Origin: a virus
Lineage: Duplodnaviria; Caudoviricetes
IMG/VR virus record: IMGVR_UViG_3300021091_000076
Span: 1 to 62,146 of that record
Length of the DNA: 62,146 nucleotides
Reading direction: 5' to 3' (one strand)
In this document: piece by piece, positions 1-62,146 of the stretch
Layout of the letters: every line of letters starts with the position of its first letter
How positions within the stretch are numbered: the first letter of the stretch is position 1
Translations under genes and position numbers: made by a program
Notes under the pieces: model-generated
The model's input: the letters and a program-made list of their open reading frames with translations, nothing else
The model's database searches: none
Told to the model about the DNA's origin: nothing

Positions 1-2
1 AT

Positions 3-143
3 GGTGTAGCAGGTACAGCCGCCATGGTGTGTCCAGGTGTTAGAGATTCTGGACGCAGAGGTGGTCCAGGAGCTATAAGAATCACGTACAGAGGTACGAA
101 CGTCAACGGTGAAGTACCGAGAAAACTAGGAGGTACTTTCTAA
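3..143 (+). CDS. C-terminal fragment of a Cys/Gly-rich protein (5' end outside the window); paralogue of the next two genes
   Basis: Manual translation GVAGTAAMVCPGVRDSGRRGGPGAIRITYRG...GGTF* matches the C-termini CGDVRDHGGRGGNGSVRIRY and CGEHCNFGWRGGYGAVRINF. Its TAA overlaps the next ATG (TAATG). Confidence 0.8.
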   Translation, partial: GVAGTAAMVCPGVRDSGRRGGPGAIRITYRGTNVNGEVPRKLGGTF

Positions 144-1357
144 TGGCATTATTAACACAATTATTAGGAAATAGACAACTGGCATTTGAAGATCAGTTAG
201 AAAAAGGACGTATTTGGGTATTTGGCGACGGTAATGAATATACTGGTTTATGCAATGGTTTCTGTTGGAAACCTCCAGGTTTCGGTATCGCTGTAATAGA
301 AATATACGGGCCAGGTGGTAGCACAGGGCGCGGCTGCTGCTGCGGCGGTGCAGTGCCAGGTAATCCGGGAGCGGTATCTAGAAAATGCATATGTGTTTGT
401 CCAACTAACTATGTCTGCGGTTCTATAGGTAGAGGCTGCGGCGCCACACCAGAATACAATCGAGGTGATGATCCAGAATCTGTAGGTTTGTGCTGGTTCG
501 GTTGTGCTATCCATCCTTTGTTTGAAGGTGGATACAATCCCGCCCAAACACAAAAATCATGGAGAGGAAACAACCCATGGGGCTGGGGCAATGGTGAGCC
601 CATGGGAAGTCAGCCCATGAACGATACTTCAACAGCAGCTAGATTTTTTAATCCTGCAGACACCGGGTGTCTAAGACGTGTATGCTGTACCGCTGGTGCG
701 ACAAGAGGTTGCATGTGTGCGCAAGGAGGCGCCGGAGGCACATTCTACTGTTCAAACGATGCTATGACGTCATACCTATGTTTTGCAAGAAATAGATACT
801 GCGGGCAACTAATAGGTACAGCAGAGATTTGCGGAGCATTAGCCAATGGTACCTGTGGTATTACCTGTAACGTAGGTGCAGAATGTGTTCAATGGAACAT
901 GAGAGGTATAAAGTGTGCATTTGGCGGGGATCTAAACTGCTGTGGGGTATTTTCTTGTACAAGATGGTTAGACTGTGTACGAAATCAAGCCAGCTGTCGT
1001 TGGCAATACCATCAAGCAACACCTCCTTTGAGATATTCCTCAGAAGGAGGAGTTTATACCTACATAGGAGAACACGACAGTCCCAGCTCAAGAGTATCTG
1101 GATCGAATGCACTGACACAGATGGCCGGAATTCAAACCTTAGCGAGAGATCCTTCATACGTTCAACCAGTATGGTGCTGGAGTGGTGGTGTGGGATGCGG
1201 ATGCTACGAAGCGTTTGGTTGCGTAGCTTGGGCCCCGTCAGGTATGGGAGGATATCCTTCTGCGGTCTGCGGCGACGTTCGAGATCATGGAGGGCGAGGC
1301 GGCAACGGTAGTGTGAGGATTAGATACACACCAACAGATGGAGGCTCAGCGTACTAA
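143..1357 (+). CDS. Cys/Gly-rich protein, probably virion-associated
   Basis: 404-aa ORF with about 35 Cys (manual count). Gly-rich motifs IEIYGPGG, PGNPGA, AQGGAGG and GGNGSVRI. Confidence 0.75.
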   Translation: MALLTQLLGNRQLAFEDQLEKGRIWVFGDGNEYTGLCNGFCWKPPGFGIAVIEIYGPGGSTGRGCCCGGAVPGNPGAVSRKCICVCPTNYVCGSIGRGCGATPEYNRGDDPESVGLCWFGCAIHPLFEGGYNPAQTQKSWRGNNPWGWGNGEPMGSQPMNDTSTAARFFNPADTGCLRRVCCTAGATRGCMCAQGGAGGTFYCSNDAMTSYLCFARNRYCGQLIGTAEICGALANGTCGITCNVGAECVQWNMRGIKCAFGGDLNCCGVFSCTRWLDCVRNQASCRWQYHQATPPLRYSSEGGVYTYIGEHDSPSSRVSGSNALTQMAGIQTLARDPSYVQPVWCWSGGVGCGCYEAFGCVAWAPSGMGGYPSAVCGDVRDHGGRGGNGSVRIRYTPTDGGSAY

Positions 1358-1358
1358 A

Positions 1359-2360
1359 ATGGCAACTTTAAGACAATTAGTTGAAAATAAAATAAATCAG
1401 ATAGACACTGATGAGATTAATCTAGAAAAAGGTCAATTATGGACTTATGTTCCGTCTGGTTCTGCTGGTACACAGTTCCATCCCAGCGGTATATTCTGTT
1501 GGCAATCGCCTGGTACAGGACGAGTTATCATAGACATTTGGGGAGCTGGAGGCAGCTCTCCGTCTATTAGATGCTGCGGAGTAGGACTTCCTGGAAATCC
1601 AGGTGCTTGGTCTAGAAAATGTATATGCGTAGTGGCAGGATGCCAGATCTGCGGACAAGTTGGACTCAGCTGCGGTAATCCAGAAACATTCTGTTTCAAA
1701 GGATGTTCCGAACCAACACAAGTTTGCTGGACCGGTAGAAACCCTTACACAGGCGCAGCTACCAATGGTTGTCTGTGTGCTCAGGGAGGTCGAGGAGGCA
1801 CTTCTTATTGTGCTCCAGGGAGTGCAGCAGTACTATGCTGTTATCAAAACGGAGGATTCTGCTTTACTAATCTATCTAACGGTACTTGCGGTATTGTTTG
1901 TAACTTTGGTTCTGGTACTGGATCATGTTGTGCAGAATCGTTTGGCGGCGACATTAATAGGCGCGGCGGATTCAGTTGCGCTACGTTCTACACATGCTAT
2001 AGTAATTGCCCATGTTCAACACAAGCACACGTGGCTATTCCTCCAGGTTTGTTTGCCTGCGATGGCGCTGTTGTTACGCATGGTTTTGAAAGCGATCAAG
2101 ATTTCTCTCAGTGGAACGGATCAGGTTATCACCAGTTTATCTTTATGTTAAACGCGATGAGACGTAGTCCAGCTAGAGGTATTCCGATGGTGGCTTGTTG
2201 GAGCTCAAATAAATCATGCGGATGTTATCAGATGCAGGCATGTATTCCATTTATGCCAACAGGAACAGGTGGAACAATGCCAACACCCTGCGGCGAGCAC
2301 TGTAATTTTGGATGGCGCGGCGGATATGGAGCAGTAAGAATTAATTTTATTCCGAGGTAA
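1359..2360 (+). CDS. Cys/Gly-rich protein, paralogue of 143..1357
   Basis: Shares PGNPGA-SRKCICV, GCxCAQGG, NGTCGI-CN, FGGD-N and CW...CGCY blocks. Start moved to the ATG at 1359, just after the upstream stop. Confidence 0.75.
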   Translation: MATLRQLVENKINQIDTDEINLEKGQLWTYVPSGSAGTQFHPSGIFCWQSPGTGRVIIDIWGAGGSSPSIRCCGVGLPGNPGAWSRKCICVVAGCQICGQVGLSCGNPETFCFKGCSEPTQVCWTGRNPYTGAATNGCLCAQGGRGGTSYCAPGSAAVLCCYQNGGFCFTNLSNGTCGIVCNFGSGTGSCCAESFGGDINRRGGFSCATFYTCYSNCPCSTQAHVAIPPGLFACDGAVVTHGFESDQDFSQWNGSGYHQFIFMLNAMRRSPARGIPMVACWSSNKSCGCYQMQACIPFMPTGTGGTMPTPCGEHCNFGWRGGYGAVRINFIPR

Positions 2361-2362
2361 AA

Positions 2363-3007
2363 ATGATTACAAAAAAATTTACACATCAACTACCAGACGA
2401 ACCGTACAAGCAATCGGCTGGTAAAAATCTCACAGTTGAATGCGAATATCAAGGTCCGCGTTTTCTTTTGGTAAGAATCAAAGAAGAAACTAGATCAGTG
2501 GTTTGCGTAGAAAGATATGGAGATGAAAGAGACCCCTTAGAAGCTAGTATTGTAGATGACGGTAATATTTGGGATTTCGCCATTCTTGACGCTGAACAAA
2601 ATACATGGGAAGCTGCATATCTTACAAGTAGTTACACACACGGAACTGTGGCGGACTACGAAGAATCTTTGCCTACCGGCGAAAAATATTCATTTGTTTA
2701 TCCAGATGGGTCTGGAGTGATCGGATCTTGCCATGCCATAGAAGGATTGAAATACGATAAAAACCTAAAGATTTTTACTCGTCCTAAATTTAATTCTCAT
2801 CCATTAGATTCTGTATCATTTTGGGAAAGTGTTGAACTTCAAAAAATTGAATTTGAAAAAATTCTATCCGGCGATCTATCTAAATACAGCAATGAAGTTA
2901 TTGCTGACATTAGAGCCTACAGTGATTTCTTGAAAACAGCTAAATCTCGTTATCAGAATGTAGATCATTGGAAATTCAGTTGGCCAAAGTTTCCAAATCT
3001 AGCTTAA
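2363..3007 (+). CDS. Hypothetical protein, possibly a fibre-assembly chaperone
   Basis: 214-aa ORF coupled to the Cys-rich genes. The C-terminal WPKFP resembles the ends of tail fibre assembly proteins (weak). Confidence 0.55.
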   Translation: MITKKFTHQLPDEPYKQSAGKNLTVECEYQGPRFLLVRIKEETRSVVCVERYGDERDPLEASIVDDGNIWDFAILDAEQNTWEAAYLTSSYTHGTVADYEESLPTGEKYSFVYPDGSGVIGSCHAIEGLKYDKNLKIFTRPKFNSHPLDSVSFWESVELQKIEFEKILSGDLSKYSNEVIADIRAYSDFLKTAKSRYQNVDHWKFSWPKFPNLA

Positions 3008-3019
3008 TTTAAACTCAGA

Positions 3020-3070
3020 AAAGGCCTTGTGCTTATATCCGTAAGGATATATAATCAACACTAGGCCTTT
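3020..3070 (+). promoter_or_regulatory. sigma70-like promoter embedded in a nested inverted repeat
   Basis: TTGTGC(3027-3032)-17 nt-TATAAT(3050-3055). Inner stem TATATCC-GTAA-GGATATA, outer arms AAAGGCCT/AGGCCTTT. Confidence 0.6.
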
Positions 3071-3085
3071 CTTATTGGAGTTTAA

Positions 3086-4021
3086 ATGACAAGATCAAAA
3101 GCGTTTTTTATAAACGGCGGAGCCGGCAGGATGATTTGTTCTATCCCTGCTTTTGAACTGTATGAAAAAGAATCTGGAGACAAAGATTTTATTATCGTAT
3201 GTGAAGGCGGAACCGACGTTTTTAAAGGACATCCAACTTTAGATTCTAGAACCTATGACATATGGCATAAAAATTTATTTCAAGACAAATTAAAAGATCT
3301 TGAAATAGTGACAACAGAACCTTATAGAATCTGGGAGTATTATAATCAAAAATGTTCAATAGGACAGGCCTTCGACATTCAGATCAATGACAAGGGTATT
3401 AGAACGCTGTCTAAACCATCTCTATATCTTTCCAAAGACGAATTGTTAAATGGCAGATACGTTGTCGGCGAAGTAAAGAAAAAGCTCAAAAAAGATAAAA
3501 TTATAGTTTTTCAACCTTTTGGTCGCGGCATAGAATACATCGATGAAACACTGGTAGATAAGACCGGAAGAAGTTTTGAACTTAAAGATGTAAAACAAAT
3601 CATCAAGAAATTACAAAATGCCGGATTTGCAGTTATCATGATGAGCGAATTTAAAATAGACCTAAGCGATGCGAAATTAAAAGACGAAGTGGCCAGTCCA
3701 GAAAATACTAATATTAGAATATGGTCGGCTATAATCAAATATTGCGATCATTTTTTAGGCTGCGACTCTGTAGGACAACATTTGGCCTACGCTATGGAAA
3801 CTCCATGTACAACTGTAACGGGATCTACTTATCCTATAAATGTAAGTTATCCAGATACACAAGGAGTAGAAGTATTAGATATGGGTGAAATTCATAGAGA
3901 ATTCAGTCCTATAAGAATTACAGTAGACGAACGAGTAGACAGAAAGAATGAAAAATTAATGACTATGAATGAAGATATTACTACATTAATAGTTGATCAT
4001 GTACTAGGGAAAAAAGAATGA
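3086..4021 (+). CDS. GT-B glycosyltransferase, GT9 (heptosyltransferase)-like
   Basis: N-terminal GGAGRMICSIPA, IVFQPFG and the AIIKYCDHFLGCDSVGQHLAYAM motif typical of GT9. GGAG ribosome binding site (RBS). Confidence 0.7.
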   Translation: MTRSKAFFINGGAGRMICSIPAFELYEKESGDKDFIIVCEGGTDVFKGHPTLDSRTYDIWHKNLFQDKLKDLEIVTTEPYRIWEYYNQKCSIGQAFDIQINDKGIRTLSKPSLYLSKDELLNGRYVVGEVKKKLKKDKIIVFQPFGRGIEYIDETLVDKTGRSFELKDVKQIIKKLQNAGFAVIMMSEFKIDLSDAKLKDEVASPENTNIRIWSAIIKYCDHFLGCDSVGQHLAYAMETPCTTVTGSTYPINVSYPDTQGVEVLDMGEIHREFSPIRITVDERVDRKNEKLMTMNEDITTLIVDHVLGKKE

Positions 4022-5847
4022 CAGTTACTTCGATAGCAAATGAAAAAAAACCAGTTTGGATCGCTGGAATCGCGAGAGGACACAATTCCGGTGTTTGCTT
4101 GCTTAAAGACGGCGAAATAGTTTTCAGCATAGAAGAAGAAAGATTAACAAGACAAAAATATGATGGCGGTCCTCTGGCTTCTATGGTCAAGATTTTAGAA
4201 TATACAGATAAACTAGATTATCTCGTGATCGCTCATACCCAAAGTTTACAAGAAACTGCTGGTAAAATTGATTATACCGGAGACGATGTGTATACAGGTA
4301 TGGCAAGGAAATTAGGTTTGATCGATAGAAAGGTAAAAAATCTTCACCGCCATCCCCAAGTTATAGATATGAGCTATATGCATCATAAATTGCATACAGC
4401 CTGCGCATTTTATCGCAGCGGATTTAAAGATGCAGTAGCATTGATTGTAGATGGTGCCGGTACATTTTTTCCTATGGAATATAACGGCAGTCAGATTTGG
4501 TTTTGGGAAACTGAGTCGATCGTTAATTGCGATTACCCTGCAGAATTCAAAACTTTATACAAGCATTACGGTACTAGAGATCCTGTGGCCACCGCTTTCA
4601 TGCCAGAATTTAGTTCGGATCCTTTAGGTGAAACTGGAGAAACACACGAAGCCTGGTTGACTGATCGAGCAGGTATCGTAAAAGTATATGAAGGTGTTAC
4701 AGAATACTGTGGATTTTCTGCTATTGAAGCAGGAAAAACTATGGGATTATTTCCTTACGGAAAACCCAACGATAAGATTCCTCCGTTGTTTGATCCAATA
4801 GGTAAGACTGTTTTATCAAATAGAAATCTAATCATTCCTAAATATCCTATGAGCAGTGTAGTTAATATGAATCTTTTCGATGAATTAGAAAAAAATCCGG
4901 AAAACATCGACGACGATGTTACCTATATGGAGAATCGCAGAGATATGGCCTATGCTGTTCAAACCCAATCTCAGGATCAAGTAGTTAGACTAATCAAATA
5001 CGCTGTTGAAAAAAGCGGCAAAAACAAAGTGGTTATCAGCGGAGGATATGGACTAAATTGTGTAGCTAATTATCATTATCTAGAACAACTGAGAGATAGC
5101 GGAATTGAAATTTACGTAGAACCTATCAGCAACGACGCGGGCACTGCTATGGGAGCCGCTCTGATGTTCTGGCATGGTATGTACAATGACGAAACTATCC
5201 GTCCTTATGGCACACTTTATCTAGGACCGGCTTACTGTTATACTGCCGATGAAATACAGTCAAAAGTATCAAATGTTAAGAACGCTACATTATCTAAGGC
5301 CGATCACAAAGATATCGTAAAATTACTTCGTGGAAAAAATATTGTTACCATCTTTCAAGGTCGGAGTGAAAACGGTCCTAGAGCATTAGGTAATCGTTCA
5401 GTGCTATTTGATCCTACTTTTTCTGACGGTAAAGATTACGTAAACATGGTCAAGCGCAGAGAATATTTCCGCCCATTTGCAGGAAGTATTCTAGAAGATG
5501 ATGTACATGAATGGTTCGATTTGCGTGGTATGAAAAATAGTCCGTTTATGATGTATGCTGTGAATTGTCAGCCCGGTATTGAAGAAAAGATTCCTAGTAT
5601 CATCCACGAAGATCATACCTGTAGAATTCAAACAGTTAATCGTGAGCAAAATCCACATTACTACGACCTAATTAAAACTTTCAAAGAAGAAACAGGAATT
5701 CCTATACTATTTAATACCAGTTTTAATCTAGGAGGAGAACCCTTAGTCGAAACTTTGGATGATGCTATATGGACACTGCAAAATTCAGATATAGAATATC
5801 TGTATCTTCCAGAATACGAAAAATTAATACATATTCCTAATGAATAA
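4018..5847 (+). CDS. Carbamoyltransferase, NodU/CmcH family, full length
   Basis: Motifs EEERLTRQK, HHKLH, VDGAG, SGGYGLNC, PISNDAG, GPRALGNRS, FRPFA and NTSFN. Confidence 0.93.
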   Translation: MTVTSIANEKKPVWIAGIARGHNSGVCLLKDGEIVFSIEEERLTRQKYDGGPLASMVKILEYTDKLDYLVIAHTQSLQETAGKIDYTGDDVYTGMARKLGLIDRKVKNLHRHPQVIDMSYMHHKLHTACAFYRSGFKDAVALIVDGAGTFFPMEYNGSQIWFWETESIVNCDYPAEFKTLYKHYGTRDPVATAFMPEFSSDPLGETGETHEAWLTDRAGIVKVYEGVTEYCGFSAIEAGKTMGLFPYGKPNDKIPPLFDPIGKTVLSNRNLIIPKYPMSSVVNMNLFDELEKNPENIDDDVTYMENRRDMAYAVQTQSQDQVVRLIKYAVEKSGKNKVVISGGYGLNCVANYHYLEQLRDSGIEIYVEPISNDAGTAMGAALMFWHGMYNDETIRPYGTLYLGPAYCYTADEIQSKVSNVKNATLSKADHKDIVKLLRGKNIVTIFQGRSENGPRALGNRSVLFDPTFSDGKDYVNMVKRREYFRPFAGSILEDDVHEWFDLRGMKNSPFMMYAVNCQPGIEEKIPSIIHEDHTCRIQTVNREQNPHYYDLIKTFKEETGIPILFNTSFNLGGEPLVETLDDAIWTLQNSDIEYLYLPEYEKLIHIPNE

Positions 5848-5869
5848 AAAAGCCCGTAAGGGCTTTTTT
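5846..5869. terminator. Intrinsic terminator, symmetric
   Basis: AAAAAAGCCC-GTAA-GGGCTTTTTT. Confidence 0.85.
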
Positions 5870-5878
5870 AATTTCTGC

Positions 5879-5884
5879 TAAATA
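5879..5884 (+). promoter_or_regulatory. Late promoter box TAAATA, 7 nt before ATG 5892
   Basis: TAAATATACTACTATG. The same 16-mer occurs on the minus strand at 16723-16738. Confidence 0.7.
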
Positions 5885-5891
5885 TACTACT

Positions 5892-6329
5892 ATGATGAAT
5901 TTTGCTAAATTTTTCTTTCAAGGCGTGAAAAATACTCTAAGAGTACAAAACGGAGTAAATTTCTCTTATAAAGGCCCTTGGATTTCTGTATTTCAAGACA
6001 CTGTTATCGATGAATGGTATGTGGGCGATTTCATGGCCGCTGAATATACCATAGTTGTAGATGTAGGAAACACCAAAAAAGAAATTATCAAAGCTATGGT
6101 AGTAGCAGGTCCTGAGCAGGCCAATGTTATGATCTATGGAAGAAATAGTCTCAATGAAAGATTAGTAGATTTATCGGCGGTTGTAACTGCTTCTAAGCTT
6201 CAATTAATAGCTAATCCTTCTACTAGTCCTAATGACAGTACCTATGATGATTCTCAACTGTTAGTTGGGTCCAAGGTAATTTTCAGCGCAACTTACTATT
6301 ATACACAGAACGATCTCACTAGTTACTAA
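5892..6329 (+). CDS. Hypothetical virion structural protein
   Basis: 145-aa beta-rich ORF behind a late box, upstream of the fibre gene. Confidence 0.6.
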   Translation: MMNFAKFFFQGVKNTLRVQNGVNFSYKGPWISVFQDTVIDEWYVGDFMAAEYTIVVDVGNTKKEIIKAMVVAGPEQANVMIYGRNSLNERLVDLSAVVTASKLQLIANPSTSPNDSTYDDSQLLVGSKVIFSATYYYTQNDLTSY

Positions 6330-6343
6330 ATTTTTGGCTCGGA

Positions 6344-6349
6344 TAAATA
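6344..6349 (+). promoter_or_regulatory. Late promoter box TAAATA (leadered transcript)
   Basis: Intergenic TAAATA, with a GGAG RBS at 6387-6390 before ATG 6396. Confidence 0.55.
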
Positions 6350-6395
6350 CTAATAGTCTTTGTAGAAGTTGAAGTCGGAGTAACACGGAGATCTT

Positions 6396-7007
6396 ATGTC
6401 AATAAATTACATACCTTTAGAGTCAAAAAGCGGCTTCAAAAGCCCGGGTTTTTCTGTCAACGAAAACGGAGACCTCACAGTAGACGGCTCAGTTTTATTC
6501 AACAGCCAACTTAATGTAGCGCCTAATTTCACAGTCAACGGAATATTAATAATTGACAGTACCGATTCTGTAGTTAGTTTAGGCTCCGACATTAAGCACA
6601 GTAGCTTAACAAAATTAGGAATCTTAGAAAATTTAGCAGTCGATGGAGATTTTACAGTTGCACAAGGCTCAACGCCCTATGTTAATATTGTTAATGGGCA
6701 TGTAGAGATAAACTCAGTAGCAGCAGTTGGATCTATAGACAATATAGATATAGGATTAAAAGATCCAGGTCACGGTAATTTCAAATCTTTAAACGTTGGG
6801 CCAGGTGACAGCACCGGCGAACTCAGTGTTCAAGGTAATGTAACGGTTACTTCTAATATTACTGTCACTGGCGATGTATCTGCCACTGGCGATGTATCTG
6901 CCAGTGACATTTCGTCAACAAATTTACCGACTGCTGCAACACATCTTACCAGAAAAGATTACGTTGACGCAAAGATAGCTGCATTTTCAATTGCTTTTGG
7001 AGCATAA
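6396..7007 (+). CDS. Putative fibre or spike-associated structural protein
   Basis: Beta-helix-like LxVxGD repeats and a C-terminal TRKDYVD motif common in phage fibres. Confidence 0.6.
   Translation: MSINYIPLESKSGFKSPGFSVNENGDLTVDGSVLFNSQLNVAPNFTVNGILIIDSTDSVVSLGSDIKHSSLTKLGILENLAVDGDFTVAQGSTPYVNIVNGHVEINSVAAVGSIDNIDIGLKDPGHGNFKSLNVGPGDSTGELSVQGNVTVTSNITVTGDVSATGDVSASDISSTNLPTAATHLTRKDYVDAKIAAFSIAFGA
6866..6903 (+). repeat. 18-bp in-frame tandem repeat (TGDVSA x2)
   Basis: CACTGGCGATGTATCTGC occurs twice in tandem. Confidence 0.9.
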
Positions 7008-7017
7008 GGATAGATAA

Positions 7018-10000
7018 ATGGCAAAGAAACAGATAAAAAATTATGTATTTGAACCAGGCATTAGCAAGGACAGTAATCTATATCCTAATGCAGTAGCATT
7101 GCTGAGTGCTAATAAAGCATTTTTACAAGCCCAAGTAGTGGCTTTCATTAACAATCAAATCACGAATAATATTTCTCCATATAATGGTTATACATACGCT
7201 CCTGAAAAATGTGTTCGAGACGTAGGATATTTTATTGATGCGGTTATACATGATTTAAGATACGGTGGAAACGTAAAATCTAGAACCGTTGCAGATTATT
7301 TTTGGATCAATGGCGAACCACAAATCAGAGGAGATGTGAGCCCAGAAATTGTTGGTCAACAATATCTAAGAGATTTAATTAACAATTTTATTTTTACCAA
7401 TACTACGGTTACACCCACATACGGTCAGACTGCTGTGTCACAGGTAAAATACACTGGTCAAAACGCAGAAGCAGGAACATCAGCAAGAAACACTACTCTA
7501 TGGGATATCTTTGGCACGGTGATTCAAAACGGTATTCCTGCTATGCCATCAAAGCAGCCTGGAGTATCGTGTGTTAAATTGCAGGGCAAATATGATCCTA
7601 GCGATATTTTATTAATCACTAATACCAATACAGGACAAATTCTATACAATTTTGCTGACTCTAGTAATTCAATAACCATAGAATTAAAAAATGGTAGAAG
7701 CAGCGGCGATGGAAATTTATTAAGCGATTTAGATTTTCCAACATGGTGGCAAAATAATGATTGTATCAGCATAATATCATTATCAACAGATACCAGTGCA
7801 TTATCTACATCTACAGATATACAAATTTTCGTAGAAGAACCCTATCAAACTATTCGCCCGTGGGAATTCGGTACGGATGCGATTGAACGTATGCGTGTTG
7901 CCGCTCCTCAGGCCATGTTAGACGCTGACTTTGAATACGGACTACAGCCCACTAAATGGCAAGCACTGGGATTGATTAGAAGCTATCCTTCTGTGTACGA
8001 AGTGCCTGGAACCGATCTTTCTATCTCTGCCGTAACCACAGATGCATCGACCAACACCGGGGGATTTGGTAGTTCATTGATCACAATAACAACCACTGGA
8101 TCTCATGGATTTTCTGTAGGCACTGCGATCACGATCAAAGGTCTGAATACTGCTGTAAACGGTTTTTCTAGAGCAGAAGGATCTTTTATCATATTCAGTG
8201 TACCTAGCTCAGTTACTTTTACCTATTATAGTTCTGCAAAGGTAGGAACAACATTAGGCGAAAGTTTATTCACTACTTTCGTACAGGCTAGACAAGCTGC
8301 ATTTTTCACGGGATCAGCGATCGGAACGCCTACTTTCTCAGTTTTTTCTAATGGTGCTAATTCTACTGTAATATCAAAATTCGACACACCCAACGGATCT
8401 TTACAGATAGCATTTAACGGAACCTCACCAACTCCCGGCTCCCCAATTTCAGGAAGCCCATTGATCGTTCCAGGTTCGTCTATATCAGGAGTTATTGGAT
8501 CTGGAACTATCACAAGGAACATTGCAGAAACAGTAACGCCCACTGACACAAGTATCGAACTAGTTACTTTAGCAGGAGTACAGCAAGGAATGGCCATAGA
8601 CGATGGCCTTAATAATGCAGTTTTTATCAATAGTATTTCAGGCAATACTCTTTTCCTTTCTAACGCTGTTGGACAATCATATGTAGGAGCCAATGGAACT
8701 AATACTGGGGTATCTGGATCTAATATCAATGGTATAGGTAGCGGAGCTACTTTTACAGTCACGCGATCGGGTGGAAATTACAACGTGATTGATTCTGGAG
8801 ACAGTACCTACAACGGTACAAATTACGCAGTGGGAGATCGAGTAAAAATATTAGGAACAGACTTAGGAGGAACAAGTCCGGCTAATGATGTTACTATTAC
8901 TGTAGATTCTATTGACAGCGGTGGCGCTATACAGACTTTCACAGCCACAGGCACATCTATTTCTGGTGGTGCAGTATATATTAATCAAACACAATCTAGT
9001 ACTACAGGTTCTGGCTCTGGAGCTTCGTTGTCTGTAACAAGAACTGGAGGTACCGGAGCATACTCTATAACATTATTTAATGGTGGTTCGTCTCATAATC
9101 CCGGAGATATAATAACTTTTAATGGTACTTTATTTGGTGGCGATGATGGTGTCAACGACATCGTTATTACCGTAGATGGGGTCTCGTTTGGAACACAGGC
9201 TGTGGTAGATTTTACTATAAATGGCTCACCGGTAGGCGCTACTGGAAATGCTACCTATACTAGTTTGCCTGTCACAAACATAGCTGTAGCAGGTTCAGGT
9301 GCAACATTTACAATAGTAAGAAGCGGTGGATCTTATTCTGCTACTGTAGGTGTAGGCAACGGCGGAATTGATTATCTTGTAGGTAATAGAATATTAATTC
9401 TAGGAACATCATTGAATGGCACTAGTCCTTCTAATGATTGCACAGTCACGGTAACCGCAGCTAGCTCAGGATCTATCTTAACAGCTACAGCTACAGGAAC
9501 ACCGTTCGAAGGAAATACCATAATAGTTTATCCTACCATGTCCATCAGCGATGCTATTACCGGAGAAATTCCAGACGGTACTACTCTTAATGTAGGTGCT
9601 ATTGCCACTATACAAGTAGATTTCGCCAGTGCTCATGGATTGATTCCGGGAACTACAGTATTATCTAATGTAACCTCAACACCGGCGCCCGACTTCAGCT
9701 CTACAAATAGAATACTTGGTAGTTCGGGTACATGGGTAGGTACTGCTTTTAATGCAGGAGTCTTTGTAGCTATAAGAACAGGTAGCTCTGCTACTAATAA
9801 ATCTATAGACGGACAAACATGGACCGCTGGAGGATTAATGCCTTCAGCAGCAAACTGGGTAGCTGTGGCCGGAGGAACGATAGGTGCTGTCAATTACTTT
9901 ATGGCAATCGCCACAGGCAGCAATGCTTCTTGTTGGTCGAATGATGGCGGAAACACATGGACTGCTGCTACTTTGCCTTCAAGCGCCGCATGGTCAGCTA

Positions 10001-13000
10001 TTACATTTGCTAATGGTAATTTTGTCGCAGTGTCCAGTGGAGGAACAGCAGCAGCATATTCGGTCAACGGACAAACATGGACTGCTGCTACTTTGCCTTC
10101 AAGCGCCGCATGGTCAGATGTGACTAGCGGACTGATCGGTTCGTCTTTTTATGTTATAGCTGTGTCAAGCGGGGGCACAGCGGCTGCTTTCTCAGCAGAC
10201 GGTGGTGTAGGTTGGACTGCAACAGGCGCATTGCCGGCTTCAAGTACTTGGAGCACCGTAGTTTATGGTAATTCTAGATTTATTGCAGTAGCTAGAGGTA
10301 CGACTAATGCTGCTTTATCAACGAACGGTACTAGTTGGACCTTAGTTACTTTACCAACTAGTGCTAACTGGAATTGTTCAGCATTTGGAGACGATACGTT
10401 TGTTGTAGTAGCGGACGGCGGAACACAATGCTTGACATCTTTTACAGGTGAAACCGGTTCTTGGACAGATCGAACATTGGCTAGCTCTGCTACATGGGAA
10501 GAAATTGCCTTCGGAAACTATTCAGGTATAGGTATATTTGCAGTAGTAGCCAGCGGTGGAACAGCAGCATTGAGTATATCATTAACTTCGGCCAATCATT
10601 CGTTAGCAGCAGGTCCATTTGTTATCACACAAGTACCTACTCCAACATCATTAAGATATCCTGCTAGAACAACAGGAACTATAAGCGTGTCAGCAGCACC
10701 TATTACCGGCGTTCTCAACGTTAGACCAGACAGCTTCTTTGTACATAGACCGTTTGATGGCGGTGTTCAATTAGGCACCGGCGGCCCAAGTCATTCTGCT
10801 CAATCGATTAGACAGAGTAAAAAATATATACGTTATCAATCAGGTAAGGGTGTTATGTACACCACCGGAGGATTGTTTGCTCCTAGTTATAATATTTCAG
10901 GTGCTACGGCAGCAGCTTTAGCAGTTAATAGTTTCATAACATTTACCTGTGATGACACCGATCATGGTTTACAACCCGGCGCCGTGGTTGAAATCATAGG
11001 ATGTACCAGTTTTGAATATAATGGCGAATATGTCATAGAAAGTATAGTGGATGCAAGACGTTTTAGGGTAAGAGCCCTAGTGGTATTAAGCACATTAACA
11101 GCCAGTTTAGGAGCAGAAGCCAAGGTTATATTAAAATACTGGCATGGATCAACTGTGAGAATTGGGGCGTTTGACGAACAAAACGGATTATTTTATCAAT
11201 ACGATGGCACGAGGCTGTCTGTAGTAAGACGTTCTAGCACTAACCAATTAACAGGCACAGTGGCATGCACTGTGGAAAGTAACTTAGTTACAGGTTCAGG
11301 AACAAGATTTCAAGATCAATTAAAGGCTGGAGATAAAGTAGTGATCAGAGGTATGAGTCATACTGTTACAAATGTTACCAGCCAAACATCCATGACTGTT
11401 GCACCTGACTGGAGAGGTGCTAACAACATATCTGGTGCGAAAATGGCCGTTACACAAGATTTCCTTGTACCACAAGAAGATTGGAATATAGATAGATTGG
11501 ATGGGACCGGCCCCAGCGGATATAACATATTACCGTGGCGTATGCAAATGTTAGGTATGCAATATTCTTGGTACGCTGTTGGATTTGTTGAATTCATGTT
11601 GCGTGGTGGAGATGGTAGATTTGTATTCTTACATAAATTCAGACATTCAAATGTAACCACAGAAGCATACATGAGAACAGCTAATTTGCCTGTAAGATAT
11701 GAAGTTGAAAATATCAGTGCTAAAAGCAAACTGATGGCTACCATAAATTCTGTAGCGCAGTCTATGACACTTCAAGACGCTTATTATTTTCCAACAAATG
11801 GCATCGTCTATGTAGACAATGAATTGATTTCTTATAGCGGTAAAAACGGAAATACTCTTACGAATCTAAGTAGAGCAGCATCTATGACTGCATTTACAGC
11901 AGGTCAAAATAGAACATTTACAGCAGGATCTGCAACAACTCATACAGTAGGAGTCGGTGTAATTTTAGTCAGTTGTACTTGCTCGCCTACTATTAGCCAT
12001 TGGGGATCGGCGTTATTGACAGACGGCATGTTCGATGAAGATAGAGGATATCTATTCAACTACGCTGCTACAGGTTTAAGCGCCAGTACAACCAAGCAGA
12101 CTGCATTTATGATTAGGTTAGCTCCTAGCGTGTCAAATGCTCTCACAGGTGACCTAGGTGAAAGAGATTTATTAAATAGAGCACAATTATTATTGGCTGA
12201 AATCGCTATTACAGCAGATACAGGCACAGGGGCTATCGTAGTAGAAGGAGTGTTAAATCCAAGAAACTATCCAGCTAATCCTGCTAACGTTATTTTTAAC
12301 GGATTATCTAGTTCGGGTGCAGGCGGCCAACCTAGCTTCGCACAGATCGCGCTAGGTGGTTCGGTAAACTGGGGCGGGACTCCTATCACAACTTCTACTG
12401 CTACTATCCAAGGAGCTTTGTCAAGTGCGTTTACAGCGATAGGAAATAGTACCGGCGGCACGACTTTTAGTAATGCATTTAGAAACGATCGAAATACATT
12501 TGTTCTTACCACAGCGGCTTTCGACATAAGCGGAATTCAAATTGGAGATTTGGTATCTAATGCTACATTCTTAGTGGGCGGTAGAACTATTATAAACATT
12601 CAAAGAAACGGTATAACGATTGGAGCGACACCTCATACTATCATTACCATGAGCTTGAACGCCAGCGCCACATCTGCGACAAATGCCAATCAAGTAATCA
12701 CAGTAACCGTTCCACAGACTGCTGCTAGCTATCCCAACACTAACTATCTGTTCTTTACCAACGCATCCTGGAACGCATCCGGAGCTGCGGTAGGTACTAG
12801 AGTAGCACCCGCATTCACACAATTTCCTGCGGGTACTTCCGTAGCTGCGGTTGTAACTAGGACTCTAGCAAATGTTACGATAAGACGTGTAACATTTACT
12901 CAGAACAGTAATGCAACATTATCTTCTGCAGCCACAGTTACTTTTGAATTTGGTGATCCTCAGTATGCATTGCCAGGAGAGCAGGTGTTTGCCTTTGTAA

Positions 13001-13182
13001 CAAACCCCGGTTCAACGACAGCGTTAAGTCTTTTAAACCTCAAAGAATTAACTACCACTGCTATAGGTGGCCGCGGAACATTTCCAAATGGTCCCGATGT
13101 ATTAGCTATTAATATTATTAAGGTTTCAGGAACTGCTACTCCGTGCTCGGTAGTTCTTCGTTGGGGAGAAGCCCAGGCTTAA
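7018..13182 (+). CDS. Large tail fibre or virion appendage protein (2054 aa)
   Basis: G/S/T-rich. Contains repeated GSGATFTV...GxxYxVGDR modules, HGL/HGF beta modules and about seven Asp-box-like SxDGxTW propeller repeats. Confidence 0.75.
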   Translation: MAKKQIKNYVFEPGISKDSNLYPNAVALLSANKAFLQAQVVAFINNQITNNISPYNGYTYAPEKCVRDVGYFIDAVIHDLRYGGNVKSRTVADYFWINGEPQIRGDVSPEIVGQQYLRDLINNFIFTNTTVTPTYGQTAVSQVKYTGQNAEAGTSARNTTLWDIFGTVIQNGIPAMPSKQPGVSCVKLQGKYDPSDILLITNTNTGQILYNFADSSNSITIELKNGRSSGDGNLLSDLDFPTWWQNNDCISIISLSTDTSALSTSTDIQIFVEEPYQTIRPWEFGTDAIERMRVAAPQAMLDADFEYGLQPTKWQALGLIRSYPSVYEVPGTDLSISAVTTDASTNTGGFGSSLITITTTGSHGFSVGTAITIKGLNTAVNGFSRAEGSFIIFSVPSSVTFTYYSSAKVGTTLGESLFTTFVQARQAAFFTGSAIGTPTFSVFSNGANSTVISKFDTPNGSLQIAFNGTSPTPGSPISGSPLIVPGSSISGVIGSGTITRNIAETVTPTDTSIELVTLAGVQQGMAIDDGLNNAVFINSISGNTLFLSNAVGQSYVGANGTNTGVSGSNINGIGSGATFTVTRSGGNYNVIDSGDSTYNGTNYAVGDRVKILGTDLGGTSPANDVTITVDSIDSGGAIQTFTATGTSISGGAVYINQTQSSTTGSGSGASLSVTRTGGTGAYSITLFNGGSSHNPGDIITFNGTLFGGDDGVNDIVITVDGVSFGTQAVVDFTINGSPVGATGNATYTSLPVTNIAVAGSGATFTIVRSGGSYSATVGVGNGGIDYLVGNRILILGTSLNGTSPSNDCTVTVTAASSGSILTATATGTPFEGNTIIVYPTMSISDAITGEIPDGTTLNVGAIATIQVDFASAHGLIPGTTVLSNVTSTPAPDFSSTNRILGSSGTWVGTAFNAGVFVAIRTGSSATNKSIDGQTWTAGGLMPSAANWVAVAGGTIGAVNYFMAIATGSNASCWSNDGGNTWTAATLPSSAAWSAITFANGNFVAVSSGGTAAAYSVNGQTWTAATLPSSAAWSDVTSGLIGSSFYVIAVSSGGTAAAFSADGGVGWTATGALPASSTWSTVVYGNSRFIAVARGTTNAALSTNGTSWTLVTLPTSANWNCSAFGDDTFVVVADGGTQCLTSFTGETGSWTDRTLASSATWEEIAFGNYSGIGIFAVVASGGTAALSISLTSANHSLAAGPFVITQVPTPTSLRYPARTTGTISVSAAPITGVLNVRPDSFFVHRPFDGGVQLGTGGPSHSAQSIRQSKKYIRYQSGKGVMYTTGGLFAPSYNISGATAAALAVNSFITFTCDDTDHGLQPGAVVEIIGCTSFEYNGEYVIESIVDARRFRVRALVVLSTLTASLGAEAKVILKYWHGSTVRIGAFDEQNGLFYQYDGTRLSVVRRSSTNQLTGTVACTVESNLVTGSGTRFQDQLKAGDKVVIRGMSHTVTNVTSQTSMTVAPDWRGANNISGAKMAVTQDFLVPQEDWNIDRLDGTGPSGYNILPWRMQMLGMQYSWYAVGFVEFMLRGGDGRFVFLHKFRHSNVTTEAYMRTANLPVRYEVENISAKSKLMATINSVAQSMTLQDAYYFPTNGIVYVDNELISYSGKNGNTLTNLSRAASMTAFTAGQNRTFTAGSATTHTVGVGVILVSCTCSPTISHWGSALLTDGMFDEDRGYLFNYAATGLSASTTKQTAFMIRLAPSVSNALTGDLGERDLLNRAQLLLAEIAITADTGTGAIVVEGVLNPRNYPANPANVIFNGLSSSGAGGQPSFAQIALGGSVNWGGTPITTSTATIQGALSSAFTAIGNSTGGTTFSNAFRNDRNTFVLTTAAFDISGIQIGDLVSNATFLVGGRTIINIQRNGITIGATPHTIITMSLNASATSATNANQVITVTVPQTAASYPNTNYLFFTNASWNASGAAVGTRVAPAFTQFPAGTSVAAVVTRTLANVTIRRVTFTQNSNATLSSAATVTFEFGDPQYALPGEQVFAFVTNPGSTTALSLLNLKELTTTAIGGRGTFPNGPDVLAINIIKVSGTATPCSVVLRWGEAQA
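9955..10117 (+). repeat. Exact 43-bp direct repeat (9955-9997 and 10075-10117)
   Basis: ACATGGACTGCTGCTACTTTGCCTTCAAGCGCCGCATGGTCAG occurs twice, 120 nt apart, encoding TWTAATLPSSAAWS. Confidence 0.9.
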
Positions 13183-13459
13183 CAATAAATTTAGAACGTT
13201 TCCACATATCGATCTTAGAATCTAAAGATTTTTTGATCGATATGATGTTTGCTCTAATGTCAGTTATTTCAGTAGGAATCCTACCGCTGACCAATAGCTG
13301 TTGGTGATTCTTATCTATATAGCCAACCTGTTCTTTTAGCCTACCTAAAAGTATATTAAGTTCAGATCTTAAAGATTGATCAGTGATGTCACTGATGTCT
13401 TTTGCATAACGATTAAAATCTTCTATAAATTTTTGATTAGTCATTAACGATGGGATCAT
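13136..13459 (-). CDS. Hypothetical protein
   Basis: 107-aa helical ORF coupled to the upstream gene. Its 3' end overlaps the end of the fibre gene. Confidence 0.6.
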   Translation of the reverse strand: MIPSLMTNQKFIEDFNRYAKDISDITDQSLRSELNILLGRLKEQVGYIDKNHQQLLVSGRIPTEITDIRANIISIKKSLDSKIDMWKRSKFIVKPGLLPNEELPSTE

Positions 13460-13829
13460 TTTCTAGCACCAATATAGTTTCTAATTTTGCTCTAATAAGC
13501 TGATTATTTAATGTTGTTTTAAGACCTGTGTGTAAATTCTTTGGTAATTCATTTATGTTAGCCCAACAGATCGTTTGATTTTTATCTGCGAAAAATTCAT
13601 CTTCTACTAAACATACATATGTTCCATATTCGAATCCTCTATCTTCGCTAAGATATAATTCTATAGGCAAAAGTCTACCTGTTGAATATTGTTTTAACAA
13701 AGATTTAGAATCATCAAGCAATGATGATGATCTAGGAAATGTAGGAACCGTCCACTTTTCGTCTTCTAGGATCAAAAAAATGCGATTACTTTTTTTCGCA
13801 AGAAATAATAAACCGGCACGCTGTTGCAT
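13437..13829 (-). CDS. Degenerate NUDIX-fold protein
   Basis: RAGLLFLA...W, FEYGTYVCLVEDEF and W...LPKNLHTGL pattern. No intact Nudix box. Preceded by TAAGTA-N5-ATG. Confidence 0.55.
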   Translation of the reverse strand: MQQRAGLLFLAKKSNRIFLILEDEKWTVPTFPRSSSLLDDSKSLLKQYSTGRLLPIELYLSEDRGFEYGTYVCLVEDEFFADKNQTICWANINELPKNLHTGLKTTLNNQLIRAKLETILVLENDPIVND

Positions 13830-13837
13830 ACCTTTAC

Positions 13838-15460
13838 TTATAGCGGATCTAGATTAAATCTCCAATATCCTGACGCATATTCGCCCTCAAAGCTCTTATA
13901 CCAACTACCATCACCGCTCCAACGATATTGTATCCCGGTTTTTAAATTTTGGAAAAGCAAACTTATTTCTGTAAATTTTGGATTTTCTTCAGGAATTACT
14001 GTATTATCTAATTCGTTTATATTGGCTAATGCTCGGTAAACCGTACCATCAAATATAACTATATCTCCTTGAGAATAGACAATACCGCTACCTACAGGGT
14101 ACGATGAAATTTCCCATAAAGGTAAAAGATCTATCCATTGATTACCATCCCATTCTACTATAGTATTGGCTCTTATAACAGGATCAGATCCATCGATATT
14201 TTTCCAACTATAAGGACCATCGTAGGGATACGAAGGCGATGGATCAGTGTTTCCTCCTACGTTAGGACTGTTGTTTACATCATCTAAAACAAGATATCTA
14301 GTGCCTACAACTACTGTTTGATCCGTTTCCTCTTTGTTGGGCCTTCTTGGATTGAATTTGTAAGGATCAACGATGGCATCTACGGTGGTTCTACCATTAG
14401 GATAAACAGAACTATAGATAATAGTGTTAGACGGTTTGTCTTCTATGCTAACTAATAAAAATGTTGGATCTACTTCGTTGACTACAAAAGTGCCTTCTAT
14501 CTCAGATCCGTCTGCCTGTAAGAAATAAATCTTGCTGATTCCGGGAACATATCCGCCGTAGATATCTAGAACTTTAGCCCAATCGATTCTATCTCCAGTT
14601 TTTGTTGGAGGTTCGATGCCAGTTTCTTGTATGACTTCAGCCGGACTGACGATGCTACAATCATAGTCATTGTCATTACCGTTGTCGCTTTTGAGCAGTA
14701 ACAGCCTCCACTTACCTTCAACATTGGGTAATCTAACACTAGCATCTCCACCATATATTAAATCATCTAGGGCCAAAACATCCCCGGTATCTGAAAATAC
14801 ATTCATGATTAAATTGCGAACAACTCCTAGTTTTTTGACCTTAGCAGGAGGACTTATGTATATAGGCATTTCGAATTCCATACTGCAAATATCTATGTCG
14901 CTTTCCGTTCCGACCGGGATAGTTCGTGAACTAAAATTCAACGAAACGAGATTTAAAACACTAAGACTAGTCCAATCTATGTAATTGTCTGTGGTTTGTA
15001 TTTCTAAACTAGGATTAAACAAAACTAATATCTGCTCTGTAAGTTGAAGTTTTTGATCGGTGTTAGACGTCCAGATATCAGCCTTCATTTTTAACTTAAA
15101 CGGAGTAGGCATAAGTCGTTCTACGGTATATCCACCTCCCTGAACACTCTTGTATTCAATTTCTCCGTCTACTTCTTCCCAAGCACGTTCACGTATGTTA
15201 AGTTTACTAACAAACGTAGCATCCGATAATCTGCTGGTGTCCATTTCTAATCCTGTAATATAACAAGATATTCTTGGCACCGTGGGCATTTTATTTTCTG
15301 AATTTTCTTTAATTATACTGGCCACTTGCCTAGTCATATCGCCGTACATCACGGGCACATGACGCAATGCTCCGTCACCGGTTTTATATTTGAAACCGAT
15401 AAACACTCTCATAAATTGAGTAACATATCGGCGTATCTGGCCGTCGTAGAAAAAATCCAT
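13838..15460 (-). CDS. gp15: Tail sheath stabiliser/terminator (T4 gp15-like) with a long C-terminal extension
   Basis: FFYDGQIRRYVTQF, VPVMYG, PRIS, PTPFKL and QLTEQILVLFNP motifs. Adjacent to the neck genes. Confidence 0.75.
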   Translation of the reverse strand: MDFFYDGQIRRYVTQFMRVFIGFKYKTGDGALRHVPVMYGDMTRQVASIIKENSENKMPTVPRISCYITGLEMDTSRLSDATFVSKLNIRERAWEEVDGEIEYKSVQGGGYTVERLMPTPFKLKMKADIWTSNTDQKLQLTEQILVLFNPSLEIQTTDNYIDWTSLSVLNLVSLNFSSRTIPVGTESDIDICSMEFEMPIYISPPAKVKKLGVVRNLIMNVFSDTGDVLALDDLIYGGDASVRLPNVEGKWRLLLLKSDNGNDNDYDCSIVSPAEVIQETGIEPPTKTGDRIDWAKVLDIYGGYVPGISKIYFLQADGSEIEGTFVVNEVDPTFLLVSIEDKPSNTIIYSSVYPNGRTTVDAIVDPYKFNPRRPNKEETDQTVVVGTRYLVLDDVNNSPNVGGNTDPSPSYPYDGPYSWKNIDGSDPVIRANTIVEWDGNQWIDLLPLWEISSYPVGSGIVYSQGDIVIFDGTVYRALANINELDNTVIPEENPKFTEISLLFQNLKTGIQYRWSGDGSWYKSFEGEYASGYWRFNLDPL

Positions 15461-16725
15461 TATTCGTCTGCCTTAGGTCTAAGAGCTTTACTTAGACTCT
15501 GTTTTTCTTTAATTGGTTTACCGTTGATGGTATTTACGTTTGGATTATTGATGAATGTAGTTTTTTGTGTTAAACGAACATCTTTGTCTAAAAATACATT
15601 GTCTGGACTTCCTCCGTCAGCAACATCCTCATATCCCATATTACTCATAGTCATTCTTGTAACATCTTCCACTTTAGCCCACCTTGTTCCTGTAAATCTA
15701 AATAGCCTCTTAGGCAAATAATCTGTACGTAAATGGTATTGTCCTTCTGTAGGTTGTAGCGGAAATGCGATCCCAGCAGTAAAAGGAGCCCCATTAGGCG
15801 GTATTCCGTCGCCATCTCCTATAGCAGGACCATCATAATCTGGACTTTGGTATATAGTAGATGCTGTAGATCCTACATAAACAGGATTACCATCGGCATC
15901 GCTGAGAGGGTTACCATCTGCATCTGTAGCTCTAGTTTGTACACTTGCATCTAAAGACTGGCTATCAACTGTGACTAACTCAGGTTTTCCTTCGCTGTCT
16001 TTTTGCAGCATGTAATGTCGAGTTGTATCGTATCCGCTTCTAGGAGAATCTGATTCGGCTTGATCTAAAACAGCTTGAGTGATCTGCATCTCTTTTTCAT
16101 AGGTGCTCATTATATCTCTGAGACTCTGATCACTACCTTCACCTGCCGCAAGATCTAATATTTCTTTAAATTCTTGGCTATCAACAAGAGGTTTACATTT
16201 AGCTCTATATAGATGAGGATACCACGTTACAGAAAATCCTTCTGCTGCTCTAGTTACTTCTTCGATCACATAAAATCTTTTAAGTGCAAATTGCAAATCG
16301 TTAAGAGCATACTCATCTTTAAGGTGAGGTAATTCTATAACGTCCCCAGAAATTAATTTTCTACCAATTTTTTCCACGGTGTCTGTGATGTGAAATGTTA
16401 TAAAAATAGTATCGTTTTGTAAAAATAATCCAAATTGACTAAGGTTAAAATCAGTATCCTGTATGTTGTAAACACCTCGCAAAAGATAAACATCTTTGTC
16501 ATATTTCCTATCTCTATTTTCTAGAAATAATAGATCTTGTATATTATTAACACTATTAGATGCGTATGTAGGTGTTGCAGGCGTTTCCTCTATGCTAGAT
16601 CCGGGACCTAGATATTTGTGAATAAAAACATCAGTTCCGCCCACTTGAAACATTTCCCAGGCGGTTTTATCTATGAATTTAAAATCATTGCCCTTTTCCG
16701 GGCGATAGAGCGAAAGTCTTGGCAT
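15460..16725 (-). CDS. gp14: Neck or head-closure protein (T4 gp14-like)
   Basis: LSQFGLFLQNDTIFITFH and GDVIELPH motifs. Start revised to MPRLSLY at 16725, behind a late box. Confidence 0.7.
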   Translation of the reverse strand: MPRLSLYRPEKGNDFKFIDKTAWEMFQVGGTDVFIHKYLGPGSSIEETPATPTYASNSVNNIQDLLFLENRDRKYDKDVYLLRGVYNIQDTDFNLSQFGLFLQNDTIFITFHITDTVEKIGRKLISGDVIELPHLKDEYALNDLQFALKRFYVIEEVTRAAEGFSVTWYPHLYRAKCKPLVDSQEFKEILDLAAGEGSDQSLRDIMSTYEKEMQITQAVLDQAESDSPRSGYDTTRHYMLQKDSEGKPELVTVDSQSLDASVQTRATDADGNPLSDADGNPVYVGSTASTIYQSPDYDGPAIGDGDGIPPNGAPFTAGIAFPLQPTEGQYHLRTDYLPKRLFRFTGTRWAKVEDVTRMTMSNMGYEDVADGGSPDNVFLDKDVRLTQKTTFINNPNVNTINGKPIKEKQSLSKALRPKADE

Positions 16726-16732
16726 AGTAGTA

Positions 16733-16753
16733 TATTTACCGCTACGATAAATA
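16733..16753. promoter_or_regulatory. Back-to-back late promoters for the gp14 (-) and gp13 (+) genes
   Basis: TATTTA(16733-16738)-CCGCTACGA-TAAATA(16748-16753). The ATGs are 7 nt and 5 nt away. Confidence 0.75.
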
Positions 16754-16758
16754 CTTGT

Positions 16759-17517
16759 ATGAGCCAAATTGACCAAGCCCGCCAAAAAGTCTACGAGTAC
16801 TGTAAAGCCATGCTAGGCGACGGTATGATCGACATAGAACTAGATCCTATACATTTTCAAACTGCTGTAGATAGAGCTCTTGGAGTTTTTCGCCAACGCA
16901 GTGACAATGCAGTAGAGGAAAGTTATGCATTTTTGACATTAAACGAAAATCAGAACGAATATGTATTGCCCAAAGAAATACAACAAGTTCGTCAAATTTT
17001 TAGACGCAGCGTCGGTTCTAGAACAGGCAACGGATCGGGAGGCACAGTATTTGAACCTTTTAATTTAGCCTATACTAATACCTATTTGTTGTCGTCGACA
17101 AACATGGGCGGACTTTTAACCTATGAATTATTCAGCGGTTATCAAGAGTTAATAGGCAAGATGTTTGGTAGTTTTATTAATTTTACATGGCAACCTCAAA
17201 GTCGTAAACTTATGATTCAACAGCGTCCTAGAGGTAGTGAAGAAGTATTACTATGGGTATATAATACCAAACCAGACTTTGCGATCATAGAAGACACCTA
17301 TGCAGGACAATGGATCAAAGACTACAGCCTAGCTAACTGTAAAATCATGCTAGGACAGGCTAGAGAAAAATTTGCCAGTATTGCAGGACCACAGGGAGGA
17401 ACAGCTCTTAACGGAGCATCCATGAAATCAGAAGGTCAAGCTGATCTAGACAGACTGACAGATGAATTAATGAAATTAGTTCCGGGAGGCCAAGGATATA
17501 CCTGGATCATAGGATGA
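16759..17517 (+). CDS. gp13: Neck protein (T4 gp13-like)
   Basis: LGDGMIDIEL and WIKDYSLANCKIMLGQAREKF...GPQGGTALNG motifs. Start revised to 16759. Confidence 0.8.
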   Translation: MSQIDQARQKVYEYCKAMLGDGMIDIELDPIHFQTAVDRALGVFRQRSDNAVEESYAFLTLNENQNEYVLPKEIQQVRQIFRRSVGSRTGNGSGGTVFEPFNLAYTNTYLLSSTNMGGLLTYELFSGYQELIGKMFGSFINFTWQPQSRKLMIQQRPRGSEEVLLWVYNTKPDFAIIEDTYAGQWIKDYSLANCKIMLGQAREKFASIAGPQGGTALNGASMKSEGQADLDRLTDELMKLVPGGQGYTWIIG

Positions 17518-17852
17518 AAGCTTCTGAATTTATTTTTGAATCTGATGAGGAATTCTATACGGAAAGTGCCAAAATGGTCTGGGGAGTAGGTAAACACACT
17601 GCCAGAACCGGAAAGACTAAACTGAAATTTCGTTGCACCACTGGTCCCAGAGCAGGTCGCCAGGTCAGTCATCCCAACAAATGCCACCAGCCCATGGACG
17701 TGGCACAGGCACAGCGCATGAAGACCACAAGAGCTCGTACCAAAACACAAGCAGCTCGCAGGACCCAGAGAACCAAATCTATCAATACTGCCAGCGTATT
17801 AGCCAATCGCCTTAACACAGGCAAACCAAAAACACCAAAACCATATTATTAA
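17514..17852 (+). CDS. Small basic protein, possibly head-internal
   Basis: MKASEFIFE N-terminus, then a K/R-rich body with FRCTTGPRAGRQV. Confidence 0.6.
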   Translation: MKASEFIFESDEEFYTESAKMVWGVGKHTARTGKTKLKFRCTTGPRAGRQVSHPNKCHQPMDVAQAQRMKTTRARTKTQAARRTQRTKSINTASVLANRLNTGKPKTPKPYY

Positions 17853-17855
17853 AGG

Positions 17856-17884
17856 TTGATTCTCGCTGCCGGATCTGTTATAAT
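17856..17884 (+). promoter_or_regulatory. sigma70-type promoter of the dNMP kinase gene
   Basis: TTGATT-17 nt-TATAAT with a TGn extension. GGAG RBS downstream. Confidence 0.75.
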
Positions 17885-17904
17885 GTTCTTAATTGGAGAA
17901 TATT

Positions 17905-18594
17905 ATGATCATAGGTATTTGCGGATTCATCGGCAGCGGCAAGGACACAATCGCCGACTATCTTGTAAACTTTCACGAATTTAGGCGAGAGAGCTTCGCC
18001 AATACATTAAAGGATGCAGTAAGTTCTGTGTTCGGTTGGGACAGGACCATGCTAGAAGGGCGTACCAAAGCTGCCCGAGAGTGGCGAGAACAAGTAGATC
18101 CGTGGTGGGCCGAGCGTCTAGACATGCCCACACTTACTCCACGTTGGGTTCTACAGTACTGGGGCACAGAGGTCTGCCGTAAAGGATTTCATGACGACAT
18201 TTGGATCGCGTCATTAGAAAATAAACTCAGAAGTAGCAAAGATTCTGTGGTTATTTCAGATTGTCGTTTCCCCAATGAGATTTTAAGTATCCGAAATACA
18301 GGCGGAAAGATCTTATGGGTAAAAAGAGGATCTTTGCCAGATTGGTACGAATATGCAATGGCCGCTAATCAACTAGGAAGTAATCTTGCTCATAACGAAT
18401 TAAAAAAATTAAAAATACATGCTTCAGAAACTGCATGGGTCGGTACTGATTTCGATCATATTATAGAAAATGACGGCTCTATTGACGATCTTTATAATCA
18501 GGTAAAATTAATAATCAGCAATGAGATCACCTTGCCTCCAGGAGATGCCTTCCTTGCCAAGGATCTGAGCACAGTTACAGCAGACGGTTTTTAG
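17905..18594 (+). CDS. gp1: Deoxynucleoside monophosphate kinase (T4 gp1-like)
   Basis: IIGICGFIGSGKDT P-loop, TPRWVLQYWGTE, ISDCRFPNE and HASE motifs. Confidence 0.9.
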   Translation: MIIGICGFIGSGKDTIADYLVNFHEFRRESFANTLKDAVSSVFGWDRTMLEGRTKAAREWREQVDPWWAERLDMPTLTPRWVLQYWGTEVCRKGFHDDIWIASLENKLRSSKDSVVISDCRFPNEILSIRNTGGKILWVKRGSLPDWYEYAMAANQLGSNLAHNELKKLKIHASETAWVGTDFDHIIENDGSIDDLYNQVKLIISNEITLPPGDAFLAKDLSTVTADGF

Positions 18595-18843
18595 ATTGTT
18601 ATGACGGCAATTATCTAGATTGCCGTCAATATGAAATACTCTAAAAATTTCTCTGTGAGTACTTTTGATTCCACATTTATCGCATAGATTTTTCATTTTG
18701 TATCCTGCTCTCTGCCATCTAGGTATTCCGTATCCTATTCCATGTGCCATGCAGATTTCGCACAGACTTCTATAATAGATTCTGTTATTTTTCTTATAAT
18801 TAATAGCCTTAGGCCTTTGCCCACACTTACAAAGCGGTCTCAT
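18508..18843 (-). CDS. Zn-binding HNH-motif protein
   Basis: CxC and CxxC pairs plus HIDGNLDNCRHNNLKTVCCNC. Preceded by TAAATA-N5-ATG. Confidence 0.7.
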   Translation of the reverse strand: MRPLCKCGQRPKAINYKKNNRIYYRSLCEICMAHGIGYGIPRWQRAGYKMKNLCDKCGIKSTHREIFRVFHIDGNLDNCRHNNLKTVCCNCAQILGKEGISWRQGDLIADY

Positions 18844-18848
18844 GCAAA

Positions 18849-18916
18849 TATTTACACCTTTTTAACCCCTTTTTCTCCTAGTATAAGTGGCTCTTTTTTA
18901 AACTTACCGCTAAATA
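18849..18916. promoter_or_regulatory. Divergent late promoter boxes (HNH gene on -, sheath on +)
   Basis: TATTTA at 18849-18854 and TAAATA at 18911-18916. AGGAG RBS before the sheath ATG. Confidence 0.65.
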
Positions 18917-18947
18917 ATATGAGCAACTATTACCAGGAGAATAAGTA

Positions 18948-21900
18948 ATGGCACTAGTATCCCCAGGCGTAGAAGTTACGGTAATTGATGAGAGTTTTTA
19001 TACACCTGCTGAGCCAGGTACTGTTCCTCTTATCGTAGTAGCTACTGCAGAGAATAAATCAAATGCGGCAGGCACAGGCACTGCTGTAGGAACAACACAG
19101 GCCAATTCTGGCAAAGTGTTTAAGATCACAAGTCAACGAGAGCTTGTTGACACATTCGGTGTACCGTTCTTTGAAAAGACAGCAAGTTCAACACCAATCC
19201 ACGGATCAGAACGAAACGAATATGGTCTTCTAGCAGCTTACAGTTTGCTAGGAGTGTCTAATTCAGCTTTTATTGTTCGTGCTGATGTGAACCTAGATGA
19301 ATTAGAAGCACAGGCGACCGCTCCGGGAGCAGAACCTATCGATGGAACATGGTGGGTGGACACACAGGCAACAGCTTGGGGAATCCAAGAATGGAACGGA
19401 GCAGCAGCAACTACCACAGGCGGACAAAAATTCGCAGTTAAATTTCCAATCGTACTAACAGACGATGACGAATCTAAAGTATCATCTAATGCTCCACGAG
19501 ATTCTGTGGGGTCTATTGGGGATTATGCTGTAGTATTTCAAACTGTAGAAGGCACAGGTTCTTTTACAGCATCTAGAGAATTAGCAACCTTTTGGTATAA
19601 GTCACCAGGCGGAACTATTACTTCTACTAGCGGAGCAGTTGATGCAGGACAATGGGTATTAGTAGGAAGCCCAGAATGGAAAGCCAGTTGGCCAACTGTA
19701 TCCAGCACAACAACCACGGTACTGCCAGCCGGTGTACTAAAATTAAATGGAAATACTATTAATATTTCCGGCGGCGCATCAAGGGCTACGGTTGCATCAT
19801 CTATTAGTTCATTAGCTGAAGCACAGGGAATAAGCGCCAAAGCAGTAGGCGGTGGACTACAAATTTATGTAGACGGAGAAGACTCTAGTGCTGGCGATTC
19901 TACTTCGTCTTCTAAAGGTGCTTTAGACGTTGCAGGAGACGCTTCTGTATTAACAGCGTTAGGTATCACAGCTGGAACTTATTTTCCTCCATCATTACAA
20001 CAAACGCCACACACTCAAGTGCCTACTTGGAAATCAAATAGTGCAACACCAAGACCAAGTGGTTCAATATGGATCAAGACCACAGAACCAAATCAAGGTG
20101 CTCGTTGGAGAGTAAAGCGTTGGAACTCAGCCACTAAGACATGGATTGAGTACAGCGCACCTATATATGCTAACACAGAATCGGCCATATATTTCTTAGA
20201 TAGAAGTGGCGGTGGTCAAAATATTGCATCCGACAGTCTTTATGTTCAATCTAATTCGGATGGTGAACTAGGACAAGATGCTACAGCCAAATTCCGTATA
20301 TGGAAAAAGAAAGCATCGGGTGCTACCGTAATCAGATCTGCTGTGATTGAAGATAGTACATTGCCTGCAGGATCATACACATTCCAGGTAGCAGAAACAG
20401 TTGCTGGAGAAGCGGCACTAGCAGCAGATGTCACAGTTACTTTCACAGCTATATCTGGTTCGGGCTCAGGAGTCACTGATGCTAACGCTATCGCAGCAGC
20501 CATCAACGCTGCTGGTTTCACTCATGTAGAAGCCGAAGTAACAGCAGAAAATGAATTACAGATCAGTCATAAAGCAGGCGGAGATATTCATTTCACAGAT
20601 GGAACCGGCACACCTTTAGCAGATATTTTTGTACCTTATGACATAGAAGATGGCGAAGGTACAGTTAATTTTTATGATTTATCTAGTTTAGCCCCGGCAG
20701 ACCCTCATGATTATCTGGCATCTAATTTTATTGCATTAGCCGGCGACGAATTAAGATTTAGTGCATCACCAGATGAACCGCTAGCCGAACCAGAAGATGG
20801 ACAATTATGGTATACACCAAACTTCGGCGAAGTAGACATAATGGTGCATAATGGAGCTGTATGGGTAGGATATCAGCATTCTACAAGTCCATATTACGCG
20901 GCATCCGCAGGAGACAAAACAGATCCTGCAGGACCTATTGTTGCTGCTAGTATGCCAACTGTGCAAAGCGATGGTACACCTTTGAAAAATGGTGATCTAT
21001 GGATTAGCACAGCTGATTTAGAAAATTTTCCAACAATTTACAGATTCAATAACGACGGCGGCGCCACAGTTGCTGAAAAATGGCAGTTGATGGATAAGAC
21101 AGATCAAACTACAGAAGAAGGTGTTTTATTTGCAGATGCACGTTATGGAATCAGCGGTGCAACAGGCGACGAAGCAGGCACGATCAAAGAATTGCTAACA
21201 AGTAATTATGTAGATCCCGATTGTCCCGACCCAGATCTATATCCAAAAGGTATGTTGCTATGGAATCTGCGTAGAAGTGGCGGCAATGTCAAGCGTTATG
21301 CAAACAATTACATCAATACAGCACAAGATAACGTTCGCTTTGATTCTACCAACTCACCGTTGGGATCATTTACTTCAGGTGAAGGTATGAGCGGATACGC
21401 AACCGATCGTTGGGTAACAGCATCACCGAATAATGAAGATGGTTCTGGTAGCTTTGGACGCAAAGCTCAACGTGCTTTAATAGTTCAAAAATTAAAGAGC
21501 GTTATCGATACTAGTGCAGAGGCTAGAGATGAAGAGCGTAGAAATTTCAACATTATCGCTTGCCCAGGATATCCAGAAGCATTCAGTAACCTGATTAATC
21601 TAAACATTGATCGCGGTCTTACAGCGTTTGTAGTTGGCGACAGTCCATTGCGTTTACCAGCAGATGCCACTAGCCTAACAGCATGGGGTACCAATGCTAA
21701 TGGCGCACTAGACAATGGTGACATCGGTATCGTTAGCTATGACGAATATTCCGCAGTCTATTATCCGAACGGATTTACCACAGACTTAGGTGGTGCAAAT
21801 GCTGTGGTTCCAGCTAGTCATATGATGCTAAGAACAATAGCTCTAAGCGATCAGGTCAGCTATCCATGGTTCGCACCAGCAGGTACTAGACGCGGCGGTA

Positions 21901-22391
21901 TTACAAATGCTACAGCAGTTGGCTATATCGATGCCGACACTGGCGAATTCCAAAGTGTTGCACTGAACGAAGGTCAAAGAGATACACTATATGATTTAAA
22001 AGTAAATCCAATTCCGTTCTTTGTTGGGGTCGGTTTAGTTGCATACGGTCAAAAAACTCGTGCAAGAAATGCGTCTGCACTAGACAGAATCAACGTAGCA
22101 CGTTTAGTGGTGTACCTACGCAGTCAGCTAAACAAACTAGCTCGTCCGTATATCTTCGAACCTAACGATAAGATCACTAGAGATGAAATCAAAGGTGCTG
22201 TTGAGAGCTTATTACTTGAATTGGTAGGTTTGAGAGCTCTATATGACTTCGCAGTTGTTTGCGATGAGTCAAACAATACGCCAAGCAGAATTGATCGTAA
22301 CGAATTGTATGTCGATATCGCAATTGAGCCAACTAAGGCAGTTGAGTTTATTTACATTCCATTGCGTGTCAAGAACACAGGAGAGATTTAA
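18948..22391 (+). CDS. gp18: Contractile tail sheath protein
   Basis: LVSPGVEVTVIDES, YPWFAPAGTRRG, ALDRINVARL, FEPND, VVCDESNNTP and EFIYI motifs. Confidence 0.95.
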   Translation: MALVSPGVEVTVIDESFYTPAEPGTVPLIVVATAENKSNAAGTGTAVGTTQANSGKVFKITSQRELVDTFGVPFFEKTASSTPIHGSERNEYGLLAAYSLLGVSNSAFIVRADVNLDELEAQATAPGAEPIDGTWWVDTQATAWGIQEWNGAAATTTGGQKFAVKFPIVLTDDDESKVSSNAPRDSVGSIGDYAVVFQTVEGTGSFTASRELATFWYKSPGGTITSTSGAVDAGQWVLVGSPEWKASWPTVSSTTTTVLPAGVLKLNGNTINISGGASRATVASSISSLAEAQGISAKAVGGGLQIYVDGEDSSAGDSTSSSKGALDVAGDASVLTALGITAGTYFPPSLQQTPHTQVPTWKSNSATPRPSGSIWIKTTEPNQGARWRVKRWNSATKTWIEYSAPIYANTESAIYFLDRSGGGQNIASDSLYVQSNSDGELGQDATAKFRIWKKKASGATVIRSAVIEDSTLPAGSYTFQVAETVAGEAALAADVTVTFTAISGSGSGVTDANAIAAAINAAGFTHVEAEVTAENELQISHKAGGDIHFTDGTGTPLADIFVPYDIEDGEGTVNFYDLSSLAPADPHDYLASNFIALAGDELRFSASPDEPLAEPEDGQLWYTPNFGEVDIMVHNGAVWVGYQHSTSPYYAASAGDKTDPAGPIVAASMPTVQSDGTPLKNGDLWISTADLENFPTIYRFNNDGGATVAEKWQLMDKTDQTTEEGVLFADARYGISGATGDEAGTIKELLTSNYVDPDCPDPDLYPKGMLLWNLRRSGGNVKRYANNYINTAQDNVRFDSTNSPLGSFTSGEGMSGYATDRWVTASPNNEDGSGSFGRKAQRALIVQKLKSVIDTSAEARDEERRNFNIIACPGYPEAFSNLINLNIDRGLTAFVVGDSPLRLPADATSLTAWGTNANGALDNGDIGIVSYDEYSAVYYPNGFTTDLGGANAVVPASHMMLRTIALSDQVSYPWFAPAGTRRGGITNATAVGYIDADTGEFQSVALNEGQRDTLYDLKVNPIPFFVGVGLVAYGQKTRARNASALDRINVARLVVYLRSQLNKLARPYIFEPNDKITRDEIKGAVESLLLELVGLRALYDFAVVCDESNNTPSRIDRNELYVDIAIEPTKAVEFIYIPLRVKNTGEI

Positions 22392-22393
22392 AA

Positions 22394-23029
22394 ATGGCAC
22401 TAACTTCATTAAATAGGATTTCGATTCCACCAGCAGGCGGTAATTCAGGTACCGCTCTGCTAATGCCAAAGCTCAAGTATCGATTTAGAGTGATCCTTTT
22501 AGGATTTGGAGTTGAGGCCAGCACTGAATTGACCAAACAGGTCGCTGATGTCAAAAGACCTAATGTGTCTTTTGAAGAAATGACCATAGACATTTACAAC
22601 TCAAAGGTAAAACTAGCAGGTAAGCCGAGCTGGGAAGATGTAACCATTAATCTAAGAGACGATGCCAACGGTCAAATCCAAAAACTTGTGGGTCAACAGA
22701 TTCAGAAGCAATATGACTTTATGGAACAGGCGTCTGCACGTTCTGGTATTGATTATAAGTTCCAAATGAACATCGAAACCTTAGACGGCGGTAACGGTGC
22801 ATTTGAACCGGCAGTATTAGAAAAATGGGAACTATACGGATGTTTCGTTAGCGGAGCAGATTACGGCGAACAGAATTACGGTACTAACGAACCAATGACT
22901 ATCGCATTGACTATCAAGTACGACAATGCTGTACAGTTTGCTGGTCCTACTGGTTCCGGTATTGATCGTGGTGTCGGTGCCCTAGTTGGTAGAACGATTA
23001 GAGACGCAGTCACAGGACGTTCAGCTTAA
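22394..23029 (+). CDS. gp19: Tail tube protein
   Basis: PKLKYRFRV, KLAGKPSWEDVTI and WELYGCF...LTIKYD motifs. Follows the sheath gene. Confidence 0.9.
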   Translation: MALTSLNRISIPPAGGNSGTALLMPKLKYRFRVILLGFGVEASTELTKQVADVKRPNVSFEEMTIDIYNSKVKLAGKPSWEDVTINLRDDANGQIQKLVGQQIQKQYDFMEQASARSGIDYKFQMNIETLDGGNGAFEPAVLEKWELYGCFVSGADYGEQNYGTNEPMTIALTIKYDNAVQFAGPTGSGIDRGVGALVGRTIRDAVTGRSA

Positions 23030-23050
23030 ATTTAATTCTAGATTGAAAAT

Positions 23051-23080
23051 AAAAAACCTGGTTAAAACCCAGGTTTTTTT
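23051..23080 (+). terminator. Intrinsic terminator
   Basis: AAAAAACCTGG-TTAAAAC-CCAGGTTTTTTT. Confidence 0.8.
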
Positions 23081-23086
23081 ATGGCA

Positions 23087-23092
23087 TAAATA
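23087..23092 (+). promoter_or_regulatory. Late promoter box, leaderless spacing
   Basis: TAAATA-TTTGT-ATG(23098). Confidence 0.75.
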
Positions 23093-23097
23093 TTTGT

Positions 23098-24225
23098 ATG
23101 GCAAATAAATTTACAAGATTTCTATCGGGACAAGGCGGCAGCAGTGCGGTGGGTAGATTCGTTAGCGGTGTACTAGGGGGATTAACTAACCCCAAAGGCG
23201 GCCTGGCAGATTACCGTCATGCATCTAAATTATTTTTACCTAATTATTACAGATTGGCACCTAGAACTAAATTTATGTTCTACGTGCGATTCGAAATTAG
23301 AAAATCAGTGCTTACATCTACTACGTTTTCAAACAAACACACTGATGAAATTGGTTACCTGATTAAGAGTTCAGATTTACCTAAGTATAAATTTGACACA
23401 GTGACAAAGAATCAATATAACAGAAAACATGTTATATATAAGAATTTTCAATACGAGCCATTGTCAATGAAATTTAGAGACGACAGCCACGGTGTGATGA
23501 ATGCCATGTGGGCTTTGTACATGGGCACGTATGTTCAAGACAGATTAAATCCTGAAAAGGCATTTTTTAAAACAAATTTGAGAACGACCGGATCAGTGGC
23601 AGATTCTTATAGATATGGTCTAGATAAGATAGGAAAAAACGATGACTTTTTTGAATCTATTACTATCTATACTATGAGTCGTAGACGATTTTTAGGATAT
23701 AAATTAATTAATCCTAAGATAACTAGTTGGCAACACGGAGATGTTGCTTACGATTCTAATGAATTCAACGACATGTCTATGAACATTGAATATGAATCTG
23801 TGTCATACGAATCAGGCGAAGTAGCCCCCGGCACACCAAAGGGTTTTGCCACACTTTATTATGATGCTGTACCAAGTCCGTTGACTGTGGCAGGCGGTGG
23901 CGTAAGTAATTTATTTGGAGAAGGTGGTGTACTAGATGGGTTAGAAAGTGTCTTTGGAGATATTGCTGGAGGAAATGCTTTTTCTAGTCCGGGAGCTTTT
24001 TTAGGCACAGCGATCAAGGCGTTAAACACCGCTAAAAACATAGGCGGCCTAACTAAAGAAGGAATCAGACAGCAAACCATAGGGTTGATTACAAGTCCGG
24101 CAGCACTCAGCGGTATAGTTAATACTGTAGGAGGCGTAGTCGGTGCAGCCTTTCCTAAAAATAATGGCGCCGATGCTACGGTTAAAGCCGTACAAAAAAG
24201 ATTAGCGCCGCCTCCAGGAGATTGA
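23098..24225 (+). CDS. Tail-tube-fold baseplate protein (gp48/gp54-like)
   Basis: DLPKYKF...NQYNRK, YEPLSMKFRDD and LINPKITSWQH...IEYE tube-like pattern. Confidence 0.65.
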   Translation: MANKFTRFLSGQGGSSAVGRFVSGVLGGLTNPKGGLADYRHASKLFLPNYYRLAPRTKFMFYVRFEIRKSVLTSTTFSNKHTDEIGYLIKSSDLPKYKFDTVTKNQYNRKHVIYKNFQYEPLSMKFRDDSHGVMNAMWALYMGTYVQDRLNPEKAFFKTNLRTTGSVADSYRYGLDKIGKNDDFFESITIYTMSRRRFLGYKLINPKITSWQHGDVAYDSNEFNDMSMNIEYESVSYESGEVAPGTPKGFATLYYDAVPSPLTVAGGGVSNLFGEGGVLDGLESVFGDIAGGNAFSSPGAFLGTAIKALNTAKNIGGLTKEGIRQQTIGLITSPAALSGIVNTVGGVVGAAFPKNNGADATVKAVQKRLAPPPGD

Positions 24226-24226
24226 T

Positions 24227-24595
24227 GTGTCAGCAAATATTCCAGTCCCGCCACAGGAAGATAGTGGAGCTGCTACCAAATTATTTTTTGACACATACGG
24301 CAAAACACCTTTAGAGTTTAACGCCAACGAAGTTACAGCGGCAATTGGTTTTTTCGAATCAGCAGGTTTCGATAAAGATGCAGCAGAAGTAACAGCAGCA
24401 GTTTTATTAAAACAGGCTAAATTAGATGGTGCTCCGGTTTTCAAACTTTTAGATACATTAAAAAAGTTAAGCGGCGTTCAATTAAGCGCATTAGTAGGGG
24501 AAATTCTAAACAATAACAGAGGATCAAGCAGCACACTAGGCTTTAGAATTGTCAACGTTGACAAAGAAAACCAAACTAGGAATATTTTTGCCTAA
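24227..24595 (+). CDS. Hypothetical protein
   Basis: 122-aa ORF with a GTG start, coupled to its neighbours. Confidence 0.65.
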   Translation: MSANIPVPPQEDSGAATKLFFDTYGKTPLEFNANEVTAAIGFFESAGFDKDAAEVTAAVLLKQAKLDGAPVFKLLDTLKKLSGVQLSALVGEILNNNRGSSSTLGFRIVNVDKENQTRNIFA

Positions 24596-25035
24596 TGGTT
24601 AAATTTGCTCAAGGTCGTTTTGAGATGAAGAACCCTGACAAATATGTAGGGAAGAAAACGCCTTTGGCTAGATCAAGTTGGGAATTCGTTTTCATGCGTA
24701 TGTTAGATGAACATCCCGGAGTTGAAAATTGGGCCAGCGAAAGTGTTCAGATACCTTATAGAGATCCCTTAACAGGAAAATATACCATATACGTGCCGGA
24801 CTTTTTTATAGTCTATAAAGATAAAAATGGTAAAAAACACGCAGAAGTCGTTGAAGTGAAGCCTGCTAGTCAAACATTAAGAGAACAAGTGGGTAAGAGT
24901 TTGTATAATCAAGAACAATATGTAAAAAATCTTGCCAAATGGGAAGCAGCAGTGGCGTGGTGCAAACAACAGGGTATTAGATTCAGGGTAATAAACGAGG
25001 GAGATATTTTCCATCAAGGTTCAAAACGTAGATAA
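24595..25035 (+). CDS. gp4: Head completion nuclease (T4 gp4-like, TnsA fold)
   Basis: NPDKYVG, RSSWE, WASE, YVPDF, VEVKP, NLAKWEAA and FRVINE motifs. Confidence 0.88.
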   Translation: MVKFAQGRFEMKNPDKYVGKKTPLARSSWEFVFMRMLDEHPGVENWASESVQIPYRDPLTGKYTIYVPDFFIVYKDKNGKKHAEVVEVKPASQTLREQVGKSLYNQEQYVKNLAKWEAAVAWCKQQGIRFRVINEGDIFHQGSKRR

Positions 25036-25042
25036 GTATACT

Positions 25043-25525
25043 ATGACCAAAAAATTAGAAGAATTATTCAATCTAGAAGAAAAGCCTAAAAAAGAATCTA
25101 CAGCTAAAATAAAAGAAGCAGTAGATCATCAAGAAGTGACTGATCTAGATGACAGCTATAAAGCGGTAGCTGCTCTTACCAAAGACCTTCCTGCTATCAG
25201 AGAATTAGACGATTTAGGTGAAAAAGAACTAGATGATTTAGCCAGTAAGGCCGAACAGGCTTATGATGATCTAATGGATCTTGGCATGAATGTAGAGGTA
25301 CGATATAGCGGACGTATTTTTGAAGTAGCAGGCACTATGATGAAAAATGCCATAGATGCTAAAAGTGCGAAAATAGAAAAAAAGCTCAAAGCTATAGATC
25401 TACAGTTAAAAAAATATAAAATAGACAAGGATAACAACGAAGATCCCAACGATATAATCAATGGACAAGGTTATGTTATATCAGATCGTAATGAACTACT
25501 CAAAAGATTAGGTAAAAAGGAATAA
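25043..25525 (+). CDS. Hypothetical protein, possible terminase small subunit
   Basis: Helical, with GRIFEVA and a C-terminal DRNELLK pattern. Lies upstream of the large terminase. Preceded by TAAGTA-N4-ATG. Confidence 0.5.
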   Translation: MTKKLEELFNLEEKPKKESTAKIKEAVDHQEVTDLDDSYKAVAALTKDLPAIRELDDLGEKELDDLASKAEQAYDDLMDLGMNVEVRYSGRIFEVAGTMMKNAIDAKSAKIEKKLKAIDLQLKKYKIDKDNNEDPNDIINGQGYVISDRNELLKRLGKKE

Positions 25526-25533
25526 ATATACAT

Positions 25534-26046
25534 ATGAAAACTTTTAAAGAATACCTTTTTGAAAGCAAAAAAACCTATAGCTTTAAAATTAAAGTAGCGG
25601 GCGATTTGCCAGAATCTTTCCAAGAAAAACTAAAAACTTCATTAGATCGTTGCAGTGTAATGAAGTTATCAAAAACCGGCACTAGCCCTATACAATCATT
25701 GCCATTAGATTTTCCTACCAAGAAAAATTGTGAAGTTCATATGTTTGAAGTAACCTGTGAATACCCAATTACTGCTCCTGAAATCGCATTAGATGTTAAA
25801 TCTATGGGCATCGATGATGAAAGTTTTAGAGTACGGGGCAGCGACGAACCTTACGAAGAAGAAGTAGTGCAGGAAGTAGCTAAAATCAATCACAAAGATT
25901 ATTTCGGTGCTGATTTTAACAAAGGATTTCTTAAAGAGTTAAGCAAGACGGCCAAACAGCGTCAAAAAGATGGCGTACAAACAGAATACAAGTTGCCTAA
26001 GGCCAAACAAGATAAAGCAGGTGCAAAAAGCGCCTTAGGGAGTTAA
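25534..26046 (+). CDS. Hypothetical head-internal protein
   Basis: N-terminus MKTFKEYLFE resembles the T4 capsid-targeting sequence. Preceded by TAAATA-N5-ATG. Confidence 0.65.
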   Translation: MKTFKEYLFESKKTYSFKIKVAGDLPESFQEKLKTSLDRCSVMKLSKTGTSPIQSLPLDFPTKKNCEVHMFEVTCEYPITAPEIALDVKSMGIDDESFRVRGSDEPYEEEVVQEVAKINHKDYFGADFNKGFLKELSKTAKQRQKDGVQTEYKLPKAKQDKAGAKSALGS

Positions 26047-26047
26047 C

Positions 26048-26719
26048 ATGAATTTTCAACAACTATTAGCCAAGATGCAACAATTAGATCAACCTGTGGC
26101 CGAAACTATTCCTGCAGAAAACTGCGGTAGTCCAATGCCAGGTATGCAGTCTCCAATGGATCAACCTCCTCCTGCACATCCTAGTCTAAGCATTAATTTA
26201 AATGCTCAGGGAATGGACAACATCGAACAGATCATGAAATTGGTAGCTAAGGTCAATCCAGATATGGCGAAACCAGACATGCCTCCGTTACCATCGGTGA
26301 GCCCAGAAACTAGCATCATGAGTATCAAACCAGAAATGCCTCCCATCAAGATGCTGCCTGACTTAGATAAAGAAGGCGATCATCCTGAACCAGATGCAGA
26401 TAATAAAATCGATATCATTCAAAAATCTATGGGAGATGTTGACGGTGATGGTGACCACGATATGGACGACCATGACGCTGAAGACGACGAAAAGAAAAAA
26501 GACGAGTGGGCTAACGGTCTAGCCGGACATGATGATGTAGATTACAAAGGCATGGATGCTGCTGTTCCCGACGGCAACGATTTGCATAAACCAAAGAAAA
26601 GTTACAGTGACAGGCCATATAGAGGAGATAATCCTATGGCTGCAGAAGGCACAGATCTACGTTCACAGATTCGTGCAGAATTATTAAGAAGATTAAACGA
26701 GTCAAAGGGAGTTAAATAA
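26048..26719 (+). CDS. Hypothetical acidic, Pro/Met-rich protein (scaffold-like)
   Basis: Low complexity, with a DVDGDGDHD DxDxDG loop. Confidence 0.6.
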   Translation: MNFQQLLAKMQQLDQPVAETIPAENCGSPMPGMQSPMDQPPPAHPSLSINLNAQGMDNIEQIMKLVAKVNPDMAKPDMPPLPSVSPETSIMSIKPEMPPIKMLPDLDKEGDHPEPDADNKIDIIQKSMGDVDGDGDHDMDDHDAEDDEKKKDEWANGLAGHDDVDYKGMDAAVPDGNDLHKPKKSYSDRPYRGDNPMAAEGTDLRSQIRAELLRRLNESKGVK

Positions 26720-27075
26720 TGGCGGCATTCACTAGAGTAAACGGTCTAAGAAATACCGTAGGAACATTATATATGGATAATTGTAATATGTTTGTTATCC
26801 AGGTACAGAACGTTTCTAACAGTAACAGAGATCTTCGCGCTGAAGATGATGCTGTAGACGAAGCTGTAGAATTTCTAGTCAAAGAATTAAACCCATTGGC
26901 ATTTTTTGTAGTAGATGCAGCCACTGGTCTAGTCTATGTGGTTATGGACAAAAATGTCTCCAGTGCAGCCGAGTTACAAACACGTATTCGTAACATGGGA
27001 TCATCAGTAGGTGTTAACGCTGTCGATTTTAGAGGTACAGACGTAACTCTAGCTACTTCGTTAACATTAGCCTAA
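26719..27075 (+). CDS. Hypothetical virion protein
   Basis: 118-aa ORF with a GGGAG RBS and a TAATG overlap, followed by a terminator. Confidence 0.65.
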   Translation: MAAFTRVNGLRNTVGTLYMDNCNMFVIQVQNVSNSNRDLRAEDDAVDEAVEFLVKELNPLAFFVVDAATGLVYVVMDKNVSSAAELQTRIRNMGSSVGVNAVDFRGTDVTLATSLTLA

Positions 27076-27088
27076 GTTAATCAACTTC

Positions 27089-27116
27089 AAATAGGGCCGG
27101 AAGGCCCTATTTTTTT
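27089..27116 (+). terminator. Intrinsic terminator
   Basis: AAATAGGGCC-GGAA-GGCCCTATTTTTTT. Confidence 0.88.
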
Positions 27117-27119
27117 CAT

Positions 27120-27125
27120 TAAATA
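27120..27125 (+). promoter_or_regulatory. Late promoter box, leaderless spacing
   Basis: TAAATA-AGAGT-ATG(27131). Confidence 0.75.
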
Positions 27126-27130
27126 AGAGT

Positions 27131-28717
27131 ATGGCAAAAAGTCTAGACGGTAATTTAATTAAAAAAGCTCACGCCCCTCAAAAATACACACTTGAGGAAG
27201 TCAAGCATCTTGAAGCATGTATGGATCCAAATGACGGACCTCTGTACTTCATGAAAAATTTTTTAAAGATACAACATCCGACTAGAGGATCAATTTCATT
27301 CGCACCGTATGAATATCAAGTAAGATTAATAGAGGCATATCATAATCATAAAGATGTTATAGCAATGCTACCAAGACAGATGGGAAAAACTACCTGTGCT
27401 GTAGGATATCTTTTATGGTTTACACAATTTGTTCCTGAATCGCAAATTCTAATCGCTGCCCACAAATATGAAGGTGCGCAAGATATAATGAATCGCTATC
27501 GATTTGGATATGAAAATCTACCTGACTTTATCCGTGCCGGTGTTTACAGTTATAATCGTAATACGATTGAATACGACAATGGTTGTAGAATACAAGCAAC
27601 AACAACTACAGAAAACACAGGTCGTGGTAAATCATTATCACTGATTTACTGCGACGAGTTCGCATTTGTGCAGCCGCCAGAAAAAGCCAAAGAATTCTGG
27701 ACAGCACTATCGCCAACATTATCTACAGGCGGCCGTGCTATAATCACATCTACTCCAAACTCGGACGAGGATCAATTCGCAATGATCTGGACCGAAGCAA
27801 ACAATAAATTTGACGAGTATGGTAATGAACAAGAATTAGGTGTCAATGGATTCTTTTCTTATTATGCACACTGGCACGAGCATCCTGACAGAGATGAAAA
27901 CTGGGCAAAGACTGAGAGAGCTAAGATTGGCGAAGAGCGTTTTCGTAGAGAATTCGATTGTGAATTCTTGATTTTTGATGAAACCCTTATAAATGCAGTC
28001 AAACTTGCGGATTTAAAAGGTATAGAACCAACATTGACCATGGGTCAAACTCGTTGGTATAAAGACATTGATCCTAGGGCCACTTATTTGGTTGCTTTAG
28101 ATCCATCTATGGGAACTGGCGGAGACTATTCTGCTATACAGGTTTTTGAAATGCCGTCCATGATTCAGGTAGCAGAGTGGCACCATAATCTTACGCCAGT
28201 ACAGAATCAGACTAAACATCTGCGTGAAATTTGTAAGTACATACAGGATAGAGGAGCAGAAAAAGGCGGGCATCCCCAGATTTATTATTCTGTAGAAAAT
28301 AATACAGTTGGTGAAAGTGCGTTAGTGTGTATACAAAATATAGGAGAAGAAAATATTCCTGGTCTTTTCCTTAGCGAACCTATACGTAAAGGTCATGTCC
28401 GAAGATTCCGAAAGGGTTTTAATACTACACACAAAAGCAAAATAGCTGCATGTAGTCAATTCAAACACATGCTAGAAACAAATAAAATGACCATTTATAG
28501 CAAACCCTTTATATCAGAGCTAAAAAATTACGTAGCTAACGGTATAGGATTTAGGGCTAAAACAGGAGAAAACGACGATTTAATTTCGTCAGTTTTATTA
28601 ATCGTAAGAATGGCCGGGATACTTAGTGATTGGGATCCTAAAATCTATGAAAAAATGACAGACAAACTCACCGAAGATCAAATGCCAATGCCTATATTCG
28701 TAAGCACAGGATTTTGA
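27131..28717 (+). CDS. gp17: Terminase large subunit
   Basis: PRQMGKTT Walker A, IYCDEFAF Walker B, ITSTPN, the nuclease motif ALDPSMGTGGDYS and NDDLI. Confidence 0.95.
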   Translation: MAKSLDGNLIKKAHAPQKYTLEEVKHLEACMDPNDGPLYFMKNFLKIQHPTRGSISFAPYEYQVRLIEAYHNHKDVIAMLPRQMGKTTCAVGYLLWFTQFVPESQILIAAHKYEGAQDIMNRYRFGYENLPDFIRAGVYSYNRNTIEYDNGCRIQATTTTENTGRGKSLSLIYCDEFAFVQPPEKAKEFWTALSPTLSTGGRAIITSTPNSDEDQFAMIWTEANNKFDEYGNEQELGVNGFFSYYAHWHEHPDRDENWAKTERAKIGEERFRREFDCEFLIFDETLINAVKLADLKGIEPTLTMGQTRWYKDIDPRATYLVALDPSMGTGGDYSAIQVFEMPSMIQVAEWHHNLTPVQNQTKHLREICKYIQDRGAEKGGHPQIYYSVENNTVGESALVCIQNIGEENIPGLFLSEPIRKGHVRRFRKGFNTTHKSKIAACSQFKHMLETNKMTIYSKPFISELKNYVANGIGFRAKTGENDDLISSVLLIVRMAGILSDWDPKIYEKMTDKLTEDQMPMPIFVSTGF

Positions 28718-28729
28718 ATAAATACAACT

Positions 28730-30460
28730 ATGGATGCAACTAACAATATCGCCACCGATTTATTTTATAAAATTAGAAGCAGATTTCAAGGCCTTAAATT
28801 AGGCAATGAAATGGGCCAAATCACCATTAATCCTGAAGGAGCACGGTTTTTTGATTTTGATTACATGGAAGGTGAAACGCCTATAGGGCATGTCAGTATT
28901 AGTCTAGCAGAACCTAATTCTATGAAAGTGTATTTCAGTTCGGGCATTACAGAATCAATGGACGGCAATCAAAAAGATAACTGGTACGGTTTTTTAAAAG
29001 AACTGCGCTCTTTTGCCAAAAGAAGATTAATGGCATTCGATACCAGAGATATTGCCAAAGACAATTTAGATCAAAGAGATTATGCTTTTTTAAGCCAACA
29101 TAATCAACCACAAAAACAAACACAGGATACAATCGTGAAACCCGTTGGAGAATCAATTATGAGTGAAAGTGCTATGTACGGTAGCAAGACTATGAGCTAT
29201 CAGAAATTAATGGATACAAGATTAATTATTAAGCACAGCAAAACATTAACAGATGATCAGCAACCAGGAGCAAGAACTAGAAATATTTCTGCACTTTTTG
29301 TTGAAAATCAAGACGGTGAGAGGTTTAAATATCCATTCATTCATTTGGCCGGTGCTCGAGCTATGCAACGCCATGTGGCCAATGGCGGACTTCCTTACGA
29401 CGAGCTAGGAAAGAGTATAGTACAAATGAGTGAAGAAATAGCACAGCTAAAAAGTTTTTCAAATTATGTTGTTCGAAACGATCTAATGAATTATGAAACA
29501 AATTCTATAGTTGAAAAATCTACTCAGGCATTAGATCAATTAAGAGAACAAATTAAGGCATTGAGTAAACAAGGTTATTATGCAGCATATAAGGAATCTT
29601 TTCAAACACAACAGCCTGTTGACATTCCAGAAGACGTAATTGAAGATTACACAGAAAAATTTACAGTAAGAAATTTTAAAGAAGACATCAAATCCGTTTT
29701 TCCTGTTTTATATAAATTGATGCAGGAAAATAACACCATAGGCTACGACGACATAGTCGCTATGACAACAGAAGAATCAGTAAATGACACAGCCGAAGTT
29801 GTTTTTAACGAAGAAGATAGTTTTGATCGTTTTGAATCTTGGGTAATGAGCCTAGGAGAAGAATCGGCAATTACCAGCGGCGATAATGAAGAGCAGCAGG
29901 CAGCACTACAAAAATTGCAAGAATTAGTAAAACAACATTTTCCTGCAGGCGTAGACGGAAGCAATGCTATTCAAAGTCTCAAAGGCATCATAGAAGATCC
30001 ACAATTATTCAAACAAATCAAAGATCAAAGTAAAGAAGATCCAGACGGCTGCGTCAGAGGTTTGGTCAAAGATTGGTTAGAATCAAATGCACCAGAAGTA
30101 GTAGATCAATTAGACTTCGGTGATTTCGTAGATGAACCAAAAGACGGTAAAGACAGCGATCAAGATGAAGAACCAACAGCAGGATTTGGTGCAGATCAAG
30201 AAGAAAAAGAATCTTCAGAAATGCAACAAAAAACCAGCGTACAAGATCTAGCAGAATTTATTCACAGTTTTTATGATCGTGATTCGGGAACATTCCCCAA
30301 AGGCCCAGAAGGCGTTTGCACAATGGTAGGCAAGAAGTTTGGTGAACAGGCAGAACAAGTTGCAAGAAAATTTGTAGAAAGAATGGCACCACAACAAAAT
30401 ACTAATCAAAATCCAGAGCTAGCCGAACTAGCAAGAATTAAAGAACTATCGGGCTTTTAA
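28730..30460 (+). CDS. Hypothetical late protein (576 aa), probably head-associated
   Basis: Preceded by TAAATA-N5-ATG. Acidic, with a C-terminal ELARIKELSG. Confidence 0.7.
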   Translation: MDATNNIATDLFYKIRSRFQGLKLGNEMGQITINPEGARFFDFDYMEGETPIGHVSISLAEPNSMKVYFSSGITESMDGNQKDNWYGFLKELRSFAKRRLMAFDTRDIAKDNLDQRDYAFLSQHNQPQKQTQDTIVKPVGESIMSESAMYGSKTMSYQKLMDTRLIIKHSKTLTDDQQPGARTRNISALFVENQDGERFKYPFIHLAGARAMQRHVANGGLPYDELGKSIVQMSEEIAQLKSFSNYVVRNDLMNYETNSIVEKSTQALDQLREQIKALSKQGYYAAYKESFQTQQPVDIPEDVIEDYTEKFTVRNFKEDIKSVFPVLYKLMQENNTIGYDDIVAMTTEESVNDTAEVVFNEEDSFDRFESWVMSLGEESAITSGDNEEQQAALQKLQELVKQHFPAGVDGSNAIQSLKGIIEDPQLFKQIKDQSKEDPDGCVRGLVKDWLESNAPEVVDQLDFGDFVDEPKDGKDSDQDEEPTAGFGADQEEKESSEMQQKTSVQDLAEFIHSFYDRDSGTFPKGPEGVCTMVGKKFGEQAEQVARKFVERMAPQQNTNQNPELAELARIKELSGF

Positions 30461-30480
30461 ATTTTTTTTTAAATAAATTA

Positions 30481-30504
30481 AAATGGGCACTTTGGTGCCC
30501 ATTT
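30481..30504 (+). terminator. Probable terminator hairpin
   Basis: AAATGGGCAC-TTTG-GTGCCCATTT. Confidence 0.65.
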
Positions 30505-30595
30505 CCTTGGCCAGAAAGCCAACGTAAGTTTTTGTAAGGCGTTATATATATACGCACAGCAATTTCGCTGTCGTTAATTTTAAAAGGAGATTTCT

Positions 30596-30781
30596 ATGAA
30601 ATCAGCATTAGTACTAGTCGCATCCCTATTTGCAGTATCCGCATTCGCACAAGCACCAGCTGCCCCAGCAAAGAAAGAAGAAGCCAAGCCAGCCGTAGCC
30701 GCACCTGCCGCTAAGAAAGACGAGAAGAAGGTCGAGCCTGCCAAAAGCGACGCTAAAAAAGCCGAGCCTGCTAAGAAGTAA
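30596..30781 (+). CDS. Small exported Lys/Ala/Pro-rich protein
   Basis: AAGGAG RBS, signal peptide MKSALVLVASLFAVSAFA and PAKK/EPAK repeats. Confidence 0.8.
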   Translation: MKSALVLVASLFAVSAFAQAPAAPAKKEEAKPAVAAPAAKKDEKKVEPAKSDAKKAEPAKK

Positions 30782-30824
30782 TCCAACTCGAATAGTTGTT
30801 CTAATATTTGATGATTGTGAAATC

Positions 30825-30974
30825 GTGTACGTATTTGAAGATGCAGTACATCGAAGCTACAGCAGACCAAAATTAGAAGAACTGGCCGAAGATGATCTTC
30901 CTGAATATATCAAGTGGAGATTATTCTTAGCTAGACAACTAGCTCTTTTACAATATAAAAAAATCCACGGTTAA
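30825..30974 (+). CDS. Small ORF absent from the ORF track; start uncertain (frame open from 30699, no ATG)
   Basis: Reads ...VYVFEDAVHRSYSRPKLEELAEDDLPEYIKWRLFLARQLALLQYKKIHG* and fills the gap up to the terminator. Confidence 0.5.
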   Translation: MYVFEDAVHRSYSRPKLEELAEDDLPEYIKWRLFLARQLALLQYKKIHG

Positions 30975-30989
30975 TCCGTGGATTTTTTT
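30957..30989 (+). terminator. Intrinsic terminator
   Basis: AAAAAAATCCACGG-TTAAT-CCGTGGATTTTTTT. Confidence 0.85.
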
Positions 30990-31023
30990 GGTGAATTTAT
31001 TTTCAGTTTTGATTAACAATCTA

Positions 31024-31052
31024 TTGCAAAAGCTAAATAAAAAGCGCATAAT
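31024..31052 (+). promoter_or_regulatory. Dual promoter of gene 32: sigma70-type with a nested late box
   Basis: TTGCAA-17 nt-CATAAT, with TAAATA (31034-31039) in the spacer. Confidence 0.6.
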
Positions 31053-31111
31053 ATATGTTATGCGAAAGGCATATAACAGTCATTTACACAAAGGCATAAG
31101 GAGGCTATAAA

Positions 31112-32092
31112 ATGGCAACACTAGCAGAAATTCGTGCTAAACTTCAAGAAGCACAAAACAAGAGCACAGGCTCTACATCAAGCGGCGGCGACAACGCAAT
31201 TTACCCCCACTGGAACATGCAAGAAGGCAAAGAAGCCGTAGTACGTTTCTTACCTGACGGTAATACCAACAACACTTTCTTCTGGGTAGAACGTGCGATG
31301 ATTAAATTAGAATTCGCAGGCGTCAAGGGAGAAACCGATAATCGTAAAGTACAGGTGCAAGTACCATGTGTAGAAATGTACAACGATGGATCAGTATGTC
31401 CTATTCTATCAGAAGTACGTGGTTGGTTCAAAGACAAGAGTCTTGAAGAAATGGGTCGTAAGTATTGGAAGAAACGTTCGTATATCTTCCAAGGTTTTGT
31501 AGTTGAAGATGCTCTCAAAGAAGAAAAGACCCCAGAAAATCCTATCCGTAGATTTATCATCGGTCCTCAGATTTATCAAATCATCCGTTCAGCATTGATG
31601 GACCCAGAGTTGGAAGAGTTGCCAACCGACTACCTCCGTGGTGTTGACTTCCGTATCGCAAAAACCAGCAAAGGTGGTTTCGCTGATTACTCTACTTCTA
31701 AATGGAGTCGTCGCGAACGTACACTAACTGACGCTGAAAAAGCAGCCGTAGGCCAATATAGTCTATTTAATCTTTCAGATTTCCTACCTAAGAAACCAAC
31801 CGATGTTGAACTTAAGGTTATGAAGGAAATGTTTGAAGCCTCGGTTAACGGAGAAGCCTATGACATGGATCGTTGGGGCCAATATTTTAAACCTGCGGGC
31901 ATGAATGCTGCCACAGGCGATCCTAATAAACCAGTTGCCAAACCTGCACCAACAGCCAGCGAAGAAGAAGCACCCTGGGAAGAACCAGCAGTCGCAGCTC
32001 CAGCAGTAAAGCCGGCGGCCCCTGCAGCTTCAACAGAAAGTGCTAGTCGTGCGCAAGATATCCTTGCCATGATTCGCAATCGTCAAAAGTAA
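31112..32092 (+). CDS. gp32: Single-stranded DNA-binding protein
   Basis: AVVRFLP, KYWKKRSY, GVDFRIAK and ADYSTSKW motifs. Strong AAGGAGG RBS. Adjacent to uvsX. Confidence 0.88.
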   Translation: MATLAEIRAKLQEAQNKSTGSTSSGGDNAIYPHWNMQEGKEAVVRFLPDGNTNNTFFWVERAMIKLEFAGVKGETDNRKVQVQVPCVEMYNDGSVCPILSEVRGWFKDKSLEEMGRKYWKKRSYIFQGFVVEDALKEEKTPENPIRRFIIGPQIYQIIRSALMDPELEELPTDYLRGVDFRIAKTSKGGFADYSTSKWSRRERTLTDAEKAAVGQYSLFNLSDFLPKKPTDVELKVMKEMFEASVNGEAYDMDRWGQYFKPAGMNAATGDPNKPVAKPAPTASEEEAPWEEPAVAAPAVKPAAPAASTESASRAQDILAMIRNRQK

Positions 32093-32103
32093 TAACTAAA
32101 CTC

Positions 32104-32131
32104 GAGAGTACGGGCTAATGTCCGTACTCTC
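32104..32131 (+). other. Intergenic RNA hairpin without a U-tract
   Basis: GAGAGTACGGGC-TAAT-GTCCGTACTCTC (12 bp including one G-U pair). Confidence 0.7.
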
Positions 32132-32153
32132 TAACCATTACAGGAGAATAAAA

Positions 32154-32345
32154 ATGGCAAAATTAGACAAACTAGCAAAAGTTAGTGAACAGATCACACT
32201 CAATCGTTACGACAACGGTTGGATGATTGAAATTGGTGGTAGAGATAAAAAAGAAGAATGGAAAAACACTAAAACAATGTGCAACACTGAAGAAGAAGTA
32301 CTTGCAGTTATCCAAGAGTGGAATTCTAAGGATTTGGAAAGTTAA
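32154..32345 (+). CDS. Hypothetical protein
   Basis: AGGAG RBS before MAKLDK. Contains a YDNGWMIEI motif. Confidence 0.7.
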   Translation: MAKLDKLAKVSEQITLNRYDNGWMIEIGGRDKKEEWKNTKTMCNTEEEVLAVIQEWNSKDLES

Positions 32346-32347
32346 TC

Positions 32348-33427
32348 ATGGCAAAAGCATTCGATATTTCAAAATTTAGAAAGTCTATTACTAAGAGTAT
32401 CGAAGGTCTTAGTATCGGCTTCAACGATCCCACAGACTGGGTTTCAACAGGTAACTATGCATTGAATTATTTGATCAGCGGCGATTTTCATAAAGGTGTT
32501 CCTCTTGGTAAAGTCACTGTGTTTGCTGGTGAATCTGGTGCCGGCAAATCATATATCTGTTCTGGCAATCTTATTAAAGCAGCGCAGGCACAAGGAATTT
32601 ATCCTATCTTGATCGATACAGAAAATGCTCTTGATGAAGATTGGCTTAAGGCATTAGGTGTAGATACCGCCGAAGATAAACTTCTCAAACTTAACATGGC
32701 TATGATTGATGATGTAGCTAAGACTATTACAGAATTTGTTGCTGAATACAAAGCCATGCCTGAAGATAGTCGTCCTAAGGTATTATTCGTATTAGATTCT
32801 TTAGGAATGTTACTGACGCCAACAGATGTAAATCAATTCGAGGCAGGCGATTTAAAAGGCGATCTTGGTAGGAAAGCCAAGAGCCTTACAGCCCTAGTTC
32901 GTAATTGTGTGAACATGTTTGGTAGCCTGAACATTGGCCTAGTAGCGACTAATCACACATACGCTAGCCAAGACATGTTTGATCCAGACGACAAGATCTC
33001 AGGCGGACAAGGGTTCATTTACGCAAGTTCTATCGTGGTTGCCATGAGAAAACTCAAACTAAAAGAAGATGAGGATGGCAACAAGATCACTGAAGTAAAA
33101 GGTATACGTGCAGCCTGTAAGATCATGAAAACACGTTACGCTAAGCCTTTTGAATCAGTACAGGTCAAGATCCCTTACGAAACCGGTATGAATCCCTATA
33201 GCGGACTTGTCGACCTTGCTGAAGGAAAAACTATTCTTCAGAAAGACGGCAATAGATTGTCATATACTACTAGCGACGGCGAAATTATCAAACTTTATCG
33301 CAAGGAATGGGAACGTAACGAAGCCGGTAGCCTAGATAAACTAATGGAAGACATTTCAAAACATGGTGAAAAAACTGCAACTGAGATAACTAATACTGTT
33401 AACTTAAACTTGGAGGTTGCGGAATGA
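32348..33427 (+). CDS. uvsX: RecA-like recombinase UvsX
   Basis: AGESGAGKS, IDTENAL, LDSLG, TNHTY and ISGGQG motifs. Confidence 0.93.
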   Translation: MAKAFDISKFRKSITKSIEGLSIGFNDPTDWVSTGNYALNYLISGDFHKGVPLGKVTVFAGESGAGKSYICSGNLIKAAQAQGIYPILIDTENALDEDWLKALGVDTAEDKLLKLNMAMIDDVAKTITEFVAEYKAMPEDSRPKVLFVLDSLGMLLTPTDVNQFEAGDLKGDLGRKAKSLTALVRNCVNMFGSLNIGLVATNHTYASQDMFDPDDKISGGQGFIYASSIVVAMRKLKLKEDEDGNKITEVKGIRAACKIMKTRYAKPFESVQVKIPYETGMNPYSGLVDLAEGKTILQKDGNRLSYTTSDGEIIKLYRKEWERNEAGSLDKLMEDISKHGEKTATEITNTVNLNLEVAE

Positions 33428-33657
33428 AAGAAGATTTGATTGCGGATATCTGGACATTAGTTATTGAACATATTCCTGAGAAACATCGCAAAGATCTTGC
33501 AGCAGATTTTGTTAATACTTTGCTTGATTATGGTATCAAAGAATCAACTCTGCAAGGACTCGTTGGTGTCGACAATTATCTAGACGATGCAATTGATTAT
33601 GCTATCGACGGCGAAGAAATCGAAGAAGAAAACGATTACTACGAAGATGAGGAATAA
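33424..33657 (+). CDS. Hypothetical acidic protein
   Basis: GGAGG RBS. Coupled between uvsX and uvsY. Confidence 0.7.
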   Translation: MKEDLIADIWTLVIEHIPEKHRKDLAADFVNTLLDYGIKESTLQGLVGVDNYLDDAIDYAIDGEEIEEENDYYEDEE

Positions 33658-34113
33658 ATGAATTGGTATGATCGAGTTTCAAAAGACATTTCAAACATAC
33701 CAGATGCCGTGGCATTTTATGAAGCCGAATTGTTGGCTGCAAAACAAGATGCTCGCATAACAGGAAATATTGAAAAAGCATCTGCTGCAATGCCGGGCAT
33801 CGTTGAAAATCGATTTAATCAACTTCAAGAGATAGAAGCTGTTTTAGAATATCTTAACATCGAATTACGCAGACTGCGCAGTCAACATTTTCGTAAATAT
33901 CTTGAAAATTATCAACGCAGCCTGTCCTCTAGAGACTGTGAAAAATTTGTAGAGGGCGAGGCTGACGTCGTTGATTTTGAAAAGATTATAAATGATTTTG
34001 CTCTGTTAAGAAATAAATGGTTGGGCATTATCAAAGCGTTAGATATCAAACAATGGCAGTTATCAAATATTGTTAAATTAAGAACTGCCGGATTAGAAGA
34101 TGCAACATTATGA
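33658..34113 (+). CDS. uvsY: Recombination mediator UvsY
   Basis: Helical 151-aa protein with KYLE...EKFVEGE and IKALDIKQWQLSNIVKLR. Located next to uvsX. Confidence 0.8.
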   Translation: MNWYDRVSKDISNIPDAVAFYEAELLAAKQDARITGNIEKASAAMPGIVENRFNQLQEIEAVLEYLNIELRRLRSQHFRKYLENYQRSLSSRDCEKFVEGEADVVDFEKIINDFALLRNKWLGIIKALDIKQWQLSNIVKLRTAGLEDATL

Positions 34114-35090
34114 ATGTATTAGTTACAGGTGGCCTGGGTCTTATAGGTCATAACATTGTTAGTAAATTGACAAAACTTGGTCACAAAGTTATAGTCTACG
34201 ATAGTTGTACAAATTACGGAGTAATTCCTCAATCTGAAATAGATTATCTAATTAATGAGCGTAAAAAAATAATAGGCAATGTTGAAATCCATGAAATGGA
34301 TATTATGCAAAGCAGCATTTTTGATTGGTTATTGCCTAGTCATAATATAGATACTATCATTCATCTAGCTTCATTTCCTAGACAAAAAGTAGTAAACTCT
34401 GATCCTGTCCGGGGCAGTGCCGTAATGAGCACAGGTTTATTATTGTTGCTAGAAAAAGCTGTGAAACACAAAGTTCGAAGATTCGTCTACGCTAGCAGTA
34501 GTATGGTCTACGGAGACTTTACAAATTTCGTAAGCGAAGATGCAATATGTAGACCTCAGGGTCAATATGGCATATTGAAATTAGCCGGAGAATGGTTAGT
34601 ACGTGATTATTCTAGAAAATACGGATTAGAACATACCATTCTTAGACCTAGTGCAGTATATGGTCCATTAGATGTGGAGGATAGAGTAATATCCAAATTT
34701 CTTTTGACTGCTATGCGAGGACAAACTCTTAAGGTAAATGGTAGAAATGAAACTTTAGATTTTACCTATGTCGATGATGCCGCCGATGGTTTTGTAAATG
34801 CTACACTTTCACAAAAAACAATAAATCAAACTTATAATATCACGAAAAGTCACAGTAAAACATTATTAGCAGCAGCAGAACTAGCTGTAAGATTAGTCGG
34901 AAAAGGCAGTATTGAAGTTCGAGAAAAAGATGCAGACTTTCCCAGCAGGGGTGCTTTAGATATTACAGCAGCTCGACGAGATTTTAATTTTGACCCAAAA
35001 ATAGATATAGAAGAAGGATTTGAAATCTATTATAACTGGTTAATAGAATCGGAATATTGGCAATCTAATCTAAAAAATACAATTATCTGA
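34110..35090 (+). CDS. NAD-dependent epimerase/dehydratase
   Basis: TGGLGLIG, ASSSMVYG, YGILK (YxxxK) and DFTYVDD motifs. Confidence 0.92.
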   Translation: MNVLVTGGLGLIGHNIVSKLTKLGHKVIVYDSCTNYGVIPQSEIDYLINERKKIIGNVEIHEMDIMQSSIFDWLLPSHNIDTIIHLASFPRQKVVNSDPVRGSAVMSTGLLLLLEKAVKHKVRRFVYASSSMVYGDFTNFVSEDAICRPQGQYGILKLAGEWLVRDYSRKYGLEHTILRPSAVYGPLDVEDRVISKFLLTAMRGQTLKVNGRNETLDFTYVDDAADGFVNATLSQKTINQTYNITKSHSKTLLAAAELAVRLVGKGSIEVREKDADFPSRGALDITAARRDFNFDPKIDIEEGFEIYYNWLIESEYWQSNLKNTII

Positions 35091-35093
35091 GCA

Positions 35094-35101
35094 TATAAAT
35101 A
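35094..35101 (+). promoter_or_regulatory. Full T4 late consensus TATAAATA, leaderless spacing
   Basis: TATAAATA-CTAGC-ATG(35107). Confidence 0.8.
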
Positions 35102-35106
35102 CTAGC

Positions 35107-35868
35107 ATGAAAAAAATCGTGCTAGTCACAGGGGGATTTGACCCCATACATTCTGGGCATATTGCCTATTTCAAAGCTGCCAAAACCCTAGGCGATCATT
35201 TAATCGTTGGCCTAAACAGTGACGACTGGCTTGAAAGGAAAAAAGGCCGGGCATTTATGCCTTGGAACGAAAGATTATGCGTTATAAACAATCTGTCAAT
35301 GGTAGATGAAGTTTATACGTTTGATGACACAGACGGATCTGCTAAATCATTTATTCAACAAGTAAGGGCTCATTATCCTGAAGCCGAATTAATTTTTGCC
35401 AACGGTGGGGATAGAACAGCTAAAAATATTCCAGAAATGGATATTATAGATCCTAATATTTGTTTTGAATTCGGAATAGGGGGCGAAGATAAAAAGAATT
35501 CTAGTTCTTGGATTCTTGAAGAATGGAAGGCTCCGAAAACTGAAAGACAATGGGGATACTTTAGAGTATTACACGAAGTTCCCGGAATGAAAGTGAAAGA
35601 ATTAACTGTAAATCCGGGTAAGAGCCTTTCTATGCAAAGACACTTTTTTAGATCAGAGTATTGGATAGTCAGCGAGGGTCGTGCAGCAGTTCGTCAATTA
35701 ACCACTAGCGGATATGAATTACCGACCAAAGAATTAGAAAAACATTCTGAATTCGATATACCTGTGACTGGTTGGCATCAGCTACATAATCCATATGATG
35801 AGCCTTGCAAGATCGTAGAAATTCAATACGGAGAAAACTGTATAGAAGAGGACATCGAAAGAAAATGA
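35107..35868 (+). CDS. Cytidylyltransferase-like domain fused to a type II mannose-6-phosphate isomerase-like cupin
   Basis: GGFDPIHSGH and ANGGDR, then RQWGYFRVL, VNPGKSLSMQRH and VEIQYGENCIEEDIER. Confidence 0.88.
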   Translation: MKKIVLVTGGFDPIHSGHIAYFKAAKTLGDHLIVGLNSDDWLERKKGRAFMPWNERLCVINNLSMVDEVYTFDDTDGSAKSFIQQVRAHYPEAELIFANGGDRTAKNIPEMDIIDPNICFEFGIGGEDKKNSSSWILEEWKAPKTERQWGYFRVLHEVPGMKVKELTVNPGKSLSMQRHFFRSEYWIVSEGRAAVRQLTTSGYELPTKELEKHSEFDIPVTGWHQLHNPYDEPCKIVEIQYGENCIEEDIERK

Positions 35869-36545
35869 TTCCTGTGTTTATAGGTTACGATCCCAGAGAA
35901 GCCATAGCCTTTCACGTCTGTTCAAACAGTATAATTCGTCATTCTAGTCAGCCCGTCAGCATTTCGCCGTTAGCTTTAAACATACTCAAAGATTACAAAG
36001 AAACACACACCGACGGCAGCAACCATTTCATATACAGTAGATTTTTAGTTCCTCACCTAATGAATTATAACGGCTGGGCGTTATTCATCGACGGAGATAT
36101 GTTATTGAGAGATGACATATCAAATCTTTGGAATCTTAGAGACGAATCTAAAGCAGTAATGGTAGTAAAACATGAATATTCAACTAGAATGACTGAAAAG
36201 TATTTAGGATCTAAGAATGAAAATTATCCTAGAAAAAATTGGAGTAGTGTTATATTATGGAATTGTAAGCATTCTGCGAATAAATTAGTAACTCCCGACT
36301 ATATTCAGAATGCCACTGGCGCACAAGTACATAGATTTTCTTGGTTGACTGATGACCTAATAGGAGAAATCCCAAAAGAATGGAATTGGTTAGATATTGA
36401 ATATGATCATAATCCTGATGCTAAACTAGTTCATTATACCTTAGGTTCTCCATGCTTCCACGAGTTTGCAGATAAAGGTAGTTTTAGCAACGAATGGCAT
36501 AGAGAAAGAATCTACACAGAATATTGTCAACAGAAAGATATATGA
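35865..36545 (+). CDS. GT-A glycosyltransferase (GT8-like)
   Basis: VFIGYDPRE, SRFLVP, FIDGDM (DxD), YPRKNWSS and HYTLG motifs. Confidence 0.8.
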   Translation: MIPVFIGYDPREAIAFHVCSNSIIRHSSQPVSISPLALNILKDYKETHTDGSNHFIYSRFLVPHLMNYNGWALFIDGDMLLRDDISNLWNLRDESKAVMVVKHEYSTRMTEKYLGSKNENYPRKNWSSVILWNCKHSANKLVTPDYIQNATGAQVHRFSWLTDDLIGEIPKEWNWLDIEYDHNPDAKLVHYTLGSPCFHEFADKGSFSNEWHRERIYTEYCQQKDI

Positions 36546-37369
36546 ACAATTGGTTATTTCTTAGTAAAGACGGCCAGGATGAATATGTAAACATGTTCGC
36601 CATAGGGACCGGTGGGCGAGTAGTGTCTACTCAAGATTTTATCTTTGAAGATTCAAACGATCCATTAGTAATACGAGGTATACTGAAAAAGAAAATCATA
36701 CAAGAATGTTGGCGAACCACTAGAGATTTTTATTTTATTGACACTGGCTATCTAGGAAATCAAAAAGGACCTTTAAACCCCATGGGTTGGAAATATTATC
36801 ATCGTATAGTAAAAAATGATTTACAATATTCCGGAGATATTATTTCTAGGCGGGATGATCGATTTAAAAAATTAATGATTCCCATTAGCCCTTGGAAACG
36901 AGGCGGTCGAAAAATTTTAATAGCAAAACCAGACGATAAGCCTATGAGATTTTATGGTCTTCATTTAGAGCAATGGTTGGAAGAAACTATCAATGTTATT
37001 AAACAATATACCGATAAAGAAATTGTAGTAAGAGAAAGGGTGAAAAGCAGAACTGACAGAATGGTACATAACACTCTCAAAGAAGCGTTAGATGACGACG
37101 TACATTGTTTAGTTACTTTCAATAGCAATTCTGCTACAGAATCTATACTACATGGTATACCTGCATTCACACTAGCACCAAGCCATGCTGCTAGTCCTGT
37201 AACTAGCAACGATCTATCAAAGATTGAAAGCCCTTATTATCCCGATAGAGACAAAGTATACGCATGGGCTTGTCACTTAGCTTATTTGCAATTCCATAAT
37301 AATGAATTGCGCGATGGATCAGCCAAGAGAATAATAGAAGAAACATATGGAAAAATTAAGACTTCCTAA
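36542..37369 (+). CDS. GT-B-like protein (capsule-synthesis/KpsS-like), paralogue 1
   Basis: FIDTGY, VVRER, LVTFNSNSATESILHGIP and WACHLAYLQF motifs. Confidence 0.6.
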   Translation: MNNWLFLSKDGQDEYVNMFAIGTGGRVVSTQDFIFEDSNDPLVIRGILKKKIIQECWRTTRDFYFIDTGYLGNQKGPLNPMGWKYYHRIVKNDLQYSGDIISRRDDRFKKLMIPISPWKRGGRKILIAKPDDKPMRFYGLHLEQWLEETINVIKQYTDKEIVVRERVKSRTDRMVHNTLKEALDDDVHCLVTFNSNSATESILHGIPAFTLAPSHAASPVTSNDLSKIESPYYPDRDKVYAWACHLAYLQFHNNELRDGSAKRIIEETYGKIKTS

Positions 37370-38012
37370 AGATAGTTATTTTTACACTCTAGAAAAAAAT
37401 AACGAAATATTAAATTTTGGAAAACCGTCGAGAGATATAGCATTATCTCATGTAAAAAATCACAGAACTGTTATAGACATCGGAGCTCACATAGGTATTA
37501 GCGTGTTACAATGGTCCAAGTTATTTAAAAATGTCTATGCTTTTGAACCTATGTTAGAGCATTATGAATGTTTGATTTCTAACACCAACAATTTAACAAA
37601 CGTCGAATGTTTTAATTATGCCCTAAGTAACGAAACATCGATAAAAAATGCTGCATATAGAACACTAAAAAACAGCGGAAGTTTTCAATTGTTGGATGAT
37701 CAATATCAACAACCTTCGAAGAAACCACCTAGGCAACTATATCAAGTAGAAACTAAAAAATTAGATGATCACAATTTTACAGAGATAGATTTAATTAAGA
37801 TAGATGTTGAAGGTTGGGAGCTAGAAGTATTGTTAGGAGCAAAATCTACCATCATCAAGAATTCTCCTGTACTGATTGTAGAATTTACTGGAGGGAATTC
37901 AAGTAAAAGTTTGCATAGATATGATGTAAACCTCTATAACGAATTTATAAACGAAATAGGATATATCCCCGTAGGATCCTATGACGACGACATAATATAT
38001 ATAAAAGGATAA
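37347..38012 (+). CDS. FkbM-family methyltransferase
   Basis: VIDIGAHIG, AFEP and IKIDVEGWE motifs. Confidence 0.9.
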   Translation: MEKLRLPKDSYFYTLEKNNEILNFGKPSRDIALSHVKNHRTVIDIGAHIGISVLQWSKLFKNVYAFEPMLEHYECLISNTNNLTNVECFNYALSNETSIKNAAYRTLKNSGSFQLLDDQYQQPSKKPPRQLYQVETKKLDDHNFTEIDLIKIDVEGWELEVLLGAKSTIIKNSPVLIVEFTGGNSSKSLHRYDVNLYNEFINEIGYIPVGSYDDDIIYIKG

Positions 38013-38014
38013 AC

Positions 38015-38698
38015 ATGAATTTGCATTTTATAACTAGCGTATCAAAAAACTATTGGTACGATACAGCACAATATTGTGTTAGAACATGGAATAGTTTTCC
38101 CGGACCAATAACTGTATATGTAGACCAAAAGGATGGAGATTTAGATTGGTTGAAAGATATTCCTTTTCATAAAGAATTATTGTATGTGCCTAACCTAGAC
38201 GCAAGAGTTGCTGATCGAGCTAAGGTAAGAAAATTTTGGGGTAAAGCCTGCGCACAAATTACTGCTCTTAGGAACAGGGGCATGGACGAAAGAATTATAT
38301 GGATTGACGCCGACGTAGAAAATACTTTATCTCCGATGCCGCATCAAATTTTTAATTTTGAATTTGTCGAACCAGTAGCTGTAATGAACTCGGGTGATCG
38401 CGAAGATTGCTGGGAATCTGGGATTGTGATTTTTAATCAAAAAGCAGAAAAATTTGATCGTTTCGTTCGTGCATACGAAAAAGCATGGTTAGATGAGGAT
38501 ACACTATTAGGATTATGGAGACCATATGATGCTCAGGTCCTCGGACATGTATGCACTGAAAGATCATATAGAAATCTATGCCACAGAGATTGTTCTAATA
38601 TAGATGCATTGTCTAATACACATTTTGCTTCTTATTTTAAACATTGGATTAACAAAGACAATAAGAAATTACTGTCGGAAAAAAACAAAGGTAGATAA
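38015..38698 (+). CDS. GT-A-like nucleotide-sugar transferase
   Basis: IIWIDADV and ESGIVIFN motifs. Distant paralogue of 44224..45027. Confidence 0.6.
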   Translation: MNLHFITSVSKNYWYDTAQYCVRTWNSFPGPITVYVDQKDGDLDWLKDIPFHKELLYVPNLDARVADRAKVRKFWGKACAQITALRNRGMDERIIWIDADVENTLSPMPHQIFNFEFVEPVAVMNSGDREDCWESGIVIFNQKAEKFDRFVRAYEKAWLDEDTLLGLWRPYDAQVLGHVCTERSYRNLCHRDCSNIDALSNTHFASYFKHWINKDNKKLLSEKNKGR

Positions 38699-39630
38699 TG
38701 TCAACCGTAGCCGTTTATCACGGATCAATACCCAATAAAAAAAGTCAAGAGAAAATTGATCTCTTATTGAATTTTTCTGAAGGTGTAAAACGCTGCGGAG
38801 AGTTAGTATTTGATTATAATGATCATCATTACAGACCCTCGGATGTAGCTGTTATACAAGGATGGACTGCTCCTGGCGTGCCGGTCAGCAAGCATTTAAT
38901 ATTAAGAAATACTGTTATCCAACAACAATTAAGATTAAAGAAGTATGTAGTTGGTGTTGACAGCAATTTATTTTTATATGCAAATAAGAATAATCCACAA
39001 CATTATCTAAGATATAGTTTTAATGGCATTTTTCCTAATTCCGGAATATATTGCGATACAGAAATTGATCCCAGTCGTTGGAAAAAAATTAGCAAAAATT
39101 TTAATATCTCTTTAAAAGAATATCGTAACACTGGCGGTCATATATTGTTATGTTTACAAAGAAATGGTGGTTGGAGCATGGATGGATTCGATGTGCAAGA
39201 TTGGGCTAATGATGTTATAGATCGAATTAAAAAATATACTGATCGTCCTATAATCATAAGACCCCATCCCGGTGACAAAGATGCTATGAATTATCTTAAT
39301 CACAGGATGCCTCGTTGCAAGATAAAATTTAGTAAGCGTGTGCTGTTGAGTTACAATGAAAATTTAGTTGATGATTTAAATGATTGCTGGGCTGCAATTA
39401 ATTATAATTCTAGTCCGGTAGTGGGGGCTGCTATCGAGGGCGTGCCTATTTTCGTTACAGATCCAATAAGAAGTCAATGTGCAGAAATCGCTAACACTGA
39501 TCTTACTCAAATAGAAAATCCATTGTTGCCAGATAGACAGGCTTGGGTTGAACGGCTATCGATGTTTCATTGGAACTTTGATGAGCTAAAAAGCGGAGAG
39601 TGCTGGCAGCATATGAAAAAATTTATTTAA
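38698..39630 (+). CDS. GT-B-like protein (KpsS-like), paralogue 2
   Basis: ILLCLQ, IIIRPHP, NYNSSPVVGAAIEGVP and FHWNFDELKSG motifs. Confidence 0.62.
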   Translation: MSTVAVYHGSIPNKKSQEKIDLLLNFSEGVKRCGELVFDYNDHHYRPSDVAVIQGWTAPGVPVSKHLILRNTVIQQQLRLKKYVVGVDSNLFLYANKNNPQHYLRYSFNGIFPNSGIYCDTEIDPSRWKKISKNFNISLKEYRNTGGHILLCLQRNGGWSMDGFDVQDWANDVIDRIKKYTDRPIIIRPHPGDKDAMNYLNHRMPRCKIKFSKRVLLSYNENLVDDLNDCWAAINYNSSPVVGAAIEGVPIFVTDPIRSQCAEIANTDLTQIENPLLPDRQAWVERLSMFHWNFDELKSGECWQHMKKFI

Positions 39631-39631
39631 A

Positions 39632-40429
39632 ATGTTACAAATTTTAGAAAAAGATTACCAAGAAGGTATTAGATGGTTTGAAAATTGGAATGGCTTAAAT
39701 AGGGTAGATAGCCACGAATCTGTAAATGCTAATGTTCCTATTATAATAGGAGCAGATCTTCTTCGACCAGAAGTTAGAAACTTTTTAAATCTCAATCAAC
39801 CGGGCATTTATATAGCAAGAGGATACCTAGGAAATCATATACGTAAAACAAGATGGTGGTGGAGATATAGTATAAATTCATGGGCTAATACCAAGATACT
39901 AGATATCCCATATTCGAGATGGGATCTATTGAATTTAGAAAGACATCCTTGGAAAGTCAAAGAAGTAAAACGTGTATTAATCGCTCCTAGTAAGATGACA
40001 CAGCCTATATGGGATCCATCTAGCGGTTGGGGATGGGCTGAATATATGTCTACTCGATTTCCAGGAGCCGATGTTAAAATTAGATACAAGAAAGGCAAAT
40101 CAGGACTAAGATGGGAATCCTTATTCAAAGATTTAGATTGGGCAGATCTAGTTGTAGCACAAGGATCTGCCATAACAGCTGAGGCATTCTGGTACGGAAA
40201 AAAGGTCATTAGTCTAGGACCATGCACGACATGGGCTGCTGAGAAAAATACACTTAAAGATTGGAAAAATCCTAAAGAACCGGAATTAAGAGATTCTTGG
40301 CATGAACATCTTGCATGGTCGCAATTCACAGAAGAAGAATGGAAATCTCAAGAAGCACTACAGCTTATTGAAAAATATATAGGATCAATATTAGATTACG
40401 GTATTAGACACAATTACAAATTTAATTAG
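39632..40429 (+). CDS. GT-B-like protein, paralogue 3
   Basis: VLIAPS, VVAQGSAITAEAFWYG and LAWSQFTEEE motifs. Confidence 0.55.
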   Translation: MLQILEKDYQEGIRWFENWNGLNRVDSHESVNANVPIIIGADLLRPEVRNFLNLNQPGIYIARGYLGNHIRKTRWWWRYSINSWANTKILDIPYSRWDLLNLERHPWKVKEVKRVLIAPSKMTQPIWDPSSGWGWAEYMSTRFPGADVKIRYKKGKSGLRWESLFKDLDWADLVVAQGSAITAEAFWYGKKVISLGPCTTWAAEKNTLKDWKNPKEPELRDSWHEHLAWSQFTEEEWKSQEALQLIEKYIGSILDYGIRHNYKFN

Positions 40430-41435
40430 TTTTTCCTAATTTCAATAAAATTTTAAGTTCGTTATCTTTGTAATTATTTTTAGAAACTTGATCAAAGATC
40501 CACTGGTATGTTATTTCTAATCCAGTTTTTAATGGCTGTTTGTAATCCCAACCTAACTTATTTCTAATTAATGTATTATCAGAGTTACGACCTCTAACTC
40601 CTTCAGGACCAGATATATTTTTAATAGTTAATTTTTTTCCTGAAATATCTATAACCATCTGAGCTAATTGATTAATGCTGACCATTTCTTCGCTGCCTAT
40701 GTTAACTGGACCGGAGAAATCGCTGTTCATTAATCTAATAGTAGCTTCCACACATTCGTCGATAAACAAGAAGGATCGAGTTTGTTTTCCGTCACCCCAT
40801 ACTTCTATATATGTTCCGTCCACAGCTTCAGCGACTTTCCTACACATAGCAGCAGGAGCTTTTTCTCTTCCTCCTGCCCATGTTCCCTGAGGTCCGAATA
40901 TATTATGGTACCTAGCCACTCGAACTTGAATTCGGTAATTCCTCATTAATGCCAAAAATAATCTTTCACTAAAAAGTTTTTCCCATCCGTATTCGCTATC
41001 GGGCGCAGCAGGATATGCACTTTCTTCCGAACATAAAGGATTGTCGGGATCTTCTTGATTATAAGCAGGATACATACAGGCACTAGAGCTATAAAAAACC
41101 TTTTTAATTTGTTTAGCAACAATTTGCTCGACCACATTTAAATTAATAGTAGCCGAATTATGCATAATGTCAGCATCGTGCTCACCGGTAAAGATATAAC
41201 CTGCCCCGCCCATATCTGCTGCTAATTGGTATATTTCATCTATGTCGGTTGTAATAATATTTCTACAAATTTCTTGTTCTCTTAAATCTCCAATTATAAA
41301 TTCGTCTGCTGAAGTCGAGCTAAACTCTGGATGTTTTAGATCAACTCCTCTAACCCAATTACCTTCTGCTTTGAGACGTTTAACTAAATGAGATCCAATA
41401 AATCCACCGGCCCCTAACACTAAAATTTTTTTCAT
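40422..41435 (-). CDS. GDP-mannose 3,5-epimerase-like SDR
   Basis: GAGGFIG, LAADMGGAG, YSSSACMYP, YGWEK, GGREKAPAAMCRK and GPEGVRGRNSDN motifs. Confidence 0.88.
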   Translation of the reverse strand: MKKILVLGAGGFIGSHLVKRLKAEGNWVRGVDLKHPEFSSTSADEFIIGDLREQEICRNIITTDIDEIYQLAADMGGAGYIFTGEHDADIMHNSATINLNVVEQIVAKQIKKVFYSSSACMYPAYNQEDPDNPLCSEESAYPAAPDSEYGWEKLFSERLFLALMRNYRIQVRVARYHNIFGPQGTWAGGREKAPAAMCRKVAEAVDGTYIEVWGDGKQTRSFLFIDECVEATIRLMNSDFSGPVNIGSEEMVSINQLAQMVIDISGKKLTIKNISGPEGVRGRNSDNTLIRNKLGWDYKQPLKTGLEITYQWIFDQVSKNNYKDNELKILLKLGKTN

Positions 41436-42275
41436 TCACATCTCCATAAATTTTACTATTTCTCTAATACCATCCTTTAATTTGATTTCTGGTTTCCAAT
41501 AATTTAAAATATAGGGGTCGGCCTCATTTTTTGTTCCCATTTGCACAGCATCAAATGCTCTAGACGGAACAACATCTGTGCCCGGAAAATTTGAAGCAAC
41601 AATCTTCGCTACATCTATTATACTAGTCCATTCAAAACTTGTTACATGGTATTCCTTGTCTCTCGGCAACTCATTGTATTTTGTAGATAAAATATAAAGA
41701 CATTTTGAACAATCGGTAGCATGAAGAAATTGTCGTACTTCTTTGCCATCTGTCATCATATCTATTACTTTAGTATTTTTTGCCTTTAATACGAAATCTG
41801 TAACTGCGTGAAATTTTTCCGGATTAGTTTCGGGACCATATACATTCCAAAATTTAACTGTGATGCCATTAAGAGATGCAGCTATTCGTTCTCCAATGTT
41901 TTTTGTAACACCGTAAGAAGAAAATCCCATATTTGCCATTTGACTAGATGCAAATAAAAACGGTTTATTATATTTTTTAATTAAGTCAAATGTATTACTT
42001 ACTATTTTAATATTATTTTGAATAAAATCAAAACTGTCTTGATTTTTGTTTAGGTATCTCGATCCTCCAACATCCCATGCCAAGAAAAAAACAAAATCAC
42101 AGTCGACCATATATTGATCCAACTTTTTATTATTTGAAATTCTTAAGTCCTCATCTTCATTATCTTCAATGTCGAAAGTAATCACTTTGTGTCCGATTTC
42201 TTTAAGGTATTCGCAAAGAGGAACACCTACTTGTCCTGCAGATCCTAAAACCAGATATGTATTATTGTTTTTCAT
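41436..42275 (-). CDS. NAD-dependent epimerase/reductase
   Basis: GSAGQVG, FLAWDVGG, YGVTK, NVYGP and RQFLHATD motifs. Confidence 0.85.
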   Translation of the reverse strand: MKNNNTYLVLGSAGQVGVPLCEYLKEIGHKVITFDIEDNEDEDLRISNNKKLDQYMVDCDFVFFLAWDVGGSRYLNKNQDSFDFIQNNIKIVSNTFDLIKKYNKPFLFASSQMANMGFSSYGVTKNIGERIAASLNGITVKFWNVYGPETNPEKFHAVTDFVLKAKNTKVIDMMTDGKEVRQFLHATDCSKCLYILSTKYNELPRDKEYHVTSFEWTSIIDVAKIVASNFPGTDVVPSRAFDAVQMGTKNEADPYILNYWKPEIKLKDGIREIVKFMEM

Positions 42276-42276
42276 A

Positions 42277-42873
42277 TTAATATTTACTTGAATATTTTTT
42301 CCGCAAAATTGTTAGTCCGTTATTACTAGGTATTGTAGAAAATTCCCAAAAGTTGGGATTTAATTCTGCTACAGCTCTATAAGGACCACCATTGGCCCAT
42401 TGAGGAGAACATGTCGTAAGATCTACATGGTAATAAGGACACGTATTTCCATACATAAGATCATGTAGCAATACAACACTTCCTGGTCTAACTAGTTGGT
42501 CTATATATTCCAATTCTTGTTTGACATGCTCGTATGAGTGCCAATCGTCAACATAAATCAAATCATATTTTTCTTTTTGATTGGCTTTTTCCTGTAATAT
42601 CTCTAATGCATTTGCTTTTTTAAATGTCCAATATTTTTCAAATTCTTTAGGGCATTTGAATGTTGTTTCTTCAAGGTCTATAGATTCTAATTTTCCATTA
42701 GTAATATCGCATGCCATTAATAATGGCAATGTGGTTGATCCGTGCCTAACACCTAATTCTAAAATATTTTTGGCATTAATAGAAAGTGCAATAGAATATA
42801 AAGTAAGAAGATGTTTATCGCTATCCCCTATACCTTCTATGACAGTATTAACTAGTTGTTCCAAGTATTTCAT
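42277..42873 (-). CDS. Class I SAM methyltransferase (Methyltransf_24-like)
   Basis: ILELGVRHGST, DLIYVDDWHSYE and VLLHD motifs. Confidence 0.85.
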   Translation of the reverse strand: MKYLEQLVNTVIEGIGDSDKHLLTLYSIALSINAKNILELGVRHGSTTLPLLMACDITNGKLESIDLEETTFKCPKEFEKYWTFKKANALEILQEKANQKEKYDLIYVDDWHSYEHVKQELEYIDQLVRPGSVVLLHDLMYGNTCPYYHVDLTTCSPQWANGGPYRAVAELNPNFWEFSTIPSNNGLTILRKKYSSKY

Positions 42874-43544
42874 TTCAATTTTTCCATATCTTTTAAAAAT
42901 TCTGTTTCCATGTATAGCCTATAACTTTCTGCATCTTTACCGTAGTTTGAATCGACAATACTGCTTATTTCGTCTTTTTCTATGTGCGAGTGCTTACTGT
43001 AATGGTAATGTTTTATCATTACATCTTCAAATTTATAATATGTATCTAAATGAGTCGCCATAGCCCGCCAAAAATTATCGGCCCACAAAGACCTAAGACA
43101 GGGAGGCGCAAACCATCCCAACCTTCGAATTATATTCGAATCAATTACAGGAATAGAAATAAATTTTCTTTTGTCTACTCCGTCTTTGGCATGCACTATT
43201 CCTGTGCTTCCTAATTCATTTAGTTTTTTTATAAATCTTTTTTCATAGTTCTTTGTTTCAAAAACAATATCATCTTCCATAAAACCAATATATCGATATG
43301 TTGTAGAATATTTTACAGCAATATAATTAAGTAAATTTAGAAAAGATCCGTGAATAGGTTCGTTAATTTCCCAGATTAATTCAGTGTATTTTTGTTTCAT
43401 CTCATCATAACTTGTATCATCGGTATCAATAGCTATCAATAAATCTGAATATTCTTCAGTAGTATTGAGCCATGAAGTTATTAATTTTTGTAATCTTTCA
43501 GGACGTTTTCTTGACGGACATATCCATAATATTTTATCTTTCAT
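42870..43544 (-). CDS. GT2-like glycosyltransferase
   Basis: PSRKRP, IDTDD, FMEDD, WADN and IKHYH motifs. Confidence 0.72.
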   Translation of the reverse strand: MKDKILWICPSRKRPERLQKLITSWLNTTEEYSDLLIAIDTDDTSYDEMKQKYTELIWEINEPIHGSFLNLLNYIAVKYSTTYRYIGFMEDDIVFETKNYEKRFIKKLNELGSTGIVHAKDGVDKRKFISIPVIDSNIIRRLGWFAPPCLRSLWADNFWRAMATHLDTYYKFEDVMIKHYHYSKHSHIEKDEISSIVDSNYGKDAESYRLYMETEFLKDMEKLK

Positions 43545-44227
43545 TTATATGTTTCCCAAAAGGTTGTTCTTGTTAAACTTCTTTTACCGTCCTTTTTCAC
43601 CATTGCGATTCCCATAACATAATTATGAATCTGGATTCTAACATGATGTTGGTTGATGGCATTGTCTGCAGGTAAAAAGGTTTTAGAATATGCTTCTACA
43701 AGTTTTTTAGCAGCATGTGGTTTTATAGCATATCCGCAATTTCCAGGCATAGAGCTTTGATGGTAATTTTCTGCCGTTGGATCACCTTCCGGAGTTTCTA
43801 AATAGTGCATATACTTTCCGCTTTTTGTAGGATGTCCTAATGCCAATACTAGTACATCTTCCCAATCTATAGGAATATATTTTCTTGTTAATTTTATGTC
43901 ATCTTCCCAAATTATTATGGGTTCATCTAAATCAACACATTTTTGCCATAATCGATAGTGACTATAAAAACATCCTCGTACTCCCGGAGTAAAAGATTTC
44001 GGATTTTCTTTTTCCAAATCTACGGACGGATCAACTTTGTCTGGACCTTTTATACCCCACGGATGCAATTTTCTGTTTTCTTCTTCCATTAATCTAACAG
44101 CATCGTGGCCATATGTTCCTTCGAATAGTTCTACTTCTTCGCCGTATTCTTCTAATTTATTTTTTAGATCAATTGCCGTTTTTAACGATGCTTCAATCTT
44201 TGAAAGACAGATAATAAAGTTTTTCAT
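43541..44227 (-). CDS. GT25-like glycosyltransferase
   Basis: GCFYSHYRLWQKC, IIWEDD, GYAIKPHAAKKL and PAD motifs. Confidence 0.82.
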   Translation of the reverse strand: MKNFIICLSKIEASLKTAIDLKNKLEEYGEEVELFEGTYGHDAVRLMEEENRKLHPWGIKGPDKVDPSVDLEKENPKSFTPGVRGCFYSHYRLWQKCVDLDEPIIIWEDDIKLTRKYIPIDWEDVLVLALGHPTKSGKYMHYLETPEGDPTAENYHQSSMPGNCGYAIKPHAAKKLVEAYSKTFLPADNAINQHHVRIQIHNYVMGIAMVKKDGKRSLTRTTFWETYK

Positions 44228-45027
44228 TGCCAGTAACTTTCAGTTCTTTTTATTTTCAAATCGTTGACCTTACTACGGCCTAAATTTTTCCTGTCGCCTT
44301 TGAGGTGATCTAAATACGCCCCCCATTCGCTGTTGATCAGAGGATGACCTTCACCTTTAATTATGTTTTGACTCCAGTTGTATTCTTGTAATTTAAATTT
44401 TTTTCTAACAGCATCGAATACAAAACTGTCATGCCATTCGGCCAAAGTAAAAATTCCATATTCAGCGTCATCGTACATTCGTTGGAATTCTCTTATAAAA
44501 GATTGTACACACGGAGATCGCAAATTCAATGAATATAATCCACATTCTGAATATTTTCCTTCCCTCCCCAAATAACCTATATCTATATGAGGCGGACAAA
44601 ATTTTTCTATTGTTTTTAATTGGATAGGACTGTGACAAACAGTATCGGCATCCATCCAGAATAGTACATCTGCCTCACTTTTTCTTGCACAATCAAAAAT
44701 AGCATAAACTTTATGTGCGAATCTTACAGCATCCCACTTAAATCCTTTTCCAGCATCCTTGCGTTTAGATCTTATTGGATCATCGGTTACATTGCCGTTG
44801 GCTTTATTGACATTTTTCCAAATATTTTTAAATTCTGTCAATTCTTTTACGCTATCTAAATCTGTCAATGTAATTCTAGAGTGATCGGGTACTCTGGGAT
44901 TGCATTTTTCTGGATAAACATTAAGAATAATTTCTTCAGGCCAGTTTTTTACAAAAGTATCGATCATTCGCTGACCGTATTGTTTCAATCCCTGTTCATG
45001 GAAGGTAGTTACCACTTCTATTTTCAT
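44224..45027 (-). CDS. GT-A-like nucleotide-sugar transferase
   Basis: RFAHKVYA, WMDADT, SECG, EWHDSFVFD and DHLKG motifs. Confidence 0.7.
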   Translation of the reverse strand: MKIEVVTTFHEQGLKQYGQRMIDTFVKNWPEEIILNVYPEKCNPRVPDHSRITLTDLDSVKELTEFKNIWKNVNKANGNVTDDPIRSKRKDAGKGFKWDAVRFAHKVYAIFDCARKSEADVLFWMDADTVCHSPIQLKTIEKFCPPHIDIGYLGREGKYSECGLYSLNLRSPCVQSFIREFQRMYDDAEYGIFTLAEWHDSFVFDAVRKKFKLQEYNWSQNIIKGEGHPLINSEWGAYLDHLKGDRKNLGRSKVNDLKIKRTESYWQ

Positions 45028-45419
45028 TGTATTTTCCAAATATGCCAATTTTTTCCGATTTCTATTATTTGAAATCTTTCCTTTCTTAAAAATTTATTAA
45101 ATTCCATCGAAGTTGAGGGATCTCCCTCAACTATCAGTAGACACTGTATCCTTTTCCACAACGGCCTTAACTCAGGGATCAAATGTACTAGGTCTTTATC
45201 AATAAAAACGAAATCTATGTCATATAACGCATGTATCGATTCTAAATCTTCTCTATAAATTAAATTTTTTCGCCTAAGTGTTTCATCTTTAGGAAAAGTT
45301 AAAAAAATTGTAGAAGTATTTTCCAATAAATCTTCCATGTTTCCAAATGCAGATCCCAGCACAAGACCATTTCGGTAATGTTTGTTGACTTTTTTTATTC
45401 GTTTTGAAAATTTCCCCAT
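45024..45419 (-). CDS. Hypothetical protein, possibly a degenerate methyltransferase fold
   Basis: LVLGSAFG and IDFVFID. First gene of the minus-strand glycosylation arm. Confidence 0.55.
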   Translation of the reverse strand: MGKFSKRIKKVNKHYRNGLVLGSAFGNMEDLLENTSTIFLTFPKDETLRRKNLIYREDLESIHALYDIDFVFIDKDLVHLIPELRPLWKRIQCLLIVEGDPSTSMEFNKFLRKERFQIIEIGKNWHIWKIQ

Positions 45420-45429
45420 GATTTGCAAT

Positions 45430-45447
45430 TAAATACTCATATATTTA
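45430..45447. promoter_or_regulatory. Face-to-face late boxes serving the two divergent glycosylation units
   Basis: TAAATA (+, 45430-45435) and TATTTA (-, 45442-45447). Confidence 0.6.
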
Positions 45448-45456
45448 GTGAAGGTT

Positions 45457-46284
45457 ATGCGCTTCAAATTACATCAAGAACACGGTGCTTTAAACAGTCC
45501 TCCTATTTTTGCCGCAGTGGCGCAAGGGTTGCGAAATTCTGGCCACGAAGTGGTAAATTCTGAACAAGACATTGATGTCATATGGTCAGTTTTATGGCAC
45601 GGACGAATGAAAGGTAATCAGCAGGTGTATCAACAGGCAAAAAAACAAGGCCGGCCTGTAATGATCATAGAAGTAGGAAATATTTTTAGAAACATAACAT
45701 GGAGAATCAGTTTCAACCACATAAACGGACTTGGAAATTTTGGAAATTATGAAAATCTTGATCCAGACCGGCCAAAAAAGTTAGGTGTTGAATTGAAGCC
45801 TTTATTAAAAACTCGCCGTAGAGAAATTTTAATTGCATGTCAGCATGAACACAGTCTTCAATGGGAGGGAAATCCTCGCATGGCACATTGGGTCGAGAAC
45901 AAGGTGCAGGAAATTCAAAATTACACCGATATTCCAATAGCGGTAAGACCACATCCTCGATCACAATTTTCAATAAATGTCAAAAATGTTCGAATCGATC
46001 AACCTAAACAAATACCCAATACCTACGATGACTATAATTTTGATTACAATTATCATTGTATTGTAAATCATAACAGCGGTCCGGGAATTCGAGCCGCTCT
46101 AAGCGGTGTACCGATCATTGTTGATCAGAGTAGTTTGGCCTATCCGGTCGGTGATTCGATGCAAAATATAGAAAATCCCCACTTACAAGATAGACAAGAT
46201 TGGTTTATAAAATTAGTTCATTCAGAATGGACAGTGGACGAAATTTCTAAAGGAATACCGATAAAGAGAATTCTAAAAATTTAG
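45457..46284 (+). CDS. GT-B-like protein (KpsS-like), paralogue 4
   Basis: ILIACQ, AVRPHPR, VNHNSGPGIRAALSGVP and SEWTVDEISKG motifs. Confidence 0.62.
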   Translation: MRFKLHQEHGALNSPPIFAAVAQGLRNSGHEVVNSEQDIDVIWSVLWHGRMKGNQQVYQQAKKQGRPVMIIEVGNIFRNITWRISFNHINGLGNFGNYENLDPDRPKKLGVELKPLLKTRRREILIACQHEHSLQWEGNPRMAHWVENKVQEIQNYTDIPIAVRPHPRSQFSINVKNVRIDQPKQIPNTYDDYNFDYNYHCIVNHNSGPGIRAALSGVPIIVDQSSLAYPVGDSMQNIENPHLQDRQDWFIKLVHSEWTVDEISKGIPIKRILKI

Positions 46285-46291
46285 AATTTTC

Positions 46292-46320
46292 TTGACATTT
46301 AGGTCAAATACCTATATTAT
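46292..46320 (+). promoter_or_regulatory. sigma70-type promoter, leaderless spacing
   Basis: TTGACA-17 nt-TATTAT-6 nt-ATG(46327). Confidence 0.8.
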
Positions 46321-46326
46321 ATTACT

Positions 46327-47514
46327 ATGACCCGATCTGTTTATATCGAAGACGTATTTTGTGAATTTTTTGATCTTTGTACAAGTAACAGTAATGTTAT
46401 GACCAGTCACGAGTTAAACACATGTCAAAGTTTTAATTATCAATTAATCAATAAAAATCAATTAACTCAAAATCAAGGTAATTTTATTCTTAAAATTTTG
46501 TCAAAGTATAGGGTGCCTGTTAAGAAATTAGGTCTAGACTATGATGAGGCATTGCTAAATCCTGTATGGAAACACAATTTTAGAGTAATTGATCTTTCTA
46601 AGAAAATATATGTGGAAAAAAATGAGGAAAGTATCGGCATCTGCATGAAATTTCCATATTCTCTTAAGAAAGATTTTGATTCAGAAATAGAAAATATAGG
46701 AGGCGGCCGGTTCAGTCAATGGGATCATGATCGGAAGTTACGAATTTTGAACGCCTACAACTATAATCTCATACAACTTTATGAATTTTGCCAAAAAAAT
46801 GCTTTTGAAATAGACGATTCGTTTCTGTCATTGATCAGTGAAGTTGAGGAAATATGGCAAAATCAAGAACACATTGTTACGCATGGAGTCATAAACGAAA
46901 ATTACGTTGTCTTAAAAAATGCTCCAGACAGCACATTAGAATTTTGGGAAAAAACTAAGAAAAACTCACTTTTACAAGACATGTTTTTGGCTAAGACAAT
47001 GGGTTATCCGGTGATGATTAATAAGACCGATAAAACTTTGTTAGAAAATATCTGTTCATCGAAAGAAAAGTTCTTCTGGTTTAAATCATTAGATGACTTC
47101 TTTTCTGTACATATGGATCTGGGTGGTATTTCGGCGGTATTATTAGATAGAAATACTAAAGATGTGGTAGAATGGCTCAAACATTTTATAGAGGTCAGTG
47201 ATCGATTCGTTTCTAGAGATGACGTGAAAGTTTGTTTTAGAGAAGACAGCGATAATAAATCTGTTTTAAATTATTGGATCAAAAGCAATGGCCTTGGCGG
47301 CAAGGTAGAGAATGGAAAAATCTTAATTTTTCACCACAAACCCCCCAAGTGGTTGTTTTCTAAGATTATAGATGTTAAAATTATATTAACAAATAGTTAC
47401 ACTCCGCATGCCGAGCCGATAACTTCTTCGTGGGTACATTCTCACCCATGCGTGTGTTATACTGGAGATGTTAAACCGACTGCGCCAAGGAAGTCAAAAA
47501 TTGTCAAATTGTAA
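46327..47514 (+). CDS. Hypothetical protein
   Basis: 395-aa ORF coupled to uvsW. Confidence 0.7.
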   Translation: MTRSVYIEDVFCEFFDLCTSNSNVMTSHELNTCQSFNYQLINKNQLTQNQGNFILKILSKYRVPVKKLGLDYDEALLNPVWKHNFRVIDLSKKIYVEKNEESIGICMKFPYSLKKDFDSEIENIGGGRFSQWDHDRKLRILNAYNYNLIQLYEFCQKNAFEIDDSFLSLISEVEEIWQNQEHIVTHGVINENYVVLKNAPDSTLEFWEKTKKNSLLQDMFLAKTMGYPVMINKTDKTLLENICSSKEKFFWFKSLDDFFSVHMDLGGISAVLLDRNTKDVVEWLKHFIEVSDRFVSRDDVKVCFREDSDNKSVLNYWIKSNGLGGKVENGKILIFHHKPPKWLFSKIIDVKIILTNSYTPHAEPITSSWVHSHPCVCYTGDVKPTAPRKSKIVKL

Positions 47515-48955
47515 GATAGTCATACGAGATGAGGTCAATATAAAAGTCGAAGGGCTCAGTGTGGAAACACGGAGAAAAATCGTAAACAAATTAAAATTTG
47601 ATCTTCCGTATGCTCGACATATGCCGGCTTATAAGTTAGGAAGATGGGACGGAACTAAAACTTATTTCGGTATAGGGGGCACTGGATATCTGGCACATAT
47701 TGACACTATTATCCCGATCATCGACGAGGAAGGATACGACATAGAAGTAGAAGATCTTAGACAACATCACGCATTTAATTTTGAAATCATCGATGAAAAT
47801 TATTGGTCCAGTCGAGGAAAGACTTGGCCTAAGGGACATCCGGAAGCAGGCAAATCCATCGTGTTACGTGACTATCAATATGATGTTGTTAATAAATTTT
47901 TAGAAAATCATCAAGCTCTACAGGAGGTAGCTACAGGTGCAGGAAAAACTATCACTACAGCGACGTTATCGCATCTTTGTGAGGCATATGGCCGTACGAT
48001 GGTTATTGTTCCGAACAAATCGCTTGTTGTCCAAACTGAGGAAGACTACAAAAATCTAGACCTAGACGTTGGCGTATATTTCGGCGATCGCAAAGAATTA
48101 AACAGAACACATACTATCTGTACATGGCAGAGTCTCAACATATTAGATAAGAAAAGCTATGATGACGAAACACTTACCTTAGCAGAATTTTGCGAAGGTG
48201 TAGTGGCCGTTATCGTAGACGAAGTGCATCAAGCCAAGGCCGATGTGTTAACCAAGTTACTCACACAAAACTTTAAAAATTGTGCTATTCGATGGGGACT
48301 TACTGGTACAGTTCCAAAAGAAAAATGGGAATATCAAGGATTGTTGGCCAGTATAGGACCAGTGATCAATCAAGTGTCTGCACACGAGCTACAACAAAAA
48401 GATGTATTAGCACAATTACACATTAACATTCTTCAAACTAACGAAGTGCAGGCATTTAGAAGTTATCAAGATGAGTATACATATCTTGTAACCAATCAAG
48501 AACGAATTAATTGGTTCGGCTCAAAAATTAAAGAGATATCGGCGTCGGGAAATACATTGGTGTTAGTCAATAGGATAGACACCGGCAATAAACTTATGGA
48601 TTTATTGTCAGATGCAGTTTTCATTTCTGGTGCTGTTAAATTAAGCGACAGGAAAGAAGAATATGATGAAATTAAAACTAGTGACGGCAAGATTATTGTG
48701 GCGACTTATGGTGTGGCCGCTGTGGGTATTAATATCCCTAGGATTTTTAATCTGGTTCTTCTGGAGCCCGGAAAGAGCTTTGTCAGGGTTATACAAAGTA
48801 TTGGACGAGGCATTAGGAAAGCCGAAGACAAAGACTTCGTTCAGATCTGGGACATCACCAGTGCATGTAAGTATGCCAAACGTCATCTTACCGAGCGAAA
48901 AAAATATTACAAAGAGGCCAACTATCCCTTTACAATAACCAAGGTAGACATATGA
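47501..48955 (+). CDS. uvsW: SF2 helicase UvsW-like
   Basis: LRDYQ, ATGAGKT, DEVH, GLTGT and QSIGRGIR motifs. Probable TTG start at 47501 after AAGGAAG. Confidence 0.9.
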   Translation: MSNCKIVIRDEVNIKVEGLSVETRRKIVNKLKFDLPYARHMPAYKLGRWDGTKTYFGIGGTGYLAHIDTIIPIIDEEGYDIEVEDLRQHHAFNFEIIDENYWSSRGKTWPKGHPEAGKSIVLRDYQYDVVNKFLENHQALQEVATGAGKTITTATLSHLCEAYGRTMVIVPNKSLVVQTEEDYKNLDLDVGVYFGDRKELNRTHTICTWQSLNILDKKSYDDETLTLAEFCEGVVAVIVDEVHQAKADVLTKLLTQNFKNCAIRWGLTGTVPKEKWEYQGLLASIGPVINQVSAHELQQKDVLAQLHINILQTNEVQAFRSYQDEYTYLVTNQERINWFGSKIKEISASGNTLVLVNRIDTGNKLMDLLSDAVFISGAVKLSDRKEEYDEIKTSDGKIIVATYGVAAVGINIPRIFNLVLLEPGKSFVRVIQSIGRGIRKAEDKDFVQIWDITSACKYAKRHLTERKKYYKEANYPFTITKVDI

Positions 48956-49458
48956 AAATTTTAACATTAAACAACGTGGCATTTGATTTGAACGATTTGC
49001 CAGACGAAGTAGACGAAGATACTAGATTTTCGGTATTAGATAATTCAAATCCTGCCGAACCAGATTTCTTTTTTATGCCTTTGATCTTTTTAGAATCTTT
49101 TAATAGTCCTGCTATATTATTAAACATTGGAGGACATGAAGTACAGATGCCTCTAGATTGGTGTATGGTAGTAGGCGACAAAGATTGTGGTTTAGATCCC
49201 GAAGTGTTGCCCTTAACAAGTTTGAACGAAAGAGGCTTTGATGCATTTGTGTTCAATCCGATCAAAGGATTTAAATGCGAATATATGCCTATCGAAATCG
49301 TAAACATCTATCAAGATGTTCGCTGGTATTTTCCTAAAATGAAAAATGGACAATTACTAACTGTACCGTTAAGTGACGAGGAGAATCCGCCTTGTGTATT
49401 TTTTGTCAAAGAAATTTCTAGACAAAGTGAAATCATTCATTTAGATAAAGTAATTTGA
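48952..49458 (+). CDS. Hypothetical protein
   Basis: 168-aa ORF with an ATGA overlap. Confidence 0.7.
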   Translation: MKILTLNNVAFDLNDLPDEVDEDTRFSVLDNSNPAEPDFFFMPLIFLESFNSPAILLNIGGHEVQMPLDWCMVVGDKDCGLDPEVLPLTSLNERGFDAFVFNPIKGFKCEYMPIEIVNIYQDVRWYFPKMKNGQLLTVPLSDEENPPCVFFVKEISRQSEIIHLDKVI

Positions 49459-49700
49459 TGCCAATGGACAGCCTTATGTGGCAAGAAACAGATGACGAGG
49501 CGTTCAAAAGAAGATGTATCGGATGGGAACTTAAATATCTTCTATGGCCAAGACGTTGTCATTACACAAGAAGATTATTGTGGCTCACATGGGCTTATAT
49601 AGGAGCATCTGTGCTGACTGGACCCGGAGATCCTATATTTGATTATCGCTGGTGTGAAAGACATGAATATTTGTTTTTGAAAATAAAAGGAACGATATGA
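49458..49700 (+). CDS. Hypothetical protein
   Basis: Trp-rich ORF with WPRRC and TGPGDP. Coupled on both sides. Confidence 0.65.
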   Translation: MPMDSLMWQETDDEAFKRRCIGWELKYLLWPRRCHYTRRLLWLTWAYIGASVLTGPGDPIFDYRWCERHEYLFLKIKGTI

Positions 49701-50053
49701 AATCAGGTAAAGTTTGGGGAATAACAGAATTATTGGAAGCCAACGGAGTTCTGGAATTTCATCGTATTGAAGCTAAAGCAGGCGGAGTCTGCTCTAAACA
49801 TAAACACAAATACAAGTGGAATGGCTTCTTTATAGAATCAGGTAAGATGATCATTAGAGTATGGAAAAATAATTACGATCTTGTAGATGAAACATGTCTT
49901 GCAGCCGGTCAATATACTAAAGTGGCACCGGGTGAATATCATCAATTCGAAGCACTAGAAGATACAGTGGCTTTTGAATTATATTGGGCTGAATTTGATC
50001 ACGACGATATTGAAAGAGAAACTGTGGGGTTTAACAAAAATGGGAACACTTAA
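49697..50053 (+). CDS. Cupin-domain protein
   Basis: KVWG, CSKHKH...FFIESG and PGEYHQFEA motifs. Confidence 0.8.
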   Translation: MKSGKVWGITELLEANGVLEFHRIEAKAGGVCSKHKHKYKWNGFFIESGKMIIRVWKNNYDLVDETCLAAGQYTKVAPGEYHQFEALEDTVAFELYWAEFDHDDIERETVGFNKNGNT

Positions 50054-50309
50054 AGCGGACGCCAAATACATATATGAACGTAACGGCGACACAGTTTATG
50101 CTAGAGAATTTGGCGCTGATCCTAGCACCAGAAAAGTTATAGGATATGATTATAATCCCGACCCTACTATTTCTAATATTGCCGATAGATATTTTCTCGA
50201 AGTTGAATGGTCAAATATACTGAAGGAATCTCGTTCAAATCCCATGTTGCAAGAAGCCATAGAACGTGTTAAAATACTTTATCATCTGAGTAAACAAGAT
50301 GCCGAATAA
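50040..50309 (+). CDS. Hypothetical protein
   Basis: YIYERNGDTVYAREFG. Start revised to MGTLKA. Confidence 0.7.
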   Translation: MGTLKADAKYIYERNGDTVYAREFGADPSTRKVIGYDYNPDPTISNIADRYFLEVEWSNILKESRSNPMLQEAIERVKILYHLSKQDAE

Positions 50310-50775
50310 ACATATTGATCTTTTCAAAGAAATTATTCCTGCTGTAGATATCGGCATGAAAGAACTTTGGGATGCTGCTGAAGAAGAAGGTAAAAAAGAA
50401 ATCAAAGCCGATTTTTGGAATTTGAATAGATATATCAGTAATGTTAAATCTAACAATAGAGAATTGCAAGAACATTTTGTTTTAACAGTAAATGAATTTT
50501 ACAATAAAAATTGGGCAGCTATTCAAAAACATCCTAAGTTAGTATGGCAGACATTGTGTATGTGTAGCCACGAAAGTAAAAGAACATATTTTCACGAATA
50601 CATACCTTTGAGAACAGTAAAGAACAAAAAAGTAGAGTTTTTAGGTAAACTCTTTCCATCAACAAAGTGGAGCGATCTTGAAACACTTGCAGTTATTACC
50701 ACAGACAAAGAAATCAAACAATATTGCGAAGGCCTCGGTTGGGACAAAAAAGAGATCAATGCTATCAAGTTTTAA
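50299..50775 (+). CDS. Putative clamp-loader small subunit (T4 gp62-like)
   Basis: FWNLNRYIS, VNEFYN, HPKL and FHEYI pattern, in a replication context. Confidence 0.5.
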   Translation: MPNKHIDLFKEIIPAVDIGMKELWDAAEEEGKKEIKADFWNLNRYISNVKSNNRELQEHFVLTVNEFYNKNWAAIQKHPKLVWQTLCMCSHESKRTYFHEYIPLRTVKNKKVEFLGKLFPSTKWSDLETLAVITTDKEIKQYCEGLGWDKKEINAIKF

Positions 50776-51442
50776 ATGCGAATACTGCGGTAAAGATTTT
50801 GCCAAAGAAAAAACTTTGGCAGTGCATATCTGCGAGCAAAAAAGAAGACATCTAAGTAAAAATGAGAAACATGTTCAAGCCGGTCTAATGACATTTCAAA
50901 AATTTTACGACTTCGTTCAAAAAGGAAAAACACAAAAAACATTTGATGATTTTGCAAATAGTCCTTACTATACAGCTTTCGTGAAATTCGGTAGTTTTTT
51001 AGTGAACGCTGCACCTATATATCCTGAAAGATTTATCGAGTTTGTCATCAAAAGCGGAATAAAATTAGATCACTGGTGTCGTGATGAACTATATGAAACT
51101 TACATACAGGACCTAATAAAAATAGAACCTGCCGACGGAGCTGTGCAAAGAAGTATTACAACCATGATGGATTGGGCAGACAAAAATCAAGCACAATGGG
51201 AGCATTATTTTGCATATGTTAACTTGAACAGAGCTGCTCACGATATAAAAGAAGGACTAATAAGTCCTTGGTTAGTGTTAAATACCAAGTCGGGTAAGGA
51301 TATGTTAAAAAGAATGAACGACGAACAGTTGGATATTATTGGAGCGATTATTGATCCTAATTATTGGGCTAAAAAATTTAAATCGTTGCCTGCGGATATT
51401 GAACTGGTTAAAGACATTGTAAGGGAGGCCAAGATACTTTGA
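50759..51442 (+). CDS. Hypothetical protein with an N-terminal zinc finger
   Basis: FKCEYCGKDFAKEKTLAVHIC. Confidence 0.7.
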   Translation: MLSSFKCEYCGKDFAKEKTLAVHICEQKRRHLSKNEKHVQAGLMTFQKFYDFVQKGKTQKTFDDFANSPYYTAFVKFGSFLVNAAPIYPERFIEFVIKSGIKLDHWCRDELYETYIQDLIKIEPADGAVQRSITTMMDWADKNQAQWEHYFAYVNLNRAAHDIKEGLISPWLVLNTKSGKDMLKRMNDEQLDIIGAIIDPNYWAKKFKSLPADIELVKDIVREAKIL

Positions 51443-51657
51443 TGCCTAAAAGACCAGATCCTGAAATTGAAGAATTAAAAGATAATGAAGAGTTTATTTC
51501 TAGAGATGACATCGATATTGAAGTTAGATTGACCGAAGATAATACAGTAATGGTACAATTTTCTGGTTTTAACGACGACGAAGATGCTGAGGAGTATGCT
51601 CAATTTCTAGCAGACACACTTCCATTATTATTATTTGAAAGTACGAGATTGCAATAA
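51442..51657 (+). CDS. Hypothetical acidic protein
   Basis: TGATG and TAATG coupling to both neighbours. Confidence 0.65.
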   Translation: MPKRPDPEIEELKDNEEFISRDDIDIEVRLTEDNTVMVQFSGFNDDEDAEEYAQFLADTLPLLLFESTRLQ

Positions 51658-52235
51658 TGCCAGATATCGACATAGATTTTGTAGACAGAGAACAAGCACT
51701 GAAATTATTTCAATATACTTGTGCGAGTCGCATAGAAAATAATGAATTAGTTAAACATAATACCGGTGTATACATGCATCAAGTTCCTGTAGATCCTATA
51801 AAGAATTTATGCACATTGTCCTATGAACATGCGGAAGAACAAGGATTTTTTAAAATTGATTTTTTGAATGTTGGCATTTATAAAGGTATAAAAAACGAGG
51901 AACATCTCGTTCAATTAATGAAACAGGAGCCATTATGGGAATTACTTTTAGACGACCAATTTGTAAGTCTATTATTTCATTTGAACGGCCATGGTGCAAT
52001 TCTGAGGAAGACTTGCCCTACCTCAGTGGAACAATTAGCTGCCGTCCTAGCTATGATCCGCCCCGCGAAGAGGAATTTGATTGGGAAGACTTGGCCGGAG
52101 ATCATGACGGAAGTGTGGATTCCTCCAAAGACTGGTGAATATTATTTTAAAAAAAGCCACGCTATTGCCTACGCCATGGCTATTGTTGTACAGATGAATC
52201 TCATATGTGAACAAATAAGTTATGGATATTCTTGA
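51657..52235 (+). CDS. dnaE: Miniature DNA polymerase III alpha (family C) palm/fingers protein
   Basis: PDIDIDF, KHNTGV, GFFKIDFL, LAAVLAMIRP and YYFKKSHAIAYA motifs in only 192 aa. Confidence 0.82.
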   Translation: MPDIDIDFVDREQALKLFQYTCASRIENNELVKHNTGVYMHQVPVDPIKNLCTLSYEHAEEQGFFKIDFLNVGIYKGIKNEEHLVQLMKQEPLWELLLDDQFVSLLFHLNGHGAILRKTCPTSVEQLAAVLAMIRPAKRNLIGKTWPEIMTEVWIPPKTGEYYFKKSHAIAYAMAIVVQMNLICEQISYGYS

Positions 52236-52795
52236 TGGACTTTGATTCTTTTAGTTCTGCCCAGATGCAATCTAAACTTTGGCTAGTTCAAAGATTAGAA
52301 GATGCATTGAATGAACATCGTCCTACAGAGGAAGGATATAGATTATGGATACTGGCAGGATGGTATGGTATAACTAATTTGTTAATCAGAACCAGAAATA
52401 AAATACCTATACAAGAAATTAGATCTTTCGATATCGATCCGTCCTGTGAAAATATTGCCGATGCGATAAACAATCTTTGGGTATGGAAGGCATGGGAATT
52501 CAAAGCTCATACTGTCGATATAAATCATTTAAGCTACAATCCTAAACCGGACGTTATTGTAAACAGTGCGGTGGAACATATGATTTCAGATCAATGGTGG
52601 AAAAATATTCCTGAAAATACAATAGTATGTTTGCAAGCCAGCGACTTAGATCATAGTGATCATGTGAATAAAGTTTCGTCATCTAATGAACTTTTAAATA
52701 GATATAAATTACAAGAATGTTTTTATGAAGGAACAAAACGATTTCAATATGATCAAAATGGATTTAATAGATTTATGATCGTAGGGGTTAAGTAG
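52235..52795 (+). CDS. Class I SAM methyltransferase-like protein
   Basis: QMQSKLWL, ILAGWYG, SFDIDP, VNSAVEHM, DHVN and RFMIVG motifs. Confidence 0.6.
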   Translation: MDFDSFSSAQMQSKLWLVQRLEDALNEHRPTEEGYRLWILAGWYGITNLLIRTRNKIPIQEIRSFDIDPSCENIADAINNLWVWKAWEFKAHTVDINHLSYNPKPDVIVNSAVEHMISDQWWKNIPENTIVCLQASDLDHSDHVNKVSSSNELLNRYKLQECFYEGTKRFQYDQNGFNRFMIVGVK

Positions 52796-53159
52796 GTTTT
52801 CGGATTAAAGTAATAGATTTTCTCTTGATTCGTTTTACTATAATATCATTAAGGCTGGTACATGGCCCGAATAGTATCTTAACATCTTTGGTAGAAAAAT
52901 TCCTAATTATATACTTGAAATCAGTGATTTCTCGTAACAAGAAGATATTGATGGGAATCTGACGATTACTCTCCCACCACCAAACTTCACCCAATTCTAA
53001 AAATCTTTGTTTTTCCTGTTCTGTTTTAATTAAGGTATAATCATACATACTAGTGACCTGAGCGTCTTGATTTATGATGATTCCCACGTATTCTTGATCT
53101 ACGTGATTAAGTACACTAATGAATGGAAAATTTTGTTGTAAATTCTCTGTTATTCTCAT
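52788..53159 (-). CDS. Hypothetical protein
   Basis: 123-aa ORF with WWWESNRQIPINIFL. Confidence 0.7.
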   Translation of the reverse strand: MRITENLQQNFPFISVLNHVDQEYVGIIINQDAQVTSMYDYTLIKTEQEKQRFLELGEVWWWESNRQIPINIFLLREITDFKYIIRNFSTKDVKILFGPCTSLNDIIVKRIKRKSITLIRKPT

Positions 53160-53188
53160 AGATAAATATTGCTAAAGGTCCATAACGT

Positions 53189-54019
53189 ATGCAAGCAATT
53201 TCAGTTTATTTATATCCAAATCTAATTGATGTATTTACAAATTTGCATTCTGATTGGCTTCAAGAGAGGTATCGTAGAGTGTATAATAGAACCGTTAAAA
53301 TATATAGAGGTGTAGATAATAGAATAGATCTACAAGTAAGAAATTCAGATCAAAAAGCTGTTAGCACTTCAGGGTATAACTTTGTTTTTAGTCTTATTAA
53401 TCCCGAAACCCAGAAATTGCTATTAAGCAAAGACTGTGCAGACATTAATGATTCTAGTACAAGCAAGGGTCGTTTTTTTGTTACTTTAACACAATCTGAA
53501 TTATCAGCAATAGAGCCGGGATTTTACCATTATTCTGTCATTAGAGAGATAAGACAAGATTTGGGAGATGGAAGTTATTCGGTAACCCAAAAAGATCCTT
53601 TATATATCGACAGCCAATATGGCACCCATGCAATCATAGAAATCGGCAATAACTTACAAGGCGAACCAGTAGATAGTGTGAGGGTAATTGCATTTAAAAA
53701 TTTCGAAGCTTTCAATCCTGGAGATCAAAAATATTTTATAAGCAGTATTATCGATGCTAAACCAGAAACCAATTCGCCACAGAGCCTTCATACATTCCAA
53801 TTCAATATGACCAATTTCAGTGGTTCAATACTTATTCAAGGCAGTTTGAGTGAAGGTGGTAATCCACAGACATGGACTAATTTAGAAACTCTGGTAGCTG
53901 ATCAAGATTCGATTTTATATCAAAATATCGTTGGCAAATACAATTGGTTTAGAATAAAACATCTTCCCGATACTACTTTAACTAATTATGGGACTGTTGA
54001 CAGTATACTTTACAGATAG
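53189..54019 (+). CDS. Hypothetical structural protein (Ig-like, baseplate-upper-like)
   Basis: KIYRGVDN...NSDQK, beta-rich. TAAATA at 53163-53168. Confidence 0.6.
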   Translation: MQAISVYLYPNLIDVFTNLHSDWLQERYRRVYNRTVKIYRGVDNRIDLQVRNSDQKAVSTSGYNFVFSLINPETQKLLLSKDCADINDSSTSKGRFFVTLTQSELSAIEPGFYHYSVIREIRQDLGDGSYSVTQKDPLYIDSQYGTHAIIEIGNNLQGEPVDSVRVIAFKNFEAFNPGDQKYFISSIIDAKPETNSPQSLHTFQFNMTNFSGSILIQGSLSEGGNPQTWTNLETLVADQDSILYQNIVGKYNWFRIKHLPDTTLTNYGTVDSILYR

Positions 54020-54025
54020 TATACT
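53997..54025 (+). promoter_or_regulatory. sigma70-type promoter of the primase gene, leaderless spacing
   Basis: TTGACA-17 nt-TATACT-6 nt-ATG(54032). Confidence 0.8.
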
Positions 54026-54031
54026 ATAAAC

Positions 54032-55045
54032 ATGGCTCTTGTCTTAGATAAATTTCGAACTCTACTGCCACCTAAAACAAAAACTAGCCCGAGCGGATGG
54101 ACTAGTTTCAATGCTCCTTGCTGTCATCATAGAGGACATAAGTCTGACACTAGGAAACGTGCAGGTGTGACATTCGGAGATGGTATAGTCTACAATTGCT
54201 TCAATTGTAAATTCACTGCCAGTTGGCAACCAGGAAGGAATATAAACGAAAAGTTTAAAAATCTTTGTCGCTGGTTAGGCGCTTCTGATGACGATATAAA
54301 AGAATTAATTTTTGAAGCACTCAAGACAGAAAGCACAGATTATAAACAAGAAATATCTGAGCCTAGAGCAGTATTTTCAGAGAAAGATCTGCCGGGGGGT
54401 TCAATGCCTTTATTGAATTGGGTAAATGGCGAATATTGGAAAGACATATCTTTAGAATTAGAACCAGTTATATCCTACGTAGTTAACAGAGGCCACGATC
54501 CGTTTGACGGCAATTTTTATTGGAGCCCTGCTCAAGGTTATTCTGACAGAATCATTCTTCCATATTTTTATAATGGAAAAATAGTAGGTAACACAGCAAG
54601 AAAAATCACAGAAGGAAAGCCCAAATATATTTCAGATCAACATCCTTTCTTTGTATACAATTTAGACAATCAAGAAGAAGGAAACAAATACATATTTGTA
54701 GTTGAAGGACAGTTTGATGCATTGTCAATCGGAGGAGTGGGTCTTCTCACTAACGAAGTATCTGATCTCCAATCTAGGATAATTAACAGTATGGGCAAAC
54801 AGGTAATTGTTATACCTGATCAAGACAAAGCCGGATCTGTTTTAATTGATCAAGCAAAAAAACTTGGATGGGCCATAGCATTTCCTACGTGGGAAAAAAA
54901 TGTTAAAGATTGTGCCGATGCTGTTAAAAAATATGGTAGATTATTTGTAACAGTAGATGCTATTAAAACTGCCACAACTAATCCGGCTAAAATAGAAATT
55001 GAAAAAAGGAAACTCTTAAACGAGTTGGAAATTGAAAATGTTTAA
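54032..55045 (+). CDS. gp61: DNA primase
   Basis: Zn finger (PCC...YNCFNC), RIILP, PKY, and TOPRIM motifs VVEGQFDA and PDQDKAG. Confidence 0.9.
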   Translation: MALVLDKFRTLLPPKTKTSPSGWTSFNAPCCHHRGHKSDTRKRAGVTFGDGIVYNCFNCKFTASWQPGRNINEKFKNLCRWLGASDDDIKELIFEALKTESTDYKQEISEPRAVFSEKDLPGGSMPLLNWVNGEYWKDISLELEPVISYVVNRGHDPFDGNFYWSPAQGYSDRIILPYFYNGKIVGNTARKITEGKPKYISDQHPFFVYNLDNQEEGNKYIFVVEGQFDALSIGGVGLLTNEVSDLQSRIINSMGKQVIVIPDQDKAGSVLIDQAKKLGWAIAFPTWEKNVKDCADAVKKYGRLFVTVDAIKTATTNPAKIEIEKRKLLNELEIENV

Positions 55046-55154
55046 AAAAATAATCGAATTATTGATTTATCCTTATACAAAATTCAAAGAGAGAAGGGCT
55101 TGGAAAAAACGTTTAGAAGAATTGAAAAAACGTGATCCGTTTATATACAAATGA
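55038..55154 (+). CDS. 38-aa peptide absent from the ORF track
   Basis: MFKKIIELLIYPYTKFKERRAWKKRLEELKKRDPFIYK*. Overlaps the primase stop and is ATGA-coupled to the next gene. Confidence 0.7.
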   Translation: MFKKIIELLIYPYTKFKERRAWKKRLEELKKRDPFIYK

Positions 55155-56098
55155 TTACCTGGGGAATTAACGCATTAAATCACGGCAGTAGCCTTGCAGT
55201 GTTTGCCAATGGCAGACTGTCGATGTTTGAGTCTTGTAAATCAGATCATCTAGATTCTTCATTAATCCATAGAGCGTTTAATTATGGTGGCCCGGCTCAT
55301 ATTTTTTGGTATGAAAGACCGTGGTTAAAAAAAATAAGGCAAGCCAAGGCCGGCCAATGGCATAGAGTAGTAGATTTAGAAGATTTACCTAGAAGATATC
55401 TTAATAAGATCAATATCAAATATGCTAAATTACATTACACTCCTCATCATGGCAGTCATGCCGCTGCTGGTTATTATACTAGTCCATTTAATCACGCGGC
55501 TATTATAGTTTTAGATGCCATAGGCGAATTCGAGTGCGCCACCATATGGGAAGCCAGGTACGGAGAAATAAAAAAAGTTTGGAGTCGCAATTATCCTAAT
55601 AGTCTTGGATTATTTTATTCTGCATTTGCTCATCTCATAGGATTAAAACCTATTCTAGAAGAACATATATTTCAGCAGATGAGCGACAAGGGTGATTCTA
55701 GTCGATTCTATTCAACTGTTCTAGATTATATGTTACCTACTTTGCGTATGCCGAAAAATCTTCATCAGGGTGTAACTGACTGGCCGCATCCTATTGAGAC
55801 TGAACAAGATAGACACGACATAGCCGCAGCAGTACAAGAAGTTTTTGAAAGGCAAATAGAATTAATTCATAATCAAGCTAAAAAGTTAACTGGTGCCGAA
55901 TCTCTTGTTTATATGGGGGGATGCGCAATGAATTCTAAGGCCAATAAAAAAATTGTTGAGCCAATGTGGAAATATCGTTGGAGCCTACCTCAACCAGGAG
56001 ATCCGAGCTCTAGCATAGGTGCTGTTTTATATCATGAAAGATTTAGAGAATGGGATTGGAAGTTTGGGGTTGTAAAGCACATGGAAATTAGTGTATAA
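55151..56098 (+). CDS. Carbamoyltransferase N-terminal (Kae1-like) domain only
   Basis: HHGSHAA, LDAIGE, SLGLFY, GGCAMNSKAN and PQPGDP present. GPRALG and NTSFN of the C-domain are absent. Confidence 0.85.
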   Translation: MITWGINALNHGSSLAVFANGRLSMFESCKSDHLDSSLIHRAFNYGGPAHIFWYERPWLKKIRQAKAGQWHRVVDLEDLPRRYLNKINIKYAKLHYTPHHGSHAAAGYYTSPFNHAAIIVLDAIGEFECATIWEARYGEIKKVWSRNYPNSLGLFYSAFAHLIGLKPILEEHIFQQMSDKGDSSRFYSTVLDYMLPTLRMPKNLHQGVTDWPHPIETEQDRHDIAAAVQEVFERQIELIHNQAKKLTGAESLVYMGGCAMNSKANKKIVEPMWKYRWSLPQPGDPSSSIGAVLYHERFREWDWKFGVVKHMEISV

Positions 56099-56101
56099 TA
56101 A

Positions 56102-57544
56102 ATGATGATTAAAGATTACGGATACGAAGTACAAAAATTATATCTAGAATTAATGCTGGCCGACGCAGAAATATTTGTGAGGTGCCAAGGCATTTTCGAT
56201 CACACATTGTTCGATCGAAAGTTACAAGATGCTGCTGAATTTATTAATATCTATGCTAAACAATATTCAGTAATGCCAGATTATAATATGGTTAACGCAT
56301 CTTGTAGAATAGATTTACAAAAGCCAGAAGACATCAAAGAAGGACATAATGATTGGCTCATGGATGAGTTTGAGCATTTCACTCGTCACAAAGCTCTAGA
56401 ACGTGCTATCATTAACTCAGCGGATCTACTCGAAAAGAAAGATTACGGACAAGTTGAATCTATGATCAAGGAAGCAGTTCAAATATCCTTAACCAAGGAT
56501 CTTGGCACAGACTACTTTGAAGATCCTAGAGCTAGACTGATGCGCATCAAAGATAAGAATGGTCAAATATCTACTGGTTGGCCCACCCTAGATCGTAGAT
56601 TGTTTGGAGGTATGAATCGCGGTGAGCTTAATATTTTTGCTGGCGGTAGTGGTGCAGGTAAGTCGTTGTTTCTTGCCAACTTGGGTGTTAACTGGTGCCT
56701 TCAGGGGCTGAACGTTCTATATCTAACATTAGAACTTTCAGAAGACCTGGTAGCTATGCGTATTGATGCAATGACCACTGGCATTTCGACTAAAGAAATT
56801 TTCAAAGAGCTTGACGATGTTGAAATGAAAGTTCGTATTATAGGAAAGAAAGCAGGAAAACTCCAGATTAAATATATGCCTAGCGGTAAAACTGCTAATG
56901 ATCTTAGAGCATACATGAAAGAATTTGAAATCAAAACAGGTTCTAAGATCGATGTACTGCTGGTAGATTACTTGGATCTCTTAATGCCGGCTAGTCGTAA
57001 GATTTCGGCAGAAAACTTATTCATCAAAGACAAATATGTATCTGAAGAATTAAGAAATCTCGCGATGGAGAAACAATGTATTCTAGTAACTGCGGCACAG
57101 TTGAATCGTGGCGCTGTTGAAGAAGTTGAATTTGATCATAGCCATATTTCGGGCGGGTTGAGTAAGATTCAAACTGCCGACAATGTGTTTGGTATCTTTA
57201 CCAGTCGCGCCATGCGTGAACGAGGACGCTATCAGATACAGTTGATGAAAACACGTTCCTCGTCGGGTGTGGGACAAAAAGTAGATCTAGAGTTTAATTT
57301 AGAAACACTAAAAATCAGCGACCTCCCAGAAGAAGAACAAGAAAGCCACAATGGTGCTAGTAGAGGCAGTTCTAGTATTATCGAAAGCATCAAAGCTAGA
57401 TCAACGGTTCATCAGCCTAAAATTGATGCGGACGGTGGAATAGAAGATCCCACAAAAGGTGCAAGTTTAGGCAGAGTACGTGCTAATGTTGAGAGCACAA
57501 AACTTAGAGAAATTTTAAATAATCAATTCGGTGATGAAGAGTAG
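56102..57544 (+). CDS. gp41: Replicative DnaB-like helicase
   Basis: ISTGWPTLD, GGSGAGKS, TLELSE, VDYLDL, SEELRNLA and TAAQLNR motifs. Confidence 0.93.
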   Translation: MMIKDYGYEVQKLYLELMLADAEIFVRCQGIFDHTLFDRKLQDAAEFINIYAKQYSVMPDYNMVNASCRIDLQKPEDIKEGHNDWLMDEFEHFTRHKALERAIINSADLLEKKDYGQVESMIKEAVQISLTKDLGTDYFEDPRARLMRIKDKNGQISTGWPTLDRRLFGGMNRGELNIFAGGSGAGKSLFLANLGVNWCLQGLNVLYLTLELSEDLVAMRIDAMTTGISTKEIFKELDDVEMKVRIIGKKAGKLQIKYMPSGKTANDLRAYMKEFEIKTGSKIDVLLVDYLDLLMPASRKISAENLFIKDKYVSEELRNLAMEKQCILVTAAQLNRGAVEEVEFDHSHISGGLSKIQTADNVFGIFTSRAMRERGRYQIQLMKTRSSSGVGQKVDLEFNLETLKISDLPEEEQESHNGASRGSSSIIESIKARSTVHQPKIDADGGIEDPTKGASLGRVRANVESTKLREILNNQFGDEE

Positions 57545-57770
57545 TAAAGTAGAATTGTTAAAATGGTTGCCTTTAGAAAACGAATATATTGAAATAGATT
57601 GGCCTAAGGTACACAAAACGATCGGTATCGATCAAACGAGATGGTTGCTAGATCAACCACAAGATCACTGTCAAATTGTGCTAGAACGCAGAGGCAGGTA
57701 TTGTCGCTTAATCGCTGAATTTTATAATAATAGTGCTTTGGCAAATTACCATTTAATGTGGGCTAAATAA
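57534..57770 (+). CDS. Hypothetical protein
   Basis: About 78-aa ORF overlapping the end of the helicase gene. Confidence 0.6.
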   Translation: MKSSKVELLKWLPLENEYIEIDWPKVHKTIGIDQTRWLLDQPQDHCQIVLERRGRYCRLIAEFYNNSALANYHLMWAK

Positions 57771-57773
57771 TGA

Positions 57774-58484
57774 ATGCGCCTACGAGAATTAAACGAACGT
57801 TCTTCATTTGTCACAATTAATCGTCGCCTTAATCCTAAAATATGGTCAGGGGATGAATTAGATCCCGCAGTAGTAGAAAAACTTAAAAAAATAGCCTTGG
57901 CTTTTGAAGAATTTGTAGGCGTAGATCTAGACATTAAGGATTATACTATAACTGGTTCAAATGCCAATTATACGTGGACTGACTATTCTGATTTAGATCT
58001 TCATCTGATCATTCCCGGAACTCCGTCTGAAGAACAAAGAGAGCTTTTTAATGCCAAAAAGTCACTGTGGGCCGAACAGCACGATATCACTATCAAAGGA
58101 TTGCCTGTAGAGTGTTATGTACAAGGCGAAGATGAAGAACATCACAGCACAGGTGTGTATAGCATACTAAAAAATCAATGGCTGGTTGAACCTAAGAAAA
58201 TCAAACCGGAAGTAGATGATGCTGCGGTAGAAGCTAAAAAAGATGGAATCATGCGTGAAATTGAATCTGCCATGCTCAGTAAAGATCTTGAGAAAATACG
58301 CAGAGTTAAAGAAAAAATTACTAAAATGCGTAAGGCAGGTTTAGCTAGGGCCGGAGAATGGAGTGTAGAAAATCTAGTGTTTAAGATCCTGCGCAATCTC
58401 GGTCTAATAGATCAAATAGCAGAAAAAATAAGAGAGTTGGAGGATGACCAACTCTCTCTAGAACAACAAAACTCTACTGTTTAG
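57774..58484 (+). CDS. Pol-beta superfamily nucleotidyltransferase
   Basis: ITGSNANYTWTDYSDLDLH (GS...DxD), VECYVQ and a helical C-terminus. Preceded by TAAATA-N4-ATG. Confidence 0.8.
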   Translation: MRLRELNERSSFVTINRRLNPKIWSGDELDPAVVEKLKKIALAFEEFVGVDLDIKDYTITGSNANYTWTDYSDLDLHLIIPGTPSEEQRELFNAKKSLWAEQHDITIKGLPVECYVQGEDEEHHSTGVYSILKNQWLVEPKKIKPEVDDAAVEAKKDGIMREIESAMLSKDLEKIRRVKEKITKMRKAGLARAGEWSVENLVFKILRNLGLIDQIAEKIRELEDDQLSLEQQNSTV

Positions 58485-59183
58485 TTATTCGTTCTTATTA
58501 CCAAAAAGTTGTAACAAGCTAAGGAAGATATTAATAAAGTTGAGATACAGGCTCAATGCACCCATAATCTCCGCTTTTCCATTGTTGTCATAACTCACTA
58601 ATTGACGAATTTGTTGTGTGTCATAGGCAGTAAGACCCACAAAGATTATAATTGCCAAAGCTGAAATTACAGAACTGAGCACTGCATTATTAACTAGTCC
58701 GGGCCAAAAGCTGGCTAAAACTAGATTAACGATACTAGCGATTATGATCGCTATCAGCCCGACAAATAAGAATGATCCCCATCCACTGAGATCTTTCTTT
58801 GTAAAATAACCGTAAAAACTCATCGTACCAAAAAGCACAGCGGCCCCCATGAATGCTGACACGATAGAACCTAGAGTGTAAACCACAAATATTGTGGCAA
58901 AACTTAATCCCATCAAAGCAGCAAAACCATGCAGAAGAATTTGCAAGGTACTTTTGCTCATTTTATCAAAGGCAAGACTCATGCCCAAGACAGCGATCAA
59001 GGGAGCGAAAATTACTATCCATTTCATTGCACCCGTAAAGAAAAAGGTCATTAAGGCGGCATTACTACTAACCAGCAGCGAAACAATCATGCTGGTCAAT
59101 AATGCCAGACCCATATGGCCGTAGACACGACCCATTGCAGAGTTAATTTCTCCAGCAGATCGATAAGTTGCAGTTGCGTACAT
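58485..59183 (-). CDS. Bax inhibitor-1/YccA family membrane protein
   Basis: About seven hydrophobic segments, GLTAYDTQ and ALSLYLNFINIFLSLL. Confidence 0.9.
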   Translation of the reverse strand: MYATATYRSAGEINSAMGRVYGHMGLALLTSMIVSLLVSSNAALMTFFFTGAMKWIVIFAPLIAVLGMSLAFDKMSKSTLQILLHGFAALMGLSFATIFVVYTLGSIVSAFMGAAVLFGTMSFYGYFTKKDLSGWGSFLFVGLIAIIIASIVNLVLASFWPGLVNNAVLSSVISALAIIIFVGLTAYDTQQIRQLVSYDNNGKAEIMGALSLYLNFINIFLSLLQLFGNKNE

Positions 59184-59213
59184 TTGGACTCCTTTTATAT
59201 TGAAAGTATAACT

Positions 59214-59242
59214 ATTATACTGTAAAATTATTTATTGGTCAA
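59214..59242 (-). promoter_or_regulatory. sigma70-type promoter with a nested late box
   Basis: Minus strand TTGACC-17 nt-TATAAT, with TAAATA (59229-59234) in the spacer. AAGGAG RBS at 59189-59194. Confidence 0.75.
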
Positions 59243-59281
59243 CGGTCCTCACCGCGTGATTATACCAAATTATAACAATTA

Positions 59282-59289
59282 TATAAATA
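59282..59289 (+). promoter_or_regulatory. Late promoter TATAAATA
   Basis: Exact T4 late consensus upstream of 59311. Confidence 0.7.
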
Positions 59290-59310
59290 TTCGTTTACCA
59301 CACAGAAACC

Positions 59311-59748
59311 ATGAAATTAACACGCTGCACGGAAATCACAGAAAAATTGTTGACGTTAGTTAAAGATGATCCGGTACGTCCCGAAATTCCAGTTGAACAG
59401 CGGATTGATCAAAAAGGATGTGTGTATGTTTTGGAAGACGATAAAGGCGAGGCATTGGCAGTGACTTGTGTTAAATTTTTAGGCAAGATACCGTCTTCTG
59501 TAGAAGAATTAGCAGACGTAGCAGTCAACACTTCCACGGCTGTTTTCTATACTATTTGGAGTTACGCTGCTGGTGCAGGTCGTACATTAATTGAACAGGC
59601 ACAGGAAGATATCAAATCGCAGCAGCCAGAGGTAAACACTTTTGTTACACTAAGTCCTAAGACTGAAATGGCCCGCAAATTCCATCATAAAAACGGCGCT
59701 AAGACCTATCGAGAAAACACAGATACCATTAATTATCTGTACGATTAA
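59311..59748 (+). CDS. Hypothetical protein, GNAT-like fold
   Basis: DDPVRP, AVFYTIWSY..GAGRTLI, TLSPKT and FHHKNGA motifs. Confidence 0.6.
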   Translation: MKLTRCTEITEKLLTLVKDDPVRPEIPVEQRIDQKGCVYVLEDDKGEALAVTCVKFLGKIPSSVEELADVAVNTSTAVFYTIWSYAAGAGRTLIEQAQEDIKSQQPEVNTFVTLSPKTEMARKFHHKNGAKTYRENTDTINYLYD

Positions 59749-60631
59749 ACTTACCAAGAAATTCTACGCCTACTCTGCGTTTCCAGGGTAGGATTTCTCC
59801 TTTGCTGTGGATATTTTCAAAATAATATTTCAAGGCCGTAGGATTTAATTCATCTAACATAAAATCTTCGTTTTTATACCAATTCTTATCAATCAACTGT
59901 GTTTTGAAACCGGTAGATATGTCGGCTACCTTTTTGTTGACTAACTGTTCTGCTAGAAGTTCGCTGAGTATGTCGTGATTGCTGAGACACATGTGATTAT
60001 ATCTGCAATCATAGCCTTTGAAATATCCGGATCCTGTTTGATTGTATAAATCCACTACTACTTCCTGATCAGCGTATTCTGCAAATTGTATCGCTGAAAG
60101 AAAGCCTTTGGCCCAATCCAAATTACTCCAGGTATCGCAGGGATTAAATTTATCATCAAAGGCTTTCACTATAAGAGGATTACGCAGTCCTTTGATTTGT
60201 GCGTAATAAGCTATCAAAGATAGTCTACACACAGATTGTAGATGATCTAATGCAGGACGTTGTATGTGTTTGAGATATAATTCAACCGATCGAGCTCGCT
60301 CTTTGCCCACATGCTGATCTAGATCTATGATGTTCCAATTAGTCAATGTGGGCATATCATCAAAATACCAATATCTACTGGCGCTGGTCATCACTATGAC
60401 CACGAAATCATCGGGCAGTATCTGATCTTGAAAACTCATGAAACTGTTCACCGTCCAATCTTGTGAACAGCCTATAAGACTGTAGTTGAACAGTTCTATG
60501 GGCTCGTTCAACATCAAACTGATGCGTTTAGCCAGTTGCCTGGACCATACTCTGGGGTTGTCTTTTTTAGGGTCACAGACGCCGAAACTGTCAGCGAATA
60601 CCCATAATCTTTTAACTGTGCGTTGTGTCAT
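59729..60631 (-). CDS. Hypothetical SGNH-like protein
   Basis: WVFADSF, NYSLIGCS and DCRYNH motifs. Likely start MTQRTV, with TATATA 5 nt upstream. Confidence 0.55.
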   Translation of the reverse strand: MTQRTVKRLWVFADSFGVCDPKKDNPRVWSRQLAKRISLMLNEPIELFNYSLIGCSQDWTVNSFMSFQDQILPDDFVVIVMTSASRYWYFDDMPTLTNWNIIDLDQHVGKERARSVELYLKHIQRPALDHLQSVCRLSLIAYYAQIKGLRNPLIVKAFDDKFNPCDTWSNLDWAKGFLSAIQFAEYADQEVVVDLYNQTGSGYFKGYDCRYNHMCLSNHDILSELLAEQLVNKKVADISTGFKTQLIDKNWYKNEDFMLDELNPTALKYYFENIHSKGEILPWKRRVGVEFLGKFNRTDN

Positions 60632-60667
60632 AGCTGTATATATCAGCACTGACACCAAGTTTGTAAA

Positions 60668-60856
60668 TTATTGATCTACTGAATAAGTGCTAACTTCTGC
60701 TACCCATTGATCTTGGCCGCGTTGCTGCATCTGCGCCGCGAAGTTTTGGGCTAACCGCCATGCCTCGGCTTCTGCAGTGATGTGCTGTCTAAGATCCTGT
60801 CTTTGTACTCGCATGTTGGTTTTAACATTACGAGCCATAACTTTATATGCTGTCAT
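60668..60856 (-). CDS. Hypothetical protein
   Basis: TAAATA (60875-60880, minus strand) and a TAAGGAG RBS before ATG 60856. Confidence 0.65.
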   Translation of the reverse strand: MTAYKVMARNVKTNMRVQRQDLRQHITAEAEAWRLAQNFAAQMQQRGQDQWVAEVSTYSVDQ

Positions 60857-60884
60857 AACCACTCCTTAGACAAGTATTTATTCG

Positions 60885-61526
60885 TCAAGGATTTTTTGGT
60901 TCGGCTATGAAGTTATAAACCACACAGAAACGCTGAGAATGTTCACTAGGACGGCCGGTGATTCTCCAATGTGTACCGTCACAGTCGTACCATGTGTTGG
61001 CTTTGGGTTCCAGCTCATGTGCTAGATCATAGGTTTCCGGCAGTTCCCACTGCTGCATCCAACTTCTCTGCTTGAAGATTTTCAATGCGCCATCGCTGGT
61101 TTCGGGAAACCAATAGCCCGTTTGATGCGGGCCACTGAGATCTATGTGGGGTTTGCTGTTATCCGTATCTGTGGGCAGACTGTTGACTATTCTAATCTTG
61201 AACAGTAGGCCTAGTTTTCGATCAGTGCGATCTAGTGCTGTCAACAAAGGCAGCACCAGCAAATTATACAAAGGACTGATTTCTCGATCATTATCGTAGA
61301 CCATGTGAGTGTATTGATTCCAATCATATACTCTGATGTCTGCGCTGCGATTAGGACCAAAAAATCCATAGGTCACACTAGGATCTACCACACAGTGTCT
61401 TAGAAAGTCTTTGACTTCGTCTGTGAATAGATCTTCTACCACGTGCAATGGGGGCGTGATCAATAGGTCGCTGTGTCTTCGGGGTTCGCCTGGTTCTGGT
61501 GCAGGCATCTGCATAAAATCACTCAT
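60885..61526 (-). CDS. Putative 2OG-Fe(II) oxygenase
   Basis: VVEDLF, PHID (HxD), DGTHW and RFCVVYNF motifs. AAGGAG RBS. Confidence 0.6.
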   Translation of the reverse strand: MSDFMQMPAPEPGEPRRHSDLLITPPLHVVEDLFTDEVKDFLRHCVVDPSVTYGFFGPNRSADIRVYDWNQYTHMVYDNDREISPLYNLLVLPLLTALDRTDRKLGLLFKIRIVNSLPTDTDNSKPHIDLSGPHQTGYWFPETSDGALKIFKQRSWMQQWELPETYDLAHELEPKANTWYDCDGTHWRITGRPSEHSQRFCVVYNFIAEPKNP

Positions 61527-61543
61527 TGTATCTCCTTGTCACT

Positions 61544-61557
61544 TACTTAGCTAAGTA
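61544..61557. promoter_or_regulatory. Palindromic bidirectional late promoter
   Basis: TACTTAGCTAAGTA is a perfect 14-bp palindrome giving TAAGTA on both strands. Confidence 0.7.
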
Positions 61558-61562
61558 TTACC

Positions 61563-62146
61563 ATGCAAGCAGAAATTTTAGACCTGTTTCCTACCGCAGT
61601 GATCAGATATGGTATAGATCCCGAGCCTTGGCAGGTCAGTCTCCGACAGCAGCCGTTAGAGCATCGCGGCAGTCACAGCTACAGTCTAGACTGTCATATT
61701 TTGGATCATTATCCAGATCTTCGTGACATCATTGAACGATGTTGCACAGACTATGCTCAAAATGTCTTGGGCATGGTAGACGTTCAACGAGCACAGACCA
61801 GTTGGATCAATCACAGCCAAATCAGCGATTTCACGCACGAACACATACACAGTAACTCGGTCATAGCAGCCTGTTGGTATTGGGATCTGCCCGGAGGTCG
61901 GGATCGCATACGATTCCATAAACCAGATCCCAGAGCATGGGGTGTGTATAACATGATATTTGATCTAGATCCGCAGCGAGCACAGCGCAGCCCTTATGCC
62001 AAGACCACTGTGGAAGTCACAGTGAACCAAGGAGACCTTTTGGTATGGCCCAGTTGGCTCTTGCACAGCGTACCCGCTATGACTGAACAGGCGGATCGTT
62101 GGAGCTTGGCTGTGAATACCATGCCCGTGAGAGGATGGGGCAGCAG
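61563..62146 (+). CDS. 2OG-Fe(II) oxygenase, TIGR02466-like (3' end outside the window; absent from the ORF track)
   Basis: Manual translation MQAEILDLFPTAV...SWIN...HEHIHSNSVIAACWY...GDLLVWPSWLLHSV...RWSLAVN. Confidence 0.85.
   Translation, partial: MQAEILDLFPTAVIRYGIDPEPWQVSLRQQPLEHRGSHSYSLDCHILDHYPDLRDIIERCCTDYAQNVLGMVDVQRAQTSWINHSQISDFTHEHIHSNSVIAACWYWDLPGGRDRIRFHKPDPRAWGVYNMIFDLDPQRAQRSPYAKTTVEVTVNQGDLLVWPSWLLHSVPAMTEQADRWSLAVNTMPVRGWGS

Follow-up and report, generated by a model that had tools for sequence, protein, structure and literature searches.

The stretch analysed here (the window, 62,146 nucleotides) comes from an uncultivated clade of freshwater jumbo phages sampled from lake water. 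Within a replication module it carries a gene for a 192-aa protein that is the C-unit of a split minimal DNA polymerase III alpha (Pol III alpha). The features of the locus, in window coordinates, are:

47468..48955, plus strand: UvsW-like helicase at the upstream end of the replication module (ResIII, DEAD, and Helicase_C domains; phrog_16)
50759..51442, plus strand: C2H2 zinc-finger protein (phrog_11058, E 3.2e-64, with a weak zf-C2H2 match)
51439..51657, plus strand: acidic ORF of 72 aa, overlapping the C-unit start with its stop; present in 61/80 related loci
51657..52235, plus strand: C-unit of the split minimal DNA Pol III alpha, 192 aa (from the ORF, phrog_11778, profile, and fold)
51660..51680, plus strand: PDIDIDF strand, residues 2-8; D3 and D5 correspond to the catalytic D401 and D403 of E. 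coli
51852..51866, plus strand: KIDFL, residues 66-70; K66 matches E. coli K553, and D68 matches D555, the third catalytic Asp
52047..52064, plus strand: LAMIRP fingers motif, residues 131-136; corresponds to E. coli ALFRPG ending at 641
52146..52172, plus strand: FKKSHAIAY fingers motif, residues 164-172; corresponds to E. coli FNKSHSAAY within alpha 739-768
52232..52795, plus strand: 187-aa downstream ORF with TGATG overlap, a variable insertion present in 8/80 related loci
52788..53159, minus strand: 123-aa gene (phrog_11637, E 5.1e-34), present in 80/80 loci
54032..55045, plus strand: gp61-type DNA primase, downstream in the module (Toprim_2; phrog_47, E 4.4e-31), present in 65/80 loci
56102..57544, plus strand: DnaB/gp41-like replicative helicase, downstream in the module (phrog_19, E 7.4e-71), present in 57/80 loci

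The preliminary description of this DNA was accurate on the reading frame itself. The ORF opens with MPDIDIDF, the motifs KIDFL, LAMIRP, and FKKSHAIAY follow at their described positions in the order of DnaE, and the gene is coupled at both ends: the TAA of the upstream 72-codon ORF overlaps the C-unit ATG (TAATG), and at the other end the C-unit TGA shares bases with the next ORF's ATG (TGATG). The 192 residues make up the second half of the palm and a reduced fingers domain. PDIDIDF aligns to MPDIDIDF of M. tuberculosis (Mtb) DnaE1 (5lew, residues 413-420), and D7 is the counterpart of E. coli D405, a position held by Asp in the DnaE groups and by Asn in PolC (residue roles from PMC3919608, section 18). 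The numbering given for K66 and D68 is taken from the HMM alignment to ‘VKFDFLGL’ of 2hnh, counted from residue 539.

As a single sequence, the protein resembles DnaE weakly. A phmmer search of the PDB matches Pol III alpha at E about 1 in three colinear pieces, NCBIfam returns PRK05673 at E 0.0016, and Pfam gives no match for the C-unit even at E ≤ 10. A profile built from 87 relatives, which share 29-64% identity with the window protein, finds nine PDB sequences at E ≤ 1, and all nine are Pol III alpha; the top match is E. coli 2hnh (E 4.1e-6), with profile positions 54-139 aligned to alpha 539-641 and 150-178 to alpha 739-768. Among phage protein families, the window protein falls in phrog_11778, annotated ‘DNA polymerase’ (E 2.4e-65, positions 8-194 of 197). 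The AF2 model of the C-unit has a mean pLDDT of 96.6, and the best 12 rows of its VIA-align comparison are all C-family polymerases. PolC of Firmicutes (3f2b) comes out closest in structure (Z 9.5, rmsd 3.2 Å, 185 residues aligned), Taq 3e0d gives Z 9.3, and E. coli 5fkw gives Z 8.0 over chain range 401..781. The alignments to DnaE and PolC take in 183-188 of the 192 residues, and the first unrelated chain in the list stands at Z 4.1. Foldseek alone returns no match for the model at E ≤ 0.001; its best 11 rows are nonetheless all C-family polymerases.

This mapping also defines what the C-unit leaves out. Where E. coli alpha has about 380 residues (401-781), the C-unit has about 190, with some 46 residues standing in place of alpha 406-538, thumb included, and about 10 positions in place of alpha 642-738. 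Because the profile and structural alignments place the protein on alpha 401-781, the PHP domain, thumb, distal fingers, helix-hairpin-helix (HhH) region, clamp-binding motif, and OB domain are missing, as the preliminary description had recognized for the PHP, most of the thumb and fingers, HhH, and OB regions. Of the features that characterize the C family, the Asp triad D401/D403/D555 in a Pol-beta-like palm is present. A palm complete in one chain, with the GS loop and a PF07733 match above the cut-off, is not found, nor are the PHP, thumb, full fingers with HhH, clamp motif, and OB of a protein that ends at about alpha 781. The N-terminal half of the palm, which carries the GRGS nucleotide-binding loop, is likewise absent and is found on a separate protein, the N-unit. 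The earlier characterization as a miniature polymerase therefore does not hold for this protein on its own, because the NTP-binding half is absent and the C-unit alone is not a polymerase.

Bacterial DnaE (E. coli 2hnh and 5fkw, Taq 3e0d, Mtb 5lew) and the C-unit share the equivalents of D401/D403/D555, D405, and K553, the RP and KSH fingers motifs in the same order, and a common fold (Z 8.0-9.3 over 183-188 residues). They differ in that alpha 401-781 is contained in about 190 residues and the first palm half is a separate gene product; the PHP, clamp motif (920-924), helices 842-886, OB, and tau-binding tail of alpha have no counterpart in the C-unit. The residue numbers of the clamp motif and of the HhH-region helices are those given in PMC4703070. 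PolC, the closest in structure, has a reduced thumb (PMC3919608). In contrast to PolC, the C-unit has Asp at residue 7, as in DnaE, rather than Asn, and the inserted exonuclease, PHP, and N-terminal domains described for PolC are absent.

Judged by its sequence, the window gene belongs to a family that was already described, from sequence, in 2021. Iyer, Anantharaman, Krishnan, Burroughs, and Aravind (Viruses 13:63, PMC7824862) reported a split minimal DNA polymerase III alpha in group 2.2 jumbo phages, with a Mg2+- and template-binding C-unit and an NTP-binding N-unit encoded far apart. In their account it co-occurs with a family B polymerase, in T4-like jumbo myoviruses, and is accompanied by no other Pol III domains. 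The window protein agrees with that family in being a stand-alone C-unit that maps to alpha 401-781 with invariant Mg2+-chelating D3, D5, and D68, and its relatives agree in having no PHP in the five records searched. It shares 37-55% identity with its counterparts in Phosso, Atu_ph07, PA5oct-like, and RaK2-like phages. Nothing essential differs; members of the window's clade are mostly exactly 192 aa, and the window's own N-unit and family B polymerase are not on this 16%-complete fragment. The parts of PMC7824862 consulted hold nothing on a natural fusion, module placement, dN/dS, or complex prediction, some of which its supplements may cover. Likewise, the consulted parts of the PaBG and PA5oct omics papers (PMC7412058, PMC7318152) hold nothing on the C-unit gene, and the published literature searched yielded no test of activity for the split minimal Pol III alpha.

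In relatives, the N-unit has a gene of its own, which is PF07733-positive, encodes 155-177 aa, and lies 15-224 kb from the C-unit. The ORF is 177 aa in Phosso, 177 aa in Atu_ph07, and 155 aa in G002, a long contig of the window's clade. N-units match PF07733 over positions ~11-98 (E 5e-12 to 5e-9), have an invariant GVGRGS loop, and end in ...GRGSS...EFLN / EEFFKEI. On PRK05673 of NCBIfam, the Phosso N-unit covers positions 279-395, ending just ahead of the first catalytic Asp. The two halves are thus complementary, and the earlier idea that the protein is one part of a split polymerase proves sound, with the GRGS palm half on a separate gene in relatives; its partner is this distant gene and not, as had been proposed, one of the neighbouring genes of unknown function. 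The distance between the two genes is 224 kb in Phosso, 182 kb in Atu_ph07, ~167 kb in G002, ~43 kb in Callisto and MIJ3, ~34 kb in RaK2, and ~15 kb in XacN1, and at least 21 phage accessions are common to the sampled match lists of the two units. The N-unit lies 1-3 kb upstream of the clamp loader in relatives (compare PMC6102473). Gene order associates the C-unit with the primase-helicase module; for the N-unit, the associated module is that of the clamp loader.

The window, a 62-kb fragment estimated as 16% complete, contains no N-unit at E ≤ 10 or E ≤ 1. Among five long contigs of its clade, only G002 has one, and none was found in G001, which is estimated to be 79% complete. A narrow N-unit profile (A3) run against the PDB returned no Pol III alpha at E ≤ 0.01, its sole match being the unrelated ORF67.

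A natural fusion of the two units also exists. Protein P0194 has 375 aa, of which residues 1-180 are 31% identical to the Phosso N-unit (E 9e-19) and residues 190-371 match the window protein (E 2.9e-31); its N half is 30-37% identical to the N-units of the window's clade. It is a single observation, one cluster member on one contig of 2,415 bases, and no relatives were found in viral_contigs and metagenome_contigs. Mixed alignments of N- and C-units (A4, A6, A7) were misaligned by MAFFT and were left out. Alignment A8 is deep over the C half alone, and the fold of P0194 predicted from it reaches pLDDT 92-98 there but 35-79 over the N half, with pTM 0.55; this model says nothing on how the halves pack.

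As separate proteins, the halves were modelled as a non-cognate pair, the G002 N-unit with the window C-unit, which is 68% identical to the C-unit of G002. The predicted complex scores ipSAE 0.91 in each of three runs, the best of three controls scoring 0.00; the mark is one reached by 116/157 solved complexes and 2/215 mismatched pairs. The runs share at least 95% of contacts, with partner pLDDT of at least 90. In the predicted interface, N-unit residues 114-128, containing the GVGRGS loop, face the Asp strand of the C-unit (residues 2-9) as well as its residues 62-65/70 and 165-168. Because split halves can reach such a mark from the model's memory of solved single-chain Pol III alpha, the score shows likeness rather than binding, and formation of the heterodimer is a model-supported prediction.

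In cyanobacteria, an intein-split DnaE likewise yields a C-family polymerase from two distant genes. There is no room for intein halves here, in contrast to the cyanobacterial case: the first residues of the C-unit, M-P-D, already stand at the catalytic strand, and N-units, when aligned to the fusion P0194, end a few residues past the last palm helix. Joining by an intein was rejected on this ground, and the N and C halves would therefore have to join non-covalently.

The setting of the gene is that of a T4-type replisome, as the preliminary description had it. T4-like genes in the window comprise a gp32-like SSB, UvsX, UvsY, UvsW, primase, DnaB-like helicase, tail sheath, and large terminase. 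The C-unit lies between the UvsW helicase and the primase and DnaB genes in the window, RaK2, Ettore, and Phosso, with the UvsW-like helicase at the matching relative position in the last three. Primase synteny holds in Phosso, Atu_ph07, RaK2, and Ettore and that of the DnaB-like helicase in Phosso, RaK2, and Ettore; in Atu_ph07, the primase and helicase follow the C-unit. A family B polymerase, the norm in such a setting according to the preliminary description, is not replaced in relatives, being present in Phosso, Atu_ph07, G001, and G002. A search for PF00136 (PolB) in the 16%-complete window fragment gave no match, so the proposed check on PolB was positive in relatives but not in the window itself, and the companion check for PHP (PF02811) found none in five records, including two complete genomes, with the control positive in 14/14 genomes. 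Judging by relatives, the phage of the window would carry both an N-unit and a family B polymerase.

Among the immediate neighbours, the zinc-finger gene is present in 79/80 related loci. Its longest ORF runs from 50678, with the likely start at residue 28, as in the Atlas record; an Atlas search with it found viral hypothetical clusters only. The acidic ORF is conserved within the window's freshwater clade only. Its 75-aa homologue in G002 ends in the same LPLLLFESTRLQ, and as a conserved partner it was set aside, having no similarity to the 71-aa ORF at the same position in Phosso. The 187-aa downstream ORF has no Pfam or PHROG match. G002 does without it and has the reverse-strand 123-aa gene directly after the C-unit; given its presence in so few loci, the downstream ‘coupled’ gene turns out to be no part of the module. 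The 123-aa gene follows the C-unit on the reverse strand in all relatives examined, including an opposite-strand gene of like size in Phosso, Atu_ph07, RaK2, and Ettore.

The C-unit is under purifying selection. Residues D3, D5, K66, D68, and P136 are invariant in 87/87 diverse relatives, while D7, I134, R135, K165, H168, and A173 are kept in at least 90% of them. Median dN/dS is 0.084 (10 pairs), 0.104 (65 pairs), and 0.134 (338 pairs), and 69/77 extracted coding sequences are exactly 192 codons. There are 96 matching phage records, all jumbo phages, and 95 of these cover at least 80% of the query. For each half, scoring took in approximately 8,000 clusters at 90% identity; 7,980/8,000 C-unit candidates passed at E ≤ 1e-3, and the N-unit family is equal in abundance (7,984/8,000 candidates). 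The C-unit family comprises 419 clusters at 50% identity and 548 IMG/VR stretches. As for expression, the 24 runs listed include no RNA dataset that contains the window stretch.

A search of 527 candidates for longer relatives gave two matches, both single-member and single-contig and both read as chimeric contigs. P0121 (350 aa) has an unrelated N-terminus; P0122 (550 aa) has exonuclease and PHP domains in an unrelated N-terminus, followed by the last 30 residues of the window protein. A third protein, P0213 (1,386 aa, 16 matched stretches), is a tandem-repeat artefact.

The reading favoured here, with a probability of about 0.8, is that the gene is the C-unit of a two-gene minimal Pol III alpha that pairs with the N-unit as an accessory polymerase beside the family B polymerase. 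The C-unit supplies the three metal-binding Asp residues (D3, D5, D68), D7, K66, and cut-down fingers (IRP, KKSH). It would associate non-covalently with an N-unit of ~155-177 aa that ends approximately where the C-unit begins, and together the two would rebuild one catalytic palm of ~350 aa that extends a primer along a template. The pair would then act as a low-processivity polymerase alongside the family B replicase of the phage. In alpha, the DNA-holding elements include the thumb loop 464-470 and helices 842-886 (PMC4703070); because both regions are missing, it is uncertain that the pair alone could hold a primer-template stably.

Several other explanations bear on the same observations. 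A decaying fragment of a horizontally acquired dnaE might be suspected of a protein that has one sixth the length of bacterial DnaE and no Pfam match. The checks named in the preliminary description, which had itself argued against decay, refute this reading and leave it a negligible chance: the catalytic Asp residues are invariant, dN/dS (0.08-0.13) is not near 1, and relatives have no full-length gene at the C-unit position, the short length being the family norm. The constant 192 codons, the thousands of relatives of equal length, the compact AF2 model, and the chimeric nature of the sole two longer matches argue the same way. It is highly improbable that the C-unit has no catalytic role and serves the replisome as a structural or regulatory part built on a DnaE-derived fold. 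Such a role would fit a protein that cannot polymerize without the NTP-binding half and the failure to find an N-unit in G001, but three Asp residues and K66 unchanged across 87 sequences of 29-64% identity are hard to explain without catalysis, and the GVGRGS loop of the N-unit is invariant too.

A multi-subunit enzyme formed with the neighbours (the zinc-finger, 72-aa acidic, 168-aa or 395-aa, and 123-aa proteins), besides or instead of the N-unit, is decidedly improbable. The constancy of the zinc-finger and 123-aa genes and of a 158-aa neighbour (75/80 loci) speaks for it, as do like-sized genes at the corresponding positions of RaK2, Ettore, Phosso, and Atu_ph07 and the overlap of the acidic ORF's stop with the C-unit start. 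However, none of these neighbours matches a polymerase-related family, the acidic ORF is not conserved beyond the window's clade, the 395-aa gene is in 34/80 loci and the 187-aa gene in even fewer, and the N-unit fully accounts for the missing palm half. It is also unlikely, if less so, that the N- and C-units together form an active Pol-beta-fold nucleotidyltransferase other than a templated polymerase, such as a terminal transferase, a primer-tailing enzyme, or an enzyme of nucleotide signalling or anti-defence; this keeps alive, at low probability, the repurposed nucleotidyltransferase that the preliminary description had offered as its second option. The GS loop and three acidic residues are the signature of the whole fold (PMC11646218), the thumb, clamp-binding, HhH, and OB parts are all absent, and the literature searched yielded no measured activity. 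Against this stand the fingers motifs IRP and KKSH, which are specific to the C family and at least 90% conserved, the superposition of the whole 192 residues on DnaE and PolC only, the placement of both genes in replisome modules (primase-helicase and clamp loader), and the result of PADLOC, with 0 matches for the C-unit, N-unit, and fusion.

Within the preferred reading of an accessory two-gene polymerase, its task may be tentatively specified, although the proposal is a doubtful one: the mini-DnaE would be a dedicated primer-extension or hand-off polymerase that makes a short extension of primase products before the family B replicase takes over. DnaE and PolC in Bacillus and Pol alpha and delta in eukaryotes have a comparable division of labour. 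If active, the pair would define the minimal parts for Pol III-type catalysis, would give structural biologists and engineers an easily handled enzyme of ~350 aa in two pieces, and would mean that polymerases from two unrelated families are at work together in T4-like giant phages. What had looked like a ‘miniature polymerase’ is one half of the enzyme described in 2021, and the window gene belongs to a family that represents the smallest known C-family polymerase core and is very abundant in environmental phages. Iyer and colleagues suggested that the split enzyme would show in living form what an ancestral Pol III was like before fusion (PMC7824862).

The C-unit, the C-terminal half of a split minimal DNA polymerase III (Pol III) alpha, is encoded on the forward strand of the window. 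The gene and its motifs, all found as the preliminary description had claimed, are as follows.

51657..52235 (+), C-unit ORF, ATG start, 192 codons, product beginning MPDIDIDF
C-unit residues 66-70, KIDFL
C-unit residues 131-136, LAMIRP
C-unit residues 164-172, FKKSHAIAY

The claimed coupling is likewise present on both sides, with the stop of an upstream 72-codon ORF overlapping the C-unit ATG (TAATG) and the C-unit stop overlapping the next ATG (TGATG). The surroundings are a T4-type replisome, as described, with a gp32-like SSB, UvsX, UvsY, a UvsW-like helicase, a gp61-type primase, and a DnaB/gp41-like helicase; T4-type virion genes (tail sheath, tail tube, large terminase) are also in the window. 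The window is an entire IMG/VR record that CheckV rates as 16% complete and is therefore a fragment of a ~390 kb genome. Near-identical DNA is present in lake-water metagenomes. PHROGs labels the C-unit family ‘DNA polymerase’, and some source annotations of its relatives read ‘DNA polymerase III alpha subunit’.

As a single sequence, the C-unit appears only weakly like DnaE. A Pfam search gives no match even at E ≤ 10, phmmer against the PDB reaches E ~1 in three colinear pieces, and NCBIfam PRK05673 matches at E 0.0016. What decides the question is the family profile together with the predicted structure, and the likeness is real. A profile of 87 full-length representatives of 50%-identity clusters, sharing 29-64% identity with the query, has nine PDB matches at E ≤ 1, all nine of them Pol III alpha and the best being E. 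coli 2hnh (E 4.1e-6). Aligned to E. coli Pol III alpha (alpha hereafter), profile positions 54-139 fall on residues 539-641 and positions 150-178 on 739-768. The AlphaFold model built from the same 87 sequences has a mean pLDDT of 96.6. With this model, the top 11 Foldseek rows are all C-family polymerases, none at E ≤ 0.001, and the top 12 VIA-align rows are 12 C-family chains.

VIA-align matches of the C-unit model
PolC 3f2b: Z 9.5, rmsd 3.2 Å, 185 residues aligned, chain 971..1296
Taq alpha 3e0d: Z 9.3, rmsd 3.9 Å, 188 residues aligned, chain 461..841
E. coli alpha 5fkw: Z 8.0, rmsd 4.2 Å, 183 residues aligned, chain 401..781
First unrelated chain: Z 4.1

Compared with alpha, the 192 residues of the C-unit cover 401 to ~781, with ~46 residues standing for 406-538, thumb included, and ~10 positions for 642-738. 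Nothing past ~781 is kept. The OB domain and the tail are gone, as are the clamp motif (920-924) and the DNA-facing helices (842-886), numbered as in PMC4703070. Everything ahead of 401 is lost too: the PHP domain and, critically, the opening half of the palm. Loss of the catalytic Asp residues in orthologues, earlier named as a refuting outcome, is not seen: D3, D5, and D68 are invariant in the 87 sequences, as are K66 and P136, and D7, R135, K165, and H168 are at least 90% conserved. Timinskas et al. (PMC3919608) identify E. coli D401, D403, and D555 as the metal-binding triad throughout the C-family, and report that the D405 position, Asn in PolC, is Asp in every DnaE group. On the latter criterion, the phage C-unit is of DnaE type.

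The 77 coding sequences (76 extracted from 80 related IMG/VR loci, plus the window's) are nearly uniform in length, with 69 of 192 codons, six of 191, one of 188, and one of 193. Nei-Gojobori estimates on the 69 ungapped sequences give low dN/dS at every divergence.

Median dN/dS of the C-unit by pairwise dS
dS 0.02-0.5: 0.084 (10 pairs)
dS 0.5-1: 0.104 (65 pairs)
dS 1-2: 0.134 (338 pairs)

Against its nearest relative, an IMG/VR locus, the window's C-unit has dN 0.159 and dS 1.40. At least 80% of the query is covered in 95 of 96 phage records, and 7,980 of 8,000 scored candidates match, nearly all of the best 120 being 192 aa. The relatives form 419 clusters (50% identity) at E ≤ 0.001 and are encoded in 548 IMG/VR stretches; short copies are standard throughout. 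A decayed dnaE fragment is ruled out by the tests laid down for refuting the finding (dN/dS, Asp conservation, and short length across the family), all three of which oppose decay. The C-unit is therefore not decaying, in agreement with the preliminary description.

The missing palm half is encoded elsewhere. The Pfam model PF07733 (Pol III alpha) matches one further small ORF, the N-unit, in each of two complete genomes, those of Sinorhizobium phage Phosso and Agrobacterium phage Atu_ph07; the N-unit is 177 aa in both (model positions ~18-98), with a C-terminus reading ...VGRGSS...LDF(D/S)EFL(N/E). The Phosso N-unit lies at 279-395 of PRK05673, its end directly preceding the first catalytic Asp. 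The two genes are 224 kb apart in Phosso, 182 kb in Atu_ph07, ~167 kb in G002 (a 210-kb contig of the window's clade), ~43 kb in Callisto and MIJ3, ~34 kb in RaK2, and ~15 kb in XacN1. G002 carries a 155-aa N-unit, an 891-aa family B polymerase (PolB), and a C-unit sharing 68% identity with that of the window. The N-unit family (7,984 of 8,000 candidates match; 153-158 aa; PF07733 on all matches listed) equals the C-unit family in abundance, and the sampled match lists of the two share at least 21 accessions. No N-unit was found in the window, a 16%-complete fragment, or in four other fragmentary contigs, including the 79%-complete G001 of the same clade. The earlier proposal that the C-unit is a piece of a split polymerase holds, but its partner is not among the neighbouring unknowns; in relatives, a distant N-unit gene supplies the missing half.

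Three lines of evidence indicate that the two halves belong together. The termini are complementary, N-unit ends falling within a few residues of C-unit beginnings. A natural fusion of 375 aa, P0194, carries both in a single chain, a single observation on one 2.4-kb contig; its residues 1-180 are 31% identical to the Phosso N-unit (E 9e-19) and 30-37% identical to N-units of the window's clade, and residues 190-371 match the window's C-unit (E 2.9e-31). Finally, a complex is predicted for the non-cognate pair of G002 N-unit and window C-unit, each with its own alignment: all three runs give ipSAE 0.91, and the highest of three controls gives 0.00. Of 157 solved complexes 116 attain this mark, as do 2 of 215 mismatched pairs, although halves of a split gene may score through their resemblance to Pol III alpha structures solved as a single chain and this pass may reflect that. 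The runs share at least 95% of contacts, with partner pLDDT of at least 90. In the predicted interface, N-unit 114-128 (the GVGRGS loop) faces three parts of the C-unit: the Asp strand 2-9, residues 62-65/70 (beside K66 and D68), and K165-H168. The modelling supports binding of the N-unit to the C-unit, which would associate non-covalently as a heterodimer and rebuild a Pol-beta-like palm. The split enzyme is demonstrably of two-part design, and we infer both the catalysis and the role of the pair.

The genome check proposed for PolB, PHP, and exonuclease genes finds PolB in Phosso, Atu_ph07, G001, and G002, PHP in none of five records (control positive in 14 of 14 genomes), and a DnaQ-like exonuclease above the cut-off in Atu_ph07 only. 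Since PolB occurs in relatives that bear the C-unit, the mini-enzyme is an addition to a family B replicase, not a substitute for it. The C-unit is not novel. The same split enzyme was described by Iyer et al. (2021; PMC7824862), whose account of it has a split minimal Pol III alpha accompanying a family B polymerase, without other Pol III domains; the window's gene fits every feature of that account testable on a fragment. A literature search found no other description of the split enzyme and no bench test.

Gene order is stable in RaK2, the PA5oct-like phage Ettore, Phosso, and the window: UvsW helicase, small genes, C-unit, a reverse-strand ~120-aa gene, a ~290-aa gene, primase, and DnaB-type helicase. 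Atu_ph07 shows the part from C-unit to primase/helicase. Among the 80 related loci, the reverse-strand 123-aa gene is present in 80, the zinc-finger gene in 79, a 158-aa gene in 75, and the acidic 72-aa ORF upstream of the C-unit in 61. In RaK2 and Phosso, 1-3 kb separate the N-unit from the clamp loader downstream of it, and the Atu_ph07 gene numbers quoted from PMC6102473 agree (clamp loader gp312, ‘Pol III alpha’ gp316). Two further ORFs adjoin or overlap the C-unit gene.

52232..52795 (+), 187-aa ORF between the C-unit and the reverse-strand gene, in 8 of 80 related loci
51935..52138 (+), 67-codon ATG ORF in the +2 frame inside the C-unit gene, AGGAG 5 nt upstream of its ATG

The 187-aa ORF has no Pfam or PHROG match, is missing from G002, and looks like a variable insertion. 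The nested frame is free of stops for at least 60 codons in 63 of 69 ungapped relatives; synonymous-codon shuffles yield 3.2 on average and 9 at most, and the other alternative frame 0 of 69. The ATG of the candidate ORF is conserved in position in 64 of the 69, and 65 have an SD-like motif. For closer pairs, the polymerase frame shows only modestly less synonymous change within the overlap than outside (0.251 versus 0.310; 62 pairs); at higher divergence the two are equal, with NG86 pS saturated overall.

Several minor observations were made. In Atu_ph07 (NC_042013.1), the tblastn match to the window's C-unit (locus 7001..7567) opens at 7001 with query residue 1, and the RefSeq CDS, FDI40_gp074, starts at locus 7073; judged from the alignment, the annotated start probably truncates ~24 residues, including the catalytic PD.D.D strand. 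Two single-contig metagenome proteins, P0121 and P0122, join part of the C-unit to unrelated N-termini, in one case a bacterial-type exonuclease and PHP segment to which just the final 30 C-unit residues are attached; both are probably assembly chimeras at a shared YFKKSHA-type motif. PADLOC defence models gave no match. A 315-aa gene (55151..56098, +) between primase and DnaB-like helicase is in 51 of 80 related loci. A sugar/modification island (34110..46284), with recombination genes on one side and the replication module on the other, encodes three nucleotide-sugar epimerase-like genes, a heptose kinase/adenylyltransferase-like gene, methyltransferases, a glycosyltransferase, and a 2OG-Fe(II) oxygenase-like gene, and could serve DNA or surface glycan modification. 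The window also encodes a full-length 609-aa carbamoyltransferase (4018..5847) and a 2,054-aa virion structural protein (7018..13182, +) that matches phrog_5838 in three stretches (E 5e-240).
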